From a virus (Duplodnaviria; Caudoviricetes): 53,222 bases of DNA. The stretch lies in IMG/VR virus record IMGVR_UViG_3300025141_000133, positions 1 to 53,222 of that record; one strand, 5' to 3'. The notes beneath the pieces are model-generated. The model was not told the DNA's origin. It searched no databases and worked only from the letters and a program-made list of their open reading frames with translations. Shown here in pieces: positions 1-53,222 of the stretch. How positions within the stretch are numbered: position 1 is the first letter of the stretch; every line of letters begins with the position of its first letter. Both the position numbers and the translations under genes were made by a program.

Positions 1-8707: not shown

Positions 8708-10012
8708 CTAAGCTGGGGCATTCCATTTCAGGATGCAATGAGTTTCAGGAAGACTAATTTCTAGACCTGCTTCGGTCAGAACCATGTCTTTCCGTCCATC
8801 TTTATCAAGATCCTGTATGTTGGTTTTGATCTGAGTGTCACGTGACTTACCGTTACCCGATAATGGGCGATAAGCTACATTACTCATATCAACCATGACT
8901 GCATAATCTTCATATGGCCCACGCAACAGAGGTTCTTGCACTAAGTGCAAATTACCAAAGATAGTATTAACACGTGTAACCTCATGACCAAATGCACCAG
9001 GAATATTAGCGATATCCAACTTGTATCCCCCTGATGGAACTGTATTGCCAAGGAAAGAACCAGCATCTAGTTTATTAAACCAGCTGATTACTTTTCTAGA
9101 AGCAAGTACAAGTTTATTACCAGAGTTTCCAGACTCAGGATGGAAGATGTTTTCCATAGCCTCTAGGAAGTCATCATATGTAGAGCCAGCTTCTCCGTAT
9201 GTAAAGGGATAAGTTGTGCTATTAGCTTCGGTGTATGGTAAGATACCCCAAGAATAACGAAGCGGAGCTCCAGTACTATCCTCATCAGCAGCACCCACAC
9301 CAAATAACATAGCATTTTCTATGTCCATTTTATGTTCCATGAGTTTTTCCTGCCATACCCTACGATATTCATCGGGTCTACCACGATACTCAGTGGAAAG
9401 TGCGGTACCTGAGAACAGAGGGATAGCTGTTTTAAATATCTGACAGTATCCTTCTCTGTTGTACAGTTCGTCTTTCCAACCATCAGGTGCACCTGTTGCT
9501 TCAGCAAATGCGGAACCAACAACTAAACCCCCAGCATCATCGGCGATAGTAGCGTCAATATCTTGAAGTGCAGTAAGCGTAAGCGTGGCTTCTGAAGCAT
9601 CACTAACATCAATATCAGTTATCTTTGCATTATATACAGCAGCTGGCCCTGAAAAAGCGACAACCTGCCCTTCAAGAAAGAATGAAGGCTGTGTTGGAGT
9701 ACTTACAGTTTTACCATACTTATCAATTACGGAATCTACAATTAGGTCAAAAGACGCACCCTTTGCTACATCAACTGCTTGGGCGGCCTTTACACTAAAT
9801 GTACGTCTTTGCCACTGATGTCTCTGTTCCATAAACTTAAAAACAGGATCATTTGTGGGCTTTTTTGCAACTTTCGACAAGTAAACAAAGAACGGTGACT
9901 GCTGTGGAGCAAGTTCTGCTACACGTTCACCAAAATTGAAGACTCGTCGTGCGTCATTAATCTCAACACCCTGTACGGTACCATCGGGTGATAAGGAATA
10001 TTGATCAGCCAT
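8708..10012 (-). CDS. Major capsid protein (HK97 fold, DUF5309/SU10-like)
   Basis: Order terminase-portal-scaffold-capsid; YCQIFKT, EHKMDIENAMLFG and DGRKDMVLTEAGLE motifs. Confidence 0.9.
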   Translation of the reverse strand: MADQYSLSPDGTVQGVEINDARRVFNFGERVAELAPQQSPFFVYLSKVAKKPTNDPVFKFMEQRHQWQRRTFSVKAAQAVDVAKGASFDLIVDSVIDKYGKTVSTPTQPSFFLEGQVVAFSGPAAVYNAKITDIDVSDASEATLTLTALQDIDATIADDAGGLVVGSAFAEATGAPDGWKDELYNREGYCQIFKTAIPLFSGTALSTEYRGRPDEYRRVWQEKLMEHKMDIENAMLFGVGAADEDSTGAPLRYSWGILPYTEANSTTYPFTYGEAGSTYDDFLEAMENIFHPESGNSGNKLVLASRKVISWFNKLDAGSFLGNTVPSGGYKLDIANIPGAFGHEVTRVNTIFGNLHLVQEPLLRGPYEDYAVMVDMSNVAYRPLSGNGKSRDTQIKTNIQDLDKDGRKDMVLTEAGLEISLPETHCILKWNAPA

Positions 10013-10025
10013 TATTTGTTACTCC

Positions 10026-10976
10026 TTATGTCCAAGGATTCCGATTGTCGAAATCCTGCACCATTGACTCCATAAGGCGATCTTCTTCTGTTTTACCAGC
10101 TTGTGCATCATGCCCAGGCGTAACACCTACAGGCCTGGGAATAGATAGTCGTTCTTTTTCTCGCTGCATAGCTTCAGCTTTGCTTTTAACAGTAATCTCC
10201 TCTCTAGACGGAGCATGTCGCAACTTCCAGAGATTAACCAGGTTATCTAGAGAAATAGACTCAGGAGCACTCATTTCTGTCATGAAGCTCTGAGCTTCTT
10301 CTCCCGAAAAACCTCGGTTTGTTGTTAAATCACCATAGAGATTACGCATTTGTGCAACACGCTGTTGCTCAGCCTGAGCTCGTTGACGGACAGTTGCTTC
10401 TTGTTCATAAGCAACCCTCTGTGCTTCTTGCTGAGCCTCATAATAAGCAAGAGTGTCATCACGATAACCATCTACTGATTCTCGATACTTATAGCTAACG
10501 CTATCAGGATCACTATATGCATCAATGGCGTCATAATTAGTGGGCTTTTCAGGACGTTCTGGTTTCTTCAATGATGATCCAGTGGACTCTTGGATTTGAT
10601 CATTGGACAACTGTTCCTCAAGAGCTTTTACTACTTGCGGATTCTGATTGAGATAGTTGGCTATTGGAGCTACTTGCTCCAACTCCGTCATCCGATTGTA
10701 GATCTCTTTAGTTTCGTTGACCTGTGTATCATACTTACTTTGCCAGTATTTGTAACTATCAGGATTATCTTTATCAGATATCTCCTCTCTAGGTGCAGGA
10801 ATTGACGGTTCTTCTTCCACAGATGCCATATCTATTCTATCATCACTTACCAATTCTGCAAATGGGTCTTCTCCACTTGGATCAGGAGCTACTATATCAT
10901 CTACAATTGATTCAGATGTTGTAACAGACAGACTTTCCTGCTCTGTCATATCCACGTTCTGTGCTTCTTGTGCCAT
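10026..10976 (-). CDS. Scaffolding protein
   Basis: Acidic, coiled-coil, between portal and capsid genes; YWQSKYD motif. Confidence 0.75.
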   Translation of the reverse strand: MAQEAQNVDMTEQESLSVTTSESIVDDIVAPDPSGEDPFAELVSDDRIDMASVEEEPSIPAPREEISDKDNPDSYKYWQSKYDTQVNETKEIYNRMTELEQVAPIANYLNQNPQVVKALEEQLSNDQIQESTGSSLKKPERPEKPTNYDAIDAYSDPDSVSYKYRESVDGYRDDTLAYYEAQQEAQRVAYEQEATVRQRAQAEQQRVAQMRNLYGDLTTNRGFSGEEAQSFMTEMSAPESISLDNLVNLWKLRHAPSREEITVKSKAEAMQREKERLSIPRPVGVTPGHDAQAGKTEEDRLMESMVQDFDNRNPWT

Positions 10977-10985
10977 TTTAACCTC

Positions 10986-13370
10986 CTACGACTCTCTTGG
11001 TTTGATTGCCGTTGCTTTGATTTTGGCTAGTTCATCTCCCAAACGTGATTCATAAAGCTGTGCAGCTTTACGAACCTCAGTTGAGCTTTTATGTAAATCT
11101 GTCTTAAATTTTTCTACTTCTACACGTTTATCAGTTGAGCTTTTATGTAGATCTGTCTTAAATTTTTCTACTTCCACACGTTTCTTAGCATGTACGGACT
11201 CTCTTTCTGCTGTTTGCAGATCCCCACTAAGTTTCTTATTCTCTTCAACCAGTGAGGATATTTGTGATTGAAGCTGATTAATCATACTCATTCTCTCTAA
11301 TACGCCTTCCGCATCAACAATTTCAGTCTTCTTAAGTACTTCAGTCTGATCGATAAGACCAGCTTGAAACATTTGCATATAAGTATCAAGAAGTGCCCAT
11401 CTATTAGATGGGAGAGTTGATCCTGCTACAACAACGATATCATACATACCAACAGTAATATCATTAATTTTTCCAATTTCATCCCCAGTAAACTCATCAT
11501 AGACAGCCTGGTTAATTTGTGTCTCTTGAGTAATATTATTAGGTTGCATAAGCCGAATTATCTTTTCCTCTGTATAAAGTTGCTGAATTAAAGGGATAGC
11601 TACTATGGCAACCTGATTTAGTACTTGTTCCATATCATCACGACGGGATTTGATACGTCTTTGACCAAATTCATCCATAACGACAGTTCCACGATAAGTA
11701 GATGGAGCTGTTTTTGCTGAGCCTTGCATCATTTCAAATATGCCAAATCCATACTCAAGATCATGTTTAGCATCAGCTTCGTTCTTATATAGCTCATTAG
11801 GTAGTGGTATCGGCCCAGCTACAACAGGAGTACCTAATTCACCATCAAATTCTATTACTGCAGTTCCTGCTTTGCCCCATTCTTCCTCTATTTCACGTTT
11901 ATTAACAGAACCTCTAGGGACGAGTAGCTTTACGTTAGTACTAGTAGATGCGTGAGCAATGATAAGAGAACGTATTTTATTAACATATTCCTGAAGAGGC
12001 CTATATATCCTAACATCACTCTCTGGATAAGGATTGCGATCATGGATATTCATCATAACAACAATCGGATAATCCTCACAAGGAAGAATCCTAGTATAAA
12101 GCAACCTGTCACCAGCAGAGACAACAACTTTAATTCTATCCTGAGCTATCTTGTTAACGTATATCTCTCCTTCCTGCATCAATTCTGACTTTGTAATCTC
12201 TTTGAGATAAGTAGTACTACCAGGAATAACCATAGGATCATCATCAGAAGCAGGGCCAGGAACCATTTGGGGCTGAGGCTCACCCATAGGCTGACCAGAC
12301 ATTGGATCTATTTGAGGTGGGGGCATTATCATATGGAAAACACCACCAGTTTGCTCTATAATCTGTAATAATTCATTAACACCCTCTGGAACAGTAACAA
12401 TCTCCCTATTACCTGGATTATCTTCTTTTTCTACAATAACAGCGGGTTGTTCTCCATAAGCACTAAATTTTTCTTCGGTATTGAATATTTGCTCATAATT
12501 AGCGTTTGGATCATAAGTATGAAAGTAATCTACCGTTATACGTGTATATCTCTCGATAAACTCTACTTTCTTATGCACACCATCGTCACTAAAGTCACCT
12601 AAGAATGTTTGACTTTCAGTATTGTCTAGTTTAGTAATAGGATATGAATGTAAAGAAGATGCGTCTCCAGTATCCCACTTATCTGCTGCTTCTATAATAT
12701 CAGAAAACTCAGGATAAGTATTATGAGCTTGCTCTTCTGTAATGATTTTAACTATTAAAATGTTGGCAGCATCCCTACACATGTTATCTTTTGAATTAGG
12801 GTCAATATAAAGGTCTAAAGGGTTAACAGCCTCCACAAGAACTTCTCCCTTGCCCATATCAGCATGTGGATCCTGATAAACCTGTAAAACACCCATACCG
12901 CCTACATAATAGTCATCAATAACTCTTTTAAGTGCTGAATTGCCATCTGAGTTCTCCCAAATCCAAGTAAAGAGGTCTGACATGATTTTAGCCACTCGAG
13001 TATCAGAATCTTCCCTACCAGTAGCCCTGAACGAAGGTTTATTATAAGCAAGTAATGCTTTTGCAGTTTCTACAATAGGATGCATACGATTAACCACTAT
13101 TGGATTTTGTCCTCGTTTCTTGAGTATCTCTGTTTGTTCTTGAGTCCATTGTGCTCCTGATCTGAATTCTTGTGCTTCCTTAAACTTTTGTGCCCAGGAA
13201 TACCTGGGATTTGAATATCTTTGCACTAATTCCCTAGATCGCTCAACTTCAGGGTGAATACCTTCAAATGCTGGATCACCAGCCTCTGCCTCAAGATTTT
13301 CCATTTGAGGCTGACTCATCTGTTTACCGAGGGTGTTTCTAGGGTGTTGCACCACTAAAGTACTGCCCAA
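10986..13370 (-). CDS. Portal protein (P22-like); start probably ATG 13319
   Basis: F.SG.QW...LK.RGQ.P.V.N, YVGGMG and LQEYVNK.RS motifs; follows the terminase. Confidence 0.92.
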   Translation of the reverse strand: MGSTLVVQHPRNTLGKQMSQPQMENLEAEAGDPAFEGIHPEVERSRELVQRYSNPRYSWAQKFKEAQEFRSGAQWTQEQTEILKKRGQNPIVVNRMHPIVETAKALLAYNKPSFRATGREDSDTRVAKIMSDLFTWIWENSDGNSALKRVIDDYYVGGMGVLQVYQDPHADMGKGEVLVEAVNPLDLYIDPNSKDNMCRDAANILIVKIITEEQAHNTYPEFSDIIEAADKWDTGDASSLHSYPITKLDNTESQTFLGDFSDDGVHKKVEFIERYTRITVDYFHTYDPNANYEQIFNTEEKFSAYGEQPAVIVEKEDNPGNREIVTVPEGVNELLQIIEQTGGVFHMIMPPPQIDPMSGQPMGEPQPQMVPGPASDDDPMVIPGSTTYLKEITKSELMQEGEIYVNKIAQDRIKVVVSAGDRLLYTRILPCEDYPIVVMMNIHDRNPYPESDVRIYRPLQEYVNKIRSLIIAHASTSTNVKLLVPRGSVNKREIEEEWGKAGTAVIEFDGELGTPVVAGPIPLPNELYKNEADAKHDLEYGFGIFEMMQGSAKTAPSTYRGTVVMDEFGQRRIKSRRDDMEQVLNQVAIVAIPLIQQLYTEEKIIRLMQPNNITQETQINQAVYDEFTGDEIGKINDITVGMYDIVVVAGSTLPSNRWALLDTYMQMFQAGLIDQTEVLKKTEIVDAEGVLERMSMINQLQSQISSLVEENKKLSGDLQTAERESVHAKKRVEVEKFKTDLHKSSTDKRVEVEKFKTDLHKSSTEVRKAAQLYESRLGDELAKIKATAIKPRES
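11077..11183. repeat. 54-nt tandem duplication in portal C-terminus
   Basis: KRVEVEKFKTDLHKSST twice; 2 synonymous mismatches. Confidence 0.92.
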
Positions 13371-14833
13371 TCATAGTTTACAGCTGATTTGCTGGAATTA
13401 TCGGAAACTGAGGCTGTTTCAGAAGAATGAGGTGTATAAACCCCTTTCATAGCATAAAACAGCCCATCTAGCAAATCATCGTGCTTTCCTCGGGGATACA
13501 TCAAGAGTTCTCCCTTCAAGTCCTCCATTTTGTCATCTATGAATATTTTTTTCCTATAGAAGTGAGGTTCCATACTTTCTAACCTTACTGACTTATGAGT
13601 TCTAGGATTTTCTTTAATTCTTAAACCAGGGATAAATATATCCTTCTCTTGGCAACGACGTTCAAGATAGTCCCGTATCATCTCCTGGTAGCCAACAGAT
13701 TCGATTCTTACCTTCTGTGGCTTATATTTTTTGTACTGAGACATGATAGACTCAGCTAAATCTACTGGTTTTGCATGTTTTCGGTAATATGGGAGTATAT
13801 AACGATTATCATTGGCATCTATGGCAATTGTTACAATAGTAGAGTAATCTGCGGTCTGTTTTGTGCTAGAAGCAGGATCTACGCCTATAAACGTGTAAAC
13901 AGGTATATCTACACCATTTTTCAGCTTTAATGTGTGTAATCCATATTTACCAAGTTCAAGAGTGCCATCATAGTACTGTAAGTAGTCTTCGCTGAATAAT
14001 TGGTCTTCATCTCCTACTACTTCACACTGATATTCACGATAGAAGACTGATGAACGGTTAATATCAGAGAGCGAGATCTTTTTCTCCATAAGAGCATCAT
14101 AACTCAACTGTTCGGGCCAGAGCACTTTCTTTTTCTTATCATCTATGACAGCCTGATATCTTAACGTCTTCCACCCTTTCATGCCATCTAAGGTTTCAAC
14201 TATGCACCTTTGATGCTGTGGTGTGCCAATAACAATGACTCTTCCTGTTTGTGCATCAAGTGCAGGTTCAACAGACTGCAATAACCAACGTAAGTTCCAT
14301 TCCATTGCCGTATCTGTCTTAGTATTGTTCTCATCCTCTGGATCATCCAATACTATGAGCGTTGGACGCTGATCTCCGTACTTTAACCCTCTTATCTGCT
14401 GACCTGTACCTTTACAGGTGATAACAGAGCCATCTTTCAATTCTACGGTGTCTTTTGTCCATATCCTGGATGAATGCTGTCCCCAGTACCCAAACATCGT
14501 TCTCAAGGGCATAGAATACTCAAGTGCGTTCTTAATCGTGTGTAAAAGGTTCAAAGCGTGTCCCTGAGTCTTAGAAGAGAGTACTATTACCTTCTTTTTC
14601 TGGTCATCAAAGAAAATATGGTGTAATGGGAATACGCCAGCTGCAAGAGAAGTTTTAGCGTGTCCCCTAGGAGCAACAATGTTCATGCGTTTGTATTTCT
14701 TATTTATGAACATTTCACAGATGTCCTTATGAAATTCAGGTGACGGAAGAGAAAACATATTAGGTAAGCATGCTTTACCAAATTTTAGTATGTCACCCTT
14801 CAGTTGGTGCAGTATTTGGTCTTTCCTACTCAT
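13355..14833 (-). CDS. terL: Terminase large subunit
   Basis: Walker A APRGHAKTS, Walker B LIVLDDPE, nuclease motifs GVDPA..ADYS and HDDLLD. Confidence 0.95.
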   Translation of the reverse strand: MSRKDQILHQLKGDILKFGKACLPNMFSLPSPEFHKDICEMFINKKYKRMNIVAPRGHAKTSLAAGVFPLHHIFFDDQKKKVIVLSSKTQGHALNLLHTIKNALEYSMPLRTMFGYWGQHSSRIWTKDTVELKDGSVITCKGTGQQIRGLKYGDQRPTLIVLDDPEDENNTKTDTAMEWNLRWLLQSVEPALDAQTGRVIVIGTPQHQRCIVETLDGMKGWKTLRYQAVIDDKKKKVLWPEQLSYDALMEKKISLSDINRSSVFYREYQCEVVGDEDQLFSEDYLQYYDGTLELGKYGLHTLKLKNGVDIPVYTFIGVDPASSTKQTADYSTIVTIAIDANDNRYILPYYRKHAKPVDLAESIMSQYKKYKPQKVRIESVGYQEMIRDYLERRCQEKDIFIPGLRIKENPRTHKSVRLESMEPHFYRKKIFIDDKMEDLKGELLMYPRGKHDDLLDGLFYAMKGVYTPHSSETASVSDNSSKSAVNYDWAVL

Positions 14834-15636
14834 GCTGCGATGGTTTCCATTCCCTTTTTATCAAGTTTTAGTGGTTCTACAGGCTCACTTAACCCTGCAG
14901 CCTCCTCAATAGACTGTAACGAGACGAATTCAGCCTCAAAGGTGTCAATTTGCTTCTGTTTCTCCTTCATACCGAATATTTCGACCAAATCTTCTGCTGC
15001 CCTGAGCAAATTAGCAGCCTGTTCCTTCTTTCGAGCTAAATTAGCAGCTTCGAGGATCATATCTATGACAGTGCCCTTAGTAACACCCTTCTTAGACATT
15101 AACCTCTCTAACTCTTTGTCTACCATTTCTTGGATATATTGTTTTTTGAGTAATGCTTTAGCCTTAGCTGCTGGTATGGGCTCCTTTTTGTTGAAAATTT
15201 TTCCCAGCCTGTCGTAGCTGATGTTGTCTGCGATAAACATTTGTGCGTATGCCCTAACAAAATTCTTGTAACAAGTCCTTGTCTTATTGAGTTCCCAGCT
15301 ACTCTTAGACGAGATTTGGTTAAACTCTCCTGTTTCTTTGTGCGGTAGGTACTTGAGCTTCCGCTTTCCAGTGAAACACTGCCCGAAGGGAAAGACAAGA
15401 TTGATAGAAGGTTTGTTCCTATCAGTGTATTCGCGCCTTTTGAGGCATTCTGCAACGTAACCGTCATCTGTTATGCCCCACTCACCTGGTAAACAGTCCT
15501 GCCAGTACTTATATTCAATTTTTTGCTGTTTAGCCTCTTTTTCTGGGTATATGAAGTACTCTTTCTCATTATATCTCTTTTTACCCGTCTGAAGTGCCCA
15601 GGGCTGGTCTATATGCTTTCTTACTATCTTGTCCAT
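14830..15636 (-). CDS. Putative terminase small subunit
   Basis: Directly upstream of terL; helical C-terminal part with TerS-like layout. Confidence 0.55.
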   Translation of the reverse strand: MDKIVRKHIDQPWALQTGKKRYNEKEYFIYPEKEAKQQKIEYKYWQDCLPGEWGITDDGYVAECLKRREYTDRNKPSINLVFPFGQCFTGKRKLKYLPHKETGEFNQISSKSSWELNKTRTCYKNFVRAYAQMFIADNISYDRLGKIFNKKEPIPAAKAKALLKKQYIQEMVDKELERLMSKKGVTKGTVIDMILEAANLARKKEQAANLLRAAEDLVEIFGMKEKQKQIDTFEAEFVSLQSIEEAAGLSEPVEPLKLDKKGMETIAA

Positions 15637-15896
15637 TAGAAATCAATGACTTCCCATCCCTTGGGTATTGGTGTGTCTAGAATTTTATCTAAGTCTCCCT
15701 CGAAATCAATATCACTGTAATCAGTAGTGTGTTTACTAATGTTACTTATGTTAAGTATAGTACTAGTCTGGTTACTATCGTTAACACTAGTATTAATATC
15801 TAATAACTTAGCACTCTTGTTAACTACTCTACTAACTAAATTGGTAACTAAACTACTAAACACGTGCTTCTCTGTATACTGACTTACAAGTATCAC
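15636..15896 (-). CDS. Hypothetical protein over low-complexity ACTA/TAGT-rich DNA
   Basis: Stop overlaps the next ATG; S/T/N/L-rich. Confidence 0.45.
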   Translation of the reverse strand: MILVSQYTEKHVFSSLVTNLVSRVVNKSAKLLDINTSVNDSNQTSTILNISNISKHTTDYSDIDFEGDLDKILDTPIPKGWEVIDF

Positions 15897-16062
15897 AAGT
15901 TAAAACATATTCGTAGTTATCACTGGTTCCATTAGATTCTGTACGTATACTGCTATCCTTGTTGAACCATAGTGATCTCTCTAGCTTGGTTTCTATACAT
16001 TCAGGACAGAAAGGTGTCCCAGAAGCAATATACTTTATTTCGGCTTGTCCTAAATGTGACAT
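15856..16062 (-). CDS. Zinc-ribbon protein
   Basis: CPEC...CDTC; ATG 16062 preferred because TTG 16077 lies in the -10 box. Confidence 0.65.
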   Translation of the reverse strand: MSHLGQAEIKYIASGTPFCPECIETKLERSLWFNKDSSIRTESNGTSDNYEYVLTCDTCKSVYREARV

Positions 16063-16075
16063 TGCAATTAGAACC

Positions 16076-16104
16076 AATATAAGACTAATATATTAAAAAA
16101 TCAA
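16076..16104 (-). promoter_or_regulatory. Sigma70-like promoter for the packaging/head operon
   Basis: TTGATT-N17-TATATT on the minus strand; same layout as 23510..23538. Confidence 0.6.
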
Positions 16105-16342
16105 TGACAAAAGTATGAAAAATTAATTCCCAAAATATACTACGAATGTGAGAGCATGATATATACACATACTACCCCCAAAGTATTCGTACATGGTGGG
16201 TGTACATTTCGTTGAAAAACACGTAACTCGTTTAATCAGTTGCATATCTCCCCACCGTGTGCAGTTCCACCTGACTACTCCGCAACTCGTGTAGAGTGTC
16301 AGTCACTTAAACTGTGCTGTTGAAGCACGGAAGGAGCATGAT

Positions 16343-16663
16343 ATGGACTTTCTATCAATGCTACGTAGTATGGGTGAACTCAGAGGTTCTTTCTGGGTAT
16401 CACGTCCCAATGATCCAACGGACATCGCAGGCGAGGGTTTCAGTGTCGTCCCGTTATCCGAGCTCCAAGTTGGTGATAACCTATTCGTGAACACCAAGAC
16501 CATCTCTGAGGCTGAGCAGGTTCTCGTCTGTGATGCTATTAACACACTCAGAGCACAGGAAGGTGTCGCTCCGTTTCATCTGATGGACTCTGAATGTAAG
16601 GAGTCTACCATACATGATGCGGGTGATGTCGTTTGTGTGTGGTTAGCGCCCGAGCTATCATAG
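16343..16663 (+). CDS. Stand-alone hypothetical protein, first gene of the plus-strand block
   Basis: AAGGAG SD, own terminator, more GC-rich than neighbouring genes. Confidence 0.8.
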   Translation: MDFLSMLRSMGELRGSFWVSRPNDPTDIAGEGFSVVPLSELQVGDNLFVNTKTISEAEQVLVCDAINTLRAQEGVAPFHLMDSECKESTIHDAGDVVCVWLAPELS

Positions 16664-16679
16664 AGTAGTCACCCTTAAC

Positions 16680-16724
16680 GCAGTGTCTCATGTCGCTTGT
16701 ATGGCATGAGGCACTGCTTTTTTT
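16680..16724 (+). terminator. Intrinsic terminator
   Basis: 15-bp stem gcagtgtctcatgtc/ggcatgaggcactgc followed by T7. Confidence 0.9.
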
Positions 16725-16815
16725 ACATACCAGACAAAAAAAGGGTTCTTCAACACAGCTCCCCACAGTGTTCAGGAGTTCAGTAGCATTTCACTTAGAA
16801 TAAGGAGGAAACAAG

Positions 16816-17286
16816 ATGAAACACATAGAAGGGATACTACATCGAATATATTGCAAGATCCGCTTTAAGTATGGTAAGCACTTAGCAATCATAGCATGTC
16901 CAGGCAATGAGCCATTACATTTTCACCATGATGGTTGTCCAGCATGTGAATACTATGAAGACATGGAAGAGTTAGCTAAGGAGGGGGAGGGTGGAGTTCC
17001 ATGCAAAATGCCAGACGATATCATTCTCGACTTAGCAAAAACACTCGAATTGGTAGCTACTCATTGTAATTGTAATGATGGTACTGCTGAGACAGTAGGA
17101 TTAAACTGGAGCTATTTGCACAAGTTAGACAATAGAACACAACATTGGTTAGGCAAGGTTTATGGCGAAGCGAAGCAGGACTCGTTAGTTGATGCAGATA
17201 GTGACCAATATAAGTACATAAAAGAACAAGAGTTATTAGACATGTTAGATGATACGAAGAAAGAACTGGAGGAAATGGTCTGGTAA
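16816..17286 (+). CDS. Hypothetical early protein
   Basis: TAAGGAGG SD; His/Cys cluster HFHHDGCPAC. Confidence 0.75.
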   Translation: MKHIEGILHRIYCKIRFKYGKHLAIIACPGNEPLHFHHDGCPACEYYEDMEELAKEGEGGVPCKMPDDIILDLAKTLELVATHCNCNDGTAETVGLNWSYLHKLDNRTQHWLGKVYGEAKQDSLVDADSDQYKYIKEQELLDMLDDTKKELEEMVW

Positions 17287-17343
17287 AGTAATGACAACTG
17301 GGTAGTATTACTAACCACATGTAACTTAAAAAAGGAGAAGGTC

Positions 17344-17508
17344 ATGAAGAAAAGAAACAGAGCAAACCTAATCACAGTAGATCAATTCGGTAGTGTACTA
17401 TTAATCAAAGCCAAAGGTAACAGCATAGGCGAGCTTAAAGCAAATGCATGTAAACAAATAAGGAGGACAAATAGAAATGCAGGTAAAATTACACCTAAAC
17501 GGTTCTGA
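17344..17508 (+). CDS. Small basic hypothetical protein (54 aa)
   Basis: AAGGAG SD; MKKRNRANLITVDQFG...; below the ORF-track cutoff. Confidence 0.5.
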   Translation: MKKRNRANLITVDQFGSVLLIKAKGNSIGELKANACKQIRRTNRNAGKITPKRF

Positions 17509-17680
17509 AGAGTTAACACTAACCACATTTAATATGAAGCAAAAGGATGAATTAAATGATCTAATATCCTTATTTGGTAAATTACTACAAGAGACCGAAG
17601 TAAATGCTTATTTCCTTGATCATGAGAATACTAAGGTCTACAGGATATACAAGCAAGTATCTAAAAAGAAGGAGGAATAA
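17477..17680 (+). CDS. Hypothetical early protein
   Basis: AAGGAGG SD. Confidence 0.75.
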   Translation: MQVKLHLNGSEELTLTTFNMKQKDELNDLISLFGKLLQETEVNAYFLDHENTKVYRIYKQVSKKKEE

Positions 17681-17958
17681 TGGACAAGCTAAAAAAGTGG
17701 GCAAATAGAATATCTGCTTATCGGTTGATTCAAAGAAAGCTGGAACAAACTGATGATTACAAGCACTTATTAAGACAGAAGTTAGTCTATGAACAACGGT
17801 TTAAGAAGTTTAAGAGTAGTAACGGCTGGTACGATACTGCTAAAATGCCTCCAAGTCTAAGGTATAGCTTTTATAACCAGTACATACCTCTGAAACACGG
17901 GCTACAGCTAAATGGCAAAATATCTTATCCTAATGATAATATAGCATGGGAGAAATAA
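17680..17958 (+). CDS. Hypothetical early protein
   Basis: GGAGG SD, TAATG coupling. Confidence 0.75.
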   Translation: MDKLKKWANRISAYRLIQRKLEQTDDYKHLLRQKLVYEQRFKKFKSSNGWYDTAKMPPSLRYSFYNQYIPLKHGLQLNGKISYPNDNIAWEK

Positions 17959-18164
17959 TGGAAATTTGCAACGATCCACTCTGTGATCAATTTAGACGTA
18001 CTTACATCCAAAAAAGCCTTGAATACGACTATCCTCATTGTAATGGCAACTATGACGTATCTGAAGATCCAGCAGAAACAATAGCAGTATTACAGAAACA
18101 AAGAGACACCATAAATGATCGCATAGATGAAATTATACGTCAATACTATGTAAAAAAGAGGTAA
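17946..18164 (+). CDS. Hypothetical early protein
   Basis: Coupled ORF in the early operon. Confidence 0.65.
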   Translation: MGEIMEICNDPLCDQFRRTYIQKSLEYDYPHCNGNYDVSEDPAETIAVLQKQRDTINDRIDEIIRQYYVKKR

Positions 18165-18167
18165 TAA

Positions 18168-18491
18168 ATGAAACTTTCATCTTCAGCAGTAACTCAGCAA
18201 ATTGTTAAAATAAAAGCTAATCAAGAAAAATCTCGATTATGCCTATTAATGCTTGAATTTTATGCATATATGGAAAAACAGGGATTTCCAGAGTTTTGGA
18301 AGAATTGTAAAGGAATAAAATATCCTACACATAATCTTGACAAACGTGACCATAATCTATATTGGTGGTTTAAATGGAAAGATGGTACTGAAACTAAATT
18401 ATTAGCAGATAAGTATAATATGCAATTTAAAGACTTAAAAGGATTTAAGTTAAAGAAGGATGAAAATAATAAGGGGAATAAAAATGGCTAA
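18168..18491 (+). CDS. Hypothetical early protein
   Basis: GAGGT SD. Confidence 0.7.
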   Translation: MKLSSSAVTQQIVKIKANQEKSRLCLLMLEFYAYMEKQGFPEFWKNCKGIKYPTHNLDKRDHNLYWWFKWKDGTETKLLADKYNMQFKDLKGFKLKKDENNKGNKNG

Positions 18492-18723
18492 TTGGTGGGA
18501 TGTAAGAATATGTTCACAGTGTAAAAATGATATGGAAGAAAAGTGTGTTGAAACAAGAGTAACAGACAGAGGCGACATAGTATGGGAGACATTTCTCGAA
18601 TGCCCTAAATGCGACATACAATACGACGATGCAGATTTATATGATATGTACCAATTAGATCATGATGTTGATTCGTATAGGGAACACTTAGACTCAATAG
18701 GAAATAAAAACAACGGAGGATAA
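18460..18723 (+). CDS. Zinc-ribbon protein
   Basis: CSQC...CPKC; true start probably at MANWWD. Confidence 0.7.
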   Translation: MKIIRGIKMANWWDVRICSQCKNDMEEKCVETRVTDRGDIVWETFLECPKCDIQYDDADLYDMYQLDHDVDSYREHLDSIGNKNNGG

Positions 18724-18993
18724 ACAGATGATAGAAGGAATAGGATTACTCATTATAGGAGCAATAACAGTTAAGTTAGTATATGATTTATTTGAAGATG
18801 ATGTACTGTAAAGAGAAAAAATGAAAGAAGATCACGAAATAATAGCAGATTGGATTGCTTATGAATCAAACGACAGACAAGAAGAAATAGAGTGGCTTTT
18901 ATTAAAGCTATATCCTAAAAATGGAAACAAAAAGATTAAAGATGATTTTAAAGATATTCTTGAAACATATAAGGAAGCCAATGGGGAGGAAGA

Positions 18994-19185
18994 ATGAGTA
19001 AATGTCATATATGTAGGAAACATCCCATAAAACATAAAGATTATAGATTCATAGATAGTTGTGGATTGCAAGGTAGCACACTTGTATGTGAATGGTGTGT
19101 AGGCTTAAATGATGTAGCCATAAAAGACATCATAAGAGACGAATTAAACCCAAAAGATTTTTATGTAAAGTTAGAACAAACATAA
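18994..19185 (+). CDS. Zinc-finger protein
   Basis: CHIC...CEWC. Confidence 0.7.
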   Translation: MSKCHICRKHPIKHKDYRFIDSCGLQGSTLVCEWCVGLNDVAIKDIIRDELNPKDFYVKLEQT

Positions 19186-19198
19186 TAAGGAGAAGCTA

Positions 19199-19612
19199 AT
19201 GAGTACAATGGGTACATATTACGAAGAAATGAAAGAGGAAAATAATTGGGACGAAGCGGATAAACATTATGAGTCGGAACAAGCAAAAAAGAATTATTGG
19301 AAGGAAGTAGCTATTAAATCCCGTATACTGGGATTAGAACGAATAACTAACCTCTCAGCTCAAAACTTGGCAGAATTGGAAGAGGAAATGGCTGATTATA
19401 GGAAGCAGACGGCTAGAGACTTCGAAAAAGAGGAAGCGAATTGGAAAGAGGAGAAAAATATTATAAGAAAGTATTTAAGTGCTAGAATAATCGAAGTAAA
19501 GAAGGAGCCATGGGAGTATTGGTGTGATCAGGAGCTTGATTTCTTAGAAACAGAGTTAGACCATCTTAATGAAGAATGTACAATATGTAAAAGATACTCA
19601 GGAGGAAAATAA
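19199..19612 (+). CDS. Acidic coiled-coil hypothetical protein
   Basis: AAGGAG SD. Confidence 0.75.
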   Translation: MSTMGTYYEEMKEENNWDEADKHYESEQAKKNYWKEVAIKSRILGLERITNLSAQNLAELEEEMADYRKQTARDFEKEEANWKEEKNIIRKYLSARIIEVKKEPWEYWCDQELDFLETELDHLNEECTICKRYSGGK

Positions 19613-19873
19613 ATGCCAAGAAATAATAGCCTATGGGCAGTAATAGAAGAACTAAGAGCAGAAATAGAGCAGATTGAAACACATTATGAAAATGCAATGC
19701 AAAGTCTGCAGGAACTAGATGTTGAAAATGCTAAACAAAAACAAATAATAGAAGAACAGAAAAGTAGTATGGATATGTTTATGTCGGGTGCAGAGAGAGG
19801 TAATAGAGAGGATAAAGCAGAAGAAAGAAGACAACACGAAAAAGAGCAAGAAGAAGGAGACAATCATGAGTGA
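19613..19873 (+). CDS. Coiled-coil hypothetical protein
   Basis: GGAGG SD. Confidence 0.7.
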   Translation: MPRNNSLWAVIEELRAEIEQIETHYENAMQSLQELDVENAKQKQIIEEQKSSMDMFMSGAERGNREDKAEERRQHEKEQEEGDNHE

Positions 19874-20246
19874 AAAACAAGTAAAATACCAACATGGAGA
19901 TGTATTAATACGACCAACTGACAACGAATTAGCAGAAGAATCTTTGAGTAGCGGGAAAACAATTCAGTTAGGTGGCGGTGGCGACGATAGAATCGTGTTA
20001 GCAAAAGGCGAAGCAACTGGACATGCACATGCCATTGATATGTTAAACCTTCCCAGCGATGTAGTTGTTACAACATATGGATCGGAATGGCGTAATAATG
20101 TTGATTTGCTTGGTATAAAAGGTGGTGATGTCGTGCTTACCCACGAAGAGCATAAGCCTATAACACTTCCACCTGGCAATTATGAGGTTACTATTGTCAG
20201 AGAGTTCGACCACTTGGCTGGACGTGCCAGAAACGTGTGGGATTAA
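19866..20246 (+). CDS. Conserved His-rich beta protein (partner of DUF6745-like genes)
   Basis: QHGDV, LAKGEATGHAHAI and HEEH.PI.LPPG.YEV..VRE motifs; SD before ATG 19866. Confidence 0.8.
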   Translation: MSEKQVKYQHGDVLIRPTDNELAEESLSSGKTIQLGGGGDDRIVLAKGEATGHAHAIDMLNLPSDVVVTTYGSEWRNNVDLLGIKGGDVVLTHEEHKPITLPPGNYEVTIVREFDHLAGRARNVWD

Positions 20247-21118
20247 ATATGAATCCACGTAAATTACTAGCAGAAGGTGAATCTGGGAGTGCATTTTCGT
20301 CTCGAGGGCCTCAAGGCTATAGGTGCAGTACTTACCATGCCGTGAAGTTTTCAAATAACATTGTAAGAGTTTATGTACCTCGTTACTATTATAGCCATAA
20401 CCGTGCAACTAAACCCATAGCCATTTTTAGGCAAGACAGTATAACAATATGTGATGAGTTTGGAATTCTTCCGCTTTTCCGCTTAGGATGGCTTCCTATT
20501 CACGGTTATAGAGTAATGCGTGGGGTGGGTATAATGCATATTTTTGGTAGAGGTTCAGTCCCTACGTTTGATGGTGCCCGTTTTGATTATAACGGGAACC
20601 TATTAAGCAATGTACCAAAAGATATTCAGAAAAAATACGTACTTGCTCAGACAGAAGACAGAGAAATACGTAACCGTAATGCACGAGCCCGTTATCACGA
20701 TAAAAAGGCAATTGCAAGATTGCGGAAGGCAACAGAGGGGTTGTATGATGATTGTAAGTTAGATGATATACCACTCAACGATGTCTTTAAGCTTCGCAAT
20801 TCGGCAAGCAGGAACATACTACTCAATCATTTTGGTGTAGAAAAGATACTCAGTTCTTTAGATTCAACGGAACTGGATAAGGATATGATTGATGGTCGTT
20901 CGTACCGTCTTGTGTCATTTGAAATGCCAGATTATGGTTCTGGTACTTCACTTGCAACATACTTGGAAATGGAAAATCCAAGCACGGGTGAAAAGCACCT
21001 TGAAGGTGTACCCAATTACGGTGAAGGTTGGAATGCAATTCCAGAGAATACTGTAATAGCTGCACTTGCATGGAGAGACGGCGAATCCGACTACATAAAA
21101 CCAGTAGTCTTAAGATAA
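20237..21118 (+). CDS. DUF6745-like protein
   Basis: C-terminal YLEMENPSTG...VP...T...ALAWR motif, next to the His-rich gene. Confidence 0.65.
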   Translation: MGLNMNPRKLLAEGESGSAFSSRGPQGYRCSTYHAVKFSNNIVRVYVPRYYYSHNRATKPIAIFRQDSITICDEFGILPLFRLGWLPIHGYRVMRGVGIMHIFGRGSVPTFDGARFDYNGNLLSNVPKDIQKKYVLAQTEDREIRNRNARARYHDKKAIARLRKATEGLYDDCKLDDIPLNDVFKLRNSASRNILLNHFGVEKILSSLDSTELDKDMIDGRSYRLVSFEMPDYGSGTSLATYLEMENPSTGEKHLEGVPNYGEGWNAIPENTVIAALAWRDGESDYIKPVVLR

Positions 21119-21141
21119 TGAAGTGTCAATAGTCCTATAAC

Positions 21142-21221
21142 TTTAAACCGAGCAAAGACCTCACGGAAGTTGAGTTAAGCTCATTAAAGGTACGTGGATA
21201 GCAACCACAGCTCGGTTTAAA
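21142..21221 (+). ncRNA. Candidate structured intergenic RNA element
   Basis: Perfect 12-bp stem tttaaaccgagc/gctcggtttaaa enclosing smaller hairpins. Confidence 0.5.
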
Positions 21222-21240
21222 CACTTAATAGAGGTTAATA

Positions 21241-21489
21241 ATGACTAAAGAACAATATGCTGATAAACTACTCAGATACATACAATCACTATTGATGTAC
21301 CCCTCCAGTCACTCATCTGAATTTTATTTGACAAAAATAAAAGAATATTTTGAGGAGTTCGGTGATTCGTATACACCAAATGCTCAAGATATAGAATTGG
21401 CTGATAAACCACTCAACGAAGATTGGGAGAAGAGGTTGGTTAAATTAGAGAAGTTCTTAGAAAAGAACACCAAAAGGAGAACAAAATGA
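21241..21489 (+). CDS. Hypothetical protein
   Basis: GAGGT SD. Confidence 0.7.
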   Translation: MTKEQYADKLLRYIQSLLMYPSSHSSEFYLTKIKEYFEEFGDSYTPNAQDIELADKPLNEDWEKRLVKLEKFLEKNTKRRTK

Positions 21490-21686
21490 AATGCTGTATA
21501 TGTAAAAATGAAATAGAACCTGATGCTATATCAGGTTGGGATAAAGGGCATAATCCATATCCAGTAAGAGATAAAGGAAAGTGTTGTGGTGAATGTAATG
21601 ATACAATAGTACTTCCAAGAAGATTATCTGATTATTTTATAGCCTCCCCATTAAACTGGCAACGCGAGCAAGAAATTGCTAAATAA
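21486..21686 (+). CDS. Small Cys-rich conserved phage protein
   Basis: CCIC...GHNPYPV...CCGECN..V.P.RL. Confidence 0.8.
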   Translation: MKCCICKNEIEPDAISGWDKGHNPYPVRDKGKCCGECNDTIVLPRRLSDYFIASPLNWQREQEIAK

Positions 21687-21700
21687 AGGAGAAATAAGAA

Positions 21701-21904
21701 ATGATCCAGAAAACTAAACTAAAAAAGAAGTTTAACGAAGCAGGATTACAAATAACTAAAGAAGCTATCGAATTATTAGACCGCATAATCGATAAACAAG
21801 TACACAATTGGATAAGAAAAACGAAAGAAAGTAACGTCAAAAGGTTAACAGGTACATTAATATGGATTGTAGTTGGTTCATACAGCAAGGAGTCGGATAA
21901 TTGA
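21701..21904 (+). CDS. Putative histone-fold protein (phage histone-like)
   Basis: 67 aa; a1 (KTKLKKKF), L1 (GLQITKEA), long a2 and L2 (NVKRLT) match the layout of minimal prokaryotic histones. Confidence 0.7.
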   Translation: MIQKTKLKKKFNEAGLQITKEAIELLDRIIDKQVHNWIRKTKESNVKRLTGTLIWIVVGSYSKESDN

Positions 21905-22257
21905 AAAAGGAGGAAACAATGATAGTAAGTGAGTGTTGTAATGCATTACCTTATCCTGAAGTATATGAAAACATGGGAAAATGCAGTAAATGCAAGGAAG
22001 ATTCAATGTTTTATGAAGAAGACGAATTCGATGAAGAAATAGAACAAATCGTCGATTGTAAATTATTAGAAGAAGAGCTTGAAAAAGCTCATAAACAAGT
22101 AAAAATCGCTAAAGATGCCTTTAAGTTTTTATCTGGACATCCTACTTCATCCCTAAACTATAAGTATATATCAAAACAAGCACTTGACGAAATGTTCCCA
22201 AAAGCTGAAGTGTTGGTGAGAGAAAGAAAAAAGGGATTAGACGTAATAATTAAATAA
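21901..22257 (+). CDS. Zinc-binding hypothetical protein
   Basis: SECCNA...CSKCKE; true start probably MIVSECC. Confidence 0.7.
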   Translation: MKKEETMIVSECCNALPYPEVYENMGKCSKCKEDSMFYEEDEFDEEIEQIVDCKLLEEELEKAHKQVKIAKDAFKFLSGHPTSSLNYKYISKQALDEMFPKAEVLVRERKKGLDVIIK

Positions 22258-22473
22258 TTAAATACATCTCCCCACAGGATTCCCAATTATAGGAGTAAAT
22301 AATATGACAGTTGGTCTACAAATCACAAAATGGTTATCATCAAAAAAAGATCTAAAGTGGCTAAAAAGTGAGCAAAGACGCTTAAAAACAAAAGGAATTG
22401 AAACAGTAATAGTAGAAGAAAAAAACGGTACAGATAAGAAACACGCACTATGTAGGACTAAGGAGAGTAAATA

Positions 22474-23526
22474 ATGCACGAAATAATGAACGATAATGCA
22501 ATGTTTTCAGTAGGTGATCTACCATGGCATAAACTAGGTAAAGTGCTAGATATACCACCATCAACTGAAGAAGCACTGGAACTAGCAGAGCTCAATTGGA
22601 AAGTACATAAACAAGAAACATACATACAAGCCAAAGAAGCTGAAGATAATCTCATAGGATGTGTTCAGCCATTTGATGAAGTCTTGCTAGATACAGGGGA
22701 AGACTTCAAAACTGGTTATTATTGTACCTATAGAATCCAGGATGATATGCCAGTAATACTCGGACATGTATCCAGCCGTTATGAAGTACTTCAGAACATA
22801 GAAGCATTTCAGCCATTTGATGAAGTCTTGTTAGATGCAGGTTACACTTATGAGACAGCAGGAGCAGTAAAAGATGGTAAAAGAGTATGGATATTAGCAA
22901 AAGCACCTGAAAGTGCATTAGTAGGGGATGACAAAATAGAACCATACGTATTATTATTTAATTCACATGATGGCTCTACAGCAGTTATAATGAAACCTAC
23001 AATAGTAAGAGTAGTTTGTAACAATACATTAGAAGTAGCATTAAAATCAAGCTGGCAGGTCAAAATAAAGCACACAACAGGAGTAAAAGACCGTCTAGAC
23101 AACTTAACCAAAGCACTTTCATCCGTAGAGGGTAACATAAGAAAATCTGTAGAAGTTATGAATATGATGACAGATATCAGTATGGGTGTACATGATGCAA
23201 CTGAATACTTCGAAAACGTATTTCCTAAATTAGTTAATAGAGGTATTGAGACCAGAAATCCACTAACTGGTAGAAAAGATCCTGATTTCCAACAAGCTAT
23301 TTATGATAAACTTCTCACAAACTTTGTAGCTGGTAGGGGAAATAAAGGCTATAATCTTTGGCATGCTTATAACGCAGTAACAGAGTATGTTGATCATAAT
23401 AAGTCGTACAAAGATTGGGTCGAATCAGTAGGATTCGGATGGGGATCTAAGGTAAAGCTAGATGCATTCACAGAAGCTAATAATTTAGTGAGTGCTGACA
23501 CAAAAGTGATTGAATACGTTAATTAA
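22474..23526 (+). CDS. DUF932 / TIGR03299-family protein
   Basis: PWHKLG, YEVLQN.EAF, ETAG...G.RVW, LLFNSHDGS, RVVC.NTL and LW.AYNAVTEYVDH motifs. Confidence 0.9.
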   Translation: MHEIMNDNAMFSVGDLPWHKLGKVLDIPPSTEEALELAELNWKVHKQETYIQAKEAEDNLIGCVQPFDEVLLDTGEDFKTGYYCTYRIQDDMPVILGHVSSRYEVLQNIEAFQPFDEVLLDAGYTYETAGAVKDGKRVWILAKAPESALVGDDKIEPYVLLFNSHDGSTAVIMKPTIVRVVCNNTLEVALKSSWQVKIKHTTGVKDRLDNLTKALSSVEGNIRKSVEVMNMMTDISMGVHDATEYFENVFPKLVNRGIETRNPLTGRKDPDFQQAIYDKLLTNFVAGRGNKGYNLWHAYNAVTEYVDHNKSYKDWVESVGFGWGSKVKLDAFTEANNLVSADTKVIEYVN

Positions 23527-23538
23527 ATGTATTATATT
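23510..23538 (+). promoter_or_regulatory. Sigma70-like promoter for the recombination/replication module
   Basis: TTGAAT-N17-TATATT ~30 nt before ATG 23571. Confidence 0.65.
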
Positions 23539-23570
23539 TAGGCACCATCTAAGTTAAATAAGGAGACTAA

Positions 23571-24287
23571 ATGGTTAAATCAACGGACAAGTTCTACCCT
23601 ACCTCATCTCGGGAAGTAAAAACAGACAATCCGCACATATTATTATTGTACGGCCCACCTAAAATAGGTAAAACTACTATGCTATCAAAGCTAGACGGCT
23701 GTTTAATAGTAGATACAGAAAAAGGAAGTCATATGATTAAAGGACTCATAGCAGAAGTAAACAGCTATGAAGAATTTAAGTCTTTCATTGCTGAAGCATA
23801 TGAACACAGGAAAGAATGGGGGATAACAGAGAGGTACCTGGCTGTAGATACTATAGATAAACTAGTAGACTGGATAGAGCAGGAAATAGTAGCAAATCAC
23901 AATAATGAACATCAACAGAAAATAGAATACTTTGGTGATCTAGCCTATGGTAAAGGATATGCTATACAAAGAGACAAAATAACCAAAATCATAAACCATC
24001 TAGAAATGATCACAAAGTACATCATCATTATTGGACATAGAAAGCTAGGAAGTACAGATGAAGCAGGTATAGTAAGTCCACAATCACTTGATCTAACTGG
24101 CAAGCTGAAAAACATGCTAATGTCAAGAAGTGATGCAATTGGGTATGTCTTTAGAGATGATGATGAAAACCTTAAAATATCCTTTAAATCCGATGGTACA
24201 CTCGAAGCTGGCAGTAGATGTAAGCATCTCAGAGGAAAGGTAGTAGACTTTGAATGGAATAACATATACATCAATGAAGGAGACTAA
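23571..24287 (+). CDS. Sak4-like AAA ATPase (single-strand annealing recombinase)
   Basis: LLYGPPKIGKTT, DTEKG, LAVDTID, YGKGY, IIGH and DAIGY motifs; followed by an SSB-like gene. Confidence 0.8.
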   Translation: MVKSTDKFYPTSSREVKTDNPHILLLYGPPKIGKTTMLSKLDGCLIVDTEKGSHMIKGLIAEVNSYEEFKSFIAEAYEHRKEWGITERYLAVDTIDKLVDWIEQEIVANHNNEHQQKIEYFGDLAYGKGYAIQRDKITKIINHLEMITKYIIIIGHRKLGSTDEAGIVSPQSLDLTGKLKNMLMSRSDAIGYVFRDDDENLKISFKSDGTLEAGSRCKHLRGKVVDFEWNNIYINEGD

Positions 24288-24290
24288 AAA

Positions 24291-24848
24291 ATGGCAATAA
24301 CAGGAACGAATGCACCATCCAAAAGCAGCAACAATGGTAAAGGATATTTCGTAAATCATTTTACCGTTGAGTTAGTAGAACAGCAGTCCAATCAATATAA
24401 AGACACCAGTATCATGGTAAAGGCAGTAGATAACGAAACTGAATTCGTAAAAACCTTCTTCATAAATGGTAATTATGAAAGAGACGAGCAGAATTCTGCT
24501 GTTATTGGCTGGAAATTTCCTGAATTAATAAATGACTTCTTCCATAGAATAGGATCTAAGCTTAATGTAGGAGACAACGGTATAATTTCTGATGAATCAA
24601 TAGATGATGCCAAAGGTAAGGAATTTTATGGTATTGTCTATTACAGTACAGGAAAATACAAATACAATTGCTGGAACCAAATAGCTTCCATTGATGAAGG
24701 AGACGAATACCTCGCAGACGTATTTGAAGTAGAATTAGGCAAAGGCTATCCGAGAGACTTCAAAAAGTACGGTATTAATGATTCGTCAGACACAGAGTTT
24801 AACTATGGTGCTAATGTTAATTCCACAAGCTCCATTGATAATCTATGA
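24291..24848 (+). CDS. Putative ssDNA-binding protein
   Basis: Follows the Sak4-like gene; beta-rich with acidic tail. Confidence 0.55.
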   Translation: MAITGTNAPSKSSNNGKGYFVNHFTVELVEQQSNQYKDTSIMVKAVDNETEFVKTFFINGNYERDEQNSAVIGWKFPELINDFFHRIGSKLNVGDNGIISDESIDDAKGKEFYGIVYYSTGKYKYNCWNQIASIDEGDEYLADVFEVELGKGYPRDFKKYGINDSSDTEFNYGANVNSTSSIDNL

Positions 24849-25108
24849 TTACTGTAGATTCAATGCTAATCGAATGGTTAGAAAGCAGGGTAACAAATGG
24901 TTGCCCTGCCATAGCAACTCATGAATTCGATGATGCAAGACACTATATGAATAGGAAGTATAAACGAATGCATACTACTGCTACCATAGAACGTGCGTGG
25001 AGAAAACTCAGAGAAGAAAAACAAATAAAAACATTAGATGCAAGCATACTAGGGAGCAAAGAAAAAAGATGGTGGATAGTGAAAATCAATACATTGAAAT
25101 CGCAGTAG
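24845..25108 (+). CDS. Winged-helix-like hypothetical protein
   Basis: TIERAWRKLRE helix followed by a beta hairpin. Confidence 0.55.
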   Translation: MITVDSMLIEWLESRVTNGCPAIATHEFDDARHYMNRKYKRMHTTATIERAWRKLREEKQIKTLDASILGSKEKRWWIVKINTLKSQ

Positions 25109-26868
25109 GACACCCAAGAAATCGTGGCACAATAATAAGAAAATCAGAATTACAAAACTATATGACAAACGGACAACCATTATTCCGTTCATATTATAGT
25201 TATGATAATGAAGTAGTAGAACACTTTAAGTCACGAAAAACAATCAAAAACTTTGCAGGTAAGTATTATCTTGATAGAATCATATTCGACATAGATAAAG
25301 GAACGAATAGTGATAAGCTTACTCTGCAAAAAGTAATTACATTTATAGATGGGTTAAAAGTAATACATAGTGTTCCAAAAGACTGGATCCAAATATGGTT
25401 CAGTGGCAGAGGCTATCACATAGTAATCCCAGATATATTTGGATTTGAACCCAGCAGTACACTCCCTCAAATAGTAAAGATAAATCTAGAAACTAATTTT
25501 CCTGAAGCCGACAATATTTATGATGGAGCCAGGCTTATAAGAGTTGGTTTTACTGTAAATGAAAAGACAGACGGATATTATAAGACACCTATAACATATA
25601 AAGAGCTTACTACATTAAGCACAGAAGAGATAAAAGAACTATCCAAAACAATAAGAGGCGATTATATATTCAATAAGATAGATAGTGATACTACCTTACT
25701 GCCTATTATTAAATCAAAAGAGATAAAAAGAGTAAGTAAAGAACAAACAGAGTTTGATCCAACAGGTGTAATAACATGTGTACAAAACATGTGGAAAGAA
25801 GGAGACGTACCTGGTAATAGGCATAAGAAACTTCTTAGAATGGCAAGTCACTACTTTAGAAATGGTATCCCAATGGATGGCACTAACTCCATGTTAACTA
25901 GTTGGGCAGATAGCTTAGACTCCTCTGAAGTAAAAAGAATCGTTAAAGATGTCTGGAACAAAGGATATAGGTACGGATGTTTTGATTCTGTAATGGATAA
26001 ATACTGCGAATCAAAATGTATGCTATATTCTAATAAGCAAAAGAATGTTGACGGCTTAGTACCAATCTTAACTGCACAGCAAATGGAGCAAAATTATATC
26101 CATAGGCTAAGAAATAATGTTAAGAACAAAGGATTTAATTTGGCAGATATCTATAATCTATCAGGAGCAGACTACTGGATACTACCAGGAGATATGGTAA
26201 TAATAGAAGGAGATACAGGCTTAGGTAAAACATCATTTGTACAGAATTGGGTAGTAGGTACAGAATATTTAAAAGTACTGTGGCTTACTCTAGAAAATAC
26301 TGTAGATCTTATGTACAGAAGATTCTTACAGATAGCAATGGGTAAAACAAAAGAAGAAGTAGACAATCACTATCTTAATAATGATAACACATGGAGTGAC
26401 GTATTATCGCATATTAACTGTATGTCAATTCCACCTACTATTAAATCAATAGAACAACAAGTAGCACAACTATCCCCACAAATATTAGTAGTAGATACTA
26501 TAGACTGCATAAGAGTATCAAAATACGTTCATGATGGTATGTTTAAGATTGATTCTATCATAGAAGGCCTACGTAACATAGCAACTCAAAAGGACATTAT
26601 AGTAATTGGTGTAAGTCACATAAGTAAAGCTGATTCTAGAATGGGAGCTCTTGATGTACATAGTGGTAAGGGGTCTAGTTCTATTGCTCAAAAGGCTGAC
26701 AAAGTAATATCCATTGAAGGAAAACGTAACGCAATTAATAGAACAATTATAAGTCAAAAGAACAGGGATGATTCACGTTTCAGGATATCATGTGATTTTG
26801 ATTTTTCTACGTTTAGGTTTAAGCAAGTAGAATTACCATTCACAGTGTTTCCCTCAGATAATAAATAA
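24997..26868 (+). CDS. AEP primase-polymerase / PriL-like / SF4 helicase fusion (start probably MVDSENQ)
   Basis: IIFDID, FSGRGYH, DNIYD..RLIR; Cys cluster; GDTGLGKT, LVVDTID, VSHISK, SIAQKADKV. Confidence 0.88.
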   Translation: MEKTQRRKTNKNIRCKHTREQRKKMVDSENQYIEIAVGHPRNRGTIIRKSELQNYMTNGQPLFRSYYSYDNEVVEHFKSRKTIKNFAGKYYLDRIIFDIDKGTNSDKLTLQKVITFIDGLKVIHSVPKDWIQIWFSGRGYHIVIPDIFGFEPSSTLPQIVKINLETNFPEADNIYDGARLIRVGFTVNEKTDGYYKTPITYKELTTLSTEEIKELSKTIRGDYIFNKIDSDTTLLPIIKSKEIKRVSKEQTEFDPTGVITCVQNMWKEGDVPGNRHKKLLRMASHYFRNGIPMDGTNSMLTSWADSLDSSEVKRIVKDVWNKGYRYGCFDSVMDKYCESKCMLYSNKQKNVDGLVPILTAQQMEQNYIHRLRNNVKNKGFNLADIYNLSGADYWILPGDMVIIEGDTGLGKTSFVQNWVVGTEYLKVLWLTLENTVDLMYRRFLQIAMGKTKEEVDNHYLNNDNTWSDVLSHINCMSIPPTIKSIEQQVAQLSPQILVVDTIDCIRVSKYVHDGMFKIDSIIEGLRNIATQKDIIVIGVSHISKADSRMGALDVHSGKGSSSIAQKADKVISIEGKRNAINRTIISQKNRDDSRFRISCDFDFSTFRFKQVELPFTVFPSDNK

Positions 26869-26880
26869 AGGAACATAACT

Positions 26881-27099
26881 ATGGCAAAAGTGAAAGGAAT
26901 GTTATTACAAATCAATCACTTAGGCAGCAGCTCAAAGGAAACATCAGGAATACAGTTAATAATCTTTCACTTATTCTCTTTCACACTTATCCACAGCGAA
27001 ATAGCAGGTAGCCACTTAAGCTTCGGATTTGGACTAATACCTGTTGAAATATCTATGCAGTTTAGTTTTTGGGAAGGTAGGTATGGACAATATAAGTAA
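26881..27099 (+). CDS. Hypothetical hydrophobic beta protein
   Basis: AAGGA SD. Confidence 0.6.
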   Translation: MAKVKGMLLQINHLGSSSKETSGIQLIIFHLFSFTLIHSEIAGSHLSFGFGLIPVEISMQFSFWEGRYGQYK

Positions 27100-27337
27100 A
27101 GAAGGAAGCATGATAATAAGGTTCTCCATAAATGAAGTATCAAAATTACTATACGCTTTAAGGTATGTCATAACCAATAAAACTCAAAAGTCAAATGAAA
27201 GCAGAGAATGGATAGACAGTTATGGAGAACTAATATCAGACATAGAAGGAATGTTAAAAAAATATGAAAAAGCAGAATCAGCAGAGAGGAAGAAGGAATC
27301 GTCAGAGGGGAGCAGAGTTACAGAGACAAGTAGTTAA
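27044..27337 (+). CDS. Hypothetical protein
   Basis: In the operon; start uncertain. Confidence 0.55.
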   Translation: MKYLCSLVFGKVGMDNISKEGSMIIRFSINEVSKLLYALRYVITNKTQKSNESREWIDSYGELISDIEGMLKKYEKAESAERKKESSEGSRVTETSS

Positions 27338-27629
27338 GACTGCCAAAATATATGGTTTAGATGCTTGGAATAGAGATCGAGGTGGTGCTCAGCACGAACA
27401 AGGAGATGTTGAGATAAGCACAATCTACTTTGGCTGCAAACGTCGAAAAAGCTGTGCCCAGTGGCTATATCCTGAGAAAGATGAATGGGGAGTATTCTTT
27501 AGAGAAGACAATGGTAAACTAATGGTATCTATTCCAGCTGAGTTCTTGTTTGATCTTATGTCTGAATTTCTATATACCTCAACTGACCATATTAGAGATA
27601 GGATTAACCCAAATTGGAGAGATAAATAA
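27264..27629 (+). CDS. Holliday junction resolvase-like PD-(D/E)xK nuclease
   Basis: RRNRQRGAELQRQV, GDV and GCKRRK motifs of Hjc-type resolvases. Confidence 0.7.
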   Translation: MKKQNQQRGRRNRQRGAELQRQVVKTAKIYGLDAWNRDRGGAQHEQGDVEISTIYFGCKRRKSCAQWLYPEKDEWGVFFREDNGKLMVSIPAEFLFDLMSEFLYTSTDHIRDRINPNWRDK

Positions 27630-27760
27630 TGCAGATAGCAACATGGATAGCAGATATATGGTTATTAGCATGCAGTTTGATACTCATAGTAGTCTCTATT
27701 TTCTTTATAGCACTAGGAGTTGTAGCAATTGGAGACTACATAACAAACAGAAAAAGATAA
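27629..27760 (+). CDS. Small membrane protein (43 aa)
   Basis: MQIATWIADIWLLACSLILIVVSIFFIALGVV...; GGAG SD; below the ORF-track cutoff. Confidence 0.6.
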   Translation: MQIATWIADIWLLACSLILIVVSIFFIALGVVAIGDYITNRKR

Positions 27761-27766
27761 TTATTA

Positions 27767-28003
27767 ATGGAGTCTAAAATGCTCAAGAAACAAACTCATA
27801 AGCAAAGGTAGTTGGCGTGGTGGTAACAGCCAAGACTCCATAATTAGAGGGAGAGTGCTCTTCACTTCAACCGCATGTCCAAAGCGATGCTCCTAAGAGT
27901 GCTTTCCCTCATAATATTAAAGGAAGGAGTGCCTACTCCGTAAGGACTGGCAAGGTTAATGGTCTCATCCATGACCTCCTCGACCTATAAGTGCTCCTTC
28001 CTT
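27767..28003 (+). ncRNA. Three consecutive long-stem structured elements
   Basis: Stems 27767-75/27833-41, 27847-62/27895-910 and 27920-32/27991-28003, with G-U pairs on the plus strand in the last two. Confidence 0.55.
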
Positions 28004-28033
28004 CCCTATTAGAAACAGAAAAGGAGACGAACA

Positions 28034-28213
28034 ATGGCAAAAGCAGGGAGACCCAAAGGAACCACAAGAGCTAACGGATACAAAGTGTCAAGCGGAAGAC
28101 CTAAAGGAGCAAAAAACATAATCCGTAAGACAGAAGGATCAAAGAACAGAACCCGCAAGACAAAAGGTTGGAATCTATATAAACTACCTAAATCTTGGGG
28201 TAAGTGGATCTAA
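28034..28213 (+). CDS. Basic AT-hook-like peptide (59 aa)
   Basis: MAKAGRPKGTTRANGYKVSSGRPKGAKN...; AAGGAG SD; below the ORF-track cutoff. Confidence 0.8.
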   Translation: MAKAGRPKGTTRANGYKVSSGRPKGAKNIIRKTEGSKNRTRKTKGWNLYKLPKSWGKWI

Positions 28214-28227
28214 ACTAAAAACAAAGT

Positions 28228-28284
28228 ACGTCTAAGGGGTGTAAAGGCTGTTACAGCTTTTATATCCCCCTAGGCGTTTTTTTT
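28228..28284 (+). terminator. Intrinsic terminator ending the plus-strand block
   Basis: Long stem acgtctaaggggtgtaaaggctg/cagcttttatatccccctaggcgt followed by a T-run. Confidence 0.85.
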
Positions 28285-28467
28285 ACACGTAGCAGTAGCT
28301 CTAATTGCTCGTATATGGAACTTTTACTAGAAATAGGTAGGTAGGGTTAGGTTCTATATAAAAATCCGAAATTTGGCAAAAAAACCAAAACCAGATTTCG
28401 ATTATTCAGTTTCTAAGTAAAAAGGTACTACCACCAGATTTTGGTTGAGTTTTCAGTGATGGTTTAC

Positions 28468-31400
28468 TTATTTAGCTTCTCCTAGAGATTCTTCTGATAG
28501 TATGTCTTCTTCTGAACCTCTATGATACTGTATAATTCCCGTTGGTGCTAATGCTGGTTCTTCTCTTCTCTTAATAAGTTCTTTGCTTATCCTATGAATA
28601 GGAACACCAGTAGCTTTTTCTACCAGCATAGAGGGATATTCTAGTGTACCTTTGATATCTCTGGCTATTCTACCGAAAGGAAACCACGTCCATACATGAT
28701 AATCTGCAAATCTACCCCAATCGTTCTTAAGTAAAGCACCCAATGGCCCCAAGATATGTCTAGCAATAGGAGGAGAAACAGCCTGTAGAGGAGCTATTGG
28801 TTTTGGAAGAGTACCAAAGAAGGCACGGTCACGCTCATGCTCATTACCAAAAAGGAGATCAGACATATCCTGTACATAATTCCAAGGAGGTGGCAAAGTA
28901 GACTCAAACATAGTAAGCGGGAACGCAGTAGCCATCGAGAACATAAATAAATCTGCCAGCCCCATACGCTTGAAACGATCAAACTCAGGAGTACCAGGTT
29001 GATAATCATATAACTTAGCACCCTTATATATATCTTTTCTAAACTTTAATGAGTTCCAAGCCCATAACTGAAATCTTGAGTAAACTCTGCCAAGTGACGT
29101 TCTAGAAAAAGCAGGTCGAGCTGCATTATTATATAAATACTGAGTACCCTCTACACCCTTCATAGCCATCTCAATTAACCAGGGATCATCACGTTCAAAT
29201 GCTACCTTATTAGCAGATAGCACTTCCATAGCATTAATATAATGAGCTAAGAACGCTCTTCTTCTTAGCTTCTGCTCCATAAACTTCATAAACCATGCTG
29301 ACTTCTCTATCCAAGCCTTAGTAAAGCCATGCTTATTACCAATCTCAAATACTGAAGCTCTAGAGATCTCAGTACCATCCTTATTGACTCGTGCAATAAG
29401 ATCATTGATAAAGTTAGCACCCCTCTTACTTCGGAGAGCTGGGTTAGCTTTTAGTTCAGATCTTAAAAATGATTCAATAGCACCATGTCTCTGGGTAAAC
29501 GCAGTATAATAGTCCCAATCACGACTTTCAGGATCACCTTTCTTCATAGGAATGTTGGAATTAAGAAAATCAAGACTACCAGCACTTTTCCAGTGTCTAA
29601 AGCCAGTAGATATCAGAGTATTGAGAGAACCTCCCCAAAAGTTATTTGCCATTGTTTTTGTATGTGTTAATAATGTCATAAGCTCCCACTTAGCTTCTAA
29701 ATTAGAGAAAAGATTAAGCTTGTAGGAAAGATCGTCTTCATTTAGAGTACCATCTTCATTCTTCCTTACCCAACCCTTTCCACCAAACCACTTAGTTGCT
29801 ATCTTATCCATCTTTTTCTTAACATGTTGATCAGATAGTAAATAGTAAAGAGTATTCTTAACAGGAAAATTTCTGTCTGCTATCCAGTTTTCTGGCATAC
29901 TAGACTTATACCCTAAAATATCTCTTAAATGTAAACGTCCAAATCTTGCCCATTGTTTTACTTGATCGGGCTTAAAAGTAGTTTTTGCAGTTTCGGAAAA
30001 GTCTTCCATAATTCTATGACCTGAAAGAGTAAACATTAGATTATAGTTTGCTTTTATAATCTGATTTATATAAGTACGATAAGCATCCATATCTTTAGCC
30101 CAGCTAGGAATAACATGACCATGTCTCGCCCTTGAAAGAGCATGGGACGGTCTTCTAAAAAGTCCTATACGCTCTACGTCTTTTTCTGTCATACCTTCAG
30201 TCATAATAAATTCTGCCATAGGATGAAGAGCCCCACCATCATCAAGCTGTGCCCTCATTGCTGTTGTTTCTAAGCTTACTCTGAGCTTTGCTAGTGCGGT
30301 TGCTGACTTACCTTCTGCCTTCGCTTTTTCTATTCGAGCTTCAATATACTGATCTTTAATTTTCTTAATATGGTCTCTATGGGGCCAATAATGTTCTACT
30401 TCAATCTCTCCTACTCCCTTAAAAGCAAATTTCCCCTTGGGTTTGTTAGTTCTAGGATGAATAGTTTCATCCAGATACCTTGACATTATATTTGCTCGTT
30501 TATCGGGATGCATGTCTTTAATCCTAACGCCATTAATTGTCATACGAGAGACAGCATACTCGTTAGATAAACGTAAAAGGTTTTCTAGTCCTACCTTTTT
30601 TAAATCAGCTTCTTTCCCTTGAAAAAGTACATCAGATATTTCTCGCTTTATTATCTCAGAGAATTTAATGTTTCCACTTTTATCTCTATAAGGAGCCACC
30701 CATTCATCATAATCATACTCACCTTTTATCCACTGATCTTTCATATTTGTGTTCAGCTTAGTAATCTTTCTATTTATAATCTCAATTATTTCTTTTCCTG
30801 TTTTAGTAACACGACCTTTCTTTTTACCCTCACTAGGAAAGTTATATATCTTATCCTTATAAATTTCGTATAGTTCATCAGCTTCTTTAGCATATTTTTC
30901 ATATTGTGGTTCGTTATGTTTACTTGCTAATGCCCTTTCTCTATACGCTATAGCTATATTTACTAGATCAGGAGCATCTTTTTCTAAGAGAAAAAGAAAT
31001 TCAAACTCATCGTTTACTCTTTTAGCCCACCTATCTGTAGTATTGGAAAACCATAGATTAGATTTGATACCCATGTCAACCATGCGACCATAGTGAGCTA
31101 TAGGAATAGCTACGTCCTTCTTGTATACCTTCCCGTCAGCAGCACGTACAGGTACGTTCTTTCTAGCAAACCAATTCAAATTGTAAGCAAGGTGCTTCTG
31201 AGAAATAGTGTCAGGAAAAAAGTAAAAATGAAACCACTTAAGAGCATAACCAGGATCATCCTTAGCCATATCTAATAAGAAATTGCGACCATGAAGACCA
31301 CGCCAATAATTTATAAAGACTTTTACATCCTCAATAGTAGCAGCACCTGGGAGAACACCAGCACCAGGAATTGGAATACCAAAGGTACCGCGAAGAGAAG

Positions 31401-34400
31401 TAATGCCAGGAAAAGATTTACTTATATTATGAAGTAAAGTAGGATGTTTTTGAAATATCCAACGTAGTTCCTTTCGTAATCTTTTAACCTCACGTGTTTC
31501 ATTTACTATACGCTTGTCTCTTGTTTTTACATCTACCCAACTATAGTCTTCAATACCTTCCCACATCTTTTTACTCATTTCATCGGCTGATGCTTCTGCT
31601 TTATCTCCAGTAACTTCTTTCTCAACCTCTTTCATTATTCTTTGTACTTTTGGGTCTTTAGAAGGTTTTTTACCCATAAATACAGCAACTTCTTCGCTAG
31701 TTATTGGTTCTCCAAGCTTGGTAGCAAGTTTATGATAATCATTTAGCCACCCTTCTATAATAGGCCTTGGTACTACAGGAGATTCAAATCCAAACGATCT
31801 AAGGTTATCACTGTAAGTAGAACCACTCATTGTTCCGATAAAATATTCAAAAAATGCTCTTTTACCAGTTGCTTCTCCTATTGTCTCAACATAACTCCTA
31901 ATAAGTGCATTAATCTCGTTGATAACTGGTGCTTTTCTTTCTACTGTACGTTCCCGTTTCTTTTTATTAATATCTAACATTCTTTGAGCATACTGTGTTA
32001 ATAGTTTATCAGCAGTCTTAAATATTTCTGTCAATTCTTCTGTTGTACCACCAGAATCAAGAAATGCTTTATTAGCCTTGAATACACGTCTTACGCTAGT
32101 GAGAGCAGCTAATGTTTTTGAATAGTAATCTCTTTTCTTGTCAAGATCTTTTATATTCTTTAAGTATTCAATAGGATCTTCACCTCGAGCAGTAGCAACT
32201 TTAAATTGAAGTTTACTTAGTACTTTCTCTCTAAAATAAATTGCTTCTTCAGAAGTACCATGAACAATTTCCTCTAATACTTTGCCAGCTTTAACTATTT
32301 CCTTTTCAGAGAGCCATTTAGATGGATCAGGATCATGTCTAACATTCCTAATAGCAGTAGCACGATACTCATCTAATGGAGATAACAGATCTCTTTTTAT
32401 ACCTTTACTCTCTATAGCACCTTCAGCCTGCCCATATCCTAAATAAGAGTTAGCAAGATCAGACTTTTCAGAAAGAGTTAAGCTTCTTTTTTTTGTATAA
32501 TCCCATCCACTAACCGCTTTATTTAGTTCTTCCATGCCACGATATATAGTACCACGAATAAGACCTACTGACTTCTCATTTTCTAATACATTTGCTACTC
32601 TTTTACCATCAGGAGTTACTATTTCAATCTTATCAAAAGCAGCTTTAAAAAGTATCTCTGTAAGTTTCTCTGGGTTTATTATGCCAGTATATTTAGCTGC
32701 GTCCGCTGCCATGTTTTGGATAGCCCTAGCATATAACCTTAGTTTCTTTCCTCCGTCCTTATTTGGTTTTAATACTATATAGAGCTCACCTTTTGGGTAT
32801 TCAACACTAATATTCTTCTTGGCCGCTGCTCTGATGTTTTTACTTCTTTTCCACTGACCTCTAGGAATAGTAAATGGTATTCTTTTTTCCTTGCCTTCAG
32901 TAATATCCTGAAGCATATGAATTCTTCTCTTCAAGTTGTTTGCAAGTCCTAACAACTTGTTACCTTTACGTGCATTATGAGAAATATAGAATCTTGTTAG
33001 TGGGTCTAACATACCAAATGGTGTCTTAGCCATATCTAGGTCTAAGTTACCTTCTTCCGAGAATATTTCTTCTAATTCTCTAGTTACAGGTTTCAGGAAT
33101 TTTTTGCCTTTATGCCATTCTTTAGATTGTTTTTTGATACTTTCTTTAAGTGACTTCGGTAGGTTCTGGTAAATATGTACCTTATCAATATCTAAGTCCA
33201 TCCCACCAAGGTAACCCATGTCCTCTGGGTGAAGTAGGATACCAGCTCCTTTCCTACCTGTGAATCCCATAAATTTGAGTATCCTAGTGCCAGAAACAGA
33301 GTCAGATGGCACACGAATAATAGCAAGCTCAAGAGCCTCATTAACTGACTCTATATCTGTTTTGATAGCTTTCCTATCTTTTGTAGGTACTCTTCTGAGT
33401 TTATTCTTTAATTCTGTACGACGAGATAGAAGCTGATCTAAGGTAAGGTTGGCTCTTATTCCATCAGCTTTTACAATAGTATAATTAGTTACAAAATTCT
33501 TCCACTTATTGTTTAAATAAAACTCACCAGGCCTCAAATTGATATCCTTTTGTAACCAAGGATCGTAGGGGACACCAATAGCTGTGCCACTATGTCCTAC
33601 TACGGGTTTTACAATACGTCTAGTAGCATACTTGGCTAGTATGCGATCAGTAGTAAATCTTACTAACTTAAAGTTAATTATTGGAGCAGATAAGGCACCT
33701 GCTTCTCCTAACATTATATCTGCTCTTCTTATAATATCTGTATCGAGCTCGCTTTCTTCAAACGTATTATTATCTAGTTCTTCAGTACGATTAGTAATTG
33801 GTTTCCCCTGAGCATGTAATAACATTTTCCAAAACTTTCTATACAGTGGGCTATCAGAAACAGTAACACCATCTACTAAGTCTATGATGCGGTCTAAGCT
33901 AACCTTTTCAAATCGTTCCTCTAGAATTTCACCTTCTGCCTCAAGAAATTCCTTTATATGCTTCTCTTCTCCAGTTTTAATATACTTATCCCATTTAGCA
34001 TTAACTTCTGGATCACCTGCAACAGCAGGAAGCAGAACTTTCTCAACAGCCTCGGCTACCACTTTTTTATCTATCTGAGAATTGTTGGCATTGCCTAGTA
34101 ATTGTTTGACTATCTGTACATTACTGGTTGCTCTTCTGACATGTTCATAGTTCCCTGGACTAATAGTAAGCCCACTATGTGGTATTGTATATATTTCAGG
34201 ATTAGGATCTATAACCTTAGTGTTCTCTGTATAAAAGTCTAGTTCACCCTTTTCATTAAGGTTTATGTCATACTTACTTCTCCTACCTAATTGTTTAGTA
34301 GCCGTGTCAAATATATAACCGTGCATATTCTTAGATTGTAGTTCTGTTGAAGCTTCTTTACCTGCTGAAAAATAAGCATATTTACCTAGTATTAGCCCTC

Positions 34401-37400
34401 TTCGCTTTCCAAAAAGCGTCTTAAGGGTGCTAGCAGGAACTTGAATTTCAGGTGATGGACTCTGATCAGTATATCTCATGAATCCTTTAAGAACAGCTCC
34501 ATCCTTAGGAATGCCAGCGTCCTTCGCCATAGCATTGAAGACATCATCACGTACTAAAAATACACCGTCAAGATGTGCGTCATAAGATTTGTTAAGCATA
34601 TCTTTTAAAATTTCTCTGTTCCATGACATTTTACCAAGCTTACCAGGAATAGCGTTAACGATAGCTAATCTAAATCCGTCTTTCATATCAGGAATATGTT
34701 GATACATAAGAGGATCCATAGTTGGCTCACCAGAATCAATAATTTGCATCCTTTGATTAAGTGTAATAGGGTCAGTAATAAATTGTCCTTCTCCTGATGT
34801 ATTATATTTAATTATGTCTTTTAGTGGCATACCACCATTCATTCTTTCTATAACTGCAGCAGTTGAATAGACAGACTGTGCATATATCTCTTCTGATTCC
34901 CTGTTCTCTATTTTCTTTCCTTTCTCTCTACCGTGGTTTATCATTATCCTAAATTTAGCAAGACCTTTATTGTACTGTGATCTTGCATTGTTGACAACAT
35001 TAGGATCGCTTATTTCCTCTATGAATGCGCGTGCCCAAGCAACAGCATTCTCAGGTTCAATCTGATGCGGAATAAAAATCATACGATTCTTATCTTTTAC
35101 ACCACTTAAGTATGTATAGCCACTTTTATGCTCTGAAAGAAAGATATTAGCTAAAGGATATCTCTTTTCTACTGTTGTAAAACCGCCTCTTTCAGTGGCT
35201 TCTTTACGGTTAACAATGAAATCGAATCCATCAAACTCCATGTCAAATAATTTTTCAACACTATAACGACGTTTAGGTGTCCCGTTACGGTTCCTTCCTA
35301 CAGTATCTACCCATTCTGCGTATTCTACTACTTTTCTAATTGATTTCTTAACACCTTCAGCTAACGGTAGCATCTCAAGGAATGATTGTGGCCGATCTCG
35401 TACTATTATATGAGCTTTTTGGCTCATATCTCCTCTGTCCTTTGTGTCTAGGAGAGTAAAATAACTTTGTGTTTCCCTCAGACTAGTCCTACGCCTGTTA
35501 AAGTACCGTCTTATACCATTCCATTCTTGGCTACCCTCTTCAAATGAAACTTCCCAACTACTTTTAAGATCATCCATAAACTTAAAAAAGTCTATGTTTT
35601 GTGTGATGTCTTGCGTTCTTTTATCCATCCATAACTGTATAGATTTCCTAGAACTTGTGGGATTAGCTTTCTGAATTGTACTTATTGTAGTTTCTAAAGA
35701 GTTATCAAATATATAAGAGTTTGTGTCATGATCCTCCACAGTATCTTTTATTTCTCTATTTTTTGTTTGTAAAGAGGTTTCAGCTGGTCTGTCTTCTGGT
35801 GATGTTACTTGCTCAGATGAAGCTAATTCTGGTTTAGCTTTATCAGGCTTGTTTATTAATTCAAATTGAAATTGCCATCTATTCTTATTCTGTTGGTATC
35901 CGCTTTTATCCCAACCTTCTAATTTTGACCATTCTTTAGGAGTAATATCACTTACTTTATAAGGAGCTTTAGTAACTCTGACAGTCACAGCTTTCTTAGA
36001 GTTTTTATCGTAAAAATCAAGTATATCGCCTACTTTTAAATTTTTAACATCTGATAAGTTTCTAGTAGTAGCAGTTCTATCTCCAGATAGAATTAAATCC
36101 ATAGTAGATTTCCCACTAAATTCTGGTCGCATCTTTCTACCGCCAGTACCATCCTTAAAATGCATTGGCATGGAGGGGGCGTCTCTGTGGAGGATAGATA
36201 TGGGGGCTGGAGCTTCTGCAGATATAGAAATAGCATCACGAAGAACACTTTTCATATTCGCTATTGCATCTGGATCATTAGCAATAGCACGATTACCAGC
36301 CACATTAAGAGTCTTAATATTATTTTCTTTTAACCAGCTAGATAATTCTTCTACAGTTGGATTAGCAATATAAGGTTTACCAATCTCAAGGGATTGATTC
36401 TTAGTAAGTTTTGAACCAGGAGAAGTTTCTTTACCAAACAAGACAGTACCATCAGAATCTTTTATATTTTGTATTGTACGTTTACGATAAACCTTAGGAT
36501 CAGCTTCGCCTTCTACCAACCCATATTCCTTTAATAATTTAGGCTTCTTTCCCTTAGAAGTTTGAAATCCAGGAGGAGCAGTACCACCTGTCTCCAATCC
36601 TATCTCTTTACCTACTTCAAGACCTATCTGATCTGCCCCAATCTGGCCCCCAGAAATAATCTTAGTTACACCTGCAGGTTTGACTTCAGCTGGAGTAGCT
36701 GCTGCTGCTTCTTCTTTTTCTACAACACGATTAATCTCTTCAACCCCTTTGCGCCATTTTGCAACTACTTCTTTAGGAGTTTTCTCTTTAATTTCTCTGG
36801 TATTATAATACTCTTCAGCGCTTTCTTTACCTTCGGTTCGTAATGTATATTCATACATTTCTAACATTTTCTTTATACTATGAACATTTATTCCTCTTTG
36901 AGCCCTTGAGTATCCCCAACTTGCAGGGTAGTCTATAAACTCATTCCGTATTGGCTCAGGCAATTCAGCAAGTTCAGCGGGAGACATAGTCTGTATTTTT
37001 TGGTTTAGATCAGCAAATTCTTGTGCTAATTTTTGAGCTTTAGGGTTATTTTTGACTGTTGGATGATCAGAGTTCCAGTTTATTTGCCGAATATCACTGT
37101 AACCAATATCTAATTCTAATGTCTCGGCATTTAATCGAGCAATCTCATCTATTATTTCTTGATTTTTTACGGATGGTTTTTTAGGAGATGGTGGAGGTTC
37201 AATTAATTCTCCTGTTTTAATGTCTCTTATATCGCCTTCAGCTGTTGCTACTACTCCTTCTTCTCCAATAGCTTTGAGATGTTCATAAGGATGCCAGCCA
37301 GTTTCCATATTATCATACCGTACAACCCAGCCCACTGCTGTTTCTCTTATCCTTTGAACTTGTGTGCCCTCCATCTCTTTTATCCCTTCAGGAAGGTCAA

Positions 37401-38700
37401 CTAAAATTGCGTTAGGGTTAAATTCAGGTGCATCAGGTATAAATTTTTGTTTTATGAAGCTCTCTTTCTTTTTTCCTTCAACGTCAACAATAACTTTATA
37501 GCCTTTTTGGGTTTTCTTGATGATTTCTGCTTTCTTGCCTGAATGTATTCCACCTATTACATCTACTATAGCTCCTTGAGGTACAATCCCTAGACTCTCA
37601 AACTCTTGTAGAAATGCCTCAGTCATATCAGCACGGTTTTCACTGGCCTTTAGAATTTCTTGTCTAGTTCCTTCTGGGAGATCTGACCAGCCAGTCATCT
37701 TAGTAGGATCTTGCCAATCTTCTCGGGACATAAAGTTTGGGTTCTCAGGATCGTTCATTATTTTGGCTGCGTGTACCTTTTCTGCTGGTACAGCATGAGC
37801 ACCAAACCATGCACCTAATAGATATTCATAAACCTGTAGCTCTGTGGCATCTCCTCTCATTGTTGAGGGTAATCCTGTAAAAGCAGCACCTGCCATACCT
37901 CTTACTACTTTCTCTGCTGTTACTACAACTTGTGGATCTGTATCCTTTAGAAGTTTTCCAAGTTTAACATAGTTGCCTATGCCACCAAACACAGCACCCA
38001 TTTGAGCACCGCCTATAAATCCTTCCATCATAGCATCAGTACCCTGTTGCCAGTTAGAAACTGCTGAAGCTGCAGCAAGATGAAACCCACCACCTACGAT
38101 AGCCCTGCCAGCCGTTCCTTCACGTAAAAACTTAACAGCTTTGAGTGCTTCTACGTTTCCTAGTAGCTTACCGACGCCTTTAGTGGCTACGTCAGCAGCT
38201 ATCATAGGTACAGATGGTATCTTTACACCCCATTTACTAGGTCTGACCTTTAGGACATCTTTTATAGCGCCAGGAATCTTGGTCTTACCTAAAGTTGCTT
38301 CAGCTAGACTTAATGTTTTAGCACTTTTAGCAGCCTTAGTAGCAAGAGAAGCCCCGCCCATAGCTGTTCTACCCAATAAACCTAGACCAGGTATAAAACC
38401 TACAAAGCCAAGTAAATGACCTATATTACGTGATATTGCTTCTGCTGTGTTTCGGGGATCGTCACCAGTATGGATTGTAGTAAGGCCAGAAGCAAAACCA
38501 GAAAGTGCCTGACCAACCGTATTAAAAAGGTTAAAGTCAGCACCATCAGGGTCTTGTTCTATATTTACACCGAGATTTTGAGCTCGTTGTTGGAGTGCTT
38601 CGACTTGTTCCTGAGTAAACCAATCAGGATGTTCTCGATAGAGACGACTATCGTGTAAAAGTTGCTTCTCTAAGAGTTCTTGTTGATAAGAAGATAACAT
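28468..38700 (-). CDS. Giant ejected protein: putative crAss-type virion RNA polymerase with accessory domains
   Basis: GGMDLDIDK (DxDxD at 33184-33198), upstream IIRVP, HLDG, ILGK, FDTATK and downstream AADAAK; last gene of the ejection cluster. Confidence 0.8.
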   Translation of the reverse strand: MLSSYQQELLEKQLLHDSRLYREHPDWFTQEQVEALQQRAQNLGVNIEQDPDGADFNLFNTVGQALSGFASGLTTIHTGDDPRNTAEAISRNIGHLLGFVGFIPGLGLLGRTAMGGASLATKAAKSAKTLSLAEATLGKTKIPGAIKDVLKVRPSKWGVKIPSVPMIAADVATKGVGKLLGNVEALKAVKFLREGTAGRAIVGGGFHLAAASAVSNWQQGTDAMMEGFIGGAQMGAVFGGIGNYVKLGKLLKDTDPQVVVTAEKVVRGMAGAAFTGLPSTMRGDATELQVYEYLLGAWFGAHAVPAEKVHAAKIMNDPENPNFMSREDWQDPTKMTGWSDLPEGTRQEILKASENRADMTEAFLQEFESLGIVPQGAIVDVIGGIHSGKKAEIIKKTQKGYKVIVDVEGKKKESFIKQKFIPDAPEFNPNAILVDLPEGIKEMEGTQVQRIRETAVGWVVRYDNMETGWHPYEHLKAIGEEGVVATAEGDIRDIKTGELIEPPPSPKKPSVKNQEIIDEIARLNAETLELDIGYSDIRQINWNSDHPTVKNNPKAQKLAQEFADLNQKIQTMSPAELAELPEPIRNEFIDYPASWGYSRAQRGINVHSIKKMLEMYEYTLRTEGKESAEEYYNTREIKEKTPKEVVAKWRKGVEEINRVVEKEEAAAATPAEVKPAGVTKIISGGQIGADQIGLEVGKEIGLETGGTAPPGFQTSKGKKPKLLKEYGLVEGEADPKVYRKRTIQNIKDSDGTVLFGKETSPGSKLTKNQSLEIGKPYIANPTVEELSSWLKENNIKTLNVAGNRAIANDPDAIANMKSVLRDAISISAEAPAPISILHRDAPSMPMHFKDGTGGRKMRPEFSGKSTMDLILSGDRTATTRNLSDVKNLKVGDILDFYDKNSKKAVTVRVTKAPYKVSDITPKEWSKLEGWDKSGYQQNKNRWQFQFELINKPDKAKPELASSEQVTSPEDRPAETSLQTKNREIKDTVEDHDTNSYIFDNSLETTISTIQKANPTSSRKSIQLWMDKRTQDITQNIDFFKFMDDLKSSWEVSFEEGSQEWNGIRRYFNRRRTSLRETQSYFTLLDTKDRGDMSQKAHIIVRDRPQSFLEMLPLAEGVKKSIRKVVEYAEWVDTVGRNRNGTPKRRYSVEKLFDMEFDGFDFIVNRKEATERGGFTTVEKRYPLANIFLSEHKSGYTYLSGVKDKNRMIFIPHQIEPENAVAWARAFIEEISDPNVVNNARSQYNKGLAKFRIMINHGREKGKKIENRESEEIYAQSVYSTAAVIERMNGGMPLKDIIKYNTSGEGQFITDPITLNQRMQIIDSGEPTMDPLMYQHIPDMKDGFRLAIVNAIPGKLGKMSWNREILKDMLNKSYDAHLDGVFLVRDDVFNAMAKDAGIPKDGAVLKGFMRYTDQSPSPEIQVPASTLKTLFGKRRGLILGKYAYFSAGKEASTELQSKNMHGYIFDTATKQLGRRSKYDINLNEKGELDFYTENTKVIDPNPEIYTIPHSGLTISPGNYEHVRRATSNVQIVKQLLGNANNSQIDKKVVAEAVEKVLLPAVAGDPEVNAKWDKYIKTGEEKHIKEFLEAEGEILEERFEKVSLDRIIDLVDGVTVSDSPLYRKFWKMLLHAQGKPITNRTEELDNNTFEESELDTDIIRRADIMLGEAGALSAPIINFKLVRFTTDRILAKYATRRIVKPVVGHSGTAIGVPYDPWLQKDINLRPGEFYLNNKWKNFVTNYTIVKADGIRANLTLDQLLSRRTELKNKLRRVPTKDRKAIKTDIESVNEALELAIIRVPSDSVSGTRILKFMGFTGRKGAGILLHPEDMGYLGGMDLDIDKVHIYQNLPKSLKESIKKQSKEWHKGKKFLKPVTRELEEIFSEEGNLDLDMAKTPFGMLDPLTRFYISHNARKGNKLLGLANNLKRRIHMLQDITEGKEKRIPFTIPRGQWKRSKNIRAAAKKNISVEYPKGELYIVLKPNKDGGKKLRLYARAIQNMAADAAKYTGIINPEKLTEILFKAAFDKIEIVTPDGKRVANVLENEKSVGLIRGTIYRGMEELNKAVSGWDYTKKRSLTLSEKSDLANSYLGYGQAEGAIESKGIKRDLLSPLDEYRATAIRNVRHDPDPSKWLSEKEIVKAGKVLEEIVHGTSEEAIYFREKVLSKLQFKVATARGEDPIEYLKNIKDLDKKRDYYSKTLAALTSVRRVFKANKAFLDSGGTTEELTEIFKTADKLLTQYAQRMLDINKKKRERTVERKAPVINEINALIRSYVETIGEATGKRAFFEYFIGTMSGSTYSDNLRSFGFESPVVPRPIIEGWLNDYHKLATKLGEPITSEEVAVFMGKKPSKDPKVQRIMKEVEKEVTGDKAEASADEMSKKMWEGIEDYSWVDVKTRDKRIVNETREVKRLRKELRWIFQKHPTLLHNISKSFPGITSLRGTFGIPIPGAGVLPGAATIEDVKVFINYWRGLHGRNFLLDMAKDDPGYALKWFHFYFFPDTISQKHLAYNLNWFARKNVPVRAADGKVYKKDVAIPIAHYGRMVDMGIKSNLWFSNTTDRWAKRVNDEFEFLFLLEKDAPDLVNIAIAYRERALASKHNEPQYEKYAKEADELYEIYKDKIYNFPSEGKKKGRVTKTGKEIIEIINRKITKLNTNMKDQWIKGEYDYDEWVAPYRDKSGNIKFSEIIKREISDVLFQGKEADLKKVGLENLLRLSNEYAVSRMTINGVRIKDMHPDKRANIMSRYLDETIHPRTNKPKGKFAFKGVGEIEVEHYWPHRDHIKKIKDQYIEARIEKAKAEGKSATALAKLRVSLETTAMRAQLDDGGALHPMAEFIMTEGMTEKDVERIGLFRRPSHALSRARHGHVIPSWAKDMDAYRTYINQIIKANYNLMFTLSGHRIMEDFSETAKTTFKPDQVKQWARFGRLHLRDILGYKSSMPENWIADRNFPVKNTLYYLLSDQHVKKKMDKIATKWFGGKGWVRKNEDGTLNEDDLSYKLNLFSNLEAKWELMTLLTHTKTMANNFWGGSLNTLISTGFRHWKSAGSLDFLNSNIPMKKGDPESRDWDYYTAFTQRHGAIESFLRSELKANPALRSKRGANFINDLIARVNKDGTEISRASVFEIGNKHGFTKAWIEKSAWFMKFMEQKLRRRAFLAHYINAMEVLSANKVAFERDDPWLIEMAMKGVEGTQYLYNNAARPAFSRTSLGRVYSRFQLWAWNSLKFRKDIYKGAKLYDYQPGTPEFDRFKRMGLADLFMFSMATAFPLTMFESTLPPPWNYVQDMSDLLFGNEHERDRAFFGTLPKPIAPLQAVSPPIARHILGPLGALLKNDWGRFADYHVWTWFPFGRIARDIKGTLEYPSMLVEKATGVPIHRISKELIKRREEPALAPTGIIQYHRGSEEDILSEESLGEAK

Positions 38701-38722
38701 ACTAAGTGTGACACCTAATATG

Positions 38723-39541
38723 TTATGGAATCATCGGTAATAAGCCAAGTAATCCAAGTCCAGCTTTTTCCTCTGGAGTTCCACCCATTATACTAGGAAC
38801 AGCTGCTAGTCCACTTAGTTGCCAGCCCGAATAAGGTATTGTAGAGGTAACTGGCCCTTGTCCTAGTGTAACACCAGGTCTTCTTACAGGCATCATAAAC
38901 CCACCTATTGCACCTTGTATACCACTTCCTATTGGAGCAAAGATATCTCCTTCTCCTATTTGTTCCAGTGCTTGCTGACTACCAAACATACCTGCACTTA
39001 CCATAGCACGTCTTGTTCTATCACCACGTTCAAGCAACCATTTAGCTGCTTTCTGAGCATTTTCATGTGTTGCTGCGTCATTCAGTGCCTTTGCTACTGA
39101 ACCAGTAGTAGTGTCAGCACCCTTCTTAGCCATCTTAGATATCGTTTTAGCAAGAGTTCCTTCAGCTTTCAACAAGCTTTTACCTGCTGCCAGTGATGAC
39201 AAACCTTTCATTCCTGATGTTGCTAGCTTCTTACCAACTGCAAATGGGCCTGTCATTAAACCCGCAAGGCTACCACCCCAACCTATATATTTTTCAAATT
39301 CGGTAAGTGGTTGTGTCATCATAGAGTCAGGAAATAATCCAAATGTCATTGTGTCAGCAAGATTAGAGAAGAATACTTTAGCTGCCCTAGTTGTGCTGAA
39401 CTCTGGCTGAAATTGTATTCCTGCAGCTGCTGCTGCTGTTGCTATTGATGCTATCTCTTCATCTGTATAGGCACCTGGGTCATTTTTATAGGAACGTATA
39501 ATGAGTGACAGCGTCTCGTGTTCGCTTAGTTTTTTAATCAT
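38723..39541 (-). CDS. Ejection/internal virion protein
   Basis: G/A-rich hydrophobic helices; resembles the N-terminus of the 3410-aa protein. Confidence 0.65.
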   Translation of the reverse strand: MIKKLSEHETLSLIIRSYKNDPGAYTDEEIASIATAAAAAGIQFQPEFSTTRAAKVFFSNLADTMTFGLFPDSMMTQPLTEFEKYIGWGGSLAGLMTGPFAVGKKLATSGMKGLSSLAAGKSLLKAEGTLAKTISKMAKKGADTTTGSVAKALNDAATHENAQKAAKWLLERGDRTRRAMVSAGMFGSQQALEQIGEGDIFAPIGSGIQGAIGGFMMPVRRPGVTLGQGPVTSTIPYSGWQLSGLAAVPSIMGGTPEEKAGLGLLGLLPMIP

Positions 39542-39573
39542 GTTAGTTTTCCTTTGTTATTTTCTTGTTAATT

Positions 39574-40773
39574 TTAACTTGACCTCCTAGCTGCTCTTAT
39601 CGATTCGAGAGGATAAGGATTATTCATGTAAGGTGGTAGGTTGTTTCTAAGCTTACTCTTATGATACTTTCCGTTATTTATATATATATCAAAATATTGA
39701 TCAAAATTCACTTTGGTATTCTCGTCATATTCTGTGACTACATCCACAAATTCCCAGCTACGTCCATCATCCCAAGCTATTTCGCCAAATTCTGTTCTAT
39801 CCGCGTCATAGCTACTTATGTGTTGAGTTTGAGGATCAAAAAAGTAAATTTTACCTTTCTTAAGTTTACCCGATCCCTGCTGCTTATCCTGTCCTATTCG
39901 TTTAATTCGTATTAATCCTCTTGTCGTTCCCTCGGACATCAGGTTATTTGAGATTGTCTGTGGATCAGTAGAAACCCCTGCACCTTGTGTGTTTGTAGCA
40001 GACGGATTTATGTTTGCAGCACCAGGTAGCGGAGCGAAGTAATTATTAGTGTTGGTGCTAGCGTAGGGATTCTGGTTTGGATCTGTTTGAAAACCAGGGG
40101 GAATTGGTGCATTTTCACTCAGAAATCTATTTCTTTCGTATTCATCTCGATCCTCAATTAGATTATCTATATCGTCTATTGAAGTTAAACCTGCTTTGGT
40201 TTTTATAATGAAATCCATCATAGTATTTACACCACCAGGGATCATTGTGCGTATATTTGTAACTGGATCAGTATAGTAAAATAAGTTGCTATGTTGAGGA
40301 TCTCCCATACTATCCACTATAAAATCCTCATACTGTATATTTTTGAGTCTTCTTGCACCTTGGTGGCTGCGGAATTGATCCGTATATTTAACGAGGTTAG
40401 CTATAAGATTTTCCTTCGCTGCGGCTTGTGCATTTTGAGTCTTCAGAGTGTTTACGTCTGTTAAAGTTCGCAACTCCATGTCCGACACCACCCGTTTTTT
40501 ATATTTTGCATCTTCCTTAAGTCCTTCAGCAGATGCCTGATCTGCGAATGTACCTTCGTCATGCGCCTTTTGATTACGGATTTCTTGCCTATTCGCAATA
40601 TCAGCATCTTTCTGCTGAGCGAATGTACCTTCTTCATGCTCATCTCGAAGACGTGCTTCTGCGGTTTCATACAGCTTTAAACGATCTCTTTCTAGAAGAT
40701 GCTCTAGAACACTAAGTTTTGCCTCCTCTTTTTCTCGCATTCCTCGATTAAAATCAAATTTATAATTACCCAT
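39574..40773 (-). CDS. Internal virion protein (putative)
   Basis: In the ejection cluster; HxEGTFA repeated. Confidence 0.6.
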   Translation of the reverse strand: MGNYKFDFNRGMREKEEAKLSVLEHLLERDRLKLYETAEARLRDEHEEGTFAQQKDADIANRQEIRNQKAHDEGTFADQASAEGLKEDAKYKKRVVSDMELRTLTDVNTLKTQNAQAAAKENLIANLVKYTDQFRSHQGARRLKNIQYEDFIVDSMGDPQHSNLFYYTDPVTNIRTMIPGGVNTMMDFIIKTKAGLTSIDDIDNLIEDRDEYERNRFLSENAPIPPGFQTDPNQNPYASTNTNNYFAPLPGAANINPSATNTQGAGVSTDPQTISNNLMSEGTTRGLIRIKRIGQDKQQGSGKLKKGKIYFFDPQTQHISSYDADRTEFGEIAWDDGRSWEFVDVVTEYDENTKVNFDQYFDIYINNGKYHKSKLRNNLPPYMNNPYPLESIRAARRSS

Positions 40774-40847
40774 TTTTATTGTTCTCCTGTAAAATCATTA
40801 ATCCACCGTATTCCAGTCATCGTACGCAAAAAATATTAGCCATCCTT

Positions 40848-41456
40848 TTATGAATAAAGATCTCCCCCAACCCCTAGAGGCACACCATCATCATCAATCT
40901 GAGTGCCGCCTGAACCGAACATTGAGCCTATAAGACTGCCCGCCGACGATATAAGTTTCCCAGGCATGCCACCAGTAGCGAAGTTAAAAGCGCCTTCAGC
41001 GAGCCCTGCTTGCAGTCCTGCTCTTTCTGTAGCAAGATCACCAGCAATACCACTAGCGCTTATTCCCTGGCCTGTAAATGCACTTGCCGAATTCATTAAA
41101 TTTGTACCCATACCTATACCTTGAGTATACATATTTTCCAAGCCAGTACGTGTTTGCTCACCTATACTACTCTTATTCTGAAATTGTTTTCTAAGGGCAG
41201 CAGCTATACCACCGCTTTCGCCAGTCATTGCCATTTGATTTCCTATTTGGTTAGCACCAAAAGCCATCGAATCTCTTAACTCTCGGTTTAGTCTTGCCCC
41301 ATACTGAGAATAAAAAGGATCTGAAAAGTCTAATAGCCCCTGTCCTTTGTCAAAGATGTTTTGACCTTTATCCATTAAACCACTAGACTGTCTATTTAGT
41401 ATACCTTGTTGGTTTTTTAAGGTATCTAAGCCCATTATTTTTGTTAACGCAGACAT
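40848..41456 (-). CDS. Small ejection/pilot-like protein
   Basis: G/M/Q-rich helical protein after the nozzle gene. Confidence 0.65.
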   Translation of the reverse strand: MSALTKIMGLDTLKNQQGILNRQSSGLMDKGQNIFDKGQGLLDFSDPFYSQYGARLNRELRDSMAFGANQIGNQMAMTGESGGIAAALRKQFQNKSSIGEQTRTGLENMYTQGIGMGTNLMNSASAFTGQGISASGIAGDLATERAGLQAGLAEGAFNFATGGMPGKLISSAGSLIGSMFGSGGTQIDDDGVPLGVGGDLYS

Positions 41457-41457
41457 A

Positions 41458-41706
41458 TTAACTCTCCTTTAGTGTTAAATTAACTCCAGCCCATCCTTCT
41501 TTAGTACGAGCTTCTATCTCATGACCACCAGAACTCTTCTTAACAACTTTTATATCTCCTGGCTTACCTGATGAACTTTTATCTGCATCCGTGCTAATCT
41601 TATTCACAGACTGTATAATATTATTAATATCATCATAAATTTGTTTTACTATTCTATTCATAGAAGGATCTTCTACATTTGGCATTCTTTTATTAGAAAG
41701 ACTCAT
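41458..41706 (-). CDS. Small tail-associated protein
   Basis: Coupled to the nozzle gene. Confidence 0.65.
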   Translation of the reverse strand: MSLSNKRMPNVEDPSMNRIVKQIYDDINNIIQSVNKISTDADKSSSGKPGDIKVVKKSSGGHEIEARTKEGWAGVNLTLKES

Positions 41707-44700
41707 TTTACTGGTAGTGGCCTATAAATGATACCTATTGAATCTACTTCACCTGTATTGCCAACTGGCACAACCTTTACCTGGATTGCCTTAGCCTTTT
41801 TATCGTTAGTTGCTATTTTCTCGCTTGTTAATGATGTGTTGGGTGCACTTCCATTCATACCATAAGTGGCTGTACCAGAACCTACCAATCTTATTTTATA
41901 GAACATCTTATCCTGAGTATCTGCTCCTAATGTGATCAATTTTGTTTGGTATTCCCATGTTCTACGAGTGTCAGCATTAGCGAGATAATGTATAAGTTCA
42001 TGACTTGTTCCTATATATGATTCCCCATTCTTTCCTGACACATAACATTGAGGAACATGAGTTTGACTTAAATCTAATAAATCCCATCTTTTTCTTGATA
42101 GATTATAAGCCCAGCACGAATATCTAGTAAACCCAGTATTTTGTGGATCTCCAGCTTTAAAGAAAACTAGTAAGCTAGTTCTAAAAGGATCAAATGCTAG
42201 TACTGGATCAACAGTAACATCTCTATGCTGCCAGGGATAATTGGCGGTATCAGCATCATCGATTATGGCATCTCCTATAATTTGCGGGCTAGAACCAGTA
42301 TGCATATAGATATTATGATCGCTACAAAAGAACATTCCATATTCTGTTGTTAGTACAGCTCTTTGACTTGTACATCCAATACCCTCAAATATATCTTCTA
42401 CGAAAAAGTTATTTGGTTCTATCCTATATGTATTACTCTTATCAAAAGCATAGACTCTTCCGCCAAAAGTAGCTAGTGCAGTAGGAACAGTAGGTAATCT
42501 TAAAAAGTCTTTTGACCAATCAAAAGTATCATACTTATATGGTTTAGACCTAAACAAGTATTGTTTTGCGTCATCGATATTAGGATGTGCACACTGTCCT
42601 ACAAAAAGTTGAGAGTTAGCTTCAGTAGCAAGCCCATATGATACAATAGGATTTGTTAATAGCTCATCAATCCCAGTAATAGCATCATAAGAAGCACCAG
42701 GATCTGTATCATCTGTAAATTCATACGTAGCATTAACGTCACCATTATTATCTGTTGTTACATCCCATGCATTATCTGAAAGAGAAATGTTTTTAACTAA
42801 GCGAAAGAACACGTTAGGCTCAGTTTCAGTGTCATCAGCATTTTCGGAACGATAAATTGAGATGCCAGTAAGTCTTTTATCAATATTCCCTATTTTTGTT
42901 AATGTGAGTGTTATATTAGCATCCACCCCATCTTCATCAATAGCTATTCCGTCTAAAGGATAAGTATGCTCAGTAAGTACTGATTCTTGATAACCGTCAT
43001 ATATAAAACTTGCTTTCCAAAATACTCTTTTCTCAGTACCAGTAGCCTGATCAGCAATAGCAAGAGAAAAAGGAACTACACCTAATTGATCAAGAGAGTA
43101 AGTACCAAAGTCATGGGTTAATGTATCAATTTTAGGTGTTTCTTCTTGTCTGGCTAGATATAGTAACGGTTCTGTTGTTCCAGTAGAATGCCCGATTAAT
43201 GATTTATAGACATCTTCAGTGTAGAAAGTTGTCCAGGTTTGTACTGTACCAGCATATGTGTTATCATTAACCCCTTGAAAAACTTTTATTACAGTGCCAT
43301 CTGCTACATATAGAGAGTGATAAATGGGTGCTTCTCTTTCCGTCTGTATCATATTTACATATCCTGACGTTATTTGATGATTATTCGAGCTTCCTTCTGT
43401 ATCAAAGACACTCATAGAAGCATAGTCATCTATTACTTTATTTTCATGATCCTCATGTATTTTATTAACAACTTTTTCAGCTACTATATTACCCCAAGAT
43501 ACTTTCAGTAGAGGGCCATTGAAGTTCGAAGCGACCATGTTATCATTATATTGACAATACCACCCAACAACACTACCACTACATTTAATCAAACTTCGTA
43601 TAAAGGTTTTAGGCTTTTGCTCGTCACCGCTAGAACTTACGTTTCCACTGTTATATTCTATCCATCCTCCATCTTCATTTGCTCCTATAAGTCTTGGTGA
43701 TCTTTTTGTAAGAGTAAGATCATTATCGTTAGCCCCTGGTTTAGGAGCATTATAGATGGCACAGGAAGCTACTCTGTTTGGCGAGTAAGCTGCGAACCAT
43801 ACTTTATTATCTGTAGTTATTATATCACTGAACGTAAGTAACCAACCAGCCCAATCGGGCATAACAAACCTATGACTATATGTTATTGAAAAGTCGTCCC
43901 AATCCATCTCATGTAACTTATAAATTTTGTTATCAGCATTTATACGATCTAGTATATATAACTTTTCATCATCGTCATCATAATGTATCCCACATATACT
44001 TGTGAATAATACACTATTAGTATCAATAGCTTCAGTATCGGCATTTATTCTGTATAGGGTTGATGAGCCAAAGGCAGCTCCAAATATCCAATCGTGTTCA
44101 ACTGGAAGAAGACGGACACGCTCTAAGTAATCAAAAAATGTTAAAGCGGTAAGAGATGTTATACCAGCTGTTGTTACTACAAATTCATCTATCTCAGTTC
44201 CTAATCTCTCATTCTTTATATAGCCCGCCCATGTAGGTGGAAGGTCACTTCCTAGCCCTATATGAACTTCTTTATTATGTACTGTCATTACAGAATTACT
44301 ACCTACTGCTCTACTTGTTATACTTTGTGTACTAGGATCTTCTATGTCCTCTATTAATCCTACTCCATTGTGATTAAGATAGACAAGATTATTAGTATCA
44401 TTATTTCTAATGATTTTCCCTGATTGGATATTATTTGCAATGGCAGGAACAGATGTCCAGTCCCACCGATCACCCAGAGTAAATCCTGTGGTGGAGCTAA
44501 ATTTTATCTTTAAACCAAAGTCATCACTAAGAACTATGTAGCTTGTAGAGCATGCTACACCCGTTGCCTCGTAAGTTTGACCCCCGTCATTTGACCATTT
44601 GAATGTATTTTGGGAAATGCTACTATCAATTATTACTGTATAGCTTGTATTTTCTGTACCAACATAAGTACCATCGATTGTCAAGCCATTTGATGATATG

Positions 44701-44711
44701 GGTGTAGCCAT
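41703..44711 (-). CDS. Tail nozzle/stabilisation protein (beta-propeller)
   Basis: FIYDGYQES, RLTGISIYR, GIGC.S..AV..TEYGMFF and YQTKLI..G...QDK.FYKI motifs. Confidence 0.75.
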   Translation of the reverse strand: MATPISSNGLTIDGTYVGTENTSYTVIIDSSISQNTFKWSNDGGQTYEATGVACSTSYIVLSDDFGLKIKFSSTTGFTLGDRWDWTSVPAIANNIQSGKIIRNNDTNNLVYLNHNGVGLIEDIEDPSTQSITSRAVGSNSVMTVHNKEVHIGLGSDLPPTWAGYIKNERLGTEIDEFVVTTAGITSLTALTFFDYLERVRLLPVEHDWIFGAAFGSSTLYRINADTEAIDTNSVLFTSICGIHYDDDDEKLYILDRINADNKIYKLHEMDWDDFSITYSHRFVMPDWAGWLLTFSDIITTDNKVWFAAYSPNRVASCAIYNAPKPGANDNDLTLTKRSPRLIGANEDGGWIEYNSGNVSSSGDEQKPKTFIRSLIKCSGSVVGWYCQYNDNMVASNFNGPLLKVSWGNIVAEKVVNKIHEDHENKVIDDYASMSVFDTEGSSNNHQITSGYVNMIQTEREAPIYHSLYVADGTVIKVFQGVNDNTYAGTVQTWTTFYTEDVYKSLIGHSTGTTEPLLYLARQEETPKIDTLTHDFGTYSLDQLGVVPFSLAIADQATGTEKRVFWKASFIYDGYQESVLTEHTYPLDGIAIDEDGVDANITLTLTKIGNIDKRLTGISIYRSENADDTETEPNVFFRLVKNISLSDNAWDVTTDNNGDVNATYEFTDDTDPGASYDAITGIDELLTNPIVSYGLATEANSQLFVGQCAHPNIDDAKQYLFRSKPYKYDTFDWSKDFLRLPTVPTALATFGGRVYAFDKSNTYRIEPNNFFVEDIFEGIGCTSQRAVLTTEYGMFFCSDHNIYMHTGSSPQIIGDAIIDDADTANYPWQHRDVTVDPVLAFDPFRTSLLVFFKAGDPQNTGFTRYSCWAYNLSRKRWDLLDLSQTHVPQCYVSGKNGESYIGTSHELIHYLANADTRRTWEYQTKLITLGADTQDKMFYKIRLVGSGTATYGMNGSAPNTSLTSEKIATNDKKAKAIQVKVVPVGNTGEVDSIGIIYRPLPVK

Positions 44712-44713
44712 TA

Positions 44714-44953
44714 TTAACCTTGCGATTCTCCTAAGAATTCTAGGGTTCCATATATACCTGTAGGTTCAGCAGTATTTTCCCAGCCACCGCCAGTGGCATA
44801 CTTATCAGATGGTACTCCTTTTAGAATGCCATCATGTGTTACGCTGTCTAGGTTTAAGCTGTAATTAGCTGCGTCTTCAGGGATATCCCTTATGGAAGGC
44901 GTAGTCATAGTGCCTGTTATGAATTTACTTATTTCGTGTACTTTTTTGGGCAT
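44714..44953 (-). CDS. Separate N-terminal segment of nozzle-type protein
   Basis: MPKK..EI..F..G......RDIP.DA...S.N.D....G.L resembles the usual nozzle N-terminus. Confidence 0.6.
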   Translation of the reverse strand: MPKKVHEISKFITGTMTTPSIRDIPEDAANYSLNLDSVTHDGILKGVPSDKYATGGGWENTAEPTGIYGTLEFLGESQG

Positions 44954-44956
44954 TAT

Positions 44957-46750
44957 TTATCGTCTTGGATAGTCTTCATGTTCCATTGGCCAGTTCCAAT
45001 TAGGTTCTGTCCCTCGGAGGGATGCATCGAGGCTAGTTGGTCTTGTATAAAGATGATTATCTCCCAAAAAAGTCTCCATATCATCATATGCCGTATGCCA
45101 AGTTCTCCAACGATCGTCTGGATTCGCATCCTGACCTCTGGTTTGGTATGCGTCACGCATATTATTCAATAGTGCATCAAACTGGTTAGGATCAGAAACT
45201 TGATTTTTCCATCTATTTAGAGCCTCGTCAACCACTTTAGTATCGCCTGCCGATAAGTTCGGCTGTTCGTTAACAACCAATCCCTCTACACCACGCATAA
45301 TTTTCCGAGCTAAGAATTCCCTGTCGAAATTGTCTAGATTTCCCGTGTGTTCTTTCTGCATTTTTCTAAATAGTTCTTTATTCGGAGGATATATATCTGC
45401 AGAAGTAGCATAATCCATTCGTGTTCTTTTTTGGGGGTTAGGGACTACTCCACCCTCTTGCATACTATAAGGATTACTATATTTATTTCTGTGATTATCA
45501 CGATATTTTTGCATATTCTGTTCCATCCAAGATGACCTTCCACCATTAGGAACTATCCCACCTTCTTGCATTTCTGGAACTTTCGATTCTGTCCACACAC
45601 CACCTTCGTTTCTTATTTTATATTGTTCTGGCACACCATACAAGTAATCTTCGATATAGTTCCTATCTCCCCACCCCCTCATATGCTGATATATGTTAAG
45701 GGGATCTACGTGTCTCCAGGCTTCTTTGGTGATAGGGGAATTTTTTGAATACCCCTCCTCAACGGGATAATTCAGAGCTGCCTCATAAACTCGTCGTGTC
45801 TCATTTACTGACCCAGGGTGCTGTTCACTAACCCCCACTGGTTGTGGGCCAGGGCCCGAATAACTTCCTTCGACATAACGACCATTTTCCCATCTTCCTG
45901 AACGATCAAAGCCTCCATCATTCTTTGGATCCCATCTCTTGCGATCTCCTTCCGCCTTTTCAGCTGTTTCAGTTGGGTATAAACGTCCATCCCAAGTAAA
46001 ATTCTTTTTACCTTCTGCCTCGGCATTTGCAAGTGATTCATTAAATTCTCCTTCTCCAATATACGATCTCTGTTTGCCTACTACACCTTCTTCAGTTTTA
46101 TATAAACGTCCATCCCAAGTAAAGGTCTTTTTGCCTGCTGCCTTGGCATCTGCAAATGCTTTATTAAATTCTCCTTCTCCAATATATGGTCTCTGTTTGC
46201 CTACTCTCGCCATTTCTTCAGTTACTACTCCACCTTCTTGCATACCTTTCATCATAGGCCATTTCAAGTCAGAGCTGGTATCACCGAAGTGTGACTTCAT
46301 CCGTCTCACGTTTTCATACTTCTTCCTCAGCGTCTGCTCCACTCTGTCCTCTTCCATTTCCTTCGCCCGTATATATTGTTCCTCCCATGCTGACGGTGAT
46401 GGCGGTCTATCGCCTTCCATGCGCCCCAATCCCTCGTATCTTGGACGCTGCCTTCCAAATCCTTTCTCCTGCGAGGGGGTCTTTGCTAGTTCAGGATATT
46501 GGTTTAAGACATTGCTTACTTTATCTCTAGGTACTACTAGTTCTCCTGGCTCTAATAGTGTAGGTACTTTATCACCCCTACCTTCTCCTGGAACCATACC
46601 ACCACGTTGCATACCGTCCATATACTTAGTTAGTTCTTTGCCGTACCCTCTCTCGGGCCAATTTTCCGACGCGCCTGATTCTTGATAGGGGAGGAAGGAT
46701 CTTCGTATTCCCCCTCCCATATACTTAGTTAGTTCTTTGCCGTAATTCAT
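44957..46750 (-). CDS. Repeat-rich internal virion protein
   Basis: Four MQ(E/R)GG motifs, GGMVPG.G..DKVP.LL.PGE.V motif, 41-aa tandem repeat. Confidence 0.75.
   Translation of the reverse strand: MNYGKELTKYMGGGIRRSFLPYQESGASENWPERGYGKELTKYMDGMQRGGMVPGEGRGDKVPTLLEPGELVVPRDKVSNVLNQYPELAKTPSQEKGFGRQRPRYEGLGRMEGDRPPSPSAWEEQYIRAKEMEEDRVEQTLRKKYENVRRMKSHFGDTSSDLKWPMMKGMQEGGVVTEEMARVGKQRPYIGEGEFNKAFADAKAAGKKTFTWDGRLYKTEEGVVGKQRSYIGEGEFNESLANAEAEGKKNFTWDGRLYPTETAEKAEGDRKRWDPKNDGGFDRSGRWENGRYVEGSYSGPGPQPVGVSEQHPGSVNETRRVYEAALNYPVEEGYSKNSPITKEAWRHVDPLNIYQHMRGWGDRNYIEDYLYGVPEQYKIRNEGGVWTESKVPEMQEGGIVPNGGRSSWMEQNMQKYRDNHRNKYSNPYSMQEGGVVPNPQKRTRMDYATSADIYPPNKELFRKMQKEHTGNLDNFDREFLARKIMRGVEGLVVNEQPNLSAGDTKVVDEALNRWKNQVSDPNQFDALLNNMRDAYQTRGQDANPDDRWRTWHTAYDDMETFLGDNHLYTRPTSLDASLRGTEPNWNWPMEHEDYPRR
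45968..46205. repeat. 123-nt tandem duplication
   Basis: GKQRxYIGEGEFN...GKKxFTWDGRLY twice. Confidence 0.9.
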
Positions 46751-46862
46751 TTTGGTTTCCCCTTGATATTCTTCTTTCTTCTACTATCTGGTGGTGTTCC
46801 CTGCCATGGGCCACCGACCTTATTACTAGTAACAATGTTTTTATCTTTGTCCTTCTTTGCCA

Positions 46863-47822
46863 TTACATATAGAATGGGTGCCAAGTACCTGTAGTCTTGG
46901 CAACTCCATTTTCATTAACATAAACGTCTACTATCCAAAATCCTGTATGTGATGACAATCTCTTGCCTCTCATCCAAGCTGTCTGTCTCTGAAATGCTCC
47001 AGCACTATAACAGTGTATGTGTCTATCGAAGAGATACATACTCTTGTGTACATGACCAAACAACATAACATTCGGTTTCTGTCCGCCAGTAAGAGATTCT
47101 ATTATCTTCTGTATCCTGTAACTAACTGCATAACTACTGCCATCTTCTCCATGCCACAACCTAATAGTAGCACTATCCCCGAGAGCAATAGTTCCCTCGT
47201 CATGACCAAGAAATTCAGCGTGTTCGATAGCATCACATATATCCTTTACTATTATAGCACCATTACTTTTTATATACCACCTGTCATGATTACCATCAAT
47301 GATATATAAAGGGGCAGGACACCTAGCCATATATTCAATAGCTGTTTTCTTTTGTTCATGATATCCTATTTTATCAAGTTCATATACATGGCCAGCCCTG
47401 TTGGACATCCCTTCAGTTAAGTCTCCTACCTGACAGATGATGTCACATCCTTCTTTTTCAAATTCTGAAAATGCAATGTCAACAAGCTCATAAAGACAGT
47501 ATTTACTGCCGAAATGAATGTCACCCATTATACCTATTCTTGTTCTGTCGCCCTGTAGATCAATAACTGGTATACTAGGTTGACCTGGTGTAACCCTACC
47601 ACCTTTTGCAATAGCTTCGAGTTCTTTTGGCGAATATTGCTCAGATATCCTTCGTAGTGCTGCACTTTTATCGATATCGGGTATATCAAACCTTTGTTTT
47701 GATTCTCGTATGTAACGCCTTAGTGTACGTGGTTTGATACCATAACTATCACAAGTAATGTCTTCACCATGAAGCAAATAATATCCAAGTATCTCTTCTA
47801 CTCTTTCCTTACTTATTGCCAT
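46863..47822 (-). CDS. Calcineurin-like metallophosphoesterase with N-terminal HTH
   Basis: GDIHFG, GDLTEG, GNHD, HG and GHVH motifs. Confidence 0.9.
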   Translation of the reverse strand: MAISKERVEEILGYYLLHGEDITCDSYGIKPRTLRRYIRESKQRFDIPDIDKSAALRRISEQYSPKELEAIAKGGRVTPGQPSIPVIDLQGDRTRIGIMGDIHFGSKYCLYELVDIAFSEFEKEGCDIICQVGDLTEGMSNRAGHVYELDKIGYHEQKKTAIEYMARCPAPLYIIDGNHDRWYIKSNGAIIVKDICDAIEHAEFLGHDEGTIALGDSATIRLWHGEDGSSYAVSYRIQKIIESLTGGQKPNVMLFGHVHKSMYLFDRHIHCYSAGAFQRQTAWMRGKRLSSHTGFWIVDVYVNENGVAKTTGTWHPFYM

Positions 47823-47823
47823 A

Positions 47824-48330
47824 TTATGACTCTAGTTGTGAAACAGCTCTTCTGAACCATCCGTACCAGAACTTCATCTGTGATGGTTTCTTCTGAACAA
47901 GCTTTGCATAGTGCAAAACATTGTACGCAACCACTCTATCAATTTCAAGCTTCTGGCACGCCTCTGCTGTCATTCGTCCAATTCTGCCATCCACAGTGAT
48001 TAATTTATCTTTTTTGTTCTTATTGTTAGCCGCTTTCTGTAATATCTTGACACCTCTTCCACCTTTGTTGACTACCATATCAAATGTAATTCCTTGCAGA
48101 TGTTCTGGTAGCATAGAGATTTTGTACTTTTTCCAGTAGAACTCCCAATAGATCTTGACTGCATCTGCTTTTGTAAGATCAAGAATATTAGTGTCAGGAA
48201 ATGCTCTCTTACTTATGCCAAACTTAGTCTCACCCCCAGCATCATCTGGGTCTTTACTGTATCCTCCTTCATGATCCAAAACCTTTGCTACTTCTTTCAT
48301 GAAGATTTTACTGTATGCTAAATCAGTCAT
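47824..48330 (-). CDS. Endolysin, glycoside hydrolase family 108
   Basis: HEGGYSKDPDDAGGETKFGISKR, FDMVVN.G, VDGRIG and F.YGW.RR motifs. Confidence 0.93.
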   Translation of the reverse strand: MTDLAYSKIFMKEVAKVLDHEGGYSKDPDDAGGETKFGISKRAFPDTNILDLTKADAVKIYWEFYWKKYKISMLPEHLQGITFDMVVNKGGRGVKILQKAANNKNKKDKLITVDGRIGRMTAEACQKLEIDRVVAYNVLHYAKLVQKKPSQMKFWYGWFRRAVSQLES

Positions 48331-48557
48331 GTTACTTTCTTGATATCCTTTATTGCCTTACCTAGCTTAGTTAGTTTAGCAGAATAGGCAGCTCCTACCC
48401 ACAGTACAATGAGCCCCATTAGTGACTCGTATAAGGAGACGGTCAACACATCAACGTAATAGAGAGCAGAACAGGCAAGAGCTGCCATAATTCCCATTTG
48501 TCTCTTTTTTGAATTTTCCCCAACAAAAAGCCCTACAACATTGTTAATTAGTTTCAT
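48327..48557 (-). CDS. Putative holin
   Basis: Two hydrophobic segments, basic C-terminus, adjacent to the endolysin. Confidence 0.65.
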   Translation of the reverse strand: MKLINNVVGLFVGENSKKRQMGIMAALACSALYYVDVLTVSLYESLMGLIVLWVGAAYSAKLTKLGKAIKDIKKVT

Positions 48558-48566
48558 TTCATTCTC

Positions 48567-48830
48567 CTATTTTAATAGATTTCTAACGGTAGCATAGAGC
48601 ATACCGACAAATCCAGTTACCATTACCCACAAAACCTTTACGGATGATTTGCGGAAGTTAGTATTTCTGTCTACTGCACCTTGCAACCCCAAATCTTCGT
48701 GCTTTGCGGGGTCTCCCATCAGACATACCTTAATATCATTCACAACACTTGCCAGTTCACTGCTCTCTTGCCTGTGTTTTTTAAGCACATCTAATACAGT
48801 ATGCAAATCTTTTCTTTCGTCTCCATTCAC
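48567..48830 (-). CDS. Coiled-coil plus single-TM lysis-region protein
   Basis: LMGDP...GL..V motif and C-terminal TM segment. Confidence 0.65.
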   Translation of the reverse strand: MNGDERKDLHTVLDVLKKHRQESSELASVVNDIKVCLMGDPAKHEDLGLQGAVDRNTNFRKSSVKVLWVMVTGFVGMLYATVRNLLK

Positions 48831-48831
48831 T

Positions 48832-49443
48832 TTAATCTCTGGCCTCTAATGTTTTTTCTACGTCCTCAATAGTTGCACCAAGAGCTGCATCATACGCTGT
48901 CAAAATTGCGTACATCTTTGAGTTTTGTGTAGTATGAATAATAGAAGATACGTTATCTTCAATACTTTGTGTTAGAATATCTACCACCTGTTGGTGCCAG
49001 AGATTAAAGTTTTGAATAAAGTCATCTGGAATACCCGCTCGTTTTGCGTCCGCAATATAACTGGTTACGGTGGCATTCAAATTTCTTGTAACTACTTGGT
49101 TTAGTTGAGCATCGGTCATAATATCAAAATCATTATTCCTTACAAGGTCTTCTAAAGCCTCTTGAAATGCAACAAACTTAATTGTTAAAAATTCTCTAGC
49201 ATTGTCTGAAACTTGTAACCCTGGAATAATCAAATCAACCCACGTATCAGCATGAGTAAATAAAGAATGATTGAGGAGAACAGATGTATCAATGATACCT
49301 GCCTCCATTTTTCTTTGTTCCATCCACTCTTGAATTAAAGTTACACCCATTGGCGATAGACCAGTGATAAATGCAACCACAATAGCAGCCATATTTTTAT
49401 TTATAGCCATTTTACTCATCATCCTTCCATTTGGGTAAGCCAA
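48832..49443 (-). CDS. Membrane-anchored helical protein
   Basis: N-terminal hydrophobic segment; lysis region. Confidence 0.65.
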   Translation of the reverse strand: MAYPNGRMMSKMAINKNMAAIVVAFITGLSPMGVTLIQEWMEQRKMEAGIIDTSVLLNHSLFTHADTWVDLIIPGLQVSDNAREFLTIKFVAFQEALEDLVRNNDFDIMTDAQLNQVVTRNLNATVTSYIADAKRAGIPDDFIQNFNLWHQQVVDILTQSIEDNVSSIIHTTQNSKMYAILTAYDAALGATIEDVEKTLEARD

Positions 49444-49607
49444 TCTTTAGGTTCATTTTCTTCATTGTATATATGCAGAGGACACTGACTGCTATCCAAA
49501 ATAAGTGCGGATAGTTCACCCTCAGATAAGTCATACCCTGATACAAAACACCGACAATCATTGGTGCTAGTAAAACTCGGTTCACTTCTTTTATTGATAT
49601 TATCCAT
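49419..49607 (-). CDS. Hypothetical protein
   Basis: CRC...CPLH; fills the operon gap. Confidence 0.5.
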   Translation of the reverse strand: MDNINKRSEPSFTSTNDCRCFVSGYDLSEGELSALILDSSQCPLHIYNEENEPKDWLTQMEG

Positions 49608-49623
49608 TCTTACTCTTAATCCA

Positions 49624-49977
49624 TTACTCGTCTACCAGCCACTCTAGTACGATAGCATCTGCAGCAGTAATCTCAGCTTGAGCTATACTTGCCAAGGTTA
49701 CTTTCTTGACATTCAGCTTTATCTCTTCTTTCAACATATCTTCCAGTTCATTTACGTACTTTTTCCACCCTTTAGATTCGGGGTCTATTACAAACCCTTC
49801 TCCATTTTTCTTGCCATATTGCTCGACAATCTTAGTTCGGGTTTCCTCAAATGCTTCTATATGAGGTTGTACTTGTTTAACTGTCTTAGCAAGTCTGAAC
49901 GATGCTTTAGCCTTCATTGGCTGTTGCATTAATCTGCTAAGAGCTTCCGTTGAGTTAATGAGCTCACTTAGTATCAT
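49624..49977 (-). CDS. DUF1617-like protein
   Basis: L..L......K.SFRLAK.......E.FEE.R..IV..YG pattern typical downstream of fibre genes. Confidence 0.65.
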   Translation of the reverse strand: MILSELINSTEALSRLMQQPMKAKASFRLAKTVKQVQPHIEAFEETRTKIVEQYGKKNGEGFVIDPESKGWKKYVNELEDMLKEEIKLNVKKVTLASIAQAEITAADAIVLEWLVDE

Positions 49978-49998
49978 GTTGTCTCCTTAGTTGTGTTA

Positions 49999-50220
49999 TT
50001 AGTCTGATAGTGCTGCTGTCGCTGCGTCTATCTTAGCCTGTATGTCTACTTTTCTTGCTTCTTGGTCTGCGATAGCTGTATCGCACTGAACAAGCTGCCT
50101 CTCAAGTTGTGTCACAGAGAAGTATTCATACTGCTTTACTGACTTTTCGAGCTTGATCTGCCTGTCCTTGAAATCAGGACTGGAAGGTGCATCACCCTCA
50201 AACGTGAATTTATTAGCCAT
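49999..50220 (-). CDS. Small coiled-coil protein
   Basis: AGGAG SD. Confidence 0.7.
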   Translation of the reverse strand: MANKFTFEGDAPSSPDFKDRQIKLEKSVKQYEYFSVTQLERQLVQCDTAIADQEARKVDIQAKIDAATAALSD

Positions 50221-50235
50221 TGTTGTATCTCCTTG

Positions 50236-50511
50236 TTAGATTAACTGTTCAATTACTGACTCATGTCCTGTTATTGCTTCTATTGTTTCAGCATCCAGTC
50301 CGTCAGTTTCAATGTAAACATTTCCTTCTTCCTTTTCAGAATCGAAATCTTCAAGAAAGATAGTTACCTCTGGAAATGCCTGCATAAGTTTTGTTCCCCA
50401 AAAGAACTCATCTTCTTCTGGTGTTTCTTCAAATTTTGTTTTTAGTAGAATCATCTGGTTAGTAAGGATACCCACTTCCATTCCAATGCTTAAACCAATC
50501 AATATATGCAT
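50236..50511 (-). CDS. Acidic hypothetical protein (possible fibre chaperone)
   Basis: True start probably MILLKTK. Confidence 0.6.
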   Translation of the reverse strand: MHILIGLSIGMEVGILTNQMILLKTKFEETPEEDEFFWGTKLMQAFPEVTIFLEDFDSEKEEGNVYIETDGLDAETIEAITGHESVIEQLI

Positions 50512-51268
50512 ATTTGCCTGAAGATATTGAGCCCCAACTATTAAACCATGTTGTATATACTACTGAATGATTATTGTCAGCAACATCAATTTCTTGTCTA
50601 CCACCTACATATACTCTATGTTGCTGGTCACCCAAACCTGGCCCATTTCTAATGCAGTAAGTTACCGTATACCAAGTATCAAGACTAAATACACTGGAAA
50701 CAGTGGCTAGATAAGCATTGGTAGGCCCCCTTCTATGGAGTCTCAGTTGCCCATTATTTTTAACTTGAACTTCATAAGACGACGATGGGGGCCAACTAGT
50801 AGAATTGTTCATTTGCAATGTGAATGTCTGTGGCTTATTCATGCCCGAAGATAGCTTAACTCGCCATTCCCATGTTTGATAGTCACCATTACTAAACGCT
50901 GTAGTAAGGTCAACATAAGCCCTTGGTGTAGCCTCGCCAGGATTGTATAGCTTTAATACGCCACCAGTAGCTGTAGCACCATTAGTAACAACCCAAGTTG
51001 GTCTTGTTGCAACATAAGCGTCATCTGTGTCATCTGGCTCTGTACCACTAAATGCCATTTCTGTAAAGGTATCTCTATGGTTCGTCTTGTTATCGTCCCA
51101 ATCATCAATTATTAAGCCTTTGTAGTCTCTGTATATAGCTGACCACTCTGTTCCATCCTTAACATAGGCTTTGGCTCTCTTCCAAGTACTGCCAACCTTT
51201 ACATGTGGTATTGAATCTTCCCACGAACCACCGTTCTTTACATTCAGTCCCATTAGTATTCCAGCCAT
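50459..51268 (-). CDS. Fibre-tip adhesin / lectin-like receptor-binding protein
   Basis: Trp-rich VKxGxxW N-terminal repeats, then a concanavalin-like beta sandwich (LDTWYTV...VYVGG...YIDW); coupled to the fibre stop. Confidence 0.7.
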   Translation of the reverse strand: MAGILMGLNVKNGGSWEDSIPHVKVGSTWKRAKAYVKDGTEWSAIYRDYKGLIIDDWDDNKTNHRDTFTEMAFSGTEPDDTDDAYVATRPTWVVTNGATATGGVLKLYNPGEATPRAYVDLTTAFSNGDYQTWEWRVKLSSGMNKPQTFTLQMNNSTSWPPSSSYEVQVKNNGQLRLHRRGPTNAYLATVSSVFSLDTWYTVTYCIRNGPGLGDQQHRVYVGGRQEIDVADNNHSVVYTTWFNSWGSISSGKYAYIDWFKHWNGSGYPY

Positions 51269-53022
51269 ATGTCGCCAGATGAACCACCAGAAGGTGCATC
51301 ATCGTCAACATATATTGTAGGACTATTATCAATATCAGAAGTAATTGTAGCCATGTTAGAAACACCGCTCATTTGCCCATCAATCGTAATTCCACCACCA
51401 AATTCGGTCGCGCCCAGGTTCCCTTCTGGGTCTATTTTAACACAATCACCCCCATCGACTTCAAACAAGTTATCACCAGCTGAGGAATCATGAACAATAA
51501 AAGGATAACCATATGTATCACAATAGAACCTGCCAAAAACTGCAAGTTCTACATCTGGATTCGCATTATAAGCATCATTACCAGCAGTAACCTTCCCAGT
51601 AACCCCTACATTCCCAGCAAATGTGGCGTTGCCAGATGTATTTATACTGAATTTCTCAGACCCAGATACTTTGATCTTATGACTTGAACCATTTAATTCT
51701 AATGCTTTGTATGAGCCTCCACCACTTCTATCATATGCTAAAATCTTACCAGTATTACTTGTATACCCCAATTCTATGCCACCACCAGTGACTGTTGGAG
51801 TACCATTACCAGTAATTTGGACTCTTCCAACAGTAGATACAATACCAGTCAATGTAAGGTCACCATTTGTTGCTAGTAGGAAAGCAGGCCATGCTCCCCC
51901 CTGTGAAGGGCCTATGTAGTATTCACTTCCATCTACACCAGCGTTATCCGAATCTGTAAGCCCAGTGGACCAAATTGTAGAGCCAGCAGTTTTGTAATTA
52001 GTGCATCCGAAGCGACTTGTGGCACCTCTATCAATGCTAACCACCGCATGGGCACTTGAATCTATAGTAAATCCTCCTGCAGTTGTATGGACCGTCCCGC
52101 ATGTCAGAATGATTTCATTTTCCACATCATCAACCATCAGGAATGTTTCATTCGCTTCTCCATCCCAATCACCAAGATAAAACTTCCAATCTCCTTGACT
52201 ATCATCAGAGGCGAAATCTAAGAACAAGCCAGCGTCTACATCTTGTGTGCCAGTCACTATTTTACTAGCATCATTGACACCAGTTATTTGTAACTTCGTA
52301 CCAGCACTCGCACCAGCAACCAAACCTAAGGAATCAGTACCAAGAAAACACAGTCCAGTATTTGTGTCACTGCTTCGAAAGATAACTGGTGAACCAAGAC
52401 TGCCATTAGCACTTAGTCCAAGACCAGCAGCAGTAATAGTCCCAGCAAATGTGGCGTTGCTAGAAGTCTCCAAGGTCGCTGCGCTTAAGTGCCCACCAGA
52501 TGCTATACCACCAGAAATATCAACATCGCCAGTGATATCCATTCCATCACCGCCTTCAATCTTCCCATCTACAGCTACCTCATCACCAAATGTGGTGGCG
52601 CTCTCGCATTCTAATCCACCTGTGATTAAAACATCACCACCAGCTTCAGCTTCAAAACATTCATCAACTGTTAAACTACCATCTACAGCTACCTCACCAG
52701 CAAATGTGGCGCCTTGATGTGCGTCGAGAGTAAGAGTAAGTGCATTATCTGTGTAGAATTTTTGAGTATCTGTTGTAAAGTTTATATAATTATTGGTATC
52801 GCCACTATGTCTAATGTTCTCAGAAACATACAGAGTACCATCTACAGTTAAAGTACTACCAACTTGCAATGAACTTGCAAGGGATGCTGCGGCGACAGAG
52901 TTAGCATTAGTAAATAAGTCTACTGTGTTTGTAATAGTACTTACGGCTACATTATTTATTTTTCCAGTTACGTCACCTGTAAAAGTGTCGCCATAACCTT
53001 GTAGTCTTTTCCAACTAGGCAT
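51253..53022 (-). CDS. Tail fibre, allele B (589 aa)
   Basis: Same termini as allele A with a different middle; ends GDIWLEY. Confidence 0.92.
   Translation of the reverse strand: MPSWKRLQGYGDTFTGDVTGKINNVAVSTITNTVDLFTNANSVAAASLASSLQVGSTLTVDGTLYVSENIRHSGDTNNYINFTTDTQKFYTDNALTLTLDAHQGATFAGEVAVDGSLTVDECFEAEAGGDVLITGGLECESATTFGDEVAVDGKIEGGDGMDITGDVDISGGIASGGHLSAATLETSSNATFAGTITAAGLGLSANGSLGSPVIFRSSDTNTGLCFLGTDSLGLVAGASAGTKLQITGVNDASKIVTGTQDVDAGLFLDFASDDSQGDWKFYLGDWDGEANETFLMVDDVENEIILTCGTVHTTAGGFTIDSSAHAVVSIDRGATSRFGCTNYKTAGSTIWSTGLTDSDNAGVDGSEYYIGPSQGGAWPAFLLATNGDLTLTGIVSTVGRVQITGNGTPTVTGGGIELGYTSNTGKILAYDRSGGGSYKALELNGSSHKIKVSGSEKFSINTSGNATFAGNVGVTGKVTAGNDAYNANPDVELAVFGRFYCDTYGYPFIVHDSSAGDNLFEVDGGDCVKIDPEGNLGATEFGGGITIDGQMSGVSNMATITSDIDNSPTIYVDDDAPSGGSSGDIWLEY
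51613..52710 (-). repeat. ATFAG junction repeats in allele B
   Basis: Copies at 51613, 52441 and 52696, plus a degenerate one near 52585. Confidence 0.9.
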
Positions 53023-53215
53023 TAGTATCCTCCTGTGCTATTTCATAATCAGGATCATTCTCAGCCAATGCATCAAATGTTCTCTTTAATTTATCATATA
53101 ATTTTACAACCCAATAATCTCTTGATAGTCGCATCTCTACATTTCCGATAAGTCGTTGTAGTATTTCGGACTCTTCCACCGATAATCTGATTGTTTTAAA
53201 TTTATGCTTATCCAC
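53015..53215 (-). CDS. Second copy of the 66-aa hypothetical protein
   Basis: Identical protein to 3815..4015. Confidence 0.8.
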   Translation of the reverse strand: MDKHKFKTIRLSVEESEILQRLIGNVEMRLSRDYWVVKLYDKLKRTFDALAENDPDYEIAQEDTNA

Positions 53216-53222
53216 TTTTATG

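What the first reader, a model, noticed from the sequence alone, without database searches (positions are those of the whole stretch)
32650..34620. crAss-type two-barrel virion RNA polymerase in a ~50 kb phage
Seen: GGMDLDIDK with an upstream R.P motif and a downstream AADAAK. Established: phi14:2 gp66 (DFDID) is a virion-packaged RNAP related to eukaryotic RNAi polymerases such as QDE-1, in ~100 kb Crassvirales. Inference: the same enzyme class occurs in a genome half that size lacking the crAss DNA polymerase module, so possibly a distinct lineage.
Basis: partly seen in the sequence, partly recalled or inferred. Interest (0 to 1): 0.8.

Follow-up and report, generated by a model that had tools for sequence, protein, structure and literature searches.

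The report
Giant two-barrel RNA polymerase, 50-kb phage
A single 3,410-residue gene of an uncultured ~50 kb phage carries, in its middle, an RNA polymerase of the same rare "two-barrel" kind as the virion polymerase of crAss-like phages and the RNAi polymerases of eukaryotes, which shows that this enzyme class occurs in a second, widespread and much smaller phage lineage.

Summary
GGMDLDIDK (aa 1832-1840), an upstream RVP (1796-1798) and AADAAK (1998-2003) lie in one 3,410-aa ORF (28468-38700, minus strand).

A lone DxDxD is expected by chance. However, the three Asp, R1796/P1798 and D2000 are invariant in 62 of 62 aligned homologues.

An AlphaFold model of aa 1151-2300 (pLDDT 78.9) has phi14:2 gp66 (6VR4) as its best Foldseek match (E 2e-10). 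QDE-1 and plant RDR2 follow. Every strong match is a two-barrel RNA polymerase.

Profile-profile comparison with crAss-like vRNAPs gives 91% probability (E 1e-6; reversed control E 0.64). It lines up both barrels, the bridge-helix motif and the trigger-loop motif; AADAAK is the trigger-loop motif.

BLAST and HMMER do not link the two families. The head genes fall in other PHROG families than those of phi14:2, so this is a distinct family, not a Crassvirales member.

The family has 249 representative clusters and 294 viral contigs; the 80 listed contigs reach at most 56 kb. Six of six near-complete genomes lack PolA and PolB.

Virion packaging and early transcription are inferred from gene position and architecture. 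They were not shown.

The parts
28468..38700 (-). Giant ORF of 3,410 aa (P0001), the last gene of the late/structural block
   Evidence: Homologues of 1,980-3,643 aa and mostly 2,500-4,000 aa.
37681..38553 (-). Conserved N-terminal module (aa ~50-340), rich in Gly/Ala, with one moderately hydrophobic segment at aa 92-114
   Evidence: Occupancy 0.63-0.97 and majority residue up to 0.49 in 45 full-length members. Hydropathy. No Pfam or PHROG match. No profile match to phi14:2 gp076, gp077 or gp078 (E 0.14-0.88).
35551..37653 (-). Variable insert region (aa ~350-1050), poorly shared within the family
   Evidence: Occupancy 0.19-0.55.
36238..36660 (-). cpYpsA SLOG domain (aa 681-821) inside the variable region
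   Evidence: Pfam PF12694, E 2.9e-22, 79.4 bits against a cut-off of 26.2. PDB 3imk, E 6.9e-11.
32335..35127 (-). Two-barrel RNA polymerase core (aa ~1192-2122)
   Evidence: Model m74103e8dae57. VIA alignments span model residues ~25-972. hhalign covers model 42-997.
34141..34581 (-). First barrel region (beta-like, 'DPBB-B'; aa ~1374-1520), with invariant D1378, K1405, K1440, K1469 and G1472
   Evidence: Strands at model 230-368 with pLDDT mostly 85-98. Invariant columns. Aligned to the ...KVG... region of gp66.
33166..33333 (-). Second barrel (beta'-like, 'DPBB-A'; aa ~1790-1845), with R1796-V-P1798, H1824 and G1833
   Evidence: Strands at model 641-694 with pLDDT 90-97. Aligned to gp66 1313-1370.
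33184..33198 (-). Catalytic-type motif DLDID (D1835, D1837, D1839)
   Evidence: Kept in 62 of 62 rows. Aligned onto DFDID 1361-1365 of gp66.
32911..33006 (-). Bridge-helix-like motif (aa 1899-1930; DPL...A..G...LG.A.N)
   Evidence: Aligned by hhalign to gp66 ~1529-1559, which the gp66 paper names the bridge helix. Helices at model 750-784.
32689..32736 (-). Trigger-loop-like motif (aa 1989-2004) containing AADAAK, with invariant D2000
   Evidence: Family consensus R...N..ADA.D. It resembles the crAss consensus A.VD..KDP inside the gp66 trigger loop 1598-1636. hhalign itself placed this stretch with low confidence, so the equivalence is by motif and spacing.
28651..30153 (-). Most conserved C-terminal module (aa ~2850-3350), mostly helical
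   Evidence: Occupancy 0.88-0.98 and majority residue 0.33-0.58. Model m2e6e1495a8d9 has pLDDT 69.6. No significant structural match.
41703..44711 (-). 1,002-aa protein upstream on the same strand, linked with the giant gene in relatives
   Evidence: tblastn hit on the same strand in 38 of 80 related loci. No Pfam or PHROG family.
24997..26868 (+). Primase-helicase near the end of the opposite (replication) block, convergent on the giant gene
   Evidence: PHROGs 19, 16345 and 239. A homologue lies on the opposite strand in 46 of 80 related loci.

Best explanation
The 3,410-aa protein is a multi-module phage protein. Its central third (aa ~1190-2120) is a single-chain two-barrel, Mg-dependent RNA polymerase. 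It is homologous to the virion RNA polymerase of crAss-like phages (phi14:2 gp66) and to the eukaryotic RNAi polymerases (QDE-1, RDR2).

Shown here, by prediction and comparison:
- a beta-like barrel with invariant lysines;
- a connector;
- a beta'-like barrel with R-V-P...H...GG-DLDID, whose three Asp would hold the catalytic Mg2+;
- bridge-helix-like and trigger-loop-like motifs downstream.

Inferred:
- The protein is made late, with the structural genes, and packaged into the capsid.
- It is ejected into the host with the DNA, perhaps with help from its conserved N- and C-terminal modules.
- It then transcribes the early genes without the host polymerase, as gp66 does in phi14:2 and, with an unrelated enzyme, as the 3,500-aa vRNAP does in N4.

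It belongs to a distinct family carried by a lineage of ~47-56 kb phages that encode no DNA polymerase. It is not a member of the Crassvirales.
For: Conservation: the three Asp, R1796, P1798, K1405, K1440, K1469 and D2000 are invariant in 62 of 62 rows.

Structure:
- The model of aa 1151-2300 has pLDDT 78.9 and pTM 0.81.
- Foldseek against PDB ranks 6vr4_A (gp66) first at E 2.2e-10, then QDE-1 at 9e-6 to 1e-4 and RDR2 at 1e-3. Multisubunit beta' chains follow from E 1.5e-2. 15 matches have E <= 1e-3.
- BFVD: after unnamed viral proteins, the named matches are crAss-like phage proteins, and phi14:2 itself is at rank 27.

Profile-profile comparison:
- Family against a 9-sequence crAss vRNAP alignment: probability 91%, E 1.1e-6, 823 columns (436 at the default threshold). 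The reversed control gives E 0.64.
- A second alignment pair gives 42.7%, E 2.5e-4.
- RVP...DLDID falls on RIP...DFDID. The bridge-helix motif aligns as well.

Gene context:
- The gene is last in the late block, after TerL, portal, MCP, tail fibre, endolysin and metallophosphoesterase, and it converges on the replication block. phi14:2 has the same order.
- The primase-helicase is convergent in 46 of 80 related loci, and the 1,002-aa upstream protein is on the same strand in 38 of 80.

From the gp66 paper, passages read:
- gp66 is virion-packaged.
- Its in vitro transcription is rifampicin-resistant.
- It needs Mg2+ and all three Asp.
- It transcribes the early genes.
Against: - No experiment or proteome shows that this protein is in virions, and no RNA synthesis was tested.
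- Sequence searches alone do not link it to any RNA polymerase. Pfam and PHROGs give nothing for the core. phmmer and hmmsearch against PDB sequences miss gp66 and QDE-1. tblastn against 50,697 phage records gives no match. hhalign against gp66 as a single sequence gives only 2.4% probability, E 0.019.
- The N- and C-terminal modules have no significant match to anything, including the gp66 neighbours. Their role in ejection is therefore a guess.
- No shared early-promoter motif was found: sigma-70-like sites number 49 against 49.1 expected.
- The models are predictions, and residue-level superposition on 6VR4 could not be inspected.
Confidence: 0.62

Rival explanations
1. It is an active two-barrel RNA polymerase but not a virion enzyme. 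It is made during infection and transcribes middle or late phage genes inside the cell, like P23-45 gp64 or the non-virion RNAPs of jumbo phages.
Against: The gene is the last one of the late structural block rather than part of the early block. Its 3,410-aa size, with conserved non-polymerase N- and C-terminal modules, fits packaged giants such as gp66 and N4 vRNAP better than the ~600-aa gp62/gp64 chains (target lengths 591-595). No second RNAP was seen that could start early transcription: DLDID is the only DxDxD in this protein. The PF00940 search was uninformative because its control rang nowhere.
Confidence: 0.15
2. It is a two-barrel polymerase with another activity. It could be RNA-dependent RNA synthesis, as in QDE-1 and RDR2. 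It could be priming or DNA synthesis that makes up for the missing DNA polymerase, as in the two-barrel PolD.
For: RDR2 and QDE-1 give the highest Z (13.6 and 13.0). The phage and 5 of 5 relatives encode neither PolA nor PolB.
Against: No PolD chain is among the 50 rows listed. According to the gp66 paper, QDE-1 itself transcribes single-stranded DNA robustly (passage). The phage has its own primase-helicase. Many phages of this size use the host replicase (general knowledge, recalled).
Confidence: 0.1
3. It is a structural or ejection protein that keeps an RNAP-like fold but no longer polymerises.
Against: All three Asp, the barrel lysines, R/P and the trigger-loop Asp are invariant in 62 of 62 rows at 21-31% overall identity. 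That is the pattern of a working active site. gp66 with the same Ile is active.
Confidence: 0.07
4. The motif is a chance match in an unrelated giant protein.
For: 0.66 DxDxD are expected by chance in a protein of this length.
Against: The motif is conserved, the structural matches are consistent, and the profile-profile alignment is significant against its control.
Confidence: 0.01

Closest known systems
Virion RNA polymerase of crAss-like phages (Cellulophaga phage phi14:2 gp66, PDB 6VR4; GenBank tag Phi14:2_gp077)
   Same: - Both are single-chain two-barrel enzymes inside a giant protein.
- gp66 is the best Foldseek match (E 2.2e-10) and gives the longest structural alignment (745 residues).
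- The profile alignment is collinear from the N-terminal KR motif through both barrels to the bridge helix.
- Both have D-x-D-I-D-K with Ile at position 4.
- Both genes sit at the end of the late block, after lysin and metallophosphoesterase, and converge on the replication genes.
   Different: - There is no BLAST- or HMMER-level similarity.
- This protein has 3,410 aa against 2,180 for gp66.
- Its conserved N- and C-terminal modules are not found in gp66 or in the gp66 neighbours gp076 and gp078.
- Most family members carry the canonical Gly at position 4: DLDGD in 49 of 80 loci.
- The genome is half the size, has no DNA polymerase, and its TerL, portal and MCP belong to other PHROG families.
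Eukaryotic RNAi polymerases QDE-1 (2J7N, 7Y7P) and RDR2 (7W84, 7RQS)
   Different: No sequence-level link was found. One is a cellular enzyme of about 1,000-1,400 aa and the other a giant phage protein. The biological roles differ.
Phage N4 virion RNA polymerase (Schitoviridae gp50, ~3,500 aa)
   Same: The proposed way of working and the three-part layout match: a giant protein with a central polymerase between N- and C-terminal domains, packaged and ejected to transcribe early genes. The N4 facts come from abstracts in the listings.
   Different: The N4 enzyme is a T7-like single-subunit polymerase, which is an unrelated fold. No T7-like chain appears among the rows listed for the model. This is an analogy, not homology.
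P23-45 gp96 (tape-measure-fused virion RNAP) and gp64 / P74-26 gp62 (non-virion RNAP)
   Different: They come from a siphovirus with an 800-nm tail. The polymerase there is N-terminal in a tape-measure protein. No tape-measure or sheath gene was identified in this window.

Membership tests
Two-barrel (double-psi beta-barrel) RNA polymerase superfamily | A beta'-like barrel carrying the metal-binding D-x-D-x-D loop | tested here: met
   DLDID lies in the loop before strand 690-694 of the model, flanked by strands 641-673 with pLDDT 90-97. It is invariant in 62 of 62 rows and aligns to DFDID of gp66.
Two-barrel (double-psi beta-barrel) RNA polymerase superfamily | A second, beta-like barrel with conserved basic residues that faces the first | tested here: met
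   Strands at model 230-368 and invariant K1405, K1440 and K1469. All matched structures cover this region (model ranges starting at 1-32). The barrel topology itself was not inspected residue by residue.
Two-barrel (double-psi beta-barrel) RNA polymerase superfamily | A bridge helix and a trigger loop after the catalytic barrel | tested here: inconclusive
   The bridge-helix motif aligns to gp66 1529-1559. The trigger-loop equivalence (AADAAK with gp66 ...VDNAKD...) rests on motif likeness and spacing, because hhalign was unsure there.
Two-barrel (double-psi beta-barrel) RNA polymerase superfamily | Mg-dependent, template-directed RNA synthesis | not testable with these tools
   This needs a biochemical assay.
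crAss-like phage virion RNAP (gp66 orthologues) | Sequence similarity to gp66 orthologues | tested here: inconclusive
   Not detected by tblastn or by hmmsearch against PDB sequences. Detected by hhalign at 91%, E 1.1e-6 and at 42.7%, E 2.5e-4. gp66 itself finds 141 phage records by tblastn, all about 88-104 kb among the full-genome rows listed and none from this lineage.
crAss-like phage virion RNAP (gp66 orthologues) | Ile or Val at position 4 of the catalytic motif (stated for all crAss-like phages in the gp66 paper) | tested here: met
   The window protein has DLDID. Within its own family this is the minority form: DLDID in 13 of 80 loci, DLDGD in 49, DKDSD in 15, DLDSD in 2, none found in 1.
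crAss-like phage virion RNAP (gp66 orthologues) | Carried by a Crassvirales genome (shared TerL, portal and MCP; ~90-105 kb; own DNA polymerase) | tested here: not met
   The window's TerL, portal and MCP are phrog_38, 156 and 1328, whereas those of phi14:2 are phrog_6681, 6547 and 11589. 0 of 48 window ORFs hit phi14:2 45.2-100 kb by tblastn at E <= 0.01. No PolA or PolB was found. The record is 53.2 kb and rated 100% complete.
crAss-like phage virion RNAP (gp66 orthologues) | Presence in the virion and transcription of early genes | not testable with these tools
   Only the gene position in the late block speaks for it.
Eukaryotic RDR / QDE-1 RNAi polymerases | Sequence membership of the RdRP family | tested here: not met
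   The Pfam scan of the whole protein found only cpYpsA above its cut-off. PDB sequence searches did not find QDE-1 or RDR2. The fold similarity is strong.
N4-like (T7-type single-subunit) virion RNAP | A T7-like RNA polymerase domain (PF00940) | tested here: inconclusive
   There was no match in the window, but the control search rang in none of the 14 control genomes. The Pfam scan of the protein gave no PF00940 hit.

The most novel reading that the evidence does not exclude
The protein would be an all-in-one 'ejectosome-polymerase'. Its conserved N- and C-terminal modules would take it through the cell envelope, like the internal core proteins of T7-type podoviruses. Its central two-barrel polymerase would begin transcribing the entering genome. 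Variable inserts such as the SLOG domain would be delivered as counter-defence cargo.

The lineage mostly has the canonical DxDGD motif and scores at least as close to RDR2 and QDE-1 as to gp66. It would therefore be a deep sister of both the crAss vRNAPs and the eukaryotic RNAi polymerases. That would make it a better model than crAss phages for the proposed phage ancestor of RNAi polymerases.
Probability: 0.2. Interest if true: 0.85.

Novelty: new variant of a known kind. Interest (0 to 1): 0.66.

Why it matters
Single-chain two-barrel RNA polymerases packaged in virions are known by experiment from crAss-like phages (~100 kb) and from the P23-45 group. This finding places the same enzyme class in a numerous, uncultured lineage of ~47-56 kb phages: 249 clusters at 50% identity and 294 IMG/VR contigs.

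These phages have T7-like packaging genes and no DNA polymerase. At least one relative is integrated in a Bacteroidota genome.

The finding matters in three ways:
- It widens the pool of phage enzymes from which eukaryotic RNAi polymerases may derive.
- It gives a family in which position 4 of the catalytic motif varies naturally (Gly, Ile, Ser, Ala). The gp66 paper ties this position to a self-inhibited state.
- It gives a third, independent case of a giant ejected polymerase, which can be compared with N4.

Tried and rejected
Searches that found no RNA polymerase link:
- Pfam and PHROGs on the whole protein found only the SLOG domain.
- phmmer or hmmsearch of the protein, of A1 and of A6 against PDB sequences found no RNA polymerase.
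- tblastn of aa 1001-2500 against 50,697 phage records gave no match.
- tblastn of 48 window ORFs against phi14:2 45.2-100 kb gave no hit.

N- and C-terminal modules:
- hhalign of both modules against phi14:2 gp076, gp078 and gp077 gave E 0.14-0.88, so the idea that the giant protein is a fusion of the three crAss giant proteins has no support.
- ESM Atlas: the nearest clusters have no Pfam family. LPD38, LPD22, LPD14, PT-TG and P22 gp16 appear at 0.87-0.95, and the tool marks them as often chance. Pfam did not confirm any of them.

Early promoters:
- Sigma-70-like sites number 49 against 49.1 expected.
- No convincing repeated motif was found in 15.6-22.6 kb.

Literature:
- Four searches plus searches found no paper describing this ~50 kb lineage or its polymerase.
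- The polyvalent-protein paper (PMC5512222) mentions neither SLOG nor a double-psi barrel.

- Alignments A2 and A3 were too large for the fold tool, and A4 was too large for the PDB sequence tool.


Full report
**1. The observation**

The region lies inside one open reading frame, 28468..38700 on the minus strand, which encodes 3,410 aa.
- GGMDLDIDK is aa 1832-1840 (window 33181-33207).
- DLDID is the only DxDxD in the protein.
- AADAAK is aa 1998-2003.
- RVP occurs at aa 1770 and 1796.

A DxDxD is expected 0.66 times by chance in a protein of this length and Asp content. The motif alone therefore proves nothing. Conservation carries the weight.

A search of 1.84 billion cluster representatives with aa 1351-2500 found 249 proteins at E <= 1e-3, 187 at <= 1e-10 and 34 at <= 1e-30. 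Most are 2,500-4,000 aa long.

In a 62-row alignment at 21-31% identity to the window protein, these columns are invariant: D1378, K1405, K1440, K1469, G1472, P1699, R1796, P1798, G1818, G1833, D1835, D1837, D1839 and D2000. 62 of 62 rows keep D-x-D-x-D and D2000. The conserved 'R.P' is R1796-V-P1798.

**2. What ordinary annotation says**

Annotation tools say almost nothing about the core.
- Pfam finds only a circularly permuted YpsA SLOG domain at aa 681-821 (E 2.9e-22). The one PDB sequence hit is the matching 3imk.
- PHROGs finds no family.
- tblastn of aa 1001-2500 against 50,697 phage records finds nothing.
- HMM searches of PDB sequences with family profiles do not find gp66 or QDE-1.

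**3. Structure**

AlphaFold2 was run on aa 1151-2300 with a 37-row alignment. The model has mean pLDDT 78.9 and pTM 0.81. The stretches around the two barrels reach pLDDT 90-98.

Foldseek against the PDB:

| Match | E-value |
|---|---|
| 6vr4_A, virion RNAP gp66 of crAss-like phage phi14:2 | 2.2e-10 |
| QDE-1 chains | 9.3e-6 to 1.4e-4 |
| Plant RDR2 | 1.3e-3 to 9e-3 |
| Bacterial beta' chains | from 1.5e-2 |

|---|---|---|
| RDR2 | 13.6 | 452 |
| QDE-1 | 13.0 | 552 |
| P74-26 gp62 | 12.7 | 426 |
| gp66 (model 1-1040 onto gp66 225-1860) | 11.1 | 745 |

- All 50 rows shown are two-barrel RNA polymerases.
- gp66 is best by Foldseek E-value and by aligned length, while the eukaryotic enzymes are best by Z. 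I treat these as tied.
- Against predicted viral structures, the first five matches are unnamed viral proteins (E 4e-32 to 1e-13). The named matches are mostly crAss-like phage proteins, and phi14:2 itself is at rank 27.

**4. Sequence-level link to crAss vRNAPs**

I took gp66 from GenBank KC821624 (45265-51807, minus strand; 2,180 aa with DFDID at 1361). I also took eight crAss-like orthologue segments found by tblastn.

- hhalign of the family against gp66 alone aligns aa 1787-1844 (IIRVPSDSVSG...GGMDLDIDK) with gp66 1313-1370 (YRIPNQGQSS...GSDFDIDK). The probability is only 2.4%, E 0.019.
- Against the 9-row crAss alignment it gives 91% probability and E 1.1e-6 over 823 columns, or 436 columns at the default confidence threshold (model 154-694 onto gp66 881-1370). 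The reversed alignment gives E 0.64.
- A second pair of alignments (45 full-length family members against 6 full-length crAss proteins) gives 42.7%, E 2.5e-4.

The alignment is collinear. These motifs pair up:

| This family | crAss vRNAPs |
|---|---|
| N-K-R | K-R |
| TAAKQ.G.R | ..KVG.. |
| RVP.DS.SG | YR[IV]PT..S |
| GG[AM]DLD[IG]D | G[SF]DFD[IV]DK |
| DPL...A..G...LG.A.N (aa 1899-1930) | P..Q......G..[IV]G..AN, which is gp66 1529-1559 |

The gp66 paper calls gp66 1529-1559 the bridge helix. hhalign was not confident there, so that equivalence rests on motif likeness and spacing.

What I use from the gp66 paper (bioRxiv 10.1101/2020.03.07.982082) comes from passages returned by 'find':
- gp66 is a virion component.
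- It needs Mg2+ and each of the three Asp.
- Its in vitro transcription is rifampicin-resistant.
- It transcribes the early genes.
- Its early transcripts have no common upstream motif.
- All crAss-like orthologues have Ile or Val at position 4 of the motif.

**5. Architecture of the giant protein**

In 45 full-length members the layout is:
- a conserved N-terminal module (aa ~50-340);
- a poorly shared insert region (aa ~350-1050), which in the window protein holds the SLOG domain;
- the polymerase core (aa ~1050-2100, with the conservation peak at 1801-1850);
- a moderately conserved stretch;
- a C-terminal module (aa ~2850-3350) as conserved as the active site.

Neither terminal module resembles phi14:2 gp076, gp077 or gp078 by hhalign (E 0.14-0.88).

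ESM Atlas gives only unnamed viral clusters. Weak leads to 'large polyvalent protein' domains and to P22 gp16 appear, and Pfam does not confirm them.

**6. The phage**

*Genome record*
- The window is a whole virus record of 53,222 bases, rated 100% complete and 'linear'.
- Its ends overlap. 3816-4022 matches 53016-53222 at 99%, 3486-3785 matches 52689-52988 at 96%, and 1-150 matches 51478-51627 at 99%.
- These overlaps join two versions of a tail-fibre gene: 1,274+ aa at the start and 589 aa at the end.
- The unique genome is therefore about 49-51 kb, and the record seems to wrap around.

*Gene content*
- The window holds a late block on the minus strand and a replication block on the plus strand.
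- The late block runs, across the wrap, through TerL, portal, MCP, tail proteins, tail fibre, endolysin, metallophosphoesterase, several unknown genes and the giant gene.
- The replication block carries a DUF932 protein, a Sak4-like protein, a primase-helicase and a RusA-like protein, and it converges on the giant gene.
- phi14:2 has the same overall order.

*Relationship to known phages*
- The proteins are not detectably related to those of phi14:2: 0 of 48 window ORFs hit phi14:2 45.2-100 kb.
- TerL, portal and MCP fall in phrog_38, 156 and 1328, against 6681, 6547 and 11589 for phi14:2.
- TerL is at most 27% identical to any listed phage, with 1,609 matching records that are largely phages of enterobacteria, Pseudomonas and Vibrio.
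- MCP matches only 5 records, at 25-28% identity.
- No tRNA was found.

*DNA polymerase*
- No PolA or PolB was found in the window.
- None was found in 5 of 5 relatives of 46.9-56.4 kb rated 95-100% complete.

**7. The lineage**

- IMG/VR holds 294 confirmed loci out of 377 candidates. In the 80 loci kept, no contig exceeds 56,405 bases.
- In those 80 loci the giant ORF is mostly 2,600-3,400 aa. The motif is DLDGD in 49, DKDSD in 15, DLDID in 13 and DLDSD in 2; in 1 the longest ORF lacked it.
- The primase-helicase homologue lies convergent to the giant gene in 46 of 80 loci. The 1,002-aa upstream protein lies on the same strand in 38 of 80.

In species-representative genomes, 5 of 265 candidates were confirmed:
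- a 46-kb contig in a Prochlorococcus single-cell assembly;
- a 52.9-kb contig of a Bacteroidota MAG;
- a short contig of a Rhodothermales MAG;
- a copy inside a 1.84-Mb Bacteroidetes contig, where the gene is split into several ORFs and is followed by a tyrosine integrase and then host metabolic genes;
- a copy inside a 2.8-Mb Rhodothermales chromosome, matching only the catalytic barrel.

Some members are therefore integrated, and Bacteroidota or Rhodothermota are likely hosts for part of the family.

One open point remains. The 90% cluster of the window protein is recorded on a contig of 101,329 bases. I could not fetch it, so it may be a two-copy assembly or a larger genome.

**8. Interpretation**

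- Shown by prediction and comparison: the centre of the protein is a two-barrel RNA polymerase homologous to crAss vRNAPs and RNAi polymerases, with an active-site pattern under strong constraint.
- Inferred: late expression, packaging, ejection and early transcription. The basis is the gene's place at the end of the structural block, its size, and its conserved non-polymerase ends. This follows the experimentally shown behaviour of gp66. It also parallels N4 vRNAP, which I know only from abstracts in the listings.
- I found no early-promoter motif. This neither helps nor hurts, because gp66 early transcripts have none either.

**9. Novelty**

The enzyme class and the virion-RNAP strategy are known. 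This family, its architecture and its ~50 kb, polymerase-less host genomes were not found in six literature searches.

[quoted passage not shown] Their alignments are in a supplement I could not open, so the family may already be listed there.

I rate the finding a new variant of a known kind.

Noticed in passing
window 1-4022 and 51253-53222: The record's two ends overlap: 3816-4022 matches 53016-53222 at 99%, 3486-3785 matches 52689-52988 at 96%, and 1-150 matches 51478-51627 at 99%. The overlap carries two versions of the tail-fibre gene, one of 1,274+ aa that runs off the start and one complete 589-aa version. A 57-nt unit recurs 7 times in them. This looks like a wrap-around assembly across a variable, repeat-rich fibre gene, or two co-existing fibre variants.
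   Followed up: partly
window 36238-36660 (aa 681-821) and about 35820-36150 (aa ~850-960): A cpYpsA SLOG domain (nucleotide or ADP-ribose-type ligand binding) sits in the variable insert of the giant protein, followed by a small domain with no Pfam match. Only the window's own cluster carried PF12694 among the 9 hits. One crAss vRNAP gene in the fetched records is annotated as containing DUF1768. Such giants may therefore carry variable enzymatic cargo.
   Followed up: no
L094:7312-17689: A relative of the giant gene lies inside a 1.84-Mb Bacteroidetes MAG contig. It is split into at least four overlapping ORFs, through frameshifts or assembly errors. A tyrosine integrase (PF00589, E 2e-21) follows it, and then host epimerase and aminotransferase genes. 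This looks like the end of an integrated prophage.
   Followed up: partly
L095:10001-10267: A 2.8-Mb Rhodothermales chromosome matches only aa 639-728 of the query (the catalytic barrel), at 40% identity. It may be a remnant or a different architecture.
   Followed up: no
window 16680-16717 (+): A 16-bp-stem hairpin followed by a run of T lies just after the small ORF 16343-16663, at the start of the plus-strand block. It is the strongest terminator-like site in 15.6-29 kb.
   Followed up: no
window 11077-11184 and 45961-46205: In-frame tandem duplications: 2 x 54 nt (94% identical) inside the portal gene, and 2 x ~122 nt (86% identical) inside the 597-aa ORF 44957-46750.
   Followed up: no
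window 38723-39541: The 272-aa protein just upstream of the giant gene has only a weak, sub-threshold Pfam hit to the SseC translocator family (E 0.01, 15.9 bits against a cut-off of 30.2). It has homologues in only 2 of 80 related loci.
   Followed up: no
cluster of P0002: The 90%-identity cluster of the window protein (15 member sequences) is recorded on a contig of 101,329 bases, about twice the window's unique length.
   Followed up: no
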